Assembly: GCA_964036045.1 (NCBI GenBank)
Contig: OZ038378.1
Span: 61,752,001-61,816,000, forward strand
Reading direction: 5' to 3'
Length of the DNA stretch: 64,000 bases
DNA from: Eutreptiella sp. 'Long Island Sound 2002'
Taxonomy: Eukaryota > Protista > Euglenida
The notes below the pieces were generated by a model. It ran no database searches and was not told the DNA's origin. It worked only from the letters and a program-made list of their open reading frames with translations. The translations under genes and the position numbers were made by a program. Below, in pieces: positions 1 through 64,000 of the stretch. Each line of letters starts with the position of its first letter. Within the stretch, counting starts at the first letter, position 1.

Positions 1-29
1 CATAGGCATGGGACCTTCTCTAATTTAAA

Positions 30-209
30 GGTTGGCGGTTGGCGGTTGGCGGTTGGCGGTTGATGGCGGTTGGCTGCGGTTGGTGGTTGGCAGTTGGGGG
101 TTGGTGGGTGTTGGCAGTTGGCAGTTGGCAGTTGACAGCAGTTGGCAGCGATTGGCGCTTGGCGGTTGGTGGCGGTTGGCAGTTGGCAGTGGTTGGCGGT
201 TGCCAGTTG
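30..209. repeat. Degenerate heptamer tandem repeat (GGCGGTT/GGCAGTT)n
   Basis: Directly visible runs such as gttggcggttggcggttggcgg and gttggcagttggcagtt; short overlapping ORFs are repeat translations. Confidence 0.9.
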
Positions 210-220
210 GTGGTCCCTCG

Positions 221-278
221 GGGCTGTCCTTAAGGGCTGTCCTTAGCAAGAAAAAAAATTGGCTTCTTAAGGACAGCC
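221..278. repeat. Short inverted-repeat module GGGCTGTCCTTAAG ... CTTAAGGACAGCC next to the heptamer array
   Basis: gggctgtccttaag (and a second gggctgtcctta) is the reverse complement of cttaaggacagcc about 30 bp downstream. Confidence 0.7.
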
Positions 279-559
279 GTGCTGGGGGGTGTACCACAAA
301 GGTTGAGTGAGTTGCTGGTTGGTACTTTTGGGTGTACGTACTTGTTCAACTTTTGGAAACTGGGGGCACAGAAGCATGAGTGTTTCTGGTGTGGGCGGGT
401 TGGTGGGGTGTTGACGGGATCTATTAATTCTCCTCCATCGGAAGGGATGAACAATGCATACGGGCGACACAGTGGGACACAGTCATGTGAAACCCGATGA
501 CCAATTTGCCTGTGTGCCTTGTATGCCCCTGTGTGCCCTGTTGCAAGGTTGCATGATGA

Positions 560-2415
560 AAATGCTGCTAAAAACCGGACCCGAAAGTCACTGTATAGGG
601 GGTTACAGACCTGGGTTTCAGACCTGAAAGTAAAACCAGTTAGTGGGTTCCCGGTCTGGGTTTAAGACCTGAAAGTGGGTACTTACTGGGGCCATATAGG
701 GGGTTACCTCATTGACTTCCTGACCTGAAAGTGACTTACTGGTGGGGGTTGCAGGTACTTACTGGTCCCATTTCCGTCTTTTAGCTTCACCCCATGTTGC
801 AAGCCATTGAGGCATTTGAGCGGGCCGTGCACCACCACCAGCGCCACTCGTACTCGGAGGTTACGGCACCTTACCAACGGGAGCGTTTGCAGCACTTGCG
901 GCGCACTGCAAGGGCGGTACTAGGAGTCGGGGATGTCCGCATTGAGACGTCGAGCACGCTACGCGGCGCTGCATTGGACCTCCGGGCGGTTACGGTCGGG
1001 CAAATGTGGCGACGCGGTCGAGGTGCTCCGTGGTTCACGGCGGCTGGGTTTGTCTGTACGGCAAACAAAGCGTTATCCCCGACATTGTCGTTGGCAGGTA
1101 GTGGTAGACATGAGGGGTGAGCTGGCTGCGTACCAAGCGCGACCGCATGTTGTTCGTCCTGCAAAGGGGAGGCCGCGTGTAGCTGCAGCGGCAAGTTTGC
1201 GGGATTTGGTCTTGCCATGGTTGGAGCTAGCACGGGCCACCGGGGCGTTCAAGATGCTATCGAGTGCGGAGATCCCAATGATCCTGTGCCCCTATGCCAC
1301 ACCACTTTGGCGCGCAAGTTCCACGCAGTGTGATGTCTATGTGGGATGTTGGAAAGGGGGCTTTGCGGCTGAAGGCCAGCCACATCATTGGGCAACATGG
1401 CGGGTCATGGACGGTGGCAACTACACACACCCTCTTCGTGCAATTGACGCCACCGCCTCGCTCAATGACCAAGTCCAAGCAGTCGAGTCGGCCTTGGACA
1501 TTATTGTCCCGGGACATGGAGTGGCACGCTTTAGGTGCCACTTAACCGGTGATGGTAAAGGGATGGCATCCATGAATCATGCGCCCAGCAAAACGTGTCG
1601 GTGTTGTGATGATGGTTCATCATTGCAACTGGCCAATGTCGTGCCTCCTACACCACAGTGGGTGGCATTCCTACATTGTGTGCCCCCACATCGCCAGGTT
1701 GGTGACTATGCCCATGCCTTGGCATGTATATGTAATGCGGTACGCAAACGCCTTAGTGTGAATGTGTCCGTGTGGGTAGCCAATGGAGATGGCCCCGGCA
1801 GTGTGGGCCGCCTCAAAGAGCTATGGGTAGAATTCACCCAAGAGGTGGCACGGATCCCAGTGTCACAACGCACTGGCATGCGACCAACAAAGGCTGGACA
1901 GTTTGATATCACATTGTCTCAATTGTTTTTGACGCAGCCCTTATGGCAACGTCGTCCAATCCGGAACAAAGTAAGGAGGTATGTGGCACTCTCAAAGAAA
2001 AAGGAGGGAAAATAAAGATGTGCAAGGGTGCCTGAAAGTGTGGCAACAACGTTTGATGTGAGGATGTCATGAAGAAGGGGGTTGGGGGTGAAGATGAAGG
2101 AAGTAAAAGTGGACCCAAAAAGTCCTAGTATGTCAAACCACCAAGTGGGCTTCAGACCCGAAAGTCCCATTAGGAAGTCACTTCCCGGGTCCATTTCCGG
2201 GAAGTCCCGCTGGTTTCAGGCCTGAAAATCCTCCGGGAAGTCCCCGGGAAGTCCCCATTTAAAAATTTTCCATCCACCCCCCGGGAGGACCCATGACCTT
2301 CAATCACCTTAAACTGATGCCAAAAGGAAAAATAATACCTTTTGTGCCCATTGCAAACATCTACTTCAATTGGTCGGTATGGGGATTTGGCAAAGACTTC
2401 CCGGTAGGACTTCCT
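560..2415 (+). mobile_element. Decayed DNA transposon with clustered GACC(T/C)GAAAGT / GGGAAGTCC motifs on both sides of the transposase
   Basis: The motif recurs at ~568-730 and ~2155-2230 in the same orientation; the right end (...gacttcccggtaggacttcctg, ~2415) abuts and truncates the RT relic. Left terminus not identified. Confidence 0.5.
794..2015 (+). pseudogene. RAG1/Transib(CMC)-like DDE transposase relic, frameshifted and C-terminally truncated
   Basis: ORFs 794-1120 and 933-2015. Motif order ILCP(Y)ATPLW ... LTGDGK ... CRCCD ... GDYAH parallels RAG1 D600 ... TGYDEK ... CTLCD ... DALH; the first D position is TAT (one change from GAT). Confidence 0.55.
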
Positions 2416-4110
2416 GAAGCAGACCCCATCAGCACCCCCGTGTGCCGTGCGGTAGGGGCCCGCTACGCGGTAAGCGGAGGCAACTCAGACCTCCAAGGCG
2501 TTGTAGAAGCGATGCAGAACGGAGAAGGTCACTCGTCCACCGCCTCGTGGTCCCAAGCGCCGCCCTTGTCACCTCCGGGTTTGCATAAGGCGTTGGCCTC
2601 GTCCGAGTCGTCCGACCTGATGGTGCTGTACTGCAGCACCCAGCACGCTAGGCCACAAAGGCATGTGAGAGCGAGCATCTGCTGCGACAAGAGGCGACCG
2701 CGAGGGAATAGCTCCACCGGCAGCCCCTCTGCTCCCTGCGCCTCATGCGCCTTTCCTGGACCACGCCAGTTTCCGGGCGCAGGAGGTAACGCTGCAGCAT
2801 GACTGGTCGGCTATTGCGAACAAGCGATGCCGCCTCCTTCTAGGCTAGGTAGGAATGGAGGACCGTCGTGAGGAGGCGGTGAAGCGCCCCCTCGAACAGC
2901 GCCTGCAGCACCTGGGCCAAAGTTTGCAAAGCATACCTTGGGAGCGCCCCCACCAGCTGCCGTGGCAGCCCGTCTCGGGACGTCGCCGGGGAGTCCTTGC
3001 CCAAAACGCGACATAAGTCGTGGAACAATGGCAGGGCTTTGGCCACTAGGGGCTCCACAAGCTGCAGAATCCCCCCTGCATGTGGCGGATGGCGTCATGG
3101 TCATCTGCAGGGTCACTGGGGTCGATGGGCACCACCAGCCGCGACAGGCCCATGTGTAGGCCACCTCGGCCGTAATGCAGCTCTTGGACCTGCTCCAAGA
3201 GCTCCGCTTGAAAGCTCTCCAGCATGTCGGGGAAAAAGACACCGTCAAGGCTAATCGATGTGAGTAGGCGAAACTTGGCAGCTTGAGGCGAAGGGTGCGC
3301 CCTGTCTTGGGGGTGAGGGAAAGCCTCTGAAGCTTGGAATGGTCGACGCGCAGGAGCGCCGTGTACGGATGGTCCCGCTGTGCCTACCACAAACGCCCGC
3401 ACCGCAGTCTCCCCATCCGTGCCTGTAGCATGGTCCGGGGCATGGGCCGCTTGGAGCGCATCCCTGTCTACGGGGTGCCGGGAGTCCCCGTGCTCCGGCA
3501 CCAAGCCCTCCAACGCCCACCACATGCTGAGTATCGTGGCGTCAGGGGAGAGGTTAGCGTGAGCTGACCACCGAAGCGCTGCCGGTGGCACCATCTGAGG
3601 CTTCACGGGTGATTGACGGACGGCAGCTAGGGTTGGAGGCGGCACCGACATGGCCTGCATGTGCAACACTCATCATCAGCGACATGCAGAGTCCCATGGC
3701 CAAGCATGGGGATACATTCTGGTGTTGTGTCCGCACTCCAAGCGTGCGACAGGGCAAGTCGGTTGTCCCTATGTAGCTGTGTTGCCAGTGGCTTGCACCG
3801 ACAGTATGGCGGCTCTTCCGAAGGGGCATGCGGGACAAGGGAAGTAGCACGTGGTCGCAAACTACTCCTGCCTTATTGCCCACACCAAGGCAAGCAACAT
3901 GTGGTCCTTCTTGGTGTACAGCGAGAGCACCGCCTTCAAGACCCTGAGGAGTCTGGCAAGGATGACAGGGTTGGATGTTGGCGTCTCCTTGGAGGTTCAC
4001 AATGAAGTTGACGGGTGGTTGGACTAAGTATCGGAAGCAGCAAGAACAGGGCCACTTGGGTGGGCGGTCGCACGTGAAGAAGGAGTGTGGCACCCAACCG
4101 TCGCCCCCAA
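2410..4110 (-). pseudogene. Non-LTR retrotransposon relic: APE endonuclease C-half plus RT N-half
   Basis: Across frameshifts: NLQGDANIQP (APE GDxN), SRDGLPRQLV, TVLHSYLA*K...VRNSRPVMLQRYLLRPE (RT domains 1-2), DDSDEANAL (domain 3), HRFYNALEV*VASAY..AGPYRTAHGGA (domain 4). Confidence 0.7.
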
Positions 4111-4119
4111 CCACCCACC

Positions 4120-4820
4120 TGACCCACCATCGGAGCGCATTCCGGTAGAGCGGGCACCGGTACAGAAGCGTGCGGTTGCAGCAGCAGCAGTGACGCATTC
4201 CCCTAGCAAGCGTGGTGTGCAGCACAGCCCCATTTGTGGTTCTCGGGATGCGTTGGATGCAACTAACTTGGTTTCACAACTAGCACGTGTAATGAAGGAT
4301 GTGCTTCGGGAAACAATGAAAGAAATTGTACCGGACGTCGTCGAGAAAGCCGTGGCCTCGAGCAGCAAGACACGGGCAGAGCGGGCGGTGGACCAAGCGA
4401 ACAAGAGGGAGTGTGAACCTAGGGACATCGTGCGACGGCAGAAGGCAACTATGAGTGGACTGCGAGCACAAGTGGGTGAATGGCAGGAGCAGTTGAAGGC
4501 TGAGAGGCACAAGGCAAGCAAGCAGTTGCAGACAAGGTGCGGGCACGGGTTCTCCTGCAAGAGAAGGCTGCACAGTGTGACCGGGCATTCGGCATCCTCA
4601 ACGGGACCTATGGCCAAGGCAACAGCCCCGCCAAGTAAGTAGCATCACTGGCGCGCGAGATCCGGCGTGGTAAGACCGACAGAAACTTGAAAAGGGAATT
4701 GTGTCCCGTGGGTTGTAGTACAAGTGTGTTGTGACTAGGCCATTCCCTAGAGTTTCACGCATGCGCATGCCCGTATTCGTGTGCGATTGAGGTAACGACT
4801 ATGGGCCGCAGTTCACAACG
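4120..4820 (+). pseudogene. Coiled-coil protein fragment of unknown, probably mobile-element, origin (copy 2 at ~11000-11700)
   Basis: ORF 4085-4642 with a helical charged segment (AERAVDQANKRE...GEWQEQLKAERHKASKQL); copy 2 has a CAG>TAG stop at 11317. Confidence 0.4.
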
Positions 4821-4824
4821 AGCC

Positions 4825-6000
4825 ACTTTTTTTGGGTGTGCCCCCTAGGGTCACGGCCGCGGCTGCTACCGCCAGGACCCGGTGCTCCAGCCAAAACTCT
4901 TGCCACCGGAATCGGCAGGACAATGGATAGCCGCCATGAAGCTGTGGTCCCCGAACTACAGATCGCACTCAAGGATGAGGTGGGTGCTCAGCCCGGGCAA
5001 GAGTTGGCGGTCGGCCCCAACCCACGGGGTCCCAAGACTAAGAAGCACCCAATCAAGATGGCGTTCGGAGCCCGCCTGTCCCACCACGTTGGTGGGCTGG
5101 CCAGGTGGGTACGGGCGGCGGAACCCTGCCCACAGGCCCCGGGCGACCAGTGGCTGGGGGGGGGGGGGGGGTAGCCGCCACGGGCCAATGCACTTGTTAA
5201 GGTCCGCAGCCAACACACACACGTGGGCCCTTAGCATCTGCAAAAAAAGTTGTTGCGTCGCCTACCATGGCGCGGCGTTGAGTAACCGGTAGCGCTGGTA
5301 GAAGGTGCGGGGTTATGGTGGTTATGGACACACCTCGCGATGGGTCCACTTTCACTTACATAGGCTGCTAGCACGGGTGGGCCTTGACCTGGGCTCCTGA
5401 GACCACCCGCTGGTGGAGCATATCTGTCCGGCCCCCCATAGCGAGCAGCGGCCCGTCTTTGACGGTATACGGGTGGCCTGGGAGCCACGCCGGTGTGCAC
5501 ATCGGGTCAAGCTCCTCCAGGTGGACGACGTCGGGCTCAGCACACGCCAAATAGGCTATGAGCCGCGGCACTTGGTGTGGGTCGGTGCCCAACCTGCCGC
5601 AAATGACGGTGATGACCCAAAGGCACTCCATGTTGCTGGGACCACGCTTCTGGTGCTCCAGCAGGCCCGTGTGCAAGCGTGTGTACCATGATGCATAGGC
5701 TTCCGGAAGGCCCGGCTTGGGGGCCATTGGCTCGCATTGCAAGCCCTATGTTGGGCACACTGGTAATGCCCGACTTACGTCGCGCCCCATGACTTGCACC
5801 ATGCTCCAGCCGGACATGCCTCTGTCGCCGGTGATGAGGGCTCTAGGTAGCTCCACAGCACGTCGGCGCGAGGTCGGTCCGCGGGGGGGTTGTGTTGGAG
5901 CCCAAACCCATCCACACGCCAAATGACCGAAGACAGCGCACTGCAGGCAATTCATGTACGGCGCCGGCCCCGTTAGAGCATCCGCTAGCGCCCCGTGCAG
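4825..6000 (-). pseudogene. Second non-LTR relic: zinc-knuckle-like segment plus APE endonuclease (copy 2 at ~11700-12870)
   Basis: CLQCAVFGHLAC knuckle-like; ITVICGRLGTDPHQVPRLIAYLACAEPDVVHLEEL matches the APE N-terminus; PTNVV...RHLDWVLLS...LLPGLSTHLIL matches the APE C-terminus. Confidence 0.7.
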
Positions 6001-6738
6001 CTCACTGTGATCGCCACTGTTGTAGGCCTAGACCCCCGCCAAGGTGGGCGGGGGGCCGGAGTCATCCTCCCGCCACGTGCAGGGCACCACTTTGTCTGCC
6101 AGCAGCGAGAGGGAGGGACGTTTGGCGCCGGAGTGGCCCGAGAAGCAGTGCAGTAGTTGCACCTAGCTGTGTGGTATCCCAGGGAGGGAAGTAGCAGGAA
6201 CCCCCCCCCCCCCATAGTGAATATGCCCCCCCTTGAAATAGCAAAACAAGCATCATAGGCTGTCTGGACAACAAAAACATCGGAGGGCCGCGTGTGGATT
6301 TCTTGCTTCACCATCTACCCAAGCTTGGTGTCACGGTCCTGACCACATACTGAGTACGTGCCGACCGCTTCCTGATTGCCTTGCACATCATAAAGGTGTT
6401 GCTGAATGGGGACAATGACCATACTTCCCGATCAAAAACGACTTCCTGATTGCACTTCTCGAGGGATTTGCTGATTCTGTTTTTGCGTCGATGTGCGCAA
6501 TCCCGTGCCATGCTACCTCGCCCGTGAAACAAGCACTGGCACCTGTTCTGTTTGCCCTACCAACCACCCCTTTTATTTGCACGCATTTACACGCAAAAAG
6601 AACTCCTAATGGTACAAGTCACCTTTCAATGCTCTTCATATTATGCCAATTGCGCCCACCATCGCTCACTGACTGTCATCCGCCACGAAGCCCACTGGCA
6701 CCCACACAATCTCCCCGGGGCAGGGGGACAAGGAGGAC

Positions 6739-7540
6739 ATGGCCGAAATGGTCAAACTTCCCAAACGTGTGACTTTTCAACACAACACGAGTGTTGGCCG
6801 CATCTTCGCCAAGCGTTCGGTGTTGATGGACTTGCATCCGTGGATAGTGTCCGACTTCTTGCTCTCGGTGTCCCATGGCAACCCCACGCTGAAGACGGTG
6901 GTCCTCAAGTTGAACAATGCCAACATCGCGGAAGTTCGTGCTAGAGTCGATCCGGATATTCCAAAGGGGGAGCATAACAAGTCGGACACTAGGTACTACA
7001 TTGGTCAAGGGGATGGAGACACATTGTTGTTCGCAGGTGGGTAGCTATTAGCGTCGGAGACGCAAGCTCGCAGATTCACCAAGACACGACTACCGCATCA
7101 AGAACGTGTCTTGCTTGCCAGGCACAAGAAGTTGTAGCCGGTGCAATCACTACCGACATGGGATCCTACTGCCTTCCAGGACTCTGTTGAGGGGGTCGCC
7201 CCACGAGTGCATGCTTCCCGGACCATTGTGAGCATCCCCTTGCAGTGTCCCCTTCCACGGCCTAGCGACGGGGACCCGGTTGTTATTGGGCAGGACGTTT
7301 TGTGTACAACACTAATCCCTCCAAGTTGGACAAGTACGGGTACTACTTCTTCGAGAAGGTGATCCCTTTGAACATGTTGGACGCCGTGGTGGGAGATGTA
7401 TCCACCTTTTTGATGGACTAGTGGGGCCCTGTTTTCCAGAAGTAGCCGGGTGTGAACCGAGGACTTGATGTTGGTGATCGCAGTATTTGAGTGCCTGACT
7501 GCCGCGAAGAAAAGCCGACATCCATTACTCGAAGATCATG
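6739..7540 (+). pseudogene. Stop-interrupted ORF ending in the N-terminal half of a PhyH-like 2OG-Fe(II) dioxygenase (copy 2 at ~13611-14412)
   Basis: Frame continues through stops; LDKYGYYFFEKVIPLNMLDAVVGDVSTFLMD*WGPVFQK*...DVGDR resembles the L-x-x-x-G-Y start of PhyH-type dioxygenases. Confidence 0.4.
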
Positions 7541-7565
7541 CACCACCACCTTCCTGTGCACATTT

Positions 7566-7964
7566 TCACACGTGCCCGCAGCGATAGACATACAACCCCT
7601 CCTTCACTAACCGCGCTAGCCATCCGCACATCAAAGCTCTGTTGGCACCCAGAATGGGGGTGTGCACGGGAGCCACATCCCACGGCCATACGGCTGCTTG
7701 CTCACCACCACGTACTGTTGTAATGCCCCCAAAGTGCGGGTGCACGGGCACGATGGTACCCCGATGGGAGGCCATCAACATCACAAAGGTCTCAGTGGCG
7801 GCCGGGTGCTCGGCGTCGTGAACCAAATCCGTCATAGGGCACTCTGTTGCCTTGACTGTTGGGAGCAGCAGCACACAACGGGGATGGTGGTTCCTCGGCA
7901 GGGGGTGCACGAGGTACATCACACCAGTGTCCATGGGCTTGTACCATGTGATCCCACAGTCCAT
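7566..7964 (-). pseudogene. Degenerate 2OG-Fe(II) dioxygenase-like domain (copy 2 at 14438-14836)
   Basis: CVLLLPT...DLVHDAEHPAATETFVMLMA...AAVWPWDVAPVHTPILGANRAL; spacing fits H-x-(D)...H...R but the acidic ligand is not canonical. Confidence 0.45.
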
Positions 7965-8019
7965 GCGGAGTTACTCATCTCGTGTCAAGGTATCACGGTA
8001 CGCTTAGTGTGGTTGTATT

Positions 8020-8640
8020 GTCTCACACGCAAAGCACCATGCCGCAGCATGGTCGTTGCACAGGGGGCTTGTGTTGCATGCGAAGCACTTCTTGATTGAC
8101 TAATGCGGCTATGCAGACACTAGTGAATGCTTCTCGAACTCCTGGACTGGGACATGGATGCCATCGGTACATTGATGCGTCACCGGAAAGTTGGCCAAAG
8201 CGAGGAATCACAATTTGCGCCATGAGTTGGAAGGAAGCAACAAGGGCACTGCTCCACCACAATGAATGATGTCGAAATACAACACCACGAAATCTCCACG
8301 GCGCAAGTTGGTCGTCACCAAATGTCAAAGCCGAGGAAGCCCACCTCGGCTGCCCTGGAGGATGATCGCGTCGGGCCCATCGCTCGCATGGAGGTCACAG
8401 TTCGTCACATAGAACATGGTCATCGCGGAGCAGCCTGTGGGAATCTTGTGCAGGTCCCGATGCACACTGTAATGTTCCCTTGAGTACCCACATGCGGATG
8501 GCACATCAAAAGCGTGTTGCAGATCAAGATGTGTGGTCACGATGGGTTTGTAGATTAGGAACCGCTTGCGGATTGTGGATGCTCATTGGGGTTGCAAGCC
8601 AGCAACAGTCAGAAGACTGTACTTCCGGCTTGGGTCACTG
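8020..8640 (-). pseudogene. 2OG-Fe(II) dioxygenase (HxD...H...R) followed by a Cys-rich zinc-finger-like segment (copy 2 at ~14892-15512)
   Basis: One frame with a few stops: YSVHRDLHKIPTGCSAMTMFYV...LRRGDFVVLYFDIIHCGG...WRKL*FLAL, then KKCFACNTSPLCNDHAAAWCFAC. Confidence 0.75.
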
Positions 8641-8659
8641 ACGTCTGTTGCTTGCATGA

Positions 8660-9840
8660 CATGGCAGGATCCACTAGCAGCGAACTAGAGGACGCCCCAC
8701 AGGCGGACATGCGCCCAACCACTGTGCTCCGAGGGATCAGGGATGGAGTGGACAAGTATTGGGAGAGGACGGCGCGGGACCTCCTCATGATTGACAGTGT
8801 GGCGGAAGCCTTCATGGGTGGCGGCAACACGTGGTGGTTCACAGCCGCAACGATGAGGTGCAAGTTGAAGGCACACAAGATCCAGTTGCTGCAGGTCCAT
8901 CTGCCTATGGTTGTGGCCTCGACGGATTTTGAGGGGAGGAAAACTTGGACGTTCACGGTGTATGGGAGCACCATAGGTGGCAAGTATGCGCACATCATGT
9001 AGGAGAATGGGTTGGCTGTTCGGAAGGGAGGTACATGGTTCTTGGCGGTGGTCCAGATTGGCGGTGGTTGTGCCACCCTAGGGGCTGTACGGTACACGGA
9101 CCACAAGGTTGCCTAGTACGTTGGACGGAAGGAGAAGCGGATACTTGGTGGTAGTACCCACGTTAAAATGGAGGAGAGCTGCGGGGATGAAGAGCGGCCT
9201 CAATAGGAGAGGCTGAAGAAGGATGTGGGGCGCAAGGGCAAGAACGGCCTGGATTGGTGTTGGTGCGGGCCATTCGTCAAAGGACACTAACACAGTTGTG
9301 GAGGAGCGTGGAAATGCTGTTTCCAATGTGGCCAATGAGGCGTACACATAAGCTTATTTCAGAATGCTCAAGCCCAAGGGCGTGGGGGCAAATGTAATTC
9401 CATTGGAAGCGAACCAAGAGCCTTCGGGACAAGATTGTGCAATAGAAGGGTATTGAGGCGTGTGAACAAACCGTGTAAACGGAGCTAGCAAACAAGTACG
9501 CACAGAATGCTAGGCAAGTGGCCTAGCTTATAGCGGACAATGAGGTTGCGCAGTGAGAACGACACTACACACGGGGCAGCTCGAAGGCGGACACGGGGGT
9601 CAAAAAGCTTTGGGCACTCGTCAATGCGCGCACATCCGAGTCCCAATCCCACTCCGAGTCCCGGCGCTCATGGACCACCTTGTTTCATCCCCGTCAAAAG
9701 GAAGTCCGCCGAAGTGCACCTGCTTAGCCCGGTTCCGCGGAGGCTTTTAACATGGTGTGCGGACGTAAAAACGGTGGTGCGCATATTTTACGGTCGGCCA
9801 CGTGTACGTGTCGTGCACCGAGGTATCTTGCGGCGGCGTG
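8660..9840 (+). pseudogene. Putative MULE-like transposase relic, copy 1, cut by the duplication junction
   Basis: LLMIDSVAEAF...PMVVASTDFEGRKTWTF resembles the first-D region of MULE transposases; continues through stops. Confidence 0.35.
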
Positions 9841-12800
9841 GCAGCCCGTCTCGGGACGTCGCCGGGAAGCCCTTGCCCAAAACGCGACATCAGTCGTGGA
9901 ACAATGGCAGGGCTTTGGCCACTAGGGGCTCCACAAGCTGCAAAATGCCCCCTGCATGTGGCGGATGGCGTCATGGTCATCTGCAGGGTCACTGGGGTCG
10001 ATGGGCACCACCAGGCGCGACAGGCCCATGTGTAGGCCACCTCGGCCGTAATGCAGCTCTTGGACCTGCTCCAAGAGCTCCGCTTGAAAGCTCTCCAGCA
10101 TGTCGGGGAAAAAGACACCGTCAAGGCTAATCGATGTGAGTAGGCGAAAATCGGCAGCTTGAGGCGAAGGGTGCGCCCTGTCTTGGGGGTGAGGGAAAGC
10201 CTCTGCAGCTTGGAATGGTTGACGCGCAGGAGCGCCGTGTACGGATGGTCCCGCTGTGCCAACCACAAACGCCCGCACCGCAGTCTCCCCATCCGTGCCT
10301 GTAGCATGGTCCGGGGCATGGGCCGCTTGGAGCGCATCCCTGTCTACGGGGTGCCGGGAGTCCCCGTGCTCCGGCACCAAGCCCTCCAACGCCCACCACA
10401 TGCTGAGTATCGTGGCGTCAGGGGAGAGGTTAGCGTGAGCTAACCATCGAAGCGCTACCGGTGGCACCATCTGAGGCTGCAAGGGTGATTGACGGACGGC
10501 AGCTAGGGTTGGAGGCGGCACCGACATGGCCTGCATGTGCAACACTCATCATCAGCGACATGCAGAGTCCCATGGCCAAGCATGGGGATACATTCTGGTG
10601 CTTCGACCGCACTCCGAGCGTGCGACAGGGCAAGTCGGTTGTCCCTATGTAGCTGTGTTGCCAGTGGCTTGCACCGACAGTATGGCGGCTCTTCCGAAGG
10701 GGCATGCGGGACAAGGGAAGTAGCACGTGGTCGCAAACTACTTCTGCCTTATTGCCCACACCAAGGCAAGCAACATGTGGTCCTTCTTGGTGTACAGCGA
10801 GAGCACCGCCTTCAAGACCCTGAGGAGTCTGGCAAGGATGACAGGGTTGGATGTTGGCGTCTCCTTGGAGGTTCACAATGAAGTTGACGGGTGGTTGGAC
10901 TAAGTATCGGAAGCGGCAAGAATAGGGCCACTTGGGTGGGCGGTCGCACGTGAAGAAGGAGCGTGGCACCCAACCGTCGCCCCCGGACCACCCAATTGAC
11001 CCCACCATCGGAGCGCATTCCGGTAGAGCGGGCACCGGTACAGAAGCGTGCGGTTGCAGCAGCAGCAGTGACGCATTCCCCTAGCAAGCGTGGTGTGCAG
11101 CACAGCCCCATTTGTGGTTCTCGGGATGCGTTGGATGCAACTACCTTGGTTTCACAACTAGCACGTGTAATGAAGGGTGTGCTTCGGGAAACAATGAAAG
11201 AAATTGTACCGGACGTCGTCGAGAAAGCCGTGGCCTCGAGCAGCAAGACACGGGCAGAGCGGGCGGTGGACCAAGCGAACAAGAGGGAGTGTGAACCTAG
11301 GGACATCGTGCGACGGTAGAAGGCAACTATGAGTGGACTGCGAGCACAAGTGGGTGAATGGCAGGAGCAGTTGAAGGCTGAGAGGCACAAGGCAAGCAAG
11401 CAGTTGCAGACAAGGTGCGGGCACGGGTGCTCCTGCAAGAGAAGGCTGCACAGTGTGACCGGGCATTCAGCATCCTCAACAGGACCTATGGCCAAGGCAA
11501 CAGCCCCGCCAAGTAAGTAGCATCACTGGCGCGCGAGATCCGGCGTGGTAAGACCGACAGAAACTTGAAAAGGGAATTGTGTCCCGTGGGTTGTAGTACA
11601 AGTGTGTTGTGACTAGGCCATTCCCTAGAGTTTCACGCATGCGCATGCCCGTATTCGTGTGCGATTGCGGTAACGACTATGGGCCGCAGTTCACAACGAG
11701 CCACTTTTTTTGGGTGTGCCCCCTAGGGTCACGGCCGCAGCTGCTACCGCCAGCACCCGCTGCTCCAGCCAAACCTCTTGCCACCGGAATCGGCAGGACA
11801 ATGGATGGCCGCCATGAAGATGTGGTCCCCGAACTACAGATCGCACTCAAGGATGAGGTGGGTGCTCAGCCCGGGCAAGAGTTGGCGGTCGGCCCCAACC
11901 CAGGGGGTCCCAAGACTAAGAGGCACCCCATCAAGATGGCGTTCGGAGCCCGCCTGTCCCACCACGTTGGTGGGCTGGCCAGGTGGGTACGGGCGGCGGA
12001 ACCCTGCCCACAGGCCCCGGGCGACCAGTGGCTGGGGGGGGTAGCCGCCACGGGCCAATGCACTTGTTAAGGTCCGCAGCCAACACACACACGTGGGCCC
12101 TTAGCATCTGCAAAAAAAGTTGTTGCGTCGCCTACGATGGCGCGGCGCTGAGCAACCGGTAGCGCTGGTAGAAGGTGCGGGGTTATGGTGGTTATGGACA
12201 CACCTCGCGATGGGTCCACTTTCACTTACATAGGCTGCTAGCACGGGTGGGCCTTGACCTGGGCTCCTGAGACCACCCGCTGGTGGAGCATATCTGTCCG
12301 GGCCCCCATAGCGAGCAGCGGCCCGTCTTTGACGGTGTACGGGTGGCTTGGGAGCCACGCCGGTGTGCACATCGGGTCAAGCTCCTCCAGGTGGACGACG
12401 TCGGGCTCAGCACACGCAAAATAGGCTATGAGCCGCGGCACTTGGTGTGGGTCGGTGCCCAACCTGCCGCAAATGACGGTGGTGACCCAAAGGCACTCCA
12501 TGTTGCTGGGACCACGCTTCTGGTGCTCCAGCAGGCCCGTGTGCAAGCGTGTGTACCATGATGCATAGGCTTCCGGAAGGCCCGGCTTGGGGGCCATTGG
12601 CTCGCATTGCAAGCCCTATGTTGGGCACACTGGTAATGCCCGACTTACGTCGCGCCCCATGACTTGCACCATGCTCCAGCCGGACATGCCTCTGTCGCCA
12701 GTGATGAGGGCTCTAGGTAGCTCCACAGCACGTCGGCGCGAGGTCGGTCCGCGGGGGGGTTTCGTTGGAGCCCGAACCCATCCACACGCCAAATGACCGA

Positions 12801-15540
12801 AGGCAGCGCCTTGCAGGCAATTCATGTACGGCGCCGGCCCCGTTAGAGCATCCGCTAGCGCCCCGTGCAGCTCACTGTGATCGCCGCTGTCGTAGGCCAA
12901 GACCCCCGCCAAGGTGGGCGGGGGGCTGGAGTCATCCTCCCGCCACGTGCAGGGCACCACTTTGTCTGCCAGCAGCGAGAGGGAGGGACGTTTGGCGCCG
13001 GAGTGGCCCGAGAAGCAGTGCAGTAGTTGCACCTAGCTGTGTGGTATCCCAGGGAGGGAAGTAGCAGGAACCCCCCCCCCCCCAATAGTGAATATGCCCC
13101 CCCCTTGAAATAGCAAAACAAGCATCATAGGCCGTCTGGACAACAAAAACATCGGAGGGCCGCGTGTGGATTTCTTGCTTCACCATCTACCCAAGCTTGG
13201 TGTCACGGTCCTGACCACATACTGAGTACGTGCCGACCGCTTCCTGATTGCCTTGCACATCATAAAGGTGTTGCTCAATGGGGACAATGACCATACTTGC
13301 CGATCAAAAACGACTTCCTGATTGCACTTCTCGAGGGATTTGCTGATTCTGTTTTTGCGTCGATGTGCGCAATCCCGTGCCATGCTACCTCGCCCGTGAA
13401 ACAAGCACTGGCACCTGTTCTGTCTGCCCTACCAACCACCCCTTTTATTTGCACGCATTTACACGCAAAAAGAACTCCTAATGGTACAAGTCACCTTTCA
13501 ATGCTCTTCATATTATGCCAATTGCGCCCACCATCGCTCACTGACTGTCATCCGCCACGAAGCCCACTGGCACCCACACAATCTCCCCGGGGCAGGGGGA
13601 CAAGGAGGACATGGCCGAAATGGTCAAACTTCCCAAACGTGTGACTTTTCAACACAGCACGAGTGTTGGCCGCATCTTCGCCAAGCGTTCGGTGTTGATG
13701 GACTTGCATCCGTGGATAGTGTCCGACTTCTTGCTCTCGGTGTCCCATGGCAACCCCACGCTGAAGACGGTGGTCCTCAAGTTGAACAATGCCAACATCG
13801 CGAAAGTTCGTGCTAGAGTCGATCCGGATATTCCAAAGGGGGAGCATAACAAGTCGGACACTAGGTACTACATTGGTCAAGGGGACGGAGACACATTGTT
13901 GTTCGCAGGTGGGTAGCTATCAGCGTCGGAGACGCAAGCTCGCAGATTCACCAAGACACGACTACCGCATCAAGAACGTGTCTTGCTTGCCAGGCACAAG
14001 AAGTTGTAGCCGGTGCAATCACTACCGACATGGGATCCTACTGCCTTCCAGGACTCTGTTGAGGGGGTCGCCCCACGAGTGCATGCTTCCCGGACCATTG
14101 TGAGCATCCCCTTGCAGTGTCCCTTTCCACGGCCTAGCGACGGAGACCCGGTTGTTATTGGGCAGGACGTTTTGTGTACAACACTAATCCCTCCAAGTTG
14201 GACAAGTACGGGTATTACTTCTTCGAGAAGGTGATCCCTTTGAACATGTTGGACGCCGTGGTGGGAGATGTATCCACCTTTTTGATGGACTAGTGGGGCC
14301 CTGTTTTCCAGAAGTAGCCGGGTGTGAACCGAGGACTTGATGTTGGTGATCGCAGTATTTGAGTGCCTGACTGCCGCAAAGAAAAGCCGACACCCATTAC
14401 TCGAAGATCATGCACCACCACCTTCCTGTGCACATTTTCACACGTGCCCGCAGCGATAGACATACAACCCCTCCTTAACTAACCTCGCTGGCCATCCGCA
14501 CATCAAAGCTCTGTTGACACCCAAAATGGGGGTGTGCACGGGAGCCATATCCCACGGCCATACGGCTGCTTGCTCACCACCACGTACTGTTGTAATGCCC
14601 CCAAAGTGCGGGTGCACGGGCACGATGGTACCCCGATGAGAGGCCATCAACATCACAAAGGTCTCAGTGGCGGCCGGGTGCTCGGCGTCGTGAACCAAAT
14701 CCGGCACAGGGCACTCTGTTGCCTTGACTGTTGGGAGCAGTAGCACACAACGGGGATGGTGGTTCCTCGGCAGGGGGTGCACGAGGTACATCACACCAGT
14801 GTCCATGGGCTTGTACCATGTGATCCCACAGTCCATGCGGAGTTACTCATCTCGTGTCAAGGTATCACGGTACGCTTAGTGTGGTTGTATTGTCTCACAC
14901 GCAAAGCACCATGCCGCGGCATGGTCGTTGCACAGGGGGCTTGTGTTGCATTCGAAGCACTTCTTGATTGAGTAATGCGGCTATGCAGACACTAGTGAAT
15001 GCTTCTCAAACTCCTGGACTGGGACATGGATGCCATCGGTACATTGATGCGTCACCGGAAAGTTGGCCAAAGCGAGGAATCACAATTTGCGCCATGAGTT
15101 GGAAGGAAGCGACAAGGGCACTGCTCCACCACAATGAATGATGTCGAAATACAACACCACGAAATCTCCACGGCGCAAGTTGGTCGTCACCAAATGTCAA
15201 AGCCGAGGAAGCCCACCTCGGCTGCCCTGGAGGATGATCGCGTCGGGCCCATCGCTCGCATGGAGGTCACAGTTCGTCACATAGAACATGGTCATCGCGG
15301 AGCAGCCTGTGGGAATCTTGTGCAGGTCCCGATGCACACTGTAATGTTCCCTTGAGTACCCACATGCGGATGGCACATCAAAAGCGTGTTGCAGATCAAG
15401 ATGTGTGGTCACGATGGGTTTGTAGATTAGGAACCGCTTGCGGATTGTGGATGCTCATTGGGGTTGCAAGCCAGCAACAGTCAGAAGACTGTACTTCCGG
15501 CTTGGGTCACTGACGTCTGTTGCTTGCATAACGCCATGAC

Positions 15541-16823
15541 ATGGCAGGATCCACTAGCAGCGAACTAGAGGATGCCCCACAGGCGGACATGCGCCCAACC
15601 ACTGTGCTCCGAGGGATCAACGATGGAGTGGACAAGTATTGGGAGAGGACGGCGCGGGACCTCCTCATGATTGACAGTGTGGCGGAAGCCTTCATGGGTG
15701 GCGGCAACACGTTGTGGTTCACAACCGCAACGATGAGGTGCAAGTTGAAGGCACACAAGATCCAGTTGCTGCAGGTCCATCTGCCTATGGTTGTGGCCTC
15801 GACGGATTTTGAGGGGAGGAAAACTTGGACGTTCACGGTGTATGGGAGCACCATAGGTGGCAAGTATGAGCACATCATGTAGGAGAATGGGTTGGCTGTT
15901 CGGAAGGGAGGTACATGGTTCTTGGCGGTGGTCCGGATTGGCGGTGGTTGTGCCACCCTAGGGGCTGTACGGTACACGGACCACAAGGTTGCCTAGTACG
16001 TTGGACGGAAGGAGAAGCGGATACTTGGTGGTAGTACCCACGTTAAAATGGAGGAGAGCTGCGGGGATGAAGAGCGGCCTCAATAGGAGAGGCTGAAGAA
16101 GGATGTGGGGCGCAAGGGCAAGAACAACCTGGATTGGTGTTGGTGCGGGCCATTCGTCAAAGGACACTAACACAGTTGTGGAGGAGCGTGGAAATGCTGT
16201 TTCCAATGTGGCCAATGAGGCGTACACATAAGCTTATTTCAGAATGCTCAAGCCCAAGGGCGTGGGGGCAAATGTAATTCCATTGGAAGCGAACCAAGAG
16301 CCTTCGGGACAAGATTGAGCAATAAAAGGGTATTGAGGCGTGTGAACAAACCGTGTAAACGGAGCTAGCAAACAAGTACGCACAGAATGCTAGGCAAGTG
16401 GCCTAGCTTATAGCCGACAATGAGGTTGCGCAGTGAGAACGACACTACACACGGGGCAGCTCGAAGGCGGACACGGGGGTCAAAAAGCTTTGGGCACTCG
16501 TCAATGCGCGCACATCCGAGTCCCAATCCCACTCCGAGTCCCGGCGCTCATGGAGCACCTTGTTTCATCCCCGTCAAAAGGAAGTCCGCCGAAGTGCACC
16601 TGCTTAGCCCGGTTCCGCGGAGGCTTTTAACATGGTGTGCGGACGTAAAAACGGTGGTGCGCATATTTTACGGTCGGCCACGTGTACGTGTCGTGCACCG
16701 AGGTATCTTGCGGCGGCGTGGTGTAGCGTGTTGCGCACCACGCCACACGGCATGTGCACAAACCACATGATGCACTGCGAGGCGAGCAGCCAGGCTGCTT
16801 TATCATACACAAAACTCCTATGA
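15541..16823 (+). pseudogene. Putative MULE-like transposase relic, copy 2, with SWIM-like finger
   Basis: Same as copy 1 plus the C-terminal ATCTCRAPRYLAAAW...GMCTNHMMHC (ORF 16632-16823), which resembles a SWIM CxC..C..H finger. Confidence 0.4.
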
Positions 16824-19041
16824 ATTCTGATTTCCTATCACAGCAAGGGTGTTCTCCCTGGTATTTGGCACTTTTGTGCTGCCGTCATGGGGATTTCAAA
16901 GAAGCGGACGCCCATGTGTGATGTTGGATTGGGACCTGCTATTTGGAGGCTAGAGCATAATGGACCCAGCACAATAGTGTGGTTGAGAATGCAATAAGAC
17001 CTTTCTGGGTGTAGTGCGATGTCAAAGAGACATCCGCCACGCATAAAATAGAGACACAAACCACCCCCCCCCCCTGGCTGCTATAACCCCCCCCCCCCCT
17101 TGACCCAAAGCATGTCAACGCCGTCGGGCGAACTTTCAGCCACAACAAAGCAAGGGTGCAGGCAGTGGGGTGGACTCCCGGTGGGGGCGACAATAAGCTG
17201 GGGTAATATTTGCGGGCCCCCACCCCCGTAGCCGCCCACCCCTACCTTCTGCCCCCTGCTTCACCCCTCCATGTCTGCAAGCCAAAAGAATGGTAGGTCA
17301 ACTCACGTGCGGTTGAGGCAATGTATACCCGGGGCCCCGGTTCGGCTCGACTCTAACCCACACATCGCCAAACATGGGGCGCCTTGCGAGCAGCGGGGCA
17401 TGCGACTGGCCCCTCTATCGCTGCCAGCAAGCGCGCACGCAGTTGGCAGTGCAGCCGCTAGACCCAGCAGGAGGTGAAGCTCTCCGCTAGCCCGCCTGCA
17501 GCCTCCACAGGAGCCACCAAAAGGGGAGGGGAGAGAGGTGGGGGGAGACACCCAAAGTTTGCGGCGGCGACAGGTACCCAGCCATGCCGGGTTTGCCCCC
17601 CCCCCCCCCCGGTTAAAACCCCCAACCACCATTGCGCCCGGGGAGGGGGCGCGAATCCATTGCTATGTTGTTGTTGCGATACAAAGAAGGCACCGGACCC
17701 ATGCCCTTGGGTACTTCCCCGCCACTTATTCTAGGGACGAGCGGGGCAGCCGAGTCTCGTGGTGGTGCAGTGCTGAGTGGTAGGCGGGCTCCCCACCACT
17801 CAAAAGTAGCCTTCCCCAGCAGAGCATAACCTTAGCCCCCGGAGCAAACAACGACCTCGGTGGTGGTGCCGTGCTGCTTGCATGGGCCTCGGCACAACTG
17901 CCGCACTGGCAGCAAATGGCCGCACGCACAAGGAAGCCAAAGGGCTGTGGCGGTCAAAGCTGTGCACGATGCTTGCCGCAACCTTTGCACTGTCTGTTCC
18001 CGCGAGCGGAGTGCGGTGCTCCGTGGGCTTGGTGCCGGCTCCTAGCATGCACGGAACGGAGTACTCCACGGAGAAATCTTATTGTTTAATTGATGCACCG
18101 CTTTGAAATGGGACCTGCTAGCTGGTTATGCAAAATGACTTCCGCTAAGGCACAACAGAGTACTATGGTGTATGATCTAACTACTCTACCTAGTGCCCTC
18201 CGCAAGCCCTTGATGAGCCTGCCAAGTCCGGGAGTCCCGGGTGCCCTGCTGCTGCACACCCGGGGAGGGTTGTGCTTTAACAGAAAATGTGAGGGCCCAC
18301 CTCCGAAAAACCTCTCACCCCATCCGCAAAAACCACTCCCCAGGCGCATCTGTCCTTTTGGCACATGTTACAGCACAGAGCACCGAGCGGCTGCTATAAT
18401 GGCACGGGGCTCGAGAACTTTGGCAGCGACCAGCACAAGGTCAACCTCAACCCCCCTCCCCCCCCCCCCCCGGCTTGTGCGGAGCACACCACACATGTCG
18501 CTCAAACGCAAAGCATAGAATTTTTATTTTGGGACCGAAAATCTTGGCATGATTCCAAGCGTTGCTGAAGATCGACGTGTAAACTTTCCAGGCGACATGC
18601 CAAGCAATCACTCCTGGAATCCCCAAGAATGCAAAAATATCGGAAGCGTTTTTCCGACCGAAACCCCGACCGAAACCCCAACCAAAACCCCGGCCGAAGC
18701 CGGGAGGGAGCCTTCCGAAATCCCTAGGGATGAAGAAAAATCGTAAGCGTTTTCGGGGGCGATTTCCGACCACAACGCCGAGGATTAAGAAACAATCGAC
18801 CCCGCCCCACCACACACGTATTTGCGCATTTTTGGGCAATTTGACCCATATAAAGTGAGGACATGTACAATGCTCCGCCACTCCTCAAAGAGAAGCTACC
18901 CCGGCTACCATGGCCAGGCGTGGCCAATCACAAGCCCCCGATCCTGGGGCTCATTCACGGAGCGCCGGGTTCCCCCCCACCCCCAGGGCCAACCCCCACC
19001 CCCCGGTTAGCCCGGTTAGCCCCCCTTCGCGAACATCACAG

Positions 19042-19518
19042 TCAACGTTGTTCCTTGCCCTCTTGTTTAAGTGCCGCCTCCGTGTCTGTCGGAAAAAAAT
19101 CCCCCTCACTCAAGAGATGAGGTACTTGGGAAAAACTGGATTCTGCATCAACATCAATGGCGGGGGGAGGCAGTGCCCGAGTTGCGCATTGGCTTGGGTG
19201 CACTCCTGTCCGGCGAAATTTTTTCTTAGCTCGTGGAGGAGCAGCGGCTGCCTCCACATCGCAACTGCTAACGGTGATGGCATTGCTTGTTGCATCATTG
19301 CCACTACTACTCACACTGCCACTGCCACTGCCACTGCCACTGCCACTGCCACTGCCACCGTCACTCCCACTACCAGTGCATGACCCTGCATCTGACTCGG
19401 GATCAGGCCCTGCTGAATCCTCATCATCAACCACGATGCGCCGGTGCAACTTCGCTGCTCGTGCAGGCTGGGTGCGTTGGGTGGAACCCTCTGCCCCGGA
19501 TACATCGCGTGGTGGCAT
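19042..19518 (-). CDS. Low-complexity Gly/Ser/acidic ORF inside the CAC element, unknown function
   Basis: 158-aa ORF; an (ACTGCC)n tract encodes (GS)n; basic cluster PPRAKKKFRR. Confidence 0.4.
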   Translation of the reverse strand: MPPRDVSGAEGSTQRTQPARAAKLHRRIVVDDEDSAGPDPESDAGSCTGSGSDGGSGSGSGSGSGSGSVSSSGNDATSNAITVSSCDVEAAAAPPRAKKKFRRTGVHPSQCATRALPPPAIDVDAESSFSQVPHLLSEGDFFPTDTEAALKQEGKEQR

Positions 19519-19549
19519 GTACTATGCCGACGAGTCGACTTGGGTTGGG

Positions 19550-20662
19550 TCAGGTACAATTGCCACGGCCAGACGAGCGGGGCACAACAACAACCCTCCC
19601 TTTTTTTCGCTCCTGTCTGCGTGCCTTGGCCTCTGCCTTGCGTTGGCTGCGGGGCAGAAAAGCCCCGACAGCAACGTACGAAAAAATGGGCCACCCGTGC
19701 AGGATTTCAATGCTAAATGCAATCCACTGGCGTACCCCACTGCGTTCTGTGCCACAGCGCCCGCAGAGTGTGGGGCTGCGCAGATCCTTCCCCTGGAGGG
19801 GGTTTGACCAGTAAGGTGTGTCAACCAGCCACTGGACAGCCCGCTGCGCCGCATAGGCACAATTTGTGCCCATGGTATGCTTGCGGTCAGAGACCACGCG
19901 CACAGTGTGGCCTTCGTCGCGAAGGCTGGTGGCCACTACTGCGGTCTGTGGGCCACCAGCCAGATCTGCAAGCACAATACTATAAATGGTGCGCTCACGA
20001 GACCGTGGTCGCCCAGCCCTGGGGAGAGCACTGCTTGACGCACCATGTGCACGCTTTGCCGCACTTTGCTCTGCGGAGGGCGACGCTGCACGTTTCTTGA
20101 CTCTCTCCAACCCAATAACCCACGCATGAGCCTGCACCCTCGGCCCTTCCTTAACCTTAACCCCCGTAATTGCCCGTTCCACCAGCTGCCGTTGCAGCGG
20201 CTTTAGGCTCGGCAGCTGCAAGGCGCGAAAATACCCATCCCTGTGGCCCCCCCGCCGCCTGTACTGCTTAAACCCCTTATCAATCTCTGCTTGCAGCTGC
20301 TTCACCTCCTTACACACCTTGGCGTACTGGATCTTGAGATCCTGGTCGTTGGCCCGCCCCTTTCCCTTTTGCTTCGCACGCTGCACCATCCCACGAACAA
20401 TTTGCCCCTGTTGTTGCACGTGTTGCGGCACTTTGTCGTTGCTCAGGGCCTCCCTAACTTTTCCCCCGGCGTGGAGCAAAACCAGCTTGTGGGGGGCCGC
20501 GTCCCAGCCGAGGGACTGCAGCCAGCCGCCCCTTGTCCCCCTTCTCGAACACCATACGCCCGACAGCCTTGGCAGGGCTGCTGGTGGGGCGGACAACGAC
20601 CCGCACCGACTTCCCCCCATGCCCGAGCGTCTCAAAACCCCCATTGGCTGCACGCCAGCCAT
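19550..20662 (-). CDS. 370-aa ORF inside the CAC element: coiled coil plus possible Cys-protease-like motif
   Basis: Open frame with helical segment DLKIQYAKVCKEVKQLQAEIDKG and HTMGTNCAYAAQRAVQWL. Confidence 0.45.
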   Translation of the reverse strand: MAGVQPMGVLRRSGMGGSRCGSLSAPPAALPRLSGVWCSRRGTRGGWLQSLGWDAAPHKLVLLHAGGKVREALSNDKVPQHVQQQGQIVRGMVQRAKQKGKGRANDQDLKIQYAKVCKEVKQLQAEIDKGFKQYRRRGGHRDGYFRALQLPSLKPLQRQLVERAITGVKVKEGPRVQAHAWVIGLERVKKRAASPSAEQSAAKRAHGASSSALPRAGRPRSRERTIYSIVLADLAGGPQTAVVATSLRDEGHTVRVVSDRKHTMGTNCAYAAQRAVQWLVDTPYWSNPLQGKDLRSPTLCGRCGTERSGVRQWIAFSIEILHGWPIFSYVAVGAFLPRSQRKAEAKARRQERKKGRVVVVPRSSGRGNCT

Positions 20663-21343
20663 GAAGCAAGGGTTGCAAATCAGAGGTCATTGTGGAGAGT
20701 TAGTCTGGAGAGACAGCACTGAAGGTACACTGAAACACGAACACTGGCAGCACTGGCATACAGCAAGCGAAACATTAAGTGCATTCACCATGTACGAGTC
20801 CATGTACGATTATGCTACACGCATATGGAACCACGCGCACAGAAAATTGAAGACCACTAATTGCGTGCAATGCGCGAACAGCGGCACGGTATGGGAGGCA
20901 TTCACAGCATAGCATGCCCTTTACCCATTACCCATTGCCATCTTGAAGTGGCGCTCGAGCAAGGTCCTCATCTGCAAAGCGAGTGGTGGCCTAAGTCATT
21001 CCCCATGCCCCACAGCGACACGACAATCCGCCGCTTCTTTGGGGGGGGGGGGGGGGGGCAACGGCAAGTGCCGGTCGAGGCTGCAGCTGGAACGCAACCC
21101 CCAGAGGAAACCGCGTGCCTCGTACTGGGGGGTTTTGCCCACATTGAAGAATTGCCCCTTTGGGGCATCCACATACCGCACATACTCCCCCGCGGGCACT
21201 TCGTCCGCACTGGTCACCTTCTCGTCGGCCGCGGCCTCACCCCCGGCCTCAACCCCATCCCCGTCATCCGCAACACCAACATGAGGCATATGCAGGCACA
21301 CAATTTTGCACTGCGTAGGCGACAGTACGGTTGCGGACGGATG

Positions 21344-21982
21344 CTAGCAAAAAGCATCGTTGATAAGTACACGATGACCGCGGAAGGGCCTTGTCATGAA
21401 GAGCAGGGCAGGGAACGGTGGCCGATTCCGTGCTGTGTGCTCCTTGAATGGCGAGTAATATTGCAAGTTTCTGAACCACTCCACCACCATGGCATGGTCA
21501 AAGTTGAGGGTTGGTAGCACAGCTTTGTTGTCATTGTTGTTGCTCAGGAACAACCAATCCTCATAGGCCTCACGATCCTCCTCAGTAACGGGGCCAGGCC
21601 ATTTCTCGGGGGGAATCCGGTCATCGACCGGGAAGGCACGGACCGCCAGATTCCTGTAGGCCGTCCCGCCCATGGTCTCATGTTTGGAGGGGGATGTGTC
21701 CCCCACACAGGAATTTGTTGTTTTGGCCTTGATGTTGAAGCGTTTGCTGAGGGCCATGTAAAAGACAGTATTCCGTGCATTCAGTTGCAGATTGGACGGG
21801 AAGAGTCGCTCCAAAAGGCACTTAAACATGTTCGGCACTACGTGGCTCTGCGTGCGGTGCACTACGCAGTATTTGGCCAGAATTCGCTGTAACCGTATCT
21901 GGATCACTGTGGCACTGGGAGTTTCCTCGTGGATACTATCTGCGTCTACCACGGAACAGACGACGGGCGGAGGGGGCCTCAA
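21344..21982 (-). CDS. 212-aa ORF with a winged-helix-like (RFX / D5 C-terminal type) segment
   Basis: LAKYCVV...NTVFYMALSKRFNIKAK...GGTAYRNLAVR pattern; coding-like composition; likely continues in the 20996-21301 ORF. Confidence 0.4.
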   Translation of the reverse strand: MRPPPPVVCSVVDADSIHEETPSATVIQIRLQRILAKYCVVHRTQSHVVPNMFKCLLERLFPSNLQLNARNTVFYMALSKRFNIKAKTTNSCVGDTSPSKHETMGGTAYRNLAVRAFPVDDRIPPEKWPGPVTEEDREAYEDWLFLSNNNDNKAVLPTLNFDHAMVVEWFRNLQYYSPFKEHTARNRPPFPALLFMTRPFRGHRVLINDAFC

Positions 21983-22071
21983 CAGCAGCAGCAGCAGCAG
22001 ACATTGGGGGAAGACGGGCGACGGACGAATCTACGAGGTGCAGACAAACGGATGCACTGACAAGAACAAAC

Positions 22072-22929
22072 CTATGCACGACGAACATAGGTGCGAGGGT
22101 GCTTCACCGGCGGAGCCGTATTACGCCGGGCGTAAGGGTACCAGCGGTTGGAGGGTTGTGTGGGCCGGGCGTGAGGTTGCCAGCGATTGGTGGATTGTGT
22201 GGCACGCTTTGGTTGGGGCCTTGGTGGGTGCAACACCCCGCGCTGCATCTGCGTTAGTGAGAGGTTTCCATCGTAGCACCGCGTTGGAGACAAGGTGCAA
22301 CGCACCGTGCGCACAGGAGGTCGCACGCAGGGGTGTTGTGTGTGTGTGTGGGGGGGGGGGGGGGCATCCGCAAGAGGGAGCAAGGAGGTCTGTCTGTGGG
22401 CCAACACCTCGAGCAACGTGGTTTGGCCATAGGGCAAGGGGGGCAAGCTGATGGAAGCGGGCATAAGACTGGTGGGGCGGGGCTTTGGTGGTTGTGTCGC
22501 CGAAGCTATGAGCCTGGCGCGCTCCAGCGAACGGGACACGAAGTGGGATCGACTTACCCTCTCGCCACGTTGCCATGTTTGCACGTGGCCGCGGCTGCTC
22601 ACGGCGGACAAGTAACGTGACCAACCCATGTCAAACCTACTGTTCAGCTCGCCCAAGGGTAGGCGGAGGAGCTGTTCTGTGCGGGGGGTCAGTGGATCGG
22701 TGACAGCGGCCAGTGGCGGGGTCGGGAAATTGGAGGGGACTATCTTCCTTGGGGGGCTCGTTGGCATTTTAGCGGGATGTGGTGTGAAGGAGGGGATTGG
22801 TGATGCGGGTGTGAGCGGGGGCGGTGGGGGGAATGGGGGTGATGTGGGTGTGGGAGGGGCTGTCAGAATGGGGGGCTGCGGGGATTGCAACTGGCTGAGG
22901 TTGCGCTCTGCGTCTCAATTCCATGGGGA
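22072..22929 (-). pseudogene. 3' part of a Pro-rich ORF split by the nested TIR element; 5' part at 25501-25595 (MAWIFEPTLPSEEGAGWGDLLELLEFWDYPPSP)
   Basis: Removing 22930-25500 plus one GA joins the two parts in frame (DYPPSPWN*DAERNLSQLQSPQPP), with one stop. Confidence 0.6.
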
Positions 22930-25500
22930 CCCTTGGTGCGCGTTTGAAACCCAATGTTGTTCCGGCCAAATTGTTCCAATGTTCTAGGCTATCTGGCCGG
23001 AAAAAAAAAAGTTCAAAATTTATTTACCCCCCAACCAAGCCTACCCGTATATGGTGGCAAAATATGTTGTTTGCTAGCCTTGGGGGTCCCCGCTGGTATG
23101 CTCATATTTGTTGCCCGGCGCGTTGCCACGTGAAAAAAACTTGTTTTCAAAAACATTTTTTGTTAGAACACCATTGGAACACCGCTAGAACAAGTTATTG
23201 GAACGTCGCCGGAACAAGCACTCTACAACAAGAGCAAAGCACAAGGAAAGGTAAAATGGTAACATACATTGTTGTGTAGGGTGCCCCCCGGGGCCCATCG
23301 GGTTAGTCTCTTGTTCTCACCTAAAAGTCCTGCGTGGTCGGGGGCCCGGCGGGCGCCCCCGAACTCTTGTCACCCGCCCCACTATCCCCCCCATCCCCCT
23401 CACCGACCACCACCCCTTCACCCACCATCCCTTCACCCTCCACCCCTTCACCCACCACCCCTTCACCCTCCACCCCTTCACCCTCCACCCCTTCTCCCAC
23501 CACCCGTTCACCCTCCACCCCTTCGACCTCCATCCTTTCCCCCTCCAGCCCTTCGACCTCTTCCCCGACGCCCCCATCCCGGTTAGCCCCGGTAGCACCC
23601 AAACCTGCCCCCGGTCCATCCCCTTCGTCTCCCCCGTCCCCGTCCCCGTCGTTGCTCTCGTCCCCCTCCTCGTCCGCGTCCGCGTCGTCCTCCTTGTCCT
23701 CCTCCTCGGCCGCCATCATCTTGGCGAGGAACTTCTTCGCCTGCGTCTTGGTTTTCCAAACCGATGCTCTCGGGATGGCGAAGAGTTCGGGGTCGTTGGG
23801 GAAGGCGATCCAAGTCTCCCCAACCCCGGGGGGGCCACCCGCAGCAAGGGCCTCTTTGCCCTGCTCCATCCCCCACTGCCCATTGTCCCGAAAAACTACA
23901 TACACTTGCTCCCCCGCTTTGTATTTGCACCCCGCCCCCTCTTGCCTTTGGCTTGGCCTTGGGTTGGGGTTGGGGGGGCTGGGCCTTGGGTTGGGGGGGC
24001 GCGGCTCTCTTGGGAGCCTTGCGAGGGGGTTTGGTGGGCTCCTTGGCCGGGGGCGGGGCTGGAACTCCTCGAACGCCGAGGAGTCGGTGGTGGACGCCGA
24101 GGAGGAGTCCGTTGAGGAGTCGCTAGACGACTCCTCGCTGGAGGACTCCCCCGGGAGCCTCTTCCTTTTTTGGGGGGCTGGTTTGGGGGCGCTCTTGGGT
24201 TCCCGCTTGGGGGGGCGTTGGGGTTTGGGTTTGGGTTTGGGTGCTGTTTGGGGGGCTGGGTGGGGGTTCGGGGGTTGGGGTTGCACGGGCGGTGCACACG
24301 CGGGCGGGGCGGGGGCCTCTGCGGCCACTTGTTGGCAGTGCGGCGGCGCTGGGGACATGTCGCCAATGCTGCCCCACCCCTCGATGCGCGCCGCGAGAAC
24401 GCTGCCGCGGGCTGCCACGTAGTCCATCATGGCCGTGAGGAACTCGAGCACGGCGACGGGCTGCAAGTGCAACTGCTGAAGCAACGTACCCAAATAGATG
24501 GGCCGGGGATCGCTTCTTGGCCAACGAAGGATCACCCGTGGCCTTGGGATCCGAAGTGCTCACCGCGGGGGCCAGCTCCAAGGGGGCCAGTAGATCTTGC
24601 CAGCGCTGCTGGAAAGCCCTCTCAGGGCAAATCGGACGGGCGAATGGAAGGCCCGTGGTCGCGGTGTACTTCAGCCCCCGGAGGGTGTACACTTCCGAGA
24701 GCGTGCGCCAAGCGGATTTGGGCGCACGCAGGTTGAGGATGAGCTCGCAACACTCATCGGGGGGGAGCACCTCGGAGGCGTACTTGGCGATTGCCCCTTG
24801 CTGTATCTCGCGTACACAGCTTGGTTGGGCCAAGCGCACGGCCACCGCAAATTGGCGGCGGGCGTGTGGAGAGGAGATGGCCCATTCCGCTATGAGCTCC
24901 CCAACAAGATCCCCGTCCCGGAGGCTAACAGCACTAGCCAAATGGACGAGGTGGGTGGTTAGTTGCGCAACGCGGGTTTGCGATCTAGGCATGATGAAGC
25001 TACAACAATGAACTACGAAGCGAAATTTGGCAATGCATACCTCTAGGGGAAGATGCCCGTAGACCCACCGAGCATTCAGGCAAGGAACAAATACCAAAAT
25101 GGGACCCTAGGCATGGCCACAATGCACAAATCAAACAGGAGAATGGGGACGCCAACGTTGAAAAGTCATACAACGGTGCGTCTGAACTATAAGAAACAGC
25201 AGGCTTGCAAATGGATACGAAAAGTTCGAAATGTGTACACCTAGTGGAAGGCGGCACCAACGGCTCACAAGATGTCAACATCCCCCCGATGGGAAAGACA
25301 AGCCTTGGACGCGTTATACATGCAAGAAAGAGACAAAAAACATCATTTACGAACTTGGAAACTCATGGTGATGGATCTGGTTATCTGGCCTGCGACACTT
25401 GTTCCAGTGGTGTTCCCAACGAGATTGTTCCGGCGGGAATTGTTCCCATTGGGAATATTCCAGTCGGGAACAACATTGGGTTTCAAACGCGTACCAAGGG
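22930..25500 (-). mobile_element. 2571-bp TIR DNA transposon (CCC...GGG ends, ~34-bp TIR, 2-bp GA TSD), CMC/EnSpm-like, probably non-autonomous
   Basis: Left cccttggtgcgcgtttgaaacccaatgttgttcc; right reverse complement cccttggtacgcgtttgaaacccaatgttgttcc; GA on both flanks. Confidence 0.9.
23321..24990 (-). pseudogene. Frameshifted ORF of the nested element: RAG1/Transib-like pre-core segment joined to Pro-rich and acidic (EGEGV)n tail
   Basis: LPPDECCELILNLRAPKSAWRTLSEVY...TATTGLPFARPICPERAFQQRWQDLLAP; second frame 23321-24535 has low-complexity sequence with 15-bp repeats at ~23410-23560. Confidence 0.45.
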
Positions 25501-28500
25501 GAGGGGGGGTAGTCCCAGAACTCCAGCAGTTCGAGGAGATCTCCCCAGCCTGCCCCCTCCTCCGAGGGTAGGGTCGGCTCGAAAATCCACGCCATGGCAG
25601 GGGAAAGAGACCTGAGGACACGCACAAAACTCACCTTCAACTACTTGCAGCTGCCGAAGGCGGCATAATGACGCGGGTCAGGGGCTTCAGACGCTTGCGC
25701 CGGCGACATGGCCCGTTTGCATGTGGCCCCGTGGATGCTGATTGATGTTCAGAGGCTCGCAAGGTCCCGGTCCGGTGTATTCAAACTTGGGCTCGCACAA
25801 CGTCGAGCCATCCGGACCTGCTATTTGTCACATGGAACAGCACACTGTAGACAACAATACTCGGCAAACAAAATTCTTGCACACCAAAACATGCACAACG
25901 GCAGGCACAAAGACGAAGGAACAGGCAGTCAACTGAAGCTACGTGATGCACAGTGCTTTTTTTGTGAGAAAAAACTGCAACCATATTCAACCATCAGAAT
26001 TGTTCCTCCAAAAAAACAACGATTCCATCCCGTATCCCTCACACAACAAAAGAGTAAGAAGATGGTGTGACACCGATTTCTTGTTCTGCTTGTTCATTTT
26101 CAAAAAAAGCGACTGCCGTCCATGCCCCTGGCAGGCCACCTGAATCCGTGTGTCGCTCATCCTCACTGGGTTCCCACGGGTTAGTCGCGCCGCCGGGACT
26201 CCACGGATTCCGTTTTTCAGGGGGGGCGGGGGTGGGGCAGTGACCTGCCAAAACAAAAAAAAGACCCTACTTTAAGCGCTGACACTTCAGGGGTTGGGGA
26301 GGGGGGTGGTCGTCAATTGTGTGTACATGAACAGTTTTTTGGCCCAGGCAACAGAGGGAAACGCTCATGCGTGAGCAGTGGTACCGCAATCAGTTTCGAA
26401 AACGGGGCATGCCGGTCGGCAAAAAAGCAGTCATGGTCAATCACCGTCATCGTCTCAAGGCCCTATGTGCCAGCCACATGAGCCCACCAGTCAAACGGTG
26501 AAACCAAGGTCCTATGGGGGGAAACGGTCAATGTGTATAATTGGTCGGATGGTGACTTTTTTACAAAAACCCTTGCAATTTCCTTGGGATTCAGCAAGCA
26601 ATTGGGGATGCAAAGCTCCTGCCAATTCCAAGCAATGTGCCAGAGCATTATGGAAGCAATGCTCCTAGTATGTGCTTGGGTGAACTCCGAACGATCGTCA
26701 GAAGCATCGCTTTCGACATCGGAAGCGATCACCCCGACCAATTTTGGCAGCCTGGCTTCCAAAATCCCTAAGGACGGAAAAATATCGGAAGCGTTTTTGG
26801 GAGGAATATTCCCAGCAGCGCTGACAATTAACCTGTAAAGATCGGAGGGCACGTGCCAGGCAACGCTCACAAACATGCCCCGGTTCTCATCATTCTATGT
26901 TGTGCCCGTAGGACACATGTGACGAGAGGAGTGCCTTGGCATTGCTTCGCGGCTGCCCCCCCCCCCCCCTACGTGGCATTCCATCTAGTTGTTGTTTCCA
27001 AACAAGGCCCTGGAGAAGTCACCCATCTCCGCGTGTTGTGTAGGGGCTGCTTTCAGTAGGCCGCTGCAACGGGTGCAAGTGCTAGTGTTGTTTGTGTGTT
27101 CGCGGAGCCCAGTGGTTGGTGTGCTGCAGCGCTGCTGCATGTGGCATGGTGTGCCGTTTGCAAATCACCCGTACCCATTAGTTGGCACATTGGCGGTCTA
27201 TTGGTTGTTGTGGGGGTCGTTTGACTTTTTGTTCTCCAAACAACTCTGTTCTCAAGCCATCCACAACTTGCCTCTCTGTCTTTCCATAGTCATGAGCCCC
27301 AAATGCCTTGCTCCACACAAGCCCCAGCAGTGGCCCATTGGGCTCGAGATCCCAGAGGCGCAAACAAACAATGGCACTGTGCTACACGGGCCCCAGGGTT
27401 GATTATTTGGGGGGCCGGTCCCCTACGCGCACTTGTGGCTGCACACGACGCATCAACGGCCCTGGTTGTGGCCCACTCGGTGCACGTTCCTCTAAGCGTG
27501 GATGGACAAAAACATTGCCCCGCAGTGGCCCCAAGGCTGGCCCTATTGGTGCCCCATCCCCTACGCACACTCACCATTGTACGTAACTTCTCCAGGGCCC
27601 GCTGGCCCACTATGATTCCGATGTCTCGGCCGATATCCAAGTCAATAGGTCTCCTCGACGGCCAATGTTCCTGTTGTGTGCGAGGGGTACACTGAGTCGG
27701 GTTGGGTGGACCGCAAGTCGGGTGGAGAGCACTTGTGCGCCCCTGAGTGGGTTACCAATGTTGGTGTGCGTGTCTGCCGCCGCAGTCCAGCGGCCAGACA
27801 CCCTTGCCCGCTGTAACTACCGCAAACATCCGCCACCGTCTTGCTGTGCACTACCGCCTACCGCTGCTCTGCCGCCTCGCGGGCTGCCACACATGCTGAC
27901 AGCCACTTGCTATTCCCTCCGACCCCTCATGGACGACACTGCTTTCATCGTCGAACATAGGGTGCGGGTGGGCGGCACCCCGATTGTCCCCTAGCTCTCT
28001 GTAACCTTTCCACCGCCCCAAAGCACAGTCCCCCCCCCCCCCCCGGTGTCCTCGGCATTGGACTCCTCAGGACCCTTCGTCGCCTCTGCGCTACACAGCC
28101 GTCGTGCCGCGCCCCTATCGTGGTCTCGAGTGTTGTGGAACACGGCACTGCCCTCTTGCCCCAGAGCGCTAACACTTGCGGTTCCCCCTCGGGGTGAGGG
28201 GATCTACTATCGAACTGCCGCCCTGCTCTTAGGCCGGGGGGTTCTGTGCGCCCCGCCAACCATGCTGCCGACGGCCACCTCGAAGGTGTGTTGCCAGCCC
28301 CTTGTGGAAGGCTTGGCAGCGGGCTTGTGTCCCGCGGCCGCGGGCTCTGGTCGATCCCCACAGGCCGCCTCTCTCGCTATATACCAATGACCCAGTGTAC
28401 TCAGTATACCGTTCTACTCATTGCGGTGGGTGCCCACAGTTTGCAGCCTTGTGTGTGCCGGGAGTTGAATGGTGACCCCGTGCCTGTGTGTGTCTTGCCG

Positions 28501-31176
28501 TGCTAACCACCTAGCGTCTTCGCTACTGTCCCCGTGTTTGCACCGTTGCGTAGCAGCCGGCAAGTAGGTGGTGTCCGCCCCACTGTACGCAGTTTTCCGC
28601 TAGCAACACGGTGTGCTCGTTTCAAGGCGTAAAACCGTTCTCCGTGGAGACAAGCAACAGCGTGTTTAGGACCCTTGTGGGCCCCATGCGCAAGTAGTTC
28701 TACCAGTTCATACCTAAATGCCGCAAACTATCACCTATGATCCTTTTATCATAGCACTCATGGGGTAGCAGGCACGCAATGTATGCAAGTAATACTCTCG
28801 GCCATAGCATAAGGTGAGCAGTATTCGATTGCTCACACCTGGTCCGATGGGTTGCGCGTGTGCATCTCTGTACCCAAAACAGTGGTTTTCAAGGCTGAAC
28901 TTCCAAGAGCCAACCAGGGGCCTTTTCGGGCAGCTAGGGCCTACGGGAATCCAGTGTGGCCAGTTGTCTTTGCAAATGTGCTAAATCTCGAAATCGAGGC
29001 TACCGCGCCGCAACCACTTGAGTCTAGCTCTAGGGACGCATTGAACAAAAGTTGGGGGGAGGCGGCTCTCAAGGGATCGGGGAATTGGTAAAAACTCGTC
29101 ATTGTTGCGAACACTGAGGTGGTGCCTAGGAGGGCCTTATACCTACATACTCAACAAAGCGGATACCGTTACCGGGGTAATCACTTGACGGGCGTCCGCC
29201 AGGGAACTTGGTTGAGACCGAAAGACGGGTGTTGTCACAGCCGAGCCACACCAAGAGTCGGGAGGGGGGCTTCATTAACGGTTGGTTGGTGCACACCACA
29301 TTCTTGCAGACCCCGGCCACAGTGCGCGGGGGGGGGGGGGGGGGGGCTAGGGGCGTGGTCCAGGTCCGGCGGTGTAGACGGCCGTTTCCCACAACGCAGC
29401 CACGGTGAGGGGGTGGTGGCTCCCATTGCTTCATGTCGGCCGATCTGGAATTCAGTCCACGATATCCCGCGGGTGCTCCGGTTCTATGCTTCGGCCACCA
29501 GGAAAAGCCCCCCGTTACCCAAGCGCGAGCTGATAACGGACCTAGCAGCCCAAGAACTCCTCCAAAACAACAGACACCCCCGTGAGTGTGCACGGCCCCA
29601 CGCCAACCGTGGGCGAAAGAAAAGCCTAGCCCCCCTCCTCGGGCTGCCAAAAACCCCTACCAGCACAACCAATCGGCGCGTCGCCGGGGAGACGGCTGCG
29701 GCCCGCAGGCAATTGGTGTGCTTCTTCCACGCCGCCACCGGAGGAGGAGCTAGCCGACCCCTAGACCGTGATCGAAGGGTTGCCCCCCACCCCCCCCCCC
29801 TCCAAGTGTGGCGGGTTTAGGTGCGACCCATAATGTGGCAAAAGCTGCCATGAGCGAAATTGGTGGAATATTCTTCAGCTTAATCAACATGGGTAGCATG
29901 GCCCAACTAGTTCGCTGCAAGTGTTTGCGTTCTAGTTGGGGGTGTTGAGATGGTTAGAGGGCAGGGAAGGGTAGTTCAGCGGAGCTTGTGATTGGCCAAC
30001 ACTTGGGCTCCACCCCCCCCACCCCACCCCCACCCCAAATCACCCGCCCTAAGCTGCCCCTTCAACCCCCCCAAAACCTGCCGCCCCCCCCCCCCCCCCG
30101 GCGCGCTATGCACTGCTAGGGTGCAAAGTGCATAAAATTTCCTTCCAGCGCCTTTGGTGCCCATGGAGCGCCAGGCGCCTTCGGCGCCCGTCCCATCCTG
30201 AGTGCGGCACCTTTAGCAACGAATTGTTGGCACGAGGGCCGGCAGGTTCTGAGGGAGGGGGGGGGTTGCATCCTATGACCCGCAGAGTCGCCACCCCCCC
30301 CCCTGGGGTTTCCAATCCATCGCACACCTCCAAAAGGGTGGAGAGATGCATGCCCTACCCCTGTGATCGCCACCATGAGACAGAGCAAGGGGTTTTCGTT
30401 TCTTGTGCACACCACACAAGACGGAGACGGCATGCCCTCCCCAAGGTTGGACAACATTGAGCCAATTTGCCGCCTCTGAGCACTTGAGTGCTAGGCGGAG
30501 GGACAATACTCCATTCACGTTCCCACCGGAGTTGGGCCAGAGGGGGGTGGTGGGAGAAGGCTTCCCGATCCCTACGTTGACAGCCATGTGGCAAAGAGCC
30601 CGAATTCCCACCCATGTGCGGGACAACACGGGGTGGGGCGACAAGCCACAAAACTTTGGCCAACCACGGTGGTAGGAGCAGGGAACACTAAGGCACGGAT
30701 ACGATAAAGATTGGCATAGGATTGTACTAGCATTATATATTAGTATTAATTAATTAATCAATTGCCACTACCACGAGCAACAACACATAACATCACTACA
30801 TAGGTTCACCCATGTTTGCATCCTTGTGGCTTTCACACACATCGACCCCTGTTTCTACAACATATCCACACATCCATGGCGGTAGCAAGACATGACAATC
30901 TTGACCCTTGGGCTTTCCATACCTTGTCATCGCAAGGGGGGCGGGGGGGGGGGGGGTTCCCATCCCTTTGAAAAAATAATGATCACTCTTTCCCATCCTC
31001 GTGCCTTGTTTCTCAGTGAATCAGTTTATTCATGGAGTCCTGTTGGAGTAGCATATGTTGTATCGACATTCCCCAAGCTTGATAAGGATGGCGTATGGTG
31101 TTGTCGTAATTAACCTGACACATGTACCCTTAACACTCGCTAGGCGAATGATTGTTGATGTTAACGACTTGCGGTC

Positions 31177-32065
31177 ATGAAAAATTTTGTTGTAGGTGGT
31201 TGGTGTGTCCCAATGACAAGTGGGATGACATTCAACGCACGAAAAAATTTGTTGCTTTTGATGGTCGTTGGGATGGGATATTGCACCTTTGCGTTCAAAA
31301 TGAACGACGCCGAGATTGCAACAACCACTCCCACCCCAAGCCCAACTCCTACCACAAGCCCCAAACTTCTCCCCGGCTCCATGGCTACCCTCACATCCAC
31401 ACCTGACATTGGACCCCTCCAACCCACGGTCTAGAACGCTTACCGTACACAGGACAATCAAGATGAGGACATGCCGCATTGGGGTAATGAGCGTGAACTC
31501 CATGGCCCCTACCTAACACAAGCATGTGACGACACTCCGGGGTGTAGAGAATGCAACAACGAATGCTCGTCAAAAAAGGTCAAGGGGGCCCCAAAGCTTG
31601 GTGCCACCTCACGGGCAAGCACTTCGATGTTGGATCGTAACCATGGCGTGCACTCACTAGTATGACTCGTTGACTCAATAATAATGAGTCAAAAAATTGC
31701 ACATAAGAGAAATGGCAACTTTGACAATTGCTTTTGGTGGATGGGATCCACAACCAAAAGCTCTTTGTTAATCCCGTGTGGCATGATGTTTGCGTTCTCC
31801 GGCATGATTATTCAGCAACCGCCAACTTGGGGTCACCATGCCAACAGTCATGGTGACTTGCCACTCCCTCGTGGCATCGACCGATTCACTTCATTATCGA
31901 AGAGAACGTACCAACACTGCCTCACACATGGAGATGGAGGGATGGACATGCGGGTTCAAGGAAAACAAGTGGTATATTGTTGATAACAGCGCCAAACGCA
32001 ACCGGAATTCACCCCGGATGCCAGTACATGGAGGTGTTGCTCGACTCGTTTACTACCTAAACTAG
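31177..32065 (+). pseudogene. Decayed type-II membrane glycosyltransferase-like gene (GT34/MNN10-like)
   Basis: N-terminal TM (NLLLLMVVGMGYCTFAF), Thr/Pro stem, CRIGVMSVNS, FDNCFWWMGS (cf. WWxDxD), MPVHGG; frameshifted. Confidence 0.35.
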
Positions 32066-32099
32066 CCAAGCAAAGCTGTTGAGGGTGCGTTTTGGGGCC

Positions 32100-32839
32100 C
32101 AAGTTGGCGGCCAAAGCTTCCAAGCAACTTTCTAAGCGATTTTGAAAATTTGCAGATATTTTCCTACCAAACCTTTCTCGCAATATTAGTTGCATTTTGG
32201 GGCCAGATTTACGTGCCAAAACTTCAAAGCATTGTAGGTAGCAACTTTGAAAGCTGAAAGACATTTCCGCAACAATATCCGATGCATTCAGGGAGGGAAT
32301 AGTGCAACAAGAATACGTCATTACACAAAAACAAATAAAAGGGGAAAAGAAAGGGGGATGTGCCAATAAAGCAAAAATACTGAATCCCTGTTTTAACAAC
32401 ACGTAGGCGGTGGAGTGGCGCAATCTCGGCATCATGGGTCCAAACCCAAATCATGAGACATGCCATGAACGGTTCGGCATCTGTGATGTACCTAAAAAAA
32501 GTATTGTCCACAGAGCCCCGAGAACTCCAATGGTCCAAAAGCTGCACAGTGACATGGTGCAAAGAAGCGAATGGATGATGGTACCTAACTAAAATTGTGA
32601 AAGTTGTACTCCGCGTCAGTCAGCATCGTTACAAGACAACCATCACTGGACATGTTGTCAACATCCACAACCCAGTATTTGTGACTATGAATAGGGTTGG
32701 GTAAGGTCCCGCACTTATTGTAGAGCCACCGGAGATGCACTCCTCCTGAATCATCATATGAACCACCATGAGTAGGGCTACTATTAGTCCCACTATCACT
32801 GCTACAACTATTGCTGTTATTGTTGACGTAGCTACTCAT
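32100..32839 (-). pseudogene. Decayed GT-A (GT2-like) glycosyltransferase relic
   Basis: YWVVDVDNMSSDG (cf. IIVVDxxSxDG) and WVWTHDAE (cf. WxLxLDAD), in different frames. Confidence 0.3.
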
Positions 32840-32999
32840 GCAGCTATTGCTGCTGTTGCTACTCGTAGGGCACGTGACAGCTTTGCTTCCGTCATGGGTT
32901 GAACACGCTACAACACGTTCATTCCTTCATGACCTTGAAAGGAGGAGGCATTGTCTTTTCCCCGCAAAGGCAGTACACTAGCAATTGAAGCATGCTTAG

Positions 33000-35400
33000 A
33001 AACACTTAGATTCGCGATACAGTCGGTAGAAGATTCTAACTACCTTTTCCTTTGTCTTTCGGTGCTTTACGTTTGACAACACGGGATTTAAATTTCGACT
33101 GGCTCTTTGAACCCATGGCGTGCCACTAGCTGAAAGTTTCGACCTTTATTAACACCCAATTCCGCTCACATCACCATATAGAATTGGGCCTCCATAGTGT
33201 GCTCCACTATCCACCCCGACCCGGCTTGTAGGTAAATTTGCTTTCTTTTCGCCAATCTAGTGCCACTTGCAAAGCCGCAAGTATAGACGAACTATAGGAA
33301 CTTGTTTTGGAAAAATTGCTCGCAGTAGCACAAAGATTTGGGCCTCCAAAAGGAGCTTGACAATTCGCCCCGACTCAAGTAGTGCAAAAGGTGCTAGACT
33401 ATATTCCACGTGACCACTGTGCTACCGGAAGAGGTTAGTAGTCAACCGAGGCCCTGAATGAAGACCCAAAATATAGGGCGCTCACAGGAACGCAATTTAG
33501 AAAGATTGCTCACGTGAGCACAGAGATCTTGGGGTGGAAAGCGTCCTCGACTAACCGCTTGACCCGTAGGCCCTTCGGCTCATGTTTTATCAAACGAGAG
33601 TTGTCTGCGAAGCCTCAAGTACGGGCTAGCCGCAGCAACTTGTTTTGGAAGGATTGCTTGCTGGAGTAGTGAGATCTCGGCCTAGAAAGTGTGGCCGACC
33701 ATCCACCACATACTGACTCACAGTAAATTTGTCTCGGTTTTCAACAACTCGTAGCTGTTGGCAAAGCACCGAATTTCGGCTACCCACAGGAAACCATTTT
33801 GGAAGGAGTGCACTTAGCAGCACAGAGAGCTAGGTCATAAAAGAGCGCTCGAAGATTCACTCCACACCCTAGGAAAAAGGTGGTGCGCCCCGGCGGGCGT
33901 TCTCGTGGCGTATGTTGCACCAGTTGTGGATCTTTGGACACTGGTTCAACTGTGTGTGTTGTCTCTTGCACGAATCTGGTCAAACGGTGCACGTGGCACC
34001 AGGGAGGAAGCCCACCACCTTGAACTAGTTATTGCACGCCTGGTACAATCAGGCCACAAAACCTGAGCACTAACAAGACGCCAAAGCGCCCGCCACCATG
34101 AGGTGTTCGTCAAGCATGTGCCATGCATTGTATTTGACGGTTTTTAGACAATTGGCACACCACATGACACATATGGGACGTGTGTAGATATTTGTACTAC
34201 GTCGTGCCACACATATGGTACAATAGTGACGCTGAGCAGAGTGGTGCTGAACTACGAAAATTCGTCTGCGCCGCGAAGTTCCAAAACGTTTTGCAGATCT
34301 TCCCCGAAACCAATGTGAAAATAACAGTCCTTGAGGTCTATCTTTGCACCAAAGTGGACCTTTTGCAACAAAGAAAATTTTTGGGGCCACGCTTGTAGCC
34401 GAAACTACGGCGGTTGAATGTGATGGTTCCGTGGCTTGGCATTTAAAATGAATGTTACTTTGGGATGGTACAGAAAAAACTAGTGAAGGAGATGTTCTCC
34501 GAGAATCGCCAAGCCGCAGGGTGGCTCCCAGTGCCTCATATTCTCTGAAAATCAGCTTGGCACTCTCAACATCGCTTGGCGAACGCCGGTGGCAATGCAA
34601 CGGACGAAGACTTGGGCGTGAAACCAACCAAAGTGGAATTAAACCTTGTTAAATCGACTTCACAATGTGTGGGGTTGTGTTTACTTTCCACCAATCCACA
34701 CACACTCATAAGCGCATGTAACATTCTTTGGAAGCGAGAAATTGGGGCCGTGGGGAGGCATGGCCCAAGGGAGAGTTGAATACTTGGGAGATGGTTAGTC
34801 AACCTTGAGACGTGGTCGCAGCGCCTTGGAAGAGAAAAAGATTGCTAGATTTCTTTTTGTTGTTGCACCAGACGATTCTTCCAGTGGCCTTTGCCTTTTT
34901 CTCCACCCCAACCTTTGTCCCCACAGCCCTTACCACCTTTGCCGGGAAAACCACCACCGACCTTATTTATGGGATCTTGCCGTTGCCACTCCAATACAGA
35001 GAGGTTTTGAAACGAGTGTGTGCTCACGAAGTTTTGCCTGTTGCACATTTTTTGGACAATGTTCCACTTGTTCAACACCTACCATCGCGCGCACCAGATA
35101 GTAATCACCCAATCGATTCAAGTCGCAACGCGATCGTAATCTTAAGTCTTTTGAAGGAACTATTTTCCATTTATTGCGCCTCGTGTGCTATGTCTCCACC
35201 GAAGTAGAGAAAAACGAGTCTTCCGTCCATTTTGATATATTGTTTGGGAAGTGCTTTCAGGTGCTTTTGGATTGGCAACAATGTATTGACGGTTTTCAAA
35301 TGACATCTTCGATCAAAGATTGGATTGAGAAAAAAACCCCAATTGTTGTCAAAATCCCATATTTCTACGGCCCAATTTCAACGCCACAATTGTCGTAAAG
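33000..35400 (-). pseudogene. Old, heavily decayed non-LTR retrotransposon (RT region)
   Basis: Ordered relics TIPK...TITFN...GYK, QG...FRGRSA, GCGVNLRALFYDLAL, AEIRCFAN (YADD-like), RLRRQLSFDKT (GLxxNxxKT). Confidence 0.55.
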
Positions 35401-38400
35401 AGGTCGTGAGGTGCCCACAAGCTGGAGCAATTGCGACCTTCAAAGTGCGGAGAACAACACAAAAAGAACCTTGAAGATGCCGCAAATCTCACGAACTGTC
35501 ACCCTGAGATTGAAAGGATGGAGCAAAATTGCTTCGCACACACTAGGCAATCCAAAGCACACACATGGGTAGCAGCATAAAGACTCTAACTAGAACCAAC
35601 CAATGAACCAAAAAAAGAGGCGGAAACGCCGGAAAACGTGGATCGCAACCCCCCCCCCCCCCCCGAAGAGGAGAGGAATCAACAATAGCTACAATATTAT
35701 TGTTGTCGTGGGGTAGCTAGACCAAGGGAGCAATCAGAATTGGGTGCACAACCCTGCTACGAGGTGGCCGATTCCAAAGCACAAAAGAATCAACAGTGCC
35801 TGGAGAACTCTAGCCGACTCGTGTCCCTATGGCAAAGAGGACGCAAAAAGGGCTACATGGCCCATTTTTCTCAGGTTCTCCAAGGCAAAGAGGAGTGAGC
35901 AGCTCACGAAGAGGAAAGAAACATGAAAGAAACATACAACACTATAATTGTTGACCATTGAAGACCCCACTGCCACTACAAGTTTGCAAGCCGTTGTTCT
36001 CTATATGTGTTTTGGGTTTCACCGTGGAAGGGGTGAGTAACAAACGTTAGGTTGCACCCACGAAAAGTTGCCTCGTACTTACCACAAGGGAGGTGCACCC
36101 GCCAAATAGTGAAGTAACAAAACTCGAACTGAAGGCCGCAAAAGCAACCACTTAAGAAAAACACCCATTGACTCTTAGGCCACACCCAACAACATTTAAG
36201 GAAGTGAACATGCATCTCATCCCAGGAAAATTAAACCACACACATCAACGGTTAGTAACACCCGCCGAAAATTTGGCCACACCTACGCGGCCGAGCAATG
36301 TCCACCAAAAGTTGTGCCAATCCCGTAAAACATTCAATCACATCCACCAACAGTAGGGCTTCACCAGCAAACACTTGCACATTGAACATGTGGACACCCG
36401 GATAGCCACTACATCAGGTGACCTACATTGGGTTGCCATACATCTTTCAACAAAAAGTAAGCGGCCTATCGAGATTACCTTGTATCCTATATGGCATTGT
36501 TTGTGAGACATCCAAATAGGGTTATCATGGGGGCCCCGAGCAGGCAGCAAGCGTTGGATTGCCGTGTCCCCTATAAGAAGGCCTCTTTAGTGGTCCAACA
36601 AAGAGGCCATGCAAGTTGCAAGCTATTAAGCCACATTTAAGGTAGCGGGTGTTCCACATGCCTCGTGGAGAGGCGCACTGCGGGGTTGAGTATGCGAAAA
36701 TAGGGTTTGTTGTATGGGGGGGGGGGGGGGATCCGGTGGCAGTTTTGCCTGTAAAAAAAAGAGGCATGTGATTCTAGTGAAACACTCCCACTACATGCAG
36801 ACAAAGTTGCCCTCATCCGTTCCCACTACCTAAAGCCTTCACTACATGGTGTGAAAACACCAACCAACAATAACAAACAGCCCTAGACACAAATAAACAC
36901 AAATAAACACAACATTCTCGGTGTATCTATTTTCGATGAAAGAGACACTATGAATTACCGTTAAACCGGTGGCAATACTTATGGGTTGGCTATCAAACAT
37001 GGTATTTTCCAATCCCAAATTGGGGCACAAACATATTCTGTGGATTTAGAAGATACATATCATATTTGACTTGTACATTGAGGCCTTAGCATTTTGAGTA
37101 CATAGAAGTGGGGCAAATTCCGTTGTTGTAGGCGCGGAAAATAAATTTAGCGCCATTGGCACCATGGCCTATCACTATGTTCGGGAGCCTAGCGGGCAGC
37201 AAAAGCTAAGAAAGGCCACATACAATGAAGTACAGGGGTGACGCCTCCTGTATAGGGGGTGGGTAGAGATGTGGGGTGGGGGGGCTCCAAGCCCTTCTTG
37301 GCCTTTTTGACACAATGGCAACATGTAGACCCACAAGAAGAGCCGAAAGTGCTCGAAATTGCGTTTAGGGAGGGAATGTTTCCACCAAACATATATCGTG
37401 CAAAAAGATCTGCACGTTTGTGGCAACCCTTTTGCAGCGGCCCGGAGGATATGATAGGCACACCACCGTGACCAACATCACGCTCATGTGTTGGAGACTA
37501 TTGCACCCCAAAAGCACACTTGTTACGACAATTTGTCCCATGGGCCCTCCTTCATATGAAGCCCTAGTGCCATGCAACTCGGAGCCCTCAAATTGTCACC
37601 ATTTTCCTCACATTGCCCCCCCCTACTCAGCGGGTCCAGTTCACCTTGATTTGTGTGCTCTCTCTTGTAGCAGTCAGCATTATGCGGTCATGCCTTGGTC
37701 AGTTTTGTCCACAACTTCTACCCCATCCGCACCTAGGCCCAATTTAGAACTGCAGCATCCATTGCCTCCTCGGCTGCCATGTCCTCTGATTCGGCCGCCA
37801 TCCCTGCCCCCACCCTCTCATGACTTGGTCCCAAAACTACACCTCAGCCCCCCCGGCACAGCCACTTGCCTTGTTGGCCGTGATGGGAATGTGACAGCAT
37901 CCGGCACTTGCTACCTGTTTTTATGTTTTCATCACGCTTCGAGGCAATGAGTGCAGCAGCGATCCAATATCAATGCTTGAGTGCAAACACCCAACCTATG
38001 CAATCGCCGTTGGATGTTCAAAAGCAGCTAGCATCCCCGGAAAAGCGACATGAAATCAAAAGCTCAGGGATGTGACACTATGCCTGCTGCTCAAAATAAA
38101 TGAAATACCCCTTTCGGCAAGAAAAGGCAGCATGGCAAAGAGATTGCAATGCAAATTGCATTCAAAAGAGCTTCACTCTGTAGGTTTGACATCATCGGGC
38201 AATGCCCAGGAAAGGGGTGTGGCTAGAGGACTCCATCAAACTGCTGGAGCAAGAGGTTTTGCAAACTCAGAAGTTCGCACAGATAGCACGCCCCTCGGGG
38301 ACACCTATGCACTGTGTGCATACTGTGTACATGCTGCGGGGGTGCTGCATGCACATTTGTCGCCATTGTGTACCCACATTGTATGCCCAGGAAAACTATG

Positions 38401-38746
38401 ACCTCCTAAGAGCAAGGGGAAAAAAGCACCAAAACACAGCTCACCATTGTCATCGTCTTTTCCGGAGGCATCCTACTTTGCCACGATAGTTCATCCCCAA
38501 AACAGACTGAGGCTTGAAACAGGGTACCTGAAATTCCGATAGAACAAAATGACACACACCATACACAACACAACAAAACATGAACACAGTGGAAATGGAA
38601 CTGCGGAGAACACACACATCATGTCCCATTGCCATTCCGCTTTTGAATTTGAAACAGGGCACGTCTCAGTGCCATGTTTCACGGCCGGCGGATGGAGAGA
38701 AACCAGTGGCCTCGTTTGCCCCCCTTTCCGTGCACTCAGATGACAC

Positions 38747-39421
38747 CTGAAGGCACAAGGAGAGCCCAGGGCCTACGGTTGCTGCGATGCCCATGAGGTC
38801 TTCCGCATTCACCCCTGCGTGCCTGAGCGCTGCGTCCACCACGTGGTCGATGTTCTCCTGGTGCGCGGCCTGTGCAGCATCAGGCTTCACACCTCCCCAT
38901 TCCCCGTGGATCTCTGCCTGCGACGCCAGGACGTTGCTCAACACCCGTCCGTCCCCCGTCAACACCGCCGCCGCGGTGTCGTCACAGCTTGTCTCGATCC
39001 CAAGCACGCGCCAGTCTGCTGGGATCCCATGCAGCGGCGGCCACGATGCTTGTTCAGCCCCCGTCCTGGGTGGCCCCATGGTCCTGGCAGAGGAGGGCAG
39101 CAGCGGCGGCAGGTCAGGCATGCGGCCGGCCGCGAGCCACACCCGGACCGCTGTAGACCAGCGCTTGCTTGCAGTGGCGCGGAGGCGCGCGCGCCTTCCC
39201 TGCCCGCCGGGCCCAGTGCCCTCAAGCATCACCTCCAGCCGCCCCGGTGTTTCCTCATTGTACAGAGACTTACCAAGACGATTCGGCCATTCAATGAGAC
39301 AAATGCCATCACGGAACGCAGAGTCAAAATCCACCAGCTCCGCCATTTTCCCACGCTGCTTCAGCCGGTACGGGTCCATGTGGTACACCATTGGCTGCGT
39401 CCCGGTGGATGCGCCCTGCGC
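38747..39421 (-). CDS. tsaE-tsaD: Exon encoding the TsaE C-half, linker and TsaD N-terminus of a TsaE-TsaD fusion (t6A37 tRNA modification)
   Basis: YHMDPYRL and CLIEWP (TsaE), then in frame VLGIETSCDDTAAAV, SQAEIHGEWGGVKPDAAQAAH, IAATVGPGLSLCLQ (TsaD/Kae1); CAG acceptor at 39424-39422 and GT at 38746-38745. Confidence 0.93.
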
Positions 39422-39629
39422 CTGAATGAGTGAGTGGAGGAGTGAATGACTGGGCGGGTGAATGAGTAAGAAGTTGGGGGGCCGTGTGCATGAGTGGGTG
39501 TGGTGTATGGTTGGGTTAATGAATAAGCGCGGGTGATGGAAGGGGTGATTTAGGGAGGGTGTATGTGGGTGAGTGAGGCAGTGGATGAGTGAACCCACAC
39601 ACTGGCGACCACCACAAATGCACACGCAC
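39422..39629 (-). other. 208-nt conventional GT-AG intron within the TsaE domain
   Basis: GTGCGT...ATTCAG; removal joins SREE to AQGAS in frame; low-complexity CACTCA-type content. Confidence 0.85.
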
Positions 39630-40412
39630 CTCTTCCCGGCTGTACGTGAGGCAGAGCAGATACGTAGGAGAGGGCACGTGCAGGTGGGGCTGGCCCATAA
39701 ACTCCCTAATGAACCCACGCGCAATGCAGGTCTTGCCCGCCCCAAGGTCCCCCACGAGGGCCACGACGTCGCCGGGCTGTGCCAGGCGTGCCAGCAGCAT
39801 CCCCAACTGCCGCGTCTGGTCACTGCTGCTCAGCCAAACCATGACCTCATCATCGTGCTCACCAGCTGTGATGTACGGCCAACAGTGCTGCGTGTTGTCC
39901 GCGCCTCGTTCCACCGGACCCAGCCCTGGCACCGGATCCTGAAGGCGCTCGGATCCCACGGCGCACATTGCAACCGGAAGCGGCAGCACCCCTGGACACC
40001 CATTTTGCATGAAACACGGGCAATGGCATCGGCCATCAGGCACTTCTGCAAACAAATCCTGCTGCTCCAGTTTGCTTTGCCGCATGGCGCCCCAGATCCG
40101 CCTCCACCATGGTCGCAGCCCCAAAAGCATTGTGAACACGAGGGCGGCAGAGACTACGGCGGACGGCGACGGTGCACTGAAGATGCCGTTGGGGACAGGG
40201 GCCCAGGTTAGGATTAGGTTGGCCTTGGGCCGCACCTGCTCCATGGCGTTGGAGGCATATCGAGCGGACCCATGCGATAGTGCACCCAAAACATGTCTGG
40301 GTTGCAGATTTGGCCTGGGGAGCCGGAGAGGGCGGGGCACCCTGCGGCTGTGCAGTGAAGTCTGGGCCATGTGAGAGGAGGGAGGCCCTGAGAAAGCGGA
40401 CATGTGTGAGAC
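39630..40412 (-). CDS. tsaE: Exon encoding a transit-peptide-like region, hydrophobic stop-transfer helix and TsaE N-half
   Basis: R/S/P-rich, acid-poor segment, then AVVSAALVFTMLLGL-RPWWRR, then PGDVVALVGDLGAGKT (Walker A) and VPSPTYLL; phase-0 donor GAG|GTGCGT at 39630/39629. Acceptor at 40413 or 40388. Confidence 0.9.
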
Positions 40413-40489
40413 CTGAGTTGTATTGCCCTTCCCTTTGGCCCTGTGTTGTAATGCCCACATCATTTGTGAAAGAGAGCACATGTGGACCC

Positions 40490-40710
40490 ACAAGAGGCGT
40501 ACACGACCGTACAGTCAGTGCTAACGGTGCCAAAGCAAGCAGCCGAGGACGCCAAGGAGAACCCAAAAGTGATCAGTCTGGGTGATCGACTGGTTGCAGC
40601 CTATCCCCGACTATTCAGTGGGATCGCCAACAAAGAACCCCTGGATCGAGGGCGGTTTGGTAAGGCCAAGATCAAGCTGAAGCCAAACCCCAAGAGGCAC
40701 CTGCACCTGC
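40490..40710 (+). mobile_element. Short Ty3/gypsy pol fragment (protease-RT spacer) in an intron
   Basis: LVAAYPRLFSGIANKEPLDRGRFGKAKIKLKPNP resembles the L..ypdlF...pp.r...I.L.p motif preceding gypsy RT. Confidence 0.45.
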
Positions 40711-41219
40711 ACCGGGAGGATACAACAATGCGCATGGCTAGTGTGGTGCCCATAAAGAGCTAATCTTTTAAAGCTATGGGACTGGAAGGTTGGTCAGTTG
40801 ATCTTTTGGTTGTTCTTTTGTTTAGCTTCCGATGGTTTTCAGCAAATAAGGTACCACACCCACCAATATGGCCCCACAGTATTTTTTGTTTGTTTTTTGG
40901 TACTAGTGTTGCTGTCTAGGGCATGTTCTGTGAGGGCTAGCATTGGGAGCATTCGGGGTTGAGTGAATGATGAATTACCCAAAAGGGTGCACACCGTGCA
41001 CCTGATTCCCCCAATGCTGATGTGAGAATCCCCCCCCCCGGCTAGGAAACCAATGCATCCCCCAAACCCTCAACACGCAGTGCAAACACAGTGCAGTGCA
41101 AACGCCTTGTGAACAGCCACGTTGGCCTCTTGGGGGTTGCAGGGCTTTTTGGGGACACCATTGGGTGTGGTTTTGGTTCAACACCCTGCACAGTGTATGC
41201 TCACAATACAGATACTCAC

Positions 41220-41273
41220 CCGAGGTCGGAAATCTTGCAAAGTTTCGTAATTGGTGCTCTTGCTGTTGTGCAT
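41220..41273 (-). CDS. Candidate first coding exon of the tsaE-tsaD gene (MHNSKSTNYETLQDFRPR)
   Basis: ATG at 41273 preceded by an AG acceptor ~20 nt upstream; strong phase-0 donor CGG|GTGAGT; phase-compatible with the 40413 acceptor. Confidence 0.35.
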
Positions 41274-44200
41274 GTTGTGCAGGAGAGGGACCTCTGTGTT
41301 TTGGCTCAAACAAGGGAAGGGGCAAGTTGTGGATGGTGCATTTCAATAGCTTGTGTTTCATGTGCCTAGTGAGAAAAATACTCTGCCCCCTTCCCGCAAA
41401 CCATCAGGGTGTTTTGTACTGCACAAAGTAAAACCTAGTGAAAAAAATGGTTTAGGACTTTGGACTCTGTTTACTCAGTTTTACCTTGTTTCTACTAAGT
41501 TTTACCCCCCCTCCGCCCACCGCCCGTTGTAACGAAGGTAGTCAACACTTCGATGGTAGGTTCTGTTCTGACAACGCACAGTAGTTCACAACAGAGCAAG
41601 GGACGAAATCAGAGGTGGCCCACAAGTGGGCGGATTGGCTTTGTGACCCCTGCCCTCTGAGGGGTCCCCAACGCTTCAGAGAGGGGGACAAAATCAGCAG
41701 CGGCCCACACGTGGGCACATTGGCTACATGACCCTTGCTGTCTAGGGCGTTCCAAACGCTACAGAGCGGGGGACAAAATCAGCAGTGGCCCACAAGTGGG
41801 TAGATTGGCAACGTCACCCCTGCCGTCTAGGGGGTCCCCAAGGCTTCAGAGTGGGGGACAAAATATGTAGTGGCCAAGTGGGTCACCCATGCCACCTGGG
41901 AATTCCCAACTGCTTCACAGCGGGGGACAAAATCATCTTTGACCGACAAGTGGGCAGAGGGGTTACATCACCCTTGCGGGTTGGGGGGTTCCCAACGCTT
42001 CAAGGGGGTGACAAAATCAGAAATTGCCTAGAAGTGGACAGGTTGGCTACATCACCCCTACCGTCCAGGGGCGTCCCCAATGCCTCAGAGCCGGGGGCAA
42101 CATGAGCAGCAGCCCTCAAATGGGCAGATTGCCTACATCACCCCGGCCGGCTGGGCGGTCGCCAGAGCTTCGGAGCACGGGACAAAAGTAGCAATGGCCG
42201 ACAAGTGGGCAAATTGCTTATGTCACCCTTGCTGTATGGGGGTCCCCAACGCTCCACAGCGGGGGACAAAATCCAACGTGGCCCACAAGTGGGCGGATTC
42301 GCTACATCACCGCTGCCGTTTGGGGGGTCCCCACCGTTGCACAGCGCGGGGAAAAATCAGCAGTGGCCCAAAAGCGGGCCGATTGGCTACGCCACCCCTG
42401 CCGTTTGAGGGGTCCCCATCGCTTCACAACGGGGGACAAATTAGCAGTGGCTTACAAGTGAAGGGAAAGGTTGCAGCACTCTAGGAGTTCTAGGAGTCTA
42501 GGAGTTCCCCAACGCTTGAGAGCAGGGGACACCGTGAGCGATGGCCCACAAGTGGGCACATTGTCTTCATCATGGCTACCTACGGGGTATTCCCCACCAT
42601 CTCAAAGGGGACAAAATCAGCAGTGGCCGACAAGTAGTGGTCGACACCTGGGTAGATGGGCTGCATCACCCCTGCCGTCTAGGGGGTTCCCGACGCTTCA
42701 AGCGGGGATCAAAATGAGAAGTGGCCCACAAGCGGACGGGTTGGCTACACCACCCCTTCCGTTTGAAGGCGCCCCCAATGCTTAAGAGCGGAGGACGAAA
42801 TCAGCAAAGGCCTAAAAGTGCGCAGATTGGCTACATCACCACTCTTGTGTGGCGGGTCCCCGGCGCTTGAGAGCGGGGGACAAAAATCAGAAGTGGCCCA
42901 TAAGTGGGCGGATTGGCTACATCGGCCTTGCCGCTTGGGAAATCCCAACGCTTCACCACGGGGGCAAAATCAGCAGTGGCCCATTAGTGGCCGGATTGGC
43001 TACATCACCCTTGCCGCATGGGGCTCTCCAAAGCTTTAAAGCGGGGAACAGAATCAGCAATGGCCCACAAGTGGGTATATGAGTTACATCACCCCCGCCG
43101 TCTTGGGGGTTCCCAACGCTTCAGAGCGGGGGACAAAGTCAGCAGTGGCCCACAAGTGGGCAGACGGGCTACATCATCCTTGCCGCATGGGTGGTCCCCA
43201 ACGCTTCAGAGCGGAGGACAAAATCAACAGGGGCCCAGAAGTGGACCAATTGGCCACATCACCCCTGCTGTGTGCTGGGTTCCCAACGCTTAAGCGGGGG
43301 ACAAAATCAACACTGCCCCACAAGTAGGCGGATCTGCTACGTCACCCCGAGTGTTTGCGGTCCCCAACACTTCACAACGGAGGACGAAATCAGCAGTGGC
43401 CCACAAGTGGGCGGATTGCCTACATCACCCCTGCCGTCTTGGGGGTCCCCAACACTACACGGCGGGGGGGACAAAATGAGCAGTGGCCCACAAGTGGGTA
43501 GATTGGCTATGTCACCCGCCCCTTGTTGCACAACCCGCAAATATTTAGACAGCCGGTGTCGGTGACACGGCTTTTTTGAATTGGTTTTGATGCGAACCAA
43601 TCGTCTTGGCTTTGCCATGCTCTTACTGTAAATTCTGGGCTTGTGTGTATACACGGCGACGCGAACCGTAGGCTTTTGATATGTCGTGATATGGTGTTTG
43701 ACACTCTTGCATGGCATGTGTCATGCGTTCATTTGTGATACTCTCCTCCCGCGCGCATTTTGTCTTTTGTGCCAACTTGGCACCCAATCCATATTTCATG
43801 TTTTCGCTAAGTGTTTAGGTTCGGGACACTTGTGCTTCACTTGCATTTGCTGCACAAAATTGCAAGTCCCTTGTAGCGTTGACACAGTACAGTTGGAAAG
43901 TTGATGAATGATTCTGTTTGGACTGTCCTTTACCTTTATTCAATTTAACTTGCTTGGTTGGGCGCTATCTCAAATGACTAGTCTGGGAAGTAGTGCATAA
44001 GAACCATGAGTTGAATCCCAAGTTGTGTGCAAGAAACATGAATTTACCCCCCCCCCCGAATTCAAGACAGGCATCCGGTGGTTTTCTTGAAATCAGGTAT
44101 CACACCCACCAATGTGGTCCTCCGTAACTCAATGTCCAATGTGTCCAATGTATCCATGGTGTCCGTGGCAATCCATACATACAAGGTTAGGTGCCTCAAT

Positions 44201-47088
44201 GCCTTATGGTCATTCATTGGCTTGCTGGGCTCTGGCCTTTTGGGCCGAAGTACCCTAATAAACAGATTCATATATCAAATTCAGTAAAATAAAAACAGAC
44301 TCGTGGTGATGGTGTGTCTATGTGGTACACTGGAGGAATGAGTTGTCGCTCAGGTGTTGCTACCGGCGATCGTGGTGTGCCGACAGGCGTCCCCCTTTCA
44401 GACAAAACTACCACTGATTTAGGCGTCCAGGGCACAAAATCTCAAAAACCAAAACAGGCAAAGCATAATCTTTCCCCTATATAATCACACACCCTAGCCC
44501 ACCTTTATTTGGTGGCATGCTAATGCAGCAATTTTTTGGTTCTAGCTGATGCTCGATTTGGTTCACAGTGTGTTAGATTACTCCACCCACACTAGCCATC
44601 CTTGCCCATGCTCAGTGTCGTTGAAAAATGGGCGGCAGAAGCGTACATTGATGGTAGAATGTGAGAGAATTCGTTCTCAAGGGCTTGCCTTCCCCACCAC
44701 CATTTCCCTTGGGGGGTCCCCGGCTCTTCAAGGCGGGGGACAAGATCAGAAGTGGCCCAAAAGTGGGCGCATTGGCTACATCACGCCTACCGTTGGGGGA
44801 GTCACCCACACTTCACGGCGGGGGACAAAATGAGCATTGGGGCAGAAGTGGGCGCATTGGCTACATCATCCCTGCCGTTGGGGGGTCCGCAATGCTTCAA
44901 AGGAGGGGACAAAATGAGCAGTGGCCCACGAGTGGGCGGCTTGGCTACAACACCCCTACGGTTTTGGGGGTCCCCACCGCTTCCAAGCGGGGAACAAAAT
45001 TAGCCGTGGCCCATAGGTGGGCGGATGGGCTACATCACCCATGCCGTCGGGGTGGCAGCGAACACTTTAGAGCGGGGGGACAAAATCAGCGGTGGCCGAC
45101 ACATGGGCGGCACGGCTACACCACCCTTGTGGTTTGGGTATTCCGCACCGCTTTAGAGTGGGGGGGGGGAATCAGCAGAGGCGAACAAGAAAGCAGATGG
45201 GCTACATCACCCCTACCGTGTAGGGGATTCCCAACGCTTCAAGCAGGGGACAAAATGAGAAGTGGCCCACAAGTCACTGAATTGGTCACATCACCATTGT
45301 TGTCCGAGGGAGTCCCCAATGCTTCAGAGCAGGGGGCACAATGAGCAGTGGCGGACAAGTCTGTAGATTGCCTCTATCACTCTTGCCGTTTCGGGGTTCC
45401 CCAACACTTTACAGAGGGGACAAAATCAGAAGTGGCCCACAATTGGGCGGACGGGCTACATCACCCTTGCCATCTGCGGGGTGCCCAACGGTGCGAGCGG
45501 GGGACAAAATCAGCATTGGCGCACAAGTGGGCAGATTGCTTACGACACCACTGCGGTCTAGGTGGTCCCCAACGGGGGACAAAATCAGCAGTTGCCCACA
45601 AGTGGACACATTGGCTACATGAGTCCTACAATTTTGGGGATGCCCAAAGCTTCACAGTAGGGGACAAGATCAGAAGTGGCCCAAAAGTGGGCGGATTAGT
45701 GACATCACCCCTGCCGTGTGGGGGGTCCCCAACGCTTAGGAGCGGGGGACAAAATCAGCATTTGCCCACAAGTGGGCGGATTGGCGGCATCACCCCTGCC
45801 TTCTAGGGGGCACCCAACGCTTCGAAGCAGGGAAAAAAATCGGGAATGGCCCACAAGTGGGCGTATTGTGGACGACCCCTGTGGCATGGGGGGTCCCCAA
45901 CACTTCACAGCAGGGAAGAAAATCAGGAGGGTCCGAAGAGTGGGTGGATAGGCTACATCACCCCTACCATTTTAGTGGTTCCCAACGCTTCAAAGCGGGG
46001 AACGAAATGAGTAGTGACTCACAAGTGGGAAGACTGGCTACATCACCCCTACCGTCTCAGTGGTCCCCAACAACGCTTCAAAGCAGGGGACAACACGAGC
46101 AACTGCCCACAAGTGGGAAGACAGGCTACGACACCCTTGCCGTCACAGGGGTCCCCGATCCCTCAGAGAGGGGCGTAAAAGCAGCAGTGGCCCATCGGTG
46201 GGCGAATTGGCCACGTCACGCCTGGGGGATCTCCAACGCTTTAGAGGAGGGAACAAAATCTGCCGTGGCCCACAAGTGAAAGCATTGCCTACATCACGCC
46301 TGCCGTGTGGAGAGTTCCCAACACTCAAACTAGGGGAGAAGCTCAACAGTGGCCCACAAGTGGGCGAAATGGCTATGCCACCCCTGCCGTATGGGGGGTC
46401 CCCACCGCTTCACAACGGGGAGACAAACTTAGCAGTGCCTCAAAAGTGGGCGGATTGGCTACATCACCCTTGCCAACTAGGGGGTCCCCAACGTTTCAAG
46501 GCGTGGGACAAAGTGAGCGCCGGCCCACAAGTGGGCCGATTGGCTACATCACCCATGCCGTCGGGGTGGCCCCTGACGCTTTAGAGCGGGGGACAGAATC
46601 GGCAGTTGCCCACAAGTTGGCGGTTTGGCGAAATAACCCCTGCCGTCTGGGGATGTTGCCAATGCTTCACAGCATAGGACACAATTAGCAGTGGCCCGCA
46701 AGTGGGCGGATTGGCTACATCATCCATGCCGTCGGGATGGCCCTTGGCGGCGCTTTAGAGCGGAAGACAAAATCGACAATGGCCCACAAGTTGGCGGTTT
46801 GGCTACACCACCCTTGCCGTCTGGGGATGTCCTTGATGCTTCACAACGAAGGACACAATTAGCACTGGCCCACAAAGGGGTGGATTGGCTACATCACCCT
46901 TGCCGTTTGGGGCTCGCCATTGCTTTAGAGCGGGGGAGAAAATCAGAGGTGGGCCACAAGGGGGCGGAACGGCTATCACCTTTGGCGTACGCGGGGTTCC
47001 AAAGCTTCAGAGCAGGGAGACAAAATCGGATTTGGCCCACAAGTGGGAAGAATGGCGACTTCAGCCCTACCTTGTAGGGGTTCCCCTA

Positions 47089-47769
47089 CAGTCCAAGCAA
47101 AAATTACCAAAGGCAAATACTACCCAAAAAAAAACACCCAAAAAATTGTCATAAAATTAAGGTTGTTTTGGTAATTGTGGCTTCCCCCTGGTCATGTGCC
47201 TTGTAAAGAATTCCAACGACACGGCTATTGCTGACATGTTGGTGTCTCACATGCCTACGCTAAGAAAGCGTAAATATGCTTTATTAGCAGGGGCCATTAA
47301 GGACCTACCAGTGGACTCCATTGTCATGGGATGCCACTGCTTTATTAACAGGGGCCATTAAGGACCTACCAGTGGACTCCATTGTCATGGGATGCCACTG
47401 CGATTCCGCGAGCCCTAGAGGGAGATGTGCCCTCTATCGAGCCCATGTTTGGCGTTCTCAAGAAGCTTCATTGTGAAGAGACACAACACCCTTGTGAGTG
47501 TGGTTTTTGTGACTGCACGAGAGTGTCTCTATCGCTCCAAATATGTGCGTGATGGCTGTTGGTTGGATCACACCACAACCATTTGCCCCGCCATTTAGTA
47601 AAAACCATGTATGGTGCGGCTCACATGGGTTTCCCGTTGCTTTGTGTTGCATTGTTGTAGGGAAGGATGACGTCGCCTTTGCTATGGTAACGAAATATTA
47701 CCAAAAAAAAGTACGAAAAAAATTTCACCTTTTGCTAATTTTGACCTTTGGTGATTTTTGGTTTACGTG
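47089..47769. mobile_element. 681-bp Tc1/mariner-type MITE with TA TSD inserted in a satellite monomer
   Basis: TA|CAGT...CGTG|TA; CAAAAAT(T/C)ACCAAAGG block 9 bp in from both ends; rejoined flanks restore ggggttcccc-ta-cgctccaaagccggggac. Confidence 0.75.
47280..47401. repeat. 61-bp tandem duplication (2 copies, 1 mismatch) inside the MITE
   Basis: tttatta(g/a)caggggccattaaggacctaccagtggactccattgtcatgggatgccactgc occurs twice. Confidence 0.95.
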
Positions 47770-50700
47770 TACGCTCCAAAGCCGGGGACACAGTAATTAA
47801 TGGCCCACAAGTGGGCAGATTGCCTTCATTACCCCTGCCGCCTGGGTATTCCCCAACGCTTGAAATGGGGACATCAAATCAGCACTGGCCGACAAGTGGG
47901 CATATGGGCTACATCACCCCTGCGATGTAGGGTGGTCCCAAAGCTTCAAGCGGAGACAAAATCAGAAGTGGCCCAAAACTTAGCGGATTGGCTACATCAC
48001 CCCTGTCGTCTAAGGGCGTCCCCAATGCTTCAGAGGGGAGAACATAGTGAGCAGTGAAGGACAAGTTCGCGGATTGGCTATATCACTCTTGCTGTTTCAA
48101 GGGTCCCCAACGCTTCAGAGTTGGAGACAAAATCGGAAGTGGCCCACAAATGAGAGGATGGGCTACTTTACCCTTGCCGTCTGCTGGGTTCCCAACGCTT
48201 GCAAGTGGGGGACAAAATCAGCAGTGGCCGACAAGTGCGCAAATTGGCTACGACACCACTACAAACTAGGTGGTCCTCAAAGCTTCAAAGCGGGGGACAA
48301 AATCAACAGTCGCCCACAATGGACAGATAGGCTACATTAGTCGTGCCATTTGGGGGATCCCCAACGCTTTGAAGCGAGCCACAAAATCCGAAGTGGCCGA
48401 CAACTCGGCAAATTGGCCACATCACCCTTGCCGTGTGGGGGTTCCCAACGCTTCCAGCGGGTACCAAAATAAGCAGAGGCCTACAAGTGGGCGCATTGGC
48501 TACATGACCCCGGCCTTCTAGGGGGTGCCCAATGCTTGGGACTGGGAATGAAAATCCGCACTCGCCCACCAGTGGGCGTACTGGCGATGACACCCTTGCC
48601 GTATTGTATAGTGGGTCCCCAACGCTTGACTGCGAGGCAGAAAATGAGGAGGAACCAACGAGTGGGCAAATTAGCCACATCATCCCTGCCGTCCGGGTGG
48701 TCGCAAACAACTCTTCTAAGTGGGGGACAAAATGAGAAGCGCCCCACAACCTGGCAGCTTGACAACGACATCCTTGCCGTCTAAGGGGTCCCCAGTCCTT
48801 CGGAGAGGGGGGCAAAAGCAACATTGGCCCACAAGTCAGCGGATAGGCCCCGTCAGCCCTGCCGTGGATTGTCCCCAATGCTTTAGAGTAGGGTAACAAA
48901 ATTAGCAGTGGCCCACAAGTGAGCAAATTGCCTATAGCACCCCTGCCACGTGCGTGGTGACCAACGCTTTAGAGCGGGGGACAAATTCAGTAGTGGTCCA
49001 CAAGTGGGCAGTTTGGCAACACCAACCCTGCCGTCTATGGGGTCCCAAACGCTTCACAACGGGGAGCCAAAATCAGTAGTGGACCACAAGTTGGGGGATC
49101 GGCGACATCACGGTGCCATACAGGGGGTGCCCAATGATTCAAAGGTGGGGATAAGATCACCGCTAGCCCATATGCGGGGGATTTAGCGACATCACCGTGC
49201 CGTATGGGGGGTACCCAACGCTTCAATGTGGGGAACAAATTTGAACGTGACCCACAAATGGGTGGGTTGGTGACGTTGACGTTGCCGTATGGGGGGTGCA
49301 AAATGCTTAAGAGCAGAGAACAATATCAGCGGTGGCCCACCACTGGCTGGATAGGCTACAGCACCCGTGCCGTATGGGGGGTCTCCAACCCTTCAGCGCA
49401 GGGAACCAAATGAGCAGTGGCCCACTAGTGGGTAGACTGGCTACATCATGCATGCCGTTTGGAGGGGTCCCCAACGCTTTACATTGGGGAAACAATTGAG
49501 ACGTCGCCCACAAAAGGGTGGATTGGCGACGTCACACCGGTGCATCCCCAACGCTTCAGAGTGGGGAACAAAATCAGCAATGGTCCACTTGTGGGAGGAT
49601 ACGCTAGATCACCCTTGCCCTGCGGGGATCCCCAACGCTTCAAAGCAAGGACCAATGTCAACAGCGGCCCACAAGTGGGCCGATTGGCTACATCACCCCT
49701 TCCGTTTGGCAGCGTCCCCAACGCTTTACACGGGGGAACAAATTTGGATGTGGCCCACAAAAGGGTGGACAGGCACCGTCGACGTTGCCGCACGGGGGCG
49801 CATACACTTCACAACAGGGAACAAAATTTGCACTGGTCAAGTGGTGGGAGGATAGGCTACACTAACCCCCCGCTGTGGGGGGGGTACCCAACACTTTGGA
49901 GCAAGGAACAAAACGAGTAGTGGCCCACAAGTGGGCGGATTGGTGACGCCACCCCTGCCCTACGGGGGGTACCCAATGCTTCACAACAAGCAGCAAAAGC
50001 AGCAGTAGTCCACAAGTGGTCGCAAAGCCTACATCACCATTGCCGTTTGGGGGTCCCCGGCGCTTCATAGCGTGGGACAAAATCACTAGTGGCCAGCAAG
50101 ATTGCCGTCTAAGAGGTTCCCAACGCTTTGGAGCAGGGGACAAAATCAGCAGTGGCTCATAAGTAGCCGGATTGGCTATGTCTGGCCTGCCGTTTGGGGG
50201 GTCCACAAAGTTTCATAGCGGGGGACACCAGTGGCCCACAAATGGGCCGATTGGCTACATCACCCCTTCCGTTTGGCACGGTCCCCACCGCTTTACAACG
50301 GGGAACAAATTGAGACGTGGCCCTTGGTCTAGTAGTGGGACGATAGGCTACATCACTCGTGCTGTGTGGGGGGTACCCAACGCTTTAGAGGTGGGAACCA
50401 AATCAGTAGTGGGCCACAACTAGGCGATTTGGTGACACCACCCCTGCCCTATGGGGGGTCCGAAACGCTTCACAGCAAGGAGCCGAATCATCAGTAGTCC
50501 ACAAGTGGGCGCATAAGCTACATTACCCCTGCCATTCGGGGGGTCCCGAACGCTTCGAAGCGGGGTAAAAAATCACTAGTGGCCCAGAAGAGGGCTAGTG
50601 GTGTGCATCATTCGTACCGTCTCAGGGGTTCTCGATGCTTTAGAGCGGGGGACAAAATCAGCCGCGGCCCACAAGTGGGCGGATTACCTATGTGAACCCT

Positions 50701-52463
50701 GCCGTTTGGGGGGTCCCCAACGCTTCAAAATCGAGGACAAAATCAGCAGTGGGCCACAAGTGGGGGGATCAGCTAATTCAGCCGTGCAGTCTACCGGGTC
50801 CCCAACCGATTAAAGCAAGGAAGGAATTTAGACAGGGCCCTGAAGTTGGCAGCTAGACTATATTAGCCCTGCCGCCCGGAGGGTCCCCAACGCTTTGTAG
50901 CGGGGAACAAATTGAGCAGTTACACCCCTACACCCTCGCCAGTTGAGGGGTCTTCGTATCTTCAAGGTGGCAAAGAAAATGAGGAGTGGCCCAAGTTGGT
51001 AGATTGACTATGTCAGCCCCCTTCCGTTAGGGGGGTCACCAACACTTCACCGCAGGAGACAAAATTAGCGATGGCGCTCAAGTACGCGAATTGGCTATGT
51101 CACCTCAGCCGTCTCAGGGGCCCCGACACTTCACAACGTGGGGCACCATCAGAAGGGGCCAAAAATGGGAGGATTGGCTACATGAGCACTGCCGTTTGGG
51201 GGTCACCACCGCTTCAAAGAAGGGAACAAAATCTGCACGGGCCCACAAATGGGCGGATTGGCTACGGCCACCCCTTCGCTTAAGAGCAGGGGACAAAATG
51301 AGCAGTGGCCCACAAGAGGGCTAATTGGCTACAACATCACTGCCATCTGGGGGGTGCCCGACGCTTCACAACACCGGACGAAACCGGCGGTGGCCAACAA
51401 ATAGGCAGGTTGGTTACGCCACCTGCCATCTCAGGGGTCCTCAACACTACGTAGGAGGCAACAAAATGAGCACCAAACCACAACTCGGCGGATGAGCTAC
51501 ATCACCTCTGCCGATCGGGTGCTCACCAACGCTTCGGAGTGGGGGACAAATTCAGCAATGGCTCACAAGTAGGCACGTTGGGTTCGACACCCTTACCGTT
51601 TGGGTGGGCCCCCATGTTCCACAGCGTGAAACAAATTCAAACGTGGTCCACAAGTGGGCGGATCGGCTACATTACCCCTATTGTGAGGGAGGTCCTCACC
51701 GCTTCATTGCGGGGAACAAAATCAGCAGTGGCCCACAAGTGGGCGGAGTGGCTACATTACCCTTGCCATTTGGTTGTACCCAACACTTCAGAATGGGAGA
51801 CAAAGTGAGCAGTGGCCCCACATTGGGCCGATTGGCTATATCATCCTGGCCGTGGGGGGGTTGCTCAACACTTCAGAGTCGGGAACAAAATGAGTAGTGG
51901 CCCGGGAGGAGGCGGATTGGCTACGTCACCCCTGCCGTCGGGGGGGGGGGGGGGGTCCCGAACACTTCCGACAAGAAAACAAAATCAGCAGTGCCCCTGA
52001 AGTGGACGGATTGGCTACTTCACCCTTGCCTTGCAGCAAGTCCGCAACACTTCAGAGCGGGGGACAGGATCAGATGTGGCCCACAAGTGGGCGGATAGGC
52101 TAAATCACACTTGACTTTTGGAGGGTCACCAACACTTCATATCAGGGAACAAAATCTGCTTTGGCCCAACAGCAGGCGGATTAGCCATATCACCCCTGCC
52201 GTTTTGGGGGCTCCCCAGCATTTCGGAGATGGGAAGAAAACCGCACTCGCGCACAAGTGGGCGGATAGGCTACAACACACTTGTCGTTTTGGAGGTCGTC
52301 AATGCTTCAAAGCGGAGGACAAGATCATAAGTGCCCCACAAGTAGGCGGGGTGGGTATGCCAACGCTTCTTTTTGAGGGATCCATAACACTGCATAGGGT
52401 GACCAAATTCATGAGTGCGCCACAAGTGGACGACGGATTGACTGCTTCACCCCCGCCAATTGG

Positions 52464-52602
52464 CATCCGGTGGTTTTCTTGAAATCAAGTACGACACCCA
52501 CCAATGTTGTCCTCCATGACAATCAATCCACAACATTGTTGTATTTGCTCGTAACATAATCTCTGCTTCACTGCCTTATGGTTATTTAGATTTATTGGCT
52601 GT
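52464..52602. other. 139-bp insertion flanked by a 7-bp direct repeat (CAATTGG), homologous to ~44071-44225
   Basis: Shared catccggtggttttcttgaaatca.gta..acacccaccaatgt; CAATTGG at 52457-52463 and 52603-52609. Confidence 0.7.
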
Positions 52603-54056
52603 CAATTGGGGGGGTGTCCAAAGGTTCAAAGCGAGGAACAAATTGAGACGTGGCCCGCAAGTGGGCGGATGGGCGACATCATCCCTGCCATATGGGAGGT
52701 TCCCAATGCTTCAAAGCGGGGGACAAAATGAACACTGGCCCACAAATGGGCCAGTTGGCAACAACACCACTGCCGTATGGGGGGTCCTCGACACGGAAGG
52801 AAATGAGCATTGGCCTTCAAGTGGGCAGCTTAGGTATGCCAATCCTGCCGGTTGAGGGCTCCCTAACACTTCATAGCAGGGGAGAAAATCACGAGGGCGC
52901 TAGAGGTGGGTGGATCGGCGTCGTCACCCCTACTATTTGGGGGGGTCCCCATCGATTCACAGCGGGGATGAAAATCAGTAGTGGCCCACAAGTGGGCCAA
53001 TACGCTGCATCACCTTTGCCCTCAGGGCGGTCCCCAACGCTTCAAAGCGGGAGACAAAACCAACAATGGGCCACACCTGGGCGGATTGGCTACGTGACCG
53101 CTGCCGTTTCGGCGGTCTCCAACTCTTCACAGCGGGAAACAAAATTAGCAGTGGCCCACATGTGGGCAGGTTGGCCACATGAGGCCTACCATCTGGGTGG
53201 TCCACAACGCTTTAGGGTGGGGAACAAAATGGGACGTGGCCCACAAGTGCGCGGGATAGAGTACATACCCCTGTTGTTTGAGGTTCCCGAAAGCTTCAGG
53301 GCCGGGAACAAAAATTGACATGGCCCGTAATTTGGGCAGATTGGCTACGTCACCCATGCGGTATGGGGGGTCCCCAGGACTTCACAATGGGGGACAAAAT
53401 CAACATTGGCCACAGGGGGACGAATTGGCTGCACCATCCCTGCCGTGTGTGTGCTCCCCAACACTTCATACCCGGGGACAAAATGAGGAGTGGCCCACAA
53501 AAGGGCACATTGGCTACGATACCCATGCCGTCGGGGGGGTCCCCTACCCATCATAGCAGCGGACAAAATCAGAAGTGGCCCACAAGCGGGCCCATTGGCG
53601 CCATAACACCTTTCATCCAAGGGGCAACCATTGCTTCAAAGTGGGGGAGAAAACCCCGAGTGACCCACAAGCAAGTGCATTGGCTGCACGACCCCTGCTG
53701 CTTTGGGGGTCCCCAACGCTTCAAAATGGGGGACACAATCAGCAGTGGGCCACAAGTGGGCTAATTTGCTAAGTGAGCTCTGCCTCCTAGGGGGTCCCCA
53801 TTGCTTCAAAGCATGGAACAAAATCAGCATTGGCCCACAAGAGGGCAAATTGGCTACGTGAGCCATGCCGTATGGGTGGTCCCCAACGCTTCACAGCGGG
53901 GAACACAATCAGCACTGACCCACGAGTGGGTGGATTGGCTACACCACCCCTGCTGCTTGGGTGGTCCCCAATGCTTCAGAGCGGGTGACAAAATGAGTGC
54001 TACGACACCCCCACCGTCCGGGGGGTCCCCAGCGTTTCAGAGCGGAGGGACAAAAT

Positions 54057-54555
54057 TCTTGATTCAAAAACTCCTTGATTCAAAAAGTGCTTGATCTTAA
54101 AAAATTTGTGACTCAAAAAAGTTTCATGTTTAAAAAAAATGTTGATTCAAAAACAGTCCTTGTTTTAGAAGTCCTTTCTCTTTGTGATATACATCGAATT
54201 TTCAGTTTTGAATGATTGGTTGTCCAGTGTATCAAAATTTTTTGCTTTTCGCAAATTTCAGTCGCCGCGGTGTACATACACATGATCCATAAGAGCATTG
54301 GGGAATATTGGTGTTGTTTTGATTTTTTCATGATGGTGATGAGCTAGCATTAGCTCGAAACCGGTACAGTGCTAGGGCACCATGCACAATTCTTCTTACG
54401 CTCCCGTGCATTGCCTGCCTAAGGTTTGACTTTGCGTTGGCACACCACAAGGACTTGTTAATAGCTCAAAATGTTTAAATCAAGGACTTTCTTTAAATGA
54501 AGGGTTTCTTATACCCGGACTTTTTTTTTAATCCAAGACTTTTTAAAAAGTTAAA
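54057..54555. mobile_element. AT-rich foldback/MITE-like insertion with an 8-bp flanking direct repeat (GACAAAAT)
   Basis: Left CTTGATTCAAAAA repeats, right inverted TTT..AATC(C)AAG repeats; GACAAAAT at 54049-54056 and 54556-54563. Confidence 0.55.
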
Positions 54556-55275
54556 GACAAAATGAGCGGTATGACACCCCCACCATCCAGTGGGGCCCCA
54601 AACAATTCAGAGGAGAGAGGGGGGGGGGGGAATCACAAGTGGCCCATAAGTCGGCTCATTGGTTCAATCACCCCTCCCATTTTTGGGCTCCCCAACTCTC
54701 CATAGCGGGGGAAAAAATCTGCATTGGCCCACAAGTGGGCTGATACGCTTCACAGCGGGGGCCTAAATGAGTAGCGGCCAGCAAGTGGGCAGACTGGTTA
54801 CGGCACCCCTGACGTCTGGGTGGGAGGATCCCCAATAAGTGTGCCAATTGGCTACATCACCGCTGCCGTTTGGACGGTCTGTAACAATCTGGAGCGGGGT
54901 TCAAAATCAGCAGTGGCTCACAATGTACCCTTTGGTTTGGGAATGGCTGATAAGAGAACTTTTGAATGGGGAGCGAAACTTGCGCGAATATGGGTGTCCA
55001 AATCCACCGCTTTGCCCCGAAAAAGCCTTTTTGCGGGGTTTGGGATGGTGGCTATATTTTTGAACATTGAAAAAAAAAAACTACATACGTGTGCTTGCCA
55101 AAGAAAACGGCCCTTTTTGCACACGTTGGGTGGCCAAAACGGCCCACCAATTGCCCAATACATTCACGTATGCCTGCGGAGACTTTGCATAGGCAGAAAA
55201 AAAAAGCCATATTTGCGCGAAATTAGCGCCAAAATAATGAGAATATTCGAATATGTGTGCACATGTTCACCGGGG

Positions 55276-55338
55276 TGTGGTGTGCTGTGGTGTGGTGTGG
55301 TGTGGTGTGGTGTGGTGTGGTGTGGTGTGGTGTGGTGT
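55276..55338. repeat. (TGTGG)n microsatellite
   Basis: Directly visible pentamer run. Confidence 0.95.
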
Positions 55339-55639
55339 GCCGAAGGCGCTGTTACCAAAAGGCAAAGGCCGGGATGTCTACCCACGGGTAAAGGTAAACG
55401 GGCTGGGCTGTGTGTGTTGTGTGCGCGCTGTGTGTAAGTGTGTTGTGGCATAGCCGGACCAGTGTACTCTCGCACTTGGCCGACACCGCCTTGCCGACGC
55501 CTGCGCGCAGTCACACAGGGTCTCATGGGCCCACTGCACCCCGCGTGCCGCGCTGCACCATCAGTGCTTTTTGTGTGGTGCCGCACTGCTTGGTGCTGTG
55601 CACTACACTGCAATGTGTGTGCCCTGCTGCACGGTTGTT

Positions 55640-56990
55640 GTGGGCAGAGGGCAGTGGGCAGTGTAACGCACTGCCACGCCGCCTGGGGGCTGTGGGCAGT
55701 GGAAATCCTGCTTCATACTGCCGCATTGCCTAAGGGCAGTGGGGAGTGGTACTCCTGCCATTCTCTGCCTCCCTGCCTTGGGGCAGTGGGCCGGGCATCT
55801 CCTGCAATACACTGCCGCCGTGCCTGGGGCAGTGGGCAGTGGAACTCCTGCTACACACTGCGCCACGGCCCGGGGGCAGGGGGCAGTGGATCTACTGCAA
55901 TGCACTGCCTCACTGCCTGTGGGCAGTGGACAGTGCAACTCCCGCAGTACACTGCCCCACTGCCTGGGGGCAGTGGGCAGTGGAACTCCTGCAATACACT
56001 GCCGCACTGCCTGGGGGCAGTGGGCAGTGGAACTCCCGCAATACACTGCCTCACTGCCTGGGGGCAGTGGGCAGTGGACGTTTTGCAACGCACTGCCCCA
56101 CTGCCTGGGGGCAGTGGGCAGTGCAACTCCTGCAATGCACTGACTGCCTCACTGCCTGGGGGCAGTGGACAGTGCAACTTCTGCGATGCACTGCCTCACT
56201 GCCCGGGGGCAGCGGGCAGTGCACCTCCTGCAATGCACTGCCTCACTGCCCTGGGGCAGTGGGCAGTGCAACTCCTGCAATGCACTGAATGCCTCACTGC
56301 CTGGGGGCAGTGGACAGTGCAACTCCTGCAATGCACTGCCTCACTGTCTGGGGGCAGTGGGCAGTGGAAATCCTGCAATGCACTGCCTCACTGCCCTTGG
56401 GCAGTAGGCAGTGCAACTCCTGCAATGCACTGCCTCACTGCCCGGGGGCAGTGGGCAGTGCAACTCCTGCAATGCACTGCCTCACTGCCCTCGGGGCAGT
56501 GGGCAGTGCAGCTCCTGCAATGCACTGCCTCACTGCCCTCGGGCAGTAGGCAGTGCAACTCCTGCAATGCACTGCCTCACTGCCTCGGGGTAGTGGGCAG
56601 TGGAACTCCTGCAATGCACTGCCTCACTGCCTGGGGGCAGTGGACAGTGCAACTCCTGCAATGCACTGCCTCACTGCCTGGGAGCAGTGGGCAGTGCAAC
56701 TCCTGCAATGCACTGCCTCACTGCCTGGGGGCAGTGGGCAGTGCAGCTCCCGCAACGCACTGCCCCACTGGCCGGGGGCAGTGGGCAGTGCAACTCCTGC
56801 AATGCACTGCCTCACTGCCCTCGGGCAGCAGGCAGTGCAACTCCCGCAATACACTGCCTCACTGCCTGGGGGCAGTGGGCAGTGGAACTCCTGCAATGCT
56901 CTGCCCCACTGCCTAGGGGAAGTGGACAGTGGGACTCCTGCAATGCGCTGCCTCACTGCCTGGGGGCAGTGGGCAGTAGAACGCCTGCAA
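55640..56990. repeat. 47-bp hairpin satellite (GGGGCAGTGGGCAGTGCAACTCCTGCAATGCACTGCCTCACTGCCTG), array 1
   Basis: 47-bp periodicity; each unit is self-complementary. Confidence 0.95.
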
Positions 56991-59900
56991 AGTAGAATCG
57001 GGCACACCGGCCTGGGGTGATGGGGAGTCCTGCCCAGGGGGTGGTCGGAGCGTCCTGCAGGGCCTGTGGGGATGTAGATTCGGGCACACCAGCCTGGGGG
57101 GGCGGGGAGTCCTGCCCAGGGGGTGGTTGGAGTGCATCCCTGGGCCTGTGGGGAGGTAGATTCGGGCACACCGCCCCGGGGGGACGGGGAGTCCTGCCCA
57201 GGGGGTGGTCGGAGTTTCCTGCGGGGCCTGTGGGGACGTAGAACCGGGCACACCGGCCTGGGGGGATGGGGAGTCCAGCCCAGGGGGTGGTCGGAGTTTC
57301 CTGCAGGGCCTGGATGGACAACTGGGCCCACCGGCCTTGGGGGATGGGGAGTCCTGCCGAAGGGGTGGTCGGAGCGTCCTGCAGGGCCTGTGGGGACGTA
57401 GAACCGGGCCAACCGGCCTGGGGGGACGGGGAGTCCTGCCCAGGGGGTGGTCGGAGTTTCCCGCAGGGCCCGCGGGGATGGACAACCGGGCGCACCGGCC
57501 TGGGGGGACGGGGAGTCCTGCCCAGGGGCTGGTCGGAGCATCCTGCAAGGCCTGTGGGGACGCAGAACCGGGCACACCGGCCTGGGGGGATGGGGAGTCT
57601 TGCCCAGGGGGTGGTCGGAGTTTCCTGCAGGGTCTGCGGGGATGGACAACTGGGCACACCGGCCTGGGGGGATGGGGAGTCCAGCCCAGGGGGTGGTCGG
57701 AGTTTCCTGCAGGGCCTGTGGGGACGTAGAACCGGGCACACCGGCCTGGGGGGATGGGGAGTCCTGCCCAGGGGGTGGTCGGAGCGTCCTGCAGGGCCTG
57801 TGGGAACGTAGAACCGGGCACACCGGCCTGGGGGGATGGGGAGTCCAGCCCAGGGGGTGGCGGGAGTTTCCTGCAGGGCCTGCGGGGATGGACAACCGGG
57901 CCCACGGGGCGGTCGGAGCGTCCTGCAGGGCCTGTGGAGACGTAGAACCGGGTACACAGGCCTGGGGGGATGGGGAGTCCTGCCCAGGGGGGTGGTCGGA
58001 GTTTCCTGCAGGGCCTGCAGGTGGACAACCGGGCGCACCGGCCTGGGGGGACGGGGAGTCCTGCCCAGGGGGTGGTCGGAGCGTCCTGCAGGGCCTGTGG
58101 GGACGTAGAACCGGGCACAGCGGCCTGGGGGGATGGGGAGTCCTGCCCAGGGGGTGGTCGGAGTGCATTGCTGGGCCTGTGGGGAGGTAGATTCGGGCAC
58201 ACCGGCCTTGGGGGACGGGGAGTTGTGCCCAGGGGGTGGTCGGAGCGTCCTGCAGGGCCTGTGGGGACGTAGAACCGGGCACACCGGCCTGGGGGGATGG
58301 GGAGTCCTGCCCAGGGGTTGGTCGGAGTGTCCTGCAGGGCCTGCGGGGATGGACAACCGGGCCCACCGGCCTGGGGGGACGGGGAGTCCTGCCCAGGGGG
58401 TGGTCGAAGCGTCCTGCAGGGCCTGTGGGGACGTAGAACCGGGCACACCGGCCTGGGGGGATGGGGAGTCCAGCCCAGGGGGTGGTCGGAGTTTCCTGCA
58501 GGGCCCGCGGGGATGGACAACCGGGCCCACCGGCCTGGGGGGACGGGGAGTCCTGCCCAGGGGGGTGGTCGGAGCGTCCTGCAGGGCCTGTGGGGACGTA
58601 GAACCGGGCACACCGGCCTGGGGGGATGGGGAGTTTAGCCCAGGGGGTGGTCGGAGTTTCCTGCAGGGCCTGCGGGGACGTAGAACCGGGCGCACCGGCC
58701 TGGGGGGGACGGGGAGCCCAGCCCAGGGGCTGTTCGGAGCCTCCTGCCAAGCCAATGGGGGGCCATCTTCTTCTGAGAACAGGGCGCACCGGCCCGGGGG
58801 GGACGGGGAGTCCTGCCCAGGGGGTGGCGGGAGTTTCCTGCAGGGCCTGCGGGGATGGACAACCGGGCCCACGGGGCGGTCGGAGCGTCCTGCAGGGCCT
58901 GTGGAGACGTAGAACCGGGCACACCGGCCTGGGGGGATGGGGAGTCCTGCCCAGGGGGGTGGTCGGAGTTTCCTGCAGGGCCTGCGGGGATGGACAACCG
59001 GGCGCACCGGCCTGGGGGGCTGGGGAGTCCTGCCCAGGGGGTGGTCGGAGCGTCCTGCAGGGCCTGTGGGGACGTAGAACCGGGCGCACCGGCCTGAGGG
59101 GATGGGGAGGCCTGCCCAGGGGGTGGTCGGAGTGCATTGCTGGGCCTGTGGGGAGGTAGATTCGGGCACACCGGCCTTGGGGGACGGGGAGTTGTGCCCA
59201 GGGGTTGGTCGGAGCGTCCTGCAGGGCCTGTGGGGACGTAGAACCGGGCACACCGGCCTGGGGGGATGGGGAGTCCAGCCCAGGGGGTGGTCGGAGTTTC
59301 CTGCAGGGCCTGCGGGGATGGACAACCGGGCCCTCCGGCCTAGGGGGATGGGCAGTCCTGCCCAGGGGGTGGTCGGAGCGTCCTGCAGGGCCTGTGGGGA
59401 CGTAGAACCGGGCACACCGGCCTGGGGGGATGGGGAGTCCAGCCCAGGGGGTGGTCGGAGTTTCCTGCAGGGCCTGCGGGGATGGACAACCGGGCCCTCC
59501 GGCCTGGGGGGATGGGCAGTCCTGCCCAGGGGGTGGTCGGAGCGTCCTGCAGGGCCTGTGGGGACGTAGAACCGAGCACACCGGCGTGGGGGGATGGGGA
59601 GTCCTGCCCAGGGGTTGGTCGGAGTGTCCTGCAGGGCCTGCGGGGATGGACAACCGGGCCCACCGGCCTGCGGGCACGGGGAGTCTTGCCCAGGGGGTGG
59701 TCGGAGCGTCCTGCAGGGCCTGTGGGGACGTAGAACCGGGCACACAGGCCTGGGGGGGTGGGGAGTCCAGCCCAGGGGGTGGTCGGAGTTTCCTGCAGGG
59801 CCCGCGGGGATGGACAATCGGGCCCACCGGCCTGGGGGGACGGGGAGTCCTGCCCAGGGGGTGGTCGGAGCGTCCTGCAGGGCCTGTGGGGACGTAGAAC

Positions 59901-60695
59901 CGGGCACACCGGCCTGGGGGGATGGGGAGTTTAGCCCAGGGGGTGGTCGGAGTTTCCTGCAGGGCCTGCGGGGACGTAGAACCGGGCGCACCGGCCTGGG
60001 GGGGACGGGGAGCCCAGCCCACGGGCTGTTCGGAGCCTCCTGCCAGGCCAATGGGGGGCCATCTTCTTATGAGAACCGGGCGCACCGGCCCGGGGGGACG
60101 GGGAGTCCTGCCCAGGGGGTGTTCGGAGTCTCCTGCCAGGCCAATGGGGGGGCCATCTTCTTCAGAGAACCGGGCGCACCGGCCCGGGGGGGACGGGGAG
60201 TCCTGCCCAGGGGGTGTTCGGAGTCTCCTGCCAGGCCAATGGGGGGCCATCTTCTTCAGAGAACCGGGCGCACCGGCCCGGGGGGGACGGGGAGTCCTGC
60301 CCAGGGGGTGTTCGGAGCCTCCTGCCAGGGCAATGGGGGGCCATCTTCTTCAGAGAACCGGGCGCACCGGCCTGGGGGGGACGGGGAGTCCTGCCCAGGG
60401 GGTGTTCGGAGTCTCCTGCAAGGCTAGTGGGGGGCCATCTTCTTCAGAGAACCGGGCGCACCGGCCCGGGGGGGACGGGGAGTCCTGCCCAGGGGGTGTT
60501 CGGAGTCTCCTGCCAGGGCCAATGGGGGGCCATCTTCTTCAGAGAACCGGGCGCACCGGCCCGGGGGGGACGGGGAGTCCTGCCCAGGGGGTGTTCGAAG
60601 TCTCCTGCAAGGCCAGTGGGGGGCAATCTTCTTCAGAGAACCGGGCGCACCGGCCCGGGGGGGACGGGGAGCCCTGCCCAGGGGGTGTTCGGAGT
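56991..60695. repeat. ~82-bp G-rich satellite with alternating variants, grading into the 94-bp form
   Basis: gtagaaccgggcacaccggcctggggggatggggagtcctgcccagggggtggtcggagcgtcctgcagggcctgtggggac units with gacgtaga/gatggaca/gaggtaga variants. Confidence 0.95.
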
Positions 60696-61370
60696 CTCCT
60701 GCAATGCACTGCCTCAGCGCTTGGGGCAGTGGGCAGTGGAAATCCTGCAATGCACTGCCACACTGCCTGGGGGCAGTGGGCAGTGGACCTCCTGCAATCC
60801 ACTGCCTCACTGCCCGGGGGCAGTGGGCAGTGCAACTCCTGCAATACACTGCCCCACTGCCTTGGGGCAGCGGGCAGTGGACCTCCTGCAATACACCGCC
60901 TCACTGCCTGGGGGCAGTGGGCAGTGGACCTCCTGCAATACACTGCCTCACTGCCTGGGGGCAGTTGGCAGCGCAATTCCTGCAATGCACTGCCGCACTG
61001 CCTGGGGGCAGTGGGCAATGCAACTCCTGCAATGCACTGCCTTACTGCCTGGGGGCAGTAGGCAGCGGAACTCCTGCAATGCACTGCCTCACTGCCTGGG
61101 GGCAGTGGACAGTGCAACTCCTGCGACGCACTGCCTCACTGCCTGAGGGCAGTGGAAAGTGGAACTCCCGCAATGCACTTCCCCACTGTCTGGGGGCAGT
61201 GGAGAGTGCTACTCCTGCAATACACTGCCGCACCGCCTGGGGGCAGTGGGCAGTGGAACTCCTGCAATGCACTGCCTCACTGCCTGGGGGCAGTGGGCAG
61301 TGCAACTCCTGCAATGCACTACCCCACTGCCCGGGGGCAGTGGGCAGTGCAACTCCTGCAATGCACTGCC
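60696..61370. repeat. 47-bp hairpin satellite, array 2
   Basis: Same unit as 55640-56990. Confidence 0.95.
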
Positions 61371-64000
61371 AAGGCCAATGGGGGGCCATCTGCTTCAGAG
61401 AACCGGGCGCACCCGCCTGGGGGGGACGGGGAGCCCAGCCCAGGGGGTGGTCGGAGCCTCCTGCAAGGCCAATGGGGGGCCTTCTTCTTCAGAGAACCGG
61501 GCGCACCTGCCTGGGGGGGACGGGGAGCCCAGCCCAGGGGGTGTTCGGAGTCTCCGGTAAGGCCAATGGGGGGCCATCTGCTTCAGAGAACCGGGCGCAC
61601 CGGCCTGGGGGGGACGGGGAGCCTAGCCCAGGGGATGTTCGGAGTCTCCTGTAAGGCCAATGGGGGGCCATCTGCTTCAGAGAACCGGGCGCACCGGCCT
61701 AGGGGGAACGGGGAGCCCAGCCCAGGGGGTGTTCGGAGTCTCCTGTAAGGCCAATGGGGGGCCATCTGCTTCAGAGAACCGGGCGCACCGGCCTGGGGGG
61801 GACGGGGAGCCCAGCCCAGGGGGTGTTCGGAGTCTCCTGTAAGGCCAATGGGGGGCCTTCTGCTTCAGAGAACCGGGCGCACCGGCCTGGGGGGGACGGG
61901 GAGCCCAGCCCAGGGGGTGTTCGGAGTCTCCTGTAAGGCCAATGGGGGGCCATCTGCTTCAGAGAACCGGGCGCACCGGCCTGGGGGGGACGGGGAGCCC
62001 AGCCCAGGGGGTGTTCGGAGTCTCCTGTAAGGCCAATGGGGGGCCATCTGCTTCAGAGAACTGGGCGCTCCGGCCTGGGGGGGACGGGGAGCCCAGCCCA
62101 GGGGGTGTTCGGAGTCTCCTGTAAGGCCAATGGGGGGCCATCTGCTTCAGAGAACCGGGCGCACCGGCCTGGGGGGGACGGGGAGCCCAGCCCAGGGGGT
62201 GTTCGGAGTCTCCTGTAAGGCCAATGGGGGGCCATCTGCTTCAGAGAACCGGGCGCACCGGCCTCGGGGGGACGGGGAGCCCAGCCCAGGGGGTGTTCGG
62301 GGTCTCCTGTAAGGCCAATGGGGGGCCATCTGCTTCAGAGAACCGGGCGCACCGGCCTGGGGGGGACGGGGAGCCCGGCCCAGGGGGTGTTCGGAGTCTC
62401 CTGTAAGGCCAATGGGGGGCCATCTGCTTCAGAGAACCGGGCGCACCGGCCTGGGGGGGACGGGGAGCCCAACCCAGGGGGTGTTCGGAGTCTCCTGTAA
62501 GGCCAATGGGGGGCCATCTGCTTCAGAGAACCGGGCGCACCGGCCTGGGGGGGACGGGGAGCCCAGCCCAGGGGGTGTTCGGGGTCTCCTGCAAGGCCAA
62601 TGGGGGGCCATGTGCTTCAGAGAACTGGGCGCACCGGCCTGGGGGGGACGGGGAGCCCAGCCCAGGGGGTGTTCGGAGTCTCCTGTAAGGCCAATGGGGG
62701 GCCATCTGCTTCAGAGAACCGGGCGCACCGGCCGGGGGGGGACGGGGAGCCCAGTCCAGGGGGTGTTCGGAGTCTCCTGTAAGGCCAATGGGGGGCCATC
62801 TGCTTCAGAGAACCGGGCGCACCGGCCTGGGGGGGACGGGGAGCCCAGCCCAGGGGGTGTTCGGAGTCTCCTGTAAGGCCAATGGGGGGCCATCTGCTTC
62901 AGAGAACTGGGCGCTCCGGCCTGGGGGGGACGGGGAGCCCAGCCCAGGGGGTGTTCGGAGTCTCCTGTAAGGCCAATGGGGGGCCATCTGCTTCAGAGAA
63001 CCGGGCGCACCGGCCTGGGGGGGACGGGGAGCCCAGCCCAGGGGGTGTTCGGAGTCTCCTGTAAGGCCAATGGGGGGCCATCTGCTTCAGAGAACTGGGC
63101 GCTCCGGCCTGGGGGGGACGGGGAGCCCAGCCCAGGGGGTGTTCGGAGTCTCCTGTAAGGCCAATGGGGGGCCATCTGCTTCAGAGAACCGGGCGCACCG
63201 GCCTGGGGGGGACGGGGAGCCCAGCCCAGGGGGTGTTCGGAGTCTCCTGTAAGGCCAATGGGGGGCCATCTGCTTCAGAGAACCGGGCGCACCGGCCTCG
63301 GGGGGACGGGGAGCCCAGCCCAGGGGGTGTTCGGAGTCTCCTGTAAGGCCAATGGGGGGCCATCTGCTTCAGAGAACCGGGCGCACCGGCCTGGGGGGGA
63401 CGGGGAGCCCGGCCCAGGGGGTGTTCGGAGTCTCCTGTAAGGCCAATGGGGGGCCATCTGCTTCAGAGAACCGGGCGCACCGGCCTGGGGGGGACGGGGA
63501 GCCCAGCCCAGGGGGTGTTCGGAGTCTCCTGTAAGGCCAATGGGGGGCCATCTGCTTCAGAGAACCGGGCGCACCGGCCTGGGGGGGACGGGGAGCCCAG
63601 CCCAGGGGGTGTTCGGGGTCTCCTGCAAGGCCAATGGGGGGCCATGTGCTTCAGAGAACTGGGCGCACCGGCCTGGGGGGGACGGGGAGCCCAGCCCAGG
63701 GGGTGTTCGGAGTCTCCTGTAAGGCCAATGGGGGGCCATCTGCTTCAGAGAACCGGGCGCACCGGCCGGGGGGGGACGGGGAGCCCAGTCCAGGGGGTGT
63801 TCGGAGTCTCCTGTAAGGCCAATGGGGGGCCATCTGCTTCAGAGAACCGGGCGCACCGGCCTGGGGGGGACGGGGAGCCCAGCCCAGGGGGTGTTCGGCG
63901 TCTCCTGCTAGGCCAATGGGGGGCCATCTGCTTCAGAGAACCGGGCGCACCGGCCTGGGGGGGACGGGGAGCCCAGCCCAGGGGGTGTTCGGAGTCTCCT
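61371..64000. repeat. Homogeneous 94-bp satellite with an 11-mer (1034-bp) higher-order repeat
   Basis: ORF starts step by exactly 94 bp; diagnostic variants recur 1034 bp apart. Confidence 0.97.

What the first reader, a model, noticed from the sequence alone, without database searches (positions are those of the whole stretch)
38747..40412. Nucleus-encoded TsaE-TsaD fusion with a euglenid-type plastid presequence
Seen: TsaE motifs (GDLGAGKT, SPTY, HMDPYRL, IEW) run in one spliced frame through a ~50-aa Pro-rich linker into TsaD motifs (GIETSCDD, GGVxP...AH, TVGPGL), behind an R/S/P-rich, acid-poor segment and a hydrophobic helix followed by basic residues. Known: bacteria use separate TsaB, TsaD and TsaE, with TsaE resetting the TsaD active site; mitochondria use Qri7 alone and the cytosol uses KEOPS. 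Inference: a single-chain organellar t6A machine in a secondary green plastid, possibly TsaB-independent. I cannot confirm whether this fusion has been reported.
Basis: partly seen in the sequence, partly recalled or inferred. Interest (0 to 1): 0.8.

Follow-up and report, generated by a model that had tools for sequence, protein, structure and literature searches.

The report
Fused tRNA-modifying enzyme gene of a euglenid
This euglenid alga makes one protein that joins two bacterial-type enzymes for a universal tRNA modification (t6A). The same fusion occurs in many algae and protists without having been described, but the proposed chloroplast address tag is not a standard one.

Summary
On the minus strand, two exons (40370-39630 and 39421-38745) encode in one frame a 175-residue N-terminal extension, a complete TsaE ATPase domain, a 42-residue Pro-rich linker and the first 87 residues of TsaD.

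RNA contigs from four runs show the spliced leader joined at 40388|40387. They also show the GT-AG intron removed and exon 2 spliced to a further exon. The remaining 297 TsaD residues lie outside the window and are known only from a transcript contig; the full protein is 769 aa.

- The fusion is not unique. A single-origin family of TsaE-TsaD fusions occurs in Euglena longa, diplonemids, dinoflagellates, Perkinsus, Vitrella and the green alga Tetradesmus, where a HIT domain is added. I found it in databases but in no paper.
- The mRNA 5' end is fixed, and the protein has no N-terminal signal peptide. Its single strong hydrophobic helix is centred at residues 74-81, so the extension is not a canonical euglenid plastid presequence.

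A plastid role remains the most plausible. The euglenid gene groups with algal fusions rather than diplonemid ones (AU p 0.007). That role is not shown, and neither is independence from TsaB.

The parts
40388..40389 (-). AG acceptor for spliced-leader trans-splicing. The mRNA body starts at 40387, and the 5' UTR is 40387-40371.
   Evidence: L001 begins with TTTTTTTCG joined to GGCCTCC. The genome reads tttctcag|GGCCTCC. Loose ends GAAAAAAA(AT) at 40388 appear in all four RNA runs.
39630..40370 (-). Exon 1 coding part, residues 1-247: N-terminal extension plus the first half of TsaE.
   Evidence: ORF and translation. RNA contigs cover 39629-40388 with no differing letters.
40170..40370 (-). Residues 1-67: basic, Pro/Ser/Ala-rich, acid-poor N-terminal segment with no hydrophobic core.
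   Evidence: 9 R+K, 1 D+E and 9 Pro in 67 residues. No Kyte-Doolittle peak before residue 74.
40113..40169 (-). Residues 68-86: the only strong hydrophobic helix, followed by RPWWRRIW.
   Evidence: Kyte-Doolittle 19-residue mean 1.64; 13-residue peak 2.51 centred at 74-81. An equivalent helix sits at 60-67 in the Euglena longa homologue P0405.
39846..40112 (-). Residues 87-175: Cys-rich spacer with 12 acidic residues and a weak second hydrophobic peak at 131-134. It ends in a CWPYITAG motif shared with other euglenid copies.
   Evidence: Composition, peaks. The only similarity to P0405 and P0408 is at residues 160-184.
39630..39845 (-). TsaE domain, N-terminal part (residues 176-247), with Walker A GDLGAGKT at 39752-39729 and SPTY.
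   Evidence: PF02367 profile 2-67; TIGR00150 64.5 bits against a cutoff of 60.1; alignment to B. subtilis TsaE 5np9; coordinates.
39422..39629 (-). Intron 1, 208 nt, conventional GT..AG, inside the TsaE domain.
   Evidence: The joint 39420->39629 (cut +1, CT..AC on the plus strand) is seen in four runs. It is absent from L001. Ends GTGCGTGT...TCATTCAG.
39134..39421 (-). TsaE domain, C-terminal part (residues 248-343): HMDPYRL, IEWP and the conserved terminal strands and helix.
   Evidence: PF02367 profile 67-111; columns invariant across 29 fusions; translation.
39008..39133 (-). Pro-rich linker of 42 residues (344-385). It begins with the 12-nt palindrome GCGGCCGGCCGC (39122-39133), where all short-read transcript assemblies break.
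   Evidence: Translation and palindrome. Contig ends at 39113/39129/39134 and ten N in L001. The equivalent linker is disordered in the AF2 model of the E. longa homologue.
38745..39007 (-). TsaD domain, first 87 residues (386-472): GIETSCDD, GGVKPDAAQAAH, TVGPGLSLCLQ. The exon ends at CAG|GT|GT (38747 or 38745).
   Evidence: PF00814 profile 2-69. 100% match to residues 1-88 of transcript protein P0006. The loose end at 38745 continues as the next exon in four runs.
1..38744 (-). At least 38.7 kb of intron 2. It holds none of the remaining 1.26 kb of the mRNA, and earlier notes place transposon-like elements here.
   Evidence: No blastn or tblastn match, and only chance 14-mers, for L001 1453-2714. 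Earlier notes on this window were not checked.

Best explanation
This is the 5' part of an expressed nuclear gene of a euglenid alga. The mRNA carries a spliced leader and conventional GT-AG introns, and the protein is 769 residues long.

From N to C the protein has:
- a lineage-specific extension of 175 residues: a basic Pro-rich segment, one transmembrane-type helix with a basic flank, and a Cys-rich spacer;
- a complete TsaE P-loop ATPase;
- a flexible 42-residue linker;
- a complete bacterial-type TsaD.

It belongs to a family of TsaE-TsaD fusions found across eukaryotes. The fusion arose once. In the TsaD tree that family is sister to the plant GCP1 clade, which NCBI labels mitochondrial.

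The euglenid copies group with algal versions (the chlorophyte HIT-TsaE-TsaD and Vitrella), not with those of their diplonemid relatives.

Proposed mechanism (inferred from the bacterial system, not shown here): the TsaD domain holds threonylcarbamoyl-AMP at its His-His-Asp metal site and transfers the threonylcarbamoyl group to A37 of ANN-reading tRNAs. After each turnover the tethered TsaE domain docks on TsaD, hydrolyses ATP and resets it. The tether replaces part of the docking surface that TsaB supplies in bacteria. TsaD probably pairs with itself, as mitochondrial Qri7 does.

The added N-terminal extension most likely sends or anchors the enzyme to an organelle. I favour the plastid (about 45%) over the mitochondrion (about 30%). 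To my knowledge only the plastid genome encodes tRNAs that need t6A in euglenids.
For: Gene and transcript:
- One continuous frame runs from TsaE to TsaD in the genome.
- Spliced-leader joint, intron removal and exon 2 donor use are seen in four RNA runs from at least three studies, with no differing letters.
- Transcript contig L001 carries the extension, TsaE, the linker and full TsaD with a stop codon.

Domain identity:
- TIGR03723 TsaD scores 318.8 against a cutoff of 296.1, and TIGR00150 TsaE 64.5 against 60.1.
- The metal ligands and Walker A, SPT, HxDxYR and EW motifs are kept.
- In the AF2 model of the E. longa homologue, the TsaD part matches E. coli TsaD (TM 0.90-0.93) and the TsaE part matches B. 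subtilis YdiB (TM 0.83).

Family:
- Fusions in named organisms.
- The fusion clade has support 99/99 in the TsaD tree and 98 in the TsaE tree.
- Euglenids sit with Vitrella and chlorophyte fusions at 95/93. The AU test rejects a euglenid+diplonemid clade, p 0.0066.

Extension:
- Nearly all other fusions start at the TsaE fold, with Walker A at residue 22-62. Here it is at residue 207.
- E. longa has the same layout of basic segment, helix and basic flank, followed by a basic S/T/P-rich stretch of 53 residues.
Against: - No single RNA contig bridges 39113-39134 in the linker. Continuity rests on a 23-nt contig overlap, an N-gapped scaffold and the absence of leader or poly(A) ends there.
- No enzyme activity, location or partner was tested.
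- The extension lacks an N-terminal signal peptide, and the stretch after the helix is acidic, so the canonical euglenid plastid route is not predicted.
- Name searches of the Euglena plastid and mitochondrial proteome supplements found nothing; those files are truncated.
- Diplonemids, which as far as I know lack plastids, and Perkinsus also have the fusion, so the family is not plastid-specific.
- The trees lack cyanobacterial, opisthokont and prasinophyte sequences.
- pTM of 0.68 does not show a fixed TsaE-TsaD docking.
Confidence: 0.6

Rival explanations
1. Same fusion enzyme, but mitochondrial. The basic acid-poor N-terminus is a matrix-targeting presequence. The helix with its basic C-terminal flank anchors the enzyme to the inner membrane, facing the matrix.
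For: The TsaD domain lies in a eukaryotic clade whose other branch is the plant GCP1 group, which NCBI labels mitochondrial. The nearest prokaryotic TsaDs retrieved are mostly Alphaproteobacteria. The first 67 residues have 9 basic and 1 acidic residue, with helical moment 0.50. E. longa starts with MRRGNR. NCBI labels the Perkinsus homologue mitochondrial. From memory, Arabidopsis GCP1 was reported at the inner mitochondrial membrane; I did not check this here.
Against: To my knowledge, euglenid mitochondrial genomes encode no tRNAs and import already modified ones, so the need is unclear. Eight prolines in the first 60 residues argue against an amphipathic helix. Name searches of the E. gracilis and diplonemid mitochondrial proteome supplements found nothing, which is weak evidence. 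The euglenid gene is of algal rather than euglenozoan affinity.
Confidence: 0.25
2. The helix is a signal anchor. It holds the enzyme on an endomembrane or an organelle's outer membrane with the catalytic part in the cytosol. There it acts beside KEOPS, or on a substrate other than organellar tRNA.
For: Most family members have no targeting extension at all, and several end in Lys/Arg-rich, NLS-like tails. A chlorophyte-type relative (P0412) has an N-terminal helix with a basic flank placed directly before its HIT domain. The flank after the helix here is strongly basic, which by the positive-inside rule would leave the C-terminal part in the cytosol.
Against: No precedent for a membrane-anchored cytosolic TsaD. 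The long basic segment before the helix is unusual for a signal anchor. A cytosolic second t6A system has no evident need.
Confidence: 0.1
3. The two domains are made as separate products, by internal trans-splicing or processing within the linker, and the apparent fusion is an assembly or annotation effect.
For: Every short-read transcript assembly breaks at 39113-39134, inside the linker, and L001 has ten N there.
Against: The break coincides with a perfect 12-nt palindrome, a known cause of assembly breaks. No spliced-leader or poly(A) loose ends occur there, and the contigs of run X1 overlap by 23 nt. The genome frame is open throughout. Dozens of homologues from independent genome and transcriptome assemblies are fused in the same order, with both domain trees congruent.
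Confidence: 0.03

Closest known systems
Bacterial TsaB-TsaD-TsaE t6A transferase complex (E. coli YgjD/YeaZ/YjeE; T. maritima TsaB2D2E2)
   Same: Both catalytic parts are of this type. The TsaD and TsaE equivalog models are passed, the motifs are kept, and the folds match.
   Different: Here TsaE and TsaD are one chain, in a eukaryotic nuclear gene with introns and a spliced leader. No TsaB is part of the protein, and whether a separate TsaB exists is unknown. In bacteria the three are separate proteins, and TsaE docks on the TsaB-TsaD pair (PMC6009658).
Mitochondrial Qri7 / OSGEPL1 / plant GCP1 (stand-alone TsaD-type enzyme)
   Same: A eukaryotic, nucleus-encoded, bacterial-type TsaD. In the tree the fusion clade and the plant GCP1 clade together form one eukaryotic group, 100/100.
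   Different: Those enzymes work without TsaE, as homodimers. Reviews state that TsaE and TsaB have no eukaryotic homologues (PMC4615747) and that the organellar system has two components (PMC11077089). This protein keeps an intact TsaE.
Archaeal Kae1-Bud32 fusion (MJ1130, HVO_1895)
   Same: A natural fusion of the t6A transferase with the ATPase that drives its turnover.
   Different: Unrelated ATPase (the Bud32 kinase fold rather than the TsaE P-loop), opposite domain order, and part of KEOPS.
Plasmodium apicoplast Kae1 (PF3D7_0408900)
   Same: A plastid-directed member of the TsaD/Kae1 family in a secondary plastid (PMC4615747).
   Different: That protein is Kae1-like, not TsaD-like, and has no TsaE domain.
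Euglena class I/II plastid-targeting presequences
   Same: A long N-terminal extension with a basic, hydroxylated, Pro-rich region and a hydrophobic helix. The N-terminus is verified by the spliced leader.
   Different: No hydrophobic signal peptide within residues 9-60. The single strong peak is at 74-81, and the stretch after it is acidic.

Membership tests
TsaE (PF02367 / TIGR00150) | Profile score above the curated cutoff | tested here: met
   TIGR00150 scores 64.5 bits against 60.1. Pfam scores 92.1 bits against 26.6 on the spliced sequence.
TsaE (PF02367 / TIGR00150) | Walker A GxxGxGK[TS], SPT[FY], HxDxYR and EW motifs | tested here: met
   GDLGAGKT, SPTY, HMDPYRL and IEWP are present. 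They are invariant in 29 fusions.
TsaE (PF02367 / TIGR00150) | ATP hydrolysis that depends on TsaD(B) | not testable with these tools
   Needs a biochemical assay.
TsaD (PF00814 / TIGR03723) | Profile score above the curated cutoff over the whole domain | tested here: met
   TIGR03723 scores 318.8 bits against 296.1 on transcript protein P0006. Only profile positions 2-69 lie in the window.
TsaD (PF00814 / TIGR03723) | Metal ligands His-x3-His and Asp; SGGH and GGVAAN motifs | tested here: met
   HHMEAH, CTDNG, SGGH and GGVAAN align with E. coli TsaD and are invariant in the alignment. All lie outside the window, on L001.
TsaD (PF00814 / TIGR03723) | Two-lobed ASKHA fold of TsaD | tested here: met
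   The AF2 model of the E. longa homologue matches 4wq5/4ydu with TM 0.90-0.93. The window's own protein was not folded.
Bacterial TsaBDE system | A TsaB partner that pairs with TsaD and forms part of the TsaE docking site | not tested
   No TsaB domain is in the protein; there is only a weak paralogue hit of 31.6 bits against a cutoff of 69.3. The rest of the genome could not be searched, and the earlier notes hold no TsaB.
Eukaryotic TsaE-TsaD fusion family (not named in the literature) | TsaE N-terminal to TsaD in one chain, with both domains inside the fusion clades | tested here: met
   The TsaD tree supports the clade at 99/99 and the TsaE tree at 98.
Euglenid class I/II plastid presequence | Hydrophobic signal peptide near the N-terminus (published range: residues 9-60) | tested here: not met
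   No peak before residue 74, and the strong peak is at 74-81. Range from 10.1101/573709. The N-terminus is fixed by the spliced leader.
Euglenid class I/II plastid presequence | Transit-peptide-like region after the signal peptide: net positive, S/T/A/P-rich, few acidic residues | tested here: not met
   Residues 87-175 have 7 basic, 12 acidic and 4 S+T. In E. longa the equivalent 53 residues do fit: 6 basic, 1 acidic, 11 S+T.
Euglenid class I/II plastid presequence | Second hydrophobic stop-transfer domain about 60 residues after the first (class I only) | tested here: inconclusive
   A weak peak of 1.86 lies at 131-134, about 55 residues after the first, but it holds three prolines.
Mitochondrial matrix presequence | Basic, acid-poor N-terminus able to form an amphipathic helix | tested here: inconclusive
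   9 basic and 1 acidic residue in 67, with maximum moment 0.50, but 8 prolines in the first 60.

The most novel reading that the evidence does not exclude
Many algae and protists carry a so far undescribed third layout of the t6A machinery: a single-chain TsaE-TsaD enzyme, in green algae with a HIT nucleotide-hydrolase domain in front. It arose once, works without TsaB, and spread among lineages. Euglenophytes took it from an alga, duplicated it, and gave one copy a non-canonical address tag so that it modifies plastid-encoded tRNAs.
Probability: 0.3. Interest if true: 0.75.

Novelty: new variant of a known kind. Interest (0 to 1): 0.55.

Why it matters
Reviews of t6A synthesis describe three layouts: bacterial TsaB/D/E, cytosolic and archaeal KEOPS, and a minimal mitochondrial Qri7. 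They state that TsaE has no eukaryotic homologue.

A conserved eukaryotic TsaE-TsaD fusion contradicts that statement. It offers a natural single-chain form for asking what the TsaE ATPase does and whether TsaB is dispensable. It also bears on an open question: which enzyme makes t6A in plastids.

The HIT domain fused in green algae hints at a link between handling of the acyl-adenylate (TC-AMP) and the transfer step.

For this locus itself the gain is smaller. It is one more member of that family, with an unusual N-terminal extension whose destination is unknown.

Tried and rejected
- Remaining TsaD exons in the window: blastn, tblastn and exact 14-mers found none.
- Euglena plastid proteome, Euglena mitochondrial proteome, diplonemid mitochondrial proteome and E. 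longa transcriptome papers, searched by enzyme names and by transcript id: nothing found. The stored supplements are truncated, so this is weak.
- Literature searches for a described TsaE-TsaD fusion or a eukaryotic TsaE: none found. One broad search was uninformative.
- Metagenome-contig scan with the TsaD domain, to find more euglenid homologues: it returned only bacterial TsaDs at 36-45% identity.
- Genome-contig scan: the nearest prokaryotes are mostly Alphaproteobacteria. The search patterns exclude cyanobacterial-type sequences, so a cyanobacterial origin could not be tested directly.
- Naming the closest stand-alone TsaEs: only Caenispirillum and Dongia carried readable names.
- An upstream exon encoding a signal peptide: rejected, because the spliced leader joins 17 nt before the first ATG in every run.
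- Residues 87-175 as a decayed HIT domain: no similarity to HIT domains was found. The E. gracilis paralogue P0408 does retain HIT similarity.
- AF2 pTM as a test of TsaE docking on TsaD in cis: a value of 0.68 decides nothing.
- Rfam on the whole window: no hits.
Full report
**What is in the sequence**

The feature lies on the minus strand. Two long ORFs (39516-40493 and 38666-39823) carry Pfam hits:
- TsaE, profile positions 2-67, E 2.9e-14.
- TsaE, profile positions 67-111, E 4.3e-08.
- TsaD, profile positions 2-69, E 4.6e-17.

Joining the ORFs across a GT..AG intron (39629-39422, 208 nt) gives one frame. In order it encodes:
- an extension of 175 residues;
- TsaE (residues 176-343), with GDLGAGKT, SPTY, HMDPYRL and IEWP;
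- a 42-residue Pro-rich linker (39133-39008);
- the first 87 residues of TsaD (39007-38747), with GIETSCDD, GGVKPDAAQAAH and TVGPGLSLCLQ.

**Transcript evidence**

A JGI transcript contig, L001 (2714 nt), matches both exons with the intron removed. It continues through a complete TsaD (P0006, 384 aa) to a stop codon.

L001 starts with TTTTTTTCG, the tail of the euglenid spliced leader. That tail is joined to GGCCTCC, exactly after a genomic tttctcag acceptor.

I laid Logan contigs of four RNA runs, from at least three studies, on 37500-41000. They show:
- the same leader joint at 40388;
- the same intron joint;
- use of the exon 2 donor at 38745, continuing into the next exon;
- no differing letters.

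The first ATG (40370) lies 17 nt after the leader, so the N-terminus MAQTSLHSRR... is complete. The assembled protein is 769 residues.

The rest of the mRNA (L001 1453-2714) has no match anywhere in the window. Intron 2 is therefore at least 38.7 kb, or the next exons lie elsewhere. The finding's coordinates cover only about a quarter of TsaD.

One weakness remains. No single contig bridges 39113-39134, and L001 has ten N there. The gap coincides with a perfect 12-nt palindrome, GCGGCCGGCCGC, at the start of the linker. No leader or poly(A) loose ends occur there, the two contigs of run X1 overlap by 23 nt, and the genome frame is open. I take this as an assembly break, not as evidence for two messages.

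**Domain identity**

- On the transcript protein, TsaD passes NCBI's bacterial equivalog model (318.8 bits against a cutoff of 296.1). TsaE passes its model (64.5 against 60.1).
- The alignment to E. coli TsaD keeps the metal ligands (HHMEAH, CTDNG), SGGH and GGVAAN.
- The alignment to B. subtilis TsaE keeps the nucleotide-binding motifs.
- An AF2 model of the core of the Euglena longa homologue has mean pLDDT 83.4 and pTM 0.68, with a disordered linker.
- Its TsaD part matches E. coli TsaD at TM 0.90-0.93, and its TsaE part matches B. subtilis YdiB at 0.83.

**The fusion is a family, not a one-off**

Word-based and exhaustive protein searches and cluster look-ups found the same TsaE-linker-TsaD order in:
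- Euglena longa (P0405, 738 aa);
- the diplonemids Lacrimia and Artemidia (P0136 carries a Hemistasia-like transcript label, read from memory);
- dinoflagellates: Symbiodinium (named 'GCP1'), Cladocopium and Polarella (Effrenium and Durusdinium entries have only TsaD called);
- Perkinsus olseni, named 'mitochondrial' by NCBI;
- the chromerid Vitrella;
- the green alga Tetradesmus obliquus;
- many unnamed metagenome and transcriptome proteins.

In Tetradesmus and a relative (P0412), a HIT domain precedes TsaE (Pfam E 3.5e-09 and 5e-20).

In a careful maximum-likelihood tree of the TsaD domain:
- All eukaryotic sequences form one clade (100/100).
- All the proteins with both domains, plus a few for which only TsaD is called, fall in one subclade (99/99), sister to the non-fused plant and green-algal GCP1 clade (96/87).

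In a quick TsaE tree the fused TsaE domains also form one clade (98). The fusion therefore arose once.

Reviews state that TsaE and TsaB have no homologues in Eukarya (PMC4615747), and that only a two-component system exists in organelles (PMC11077089). I found no paper that describes this fusion. It is present in databases but not described in the library I could search.

**Origin of the euglenid copy**

The window's protein and the E. longa protein are sisters (100/100). They sit with Vitrella and the chlorophyte HIT-type fusions (95/93). Diplonemids sit with dinoflagellates (96/86). An AU test rejects a euglenid+diplonemid clade (p 0.0066).

A partial E. gracilis protein (P0408) is only 55% identical to the E. 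longa protein in TsaE, so it is most likely a paralogue. Its N-terminal part is homologous to the chlorophyte HIT domain (E 6e-6).

This points to an algal source for the euglenid genes, followed by duplication. In one copy the HIT part was replaced by the present extension.

Limits: the trees lack cyanobacterial, opisthokont and prasinophyte sequences. The prokaryotic sample, mostly Alphaproteobacteria at 41-46% identity, was chosen by search patterns that cyanobacterial sequences would not match.

**The N-terminal extension**

Nearly all other family members begin at the TsaE fold, with Walker A at residue 22-62. Here it is at residue 207. The extension consists of:
- 67 residues with 9 basic and 1 acidic residue and 9 prolines;
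- one hydrophobic helix (residues 68-86) followed by RPWWRRIW;
- an 89-residue Cys-rich spacer with 12 acidic residues.

E. longa has the same layout, with its helix centred at 60-67. It is followed by a basic, S/T/P-rich stretch.

The Euglena gracilis plastid proteome study places signal peptides at residues 9-60 and stop-transfer signals at 97-130. It also reports that 16% of plastid proteins have neither (10.1101/573709). Here the strong peak is centred at 74-81, between those ranges. A weak, proline-containing peak follows at 131-134.

The defining signal peptide of the canonical euglenid plastid presequence is therefore not met. The segment could equally be read as:
- a mitochondrial presequence plus a membrane anchor; or
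- a signal anchor.

Name and id searches of organelle proteome supplements gave nothing.

**Most likely working**

By analogy with the bacterial system (PMC6009658; an inference), the TsaD domain transfers the threonylcarbamoyl group from TC-AMP to A37 of ANN-reading tRNAs. The tethered TsaE hydrolyses ATP to reset TsaD after each turnover. Tethering may compensate for the missing TsaB contacts, and TsaD may pair with itself as Qri7 does.

I favour the plastid as the site. To my knowledge, euglenid plastid genomes encode the tRNAs that need t6A while the mitochondrial genomes encode none. The gene has algal affinity, and the non-photosynthetic but plastid-bearing E. longa keeps it with a more transit-peptide-like stretch.

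My rough weights:
- plastid, about 45%;
- mitochondrion, about 30%;
- cytosol-facing anchor or other, the remainder.

**Verdict**

The locus is a new member of a widespread fusion family that the t6A literature has overlooked. The family is a new variant of a known kind and of real interest to that field. The plastid claim and the TsaB-independence claim remain hypotheses.

Noticed in passing
related proteins P0412, P0415, P0551, P0552 (Tetradesmus obliquus and a relative): Green-algal members of the family carry a HIT (histidine triad) domain in front of TsaE-TsaD. P0412 has, in addition, an N-terminal hydrophobic helix with a basic flank. A HIT hydrolase fused to an enzyme that uses the acyl-adenylate TC-AMP suggests a functional link.
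   Followed up: partly
related protein P0408 (Euglena gracilis EG_transcript_22564, partial): A second euglenid TsaE gene whose N-terminal part is a decayed HIT domain (no Pfam hit; BLAST E 6e-6 to P0412). It is only 55% identical to the E. longa protein in TsaE, so euglenids probably have two paralogues.
   Followed up: partly
related proteins P0421, P0135, P0136, P0407, P0005, P0010: Diplonemid, chromerid, Perkinsus and dinoflagellate-like fusions lack any N-terminal extension. They end in Lys/Arg-rich tails that look like nuclear localisation signals or tRNA-binding appendages.
   Followed up: no
related proteins P0429, P0431, P0436, P0427, P0430, P0448, P0477: Stand-alone TsaE proteins of 250-275 residues with N-terminal extensions of 40-70 residues. 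Three that I read also share a C-terminal part containing DDPWGF. They form their own clade apart from short bacterial TsaEs. They may be organelle-targeted eukaryotic TsaEs.
   Followed up: no
related protein P0134 (UniRef K1P1Q4, Magallana gigas): An 'oyster' TsaD sits inside the protist fusion clade. It is probably a contaminant or a truncated gene model.
   Followed up: no
window 39122-39133: A perfect 12-nt palindrome, GCGGCCGGCCGC, in coding sequence. It coincides with the break point of every short-read transcript assembly of this gene.
   Followed up: yes
window 41600-53994: Long, degenerate arrays of an 85-bp tandem repeat (64-83% matches) begin about 1.2 kb upstream of the gene.
   Followed up: no
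window 55668-64000: GC-rich satellite arrays (GC 0.68-0.73) with units of 47, 82 and 94 bp run to the end of the window.
   Followed up: no
window 40482-40763 (+): A 93-residue ORF directly upstream of the gene, on the other strand. Judged by eye only, it resembles the stretch before the reverse transcriptase of retroelement polyproteins.
   Followed up: no
window 37660-37822: One 163-nt contig of an estuary metatranscriptome run lies here, inside intron 2. It may be a transposon or another small transcript.
   Followed up: no
sequencing runs X4-X7: The gene's mRNA is present, with no differing letters in the two runs laid, in estuary metatranscriptomes. The organism therefore lives in estuarine water.
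   Followed up: no
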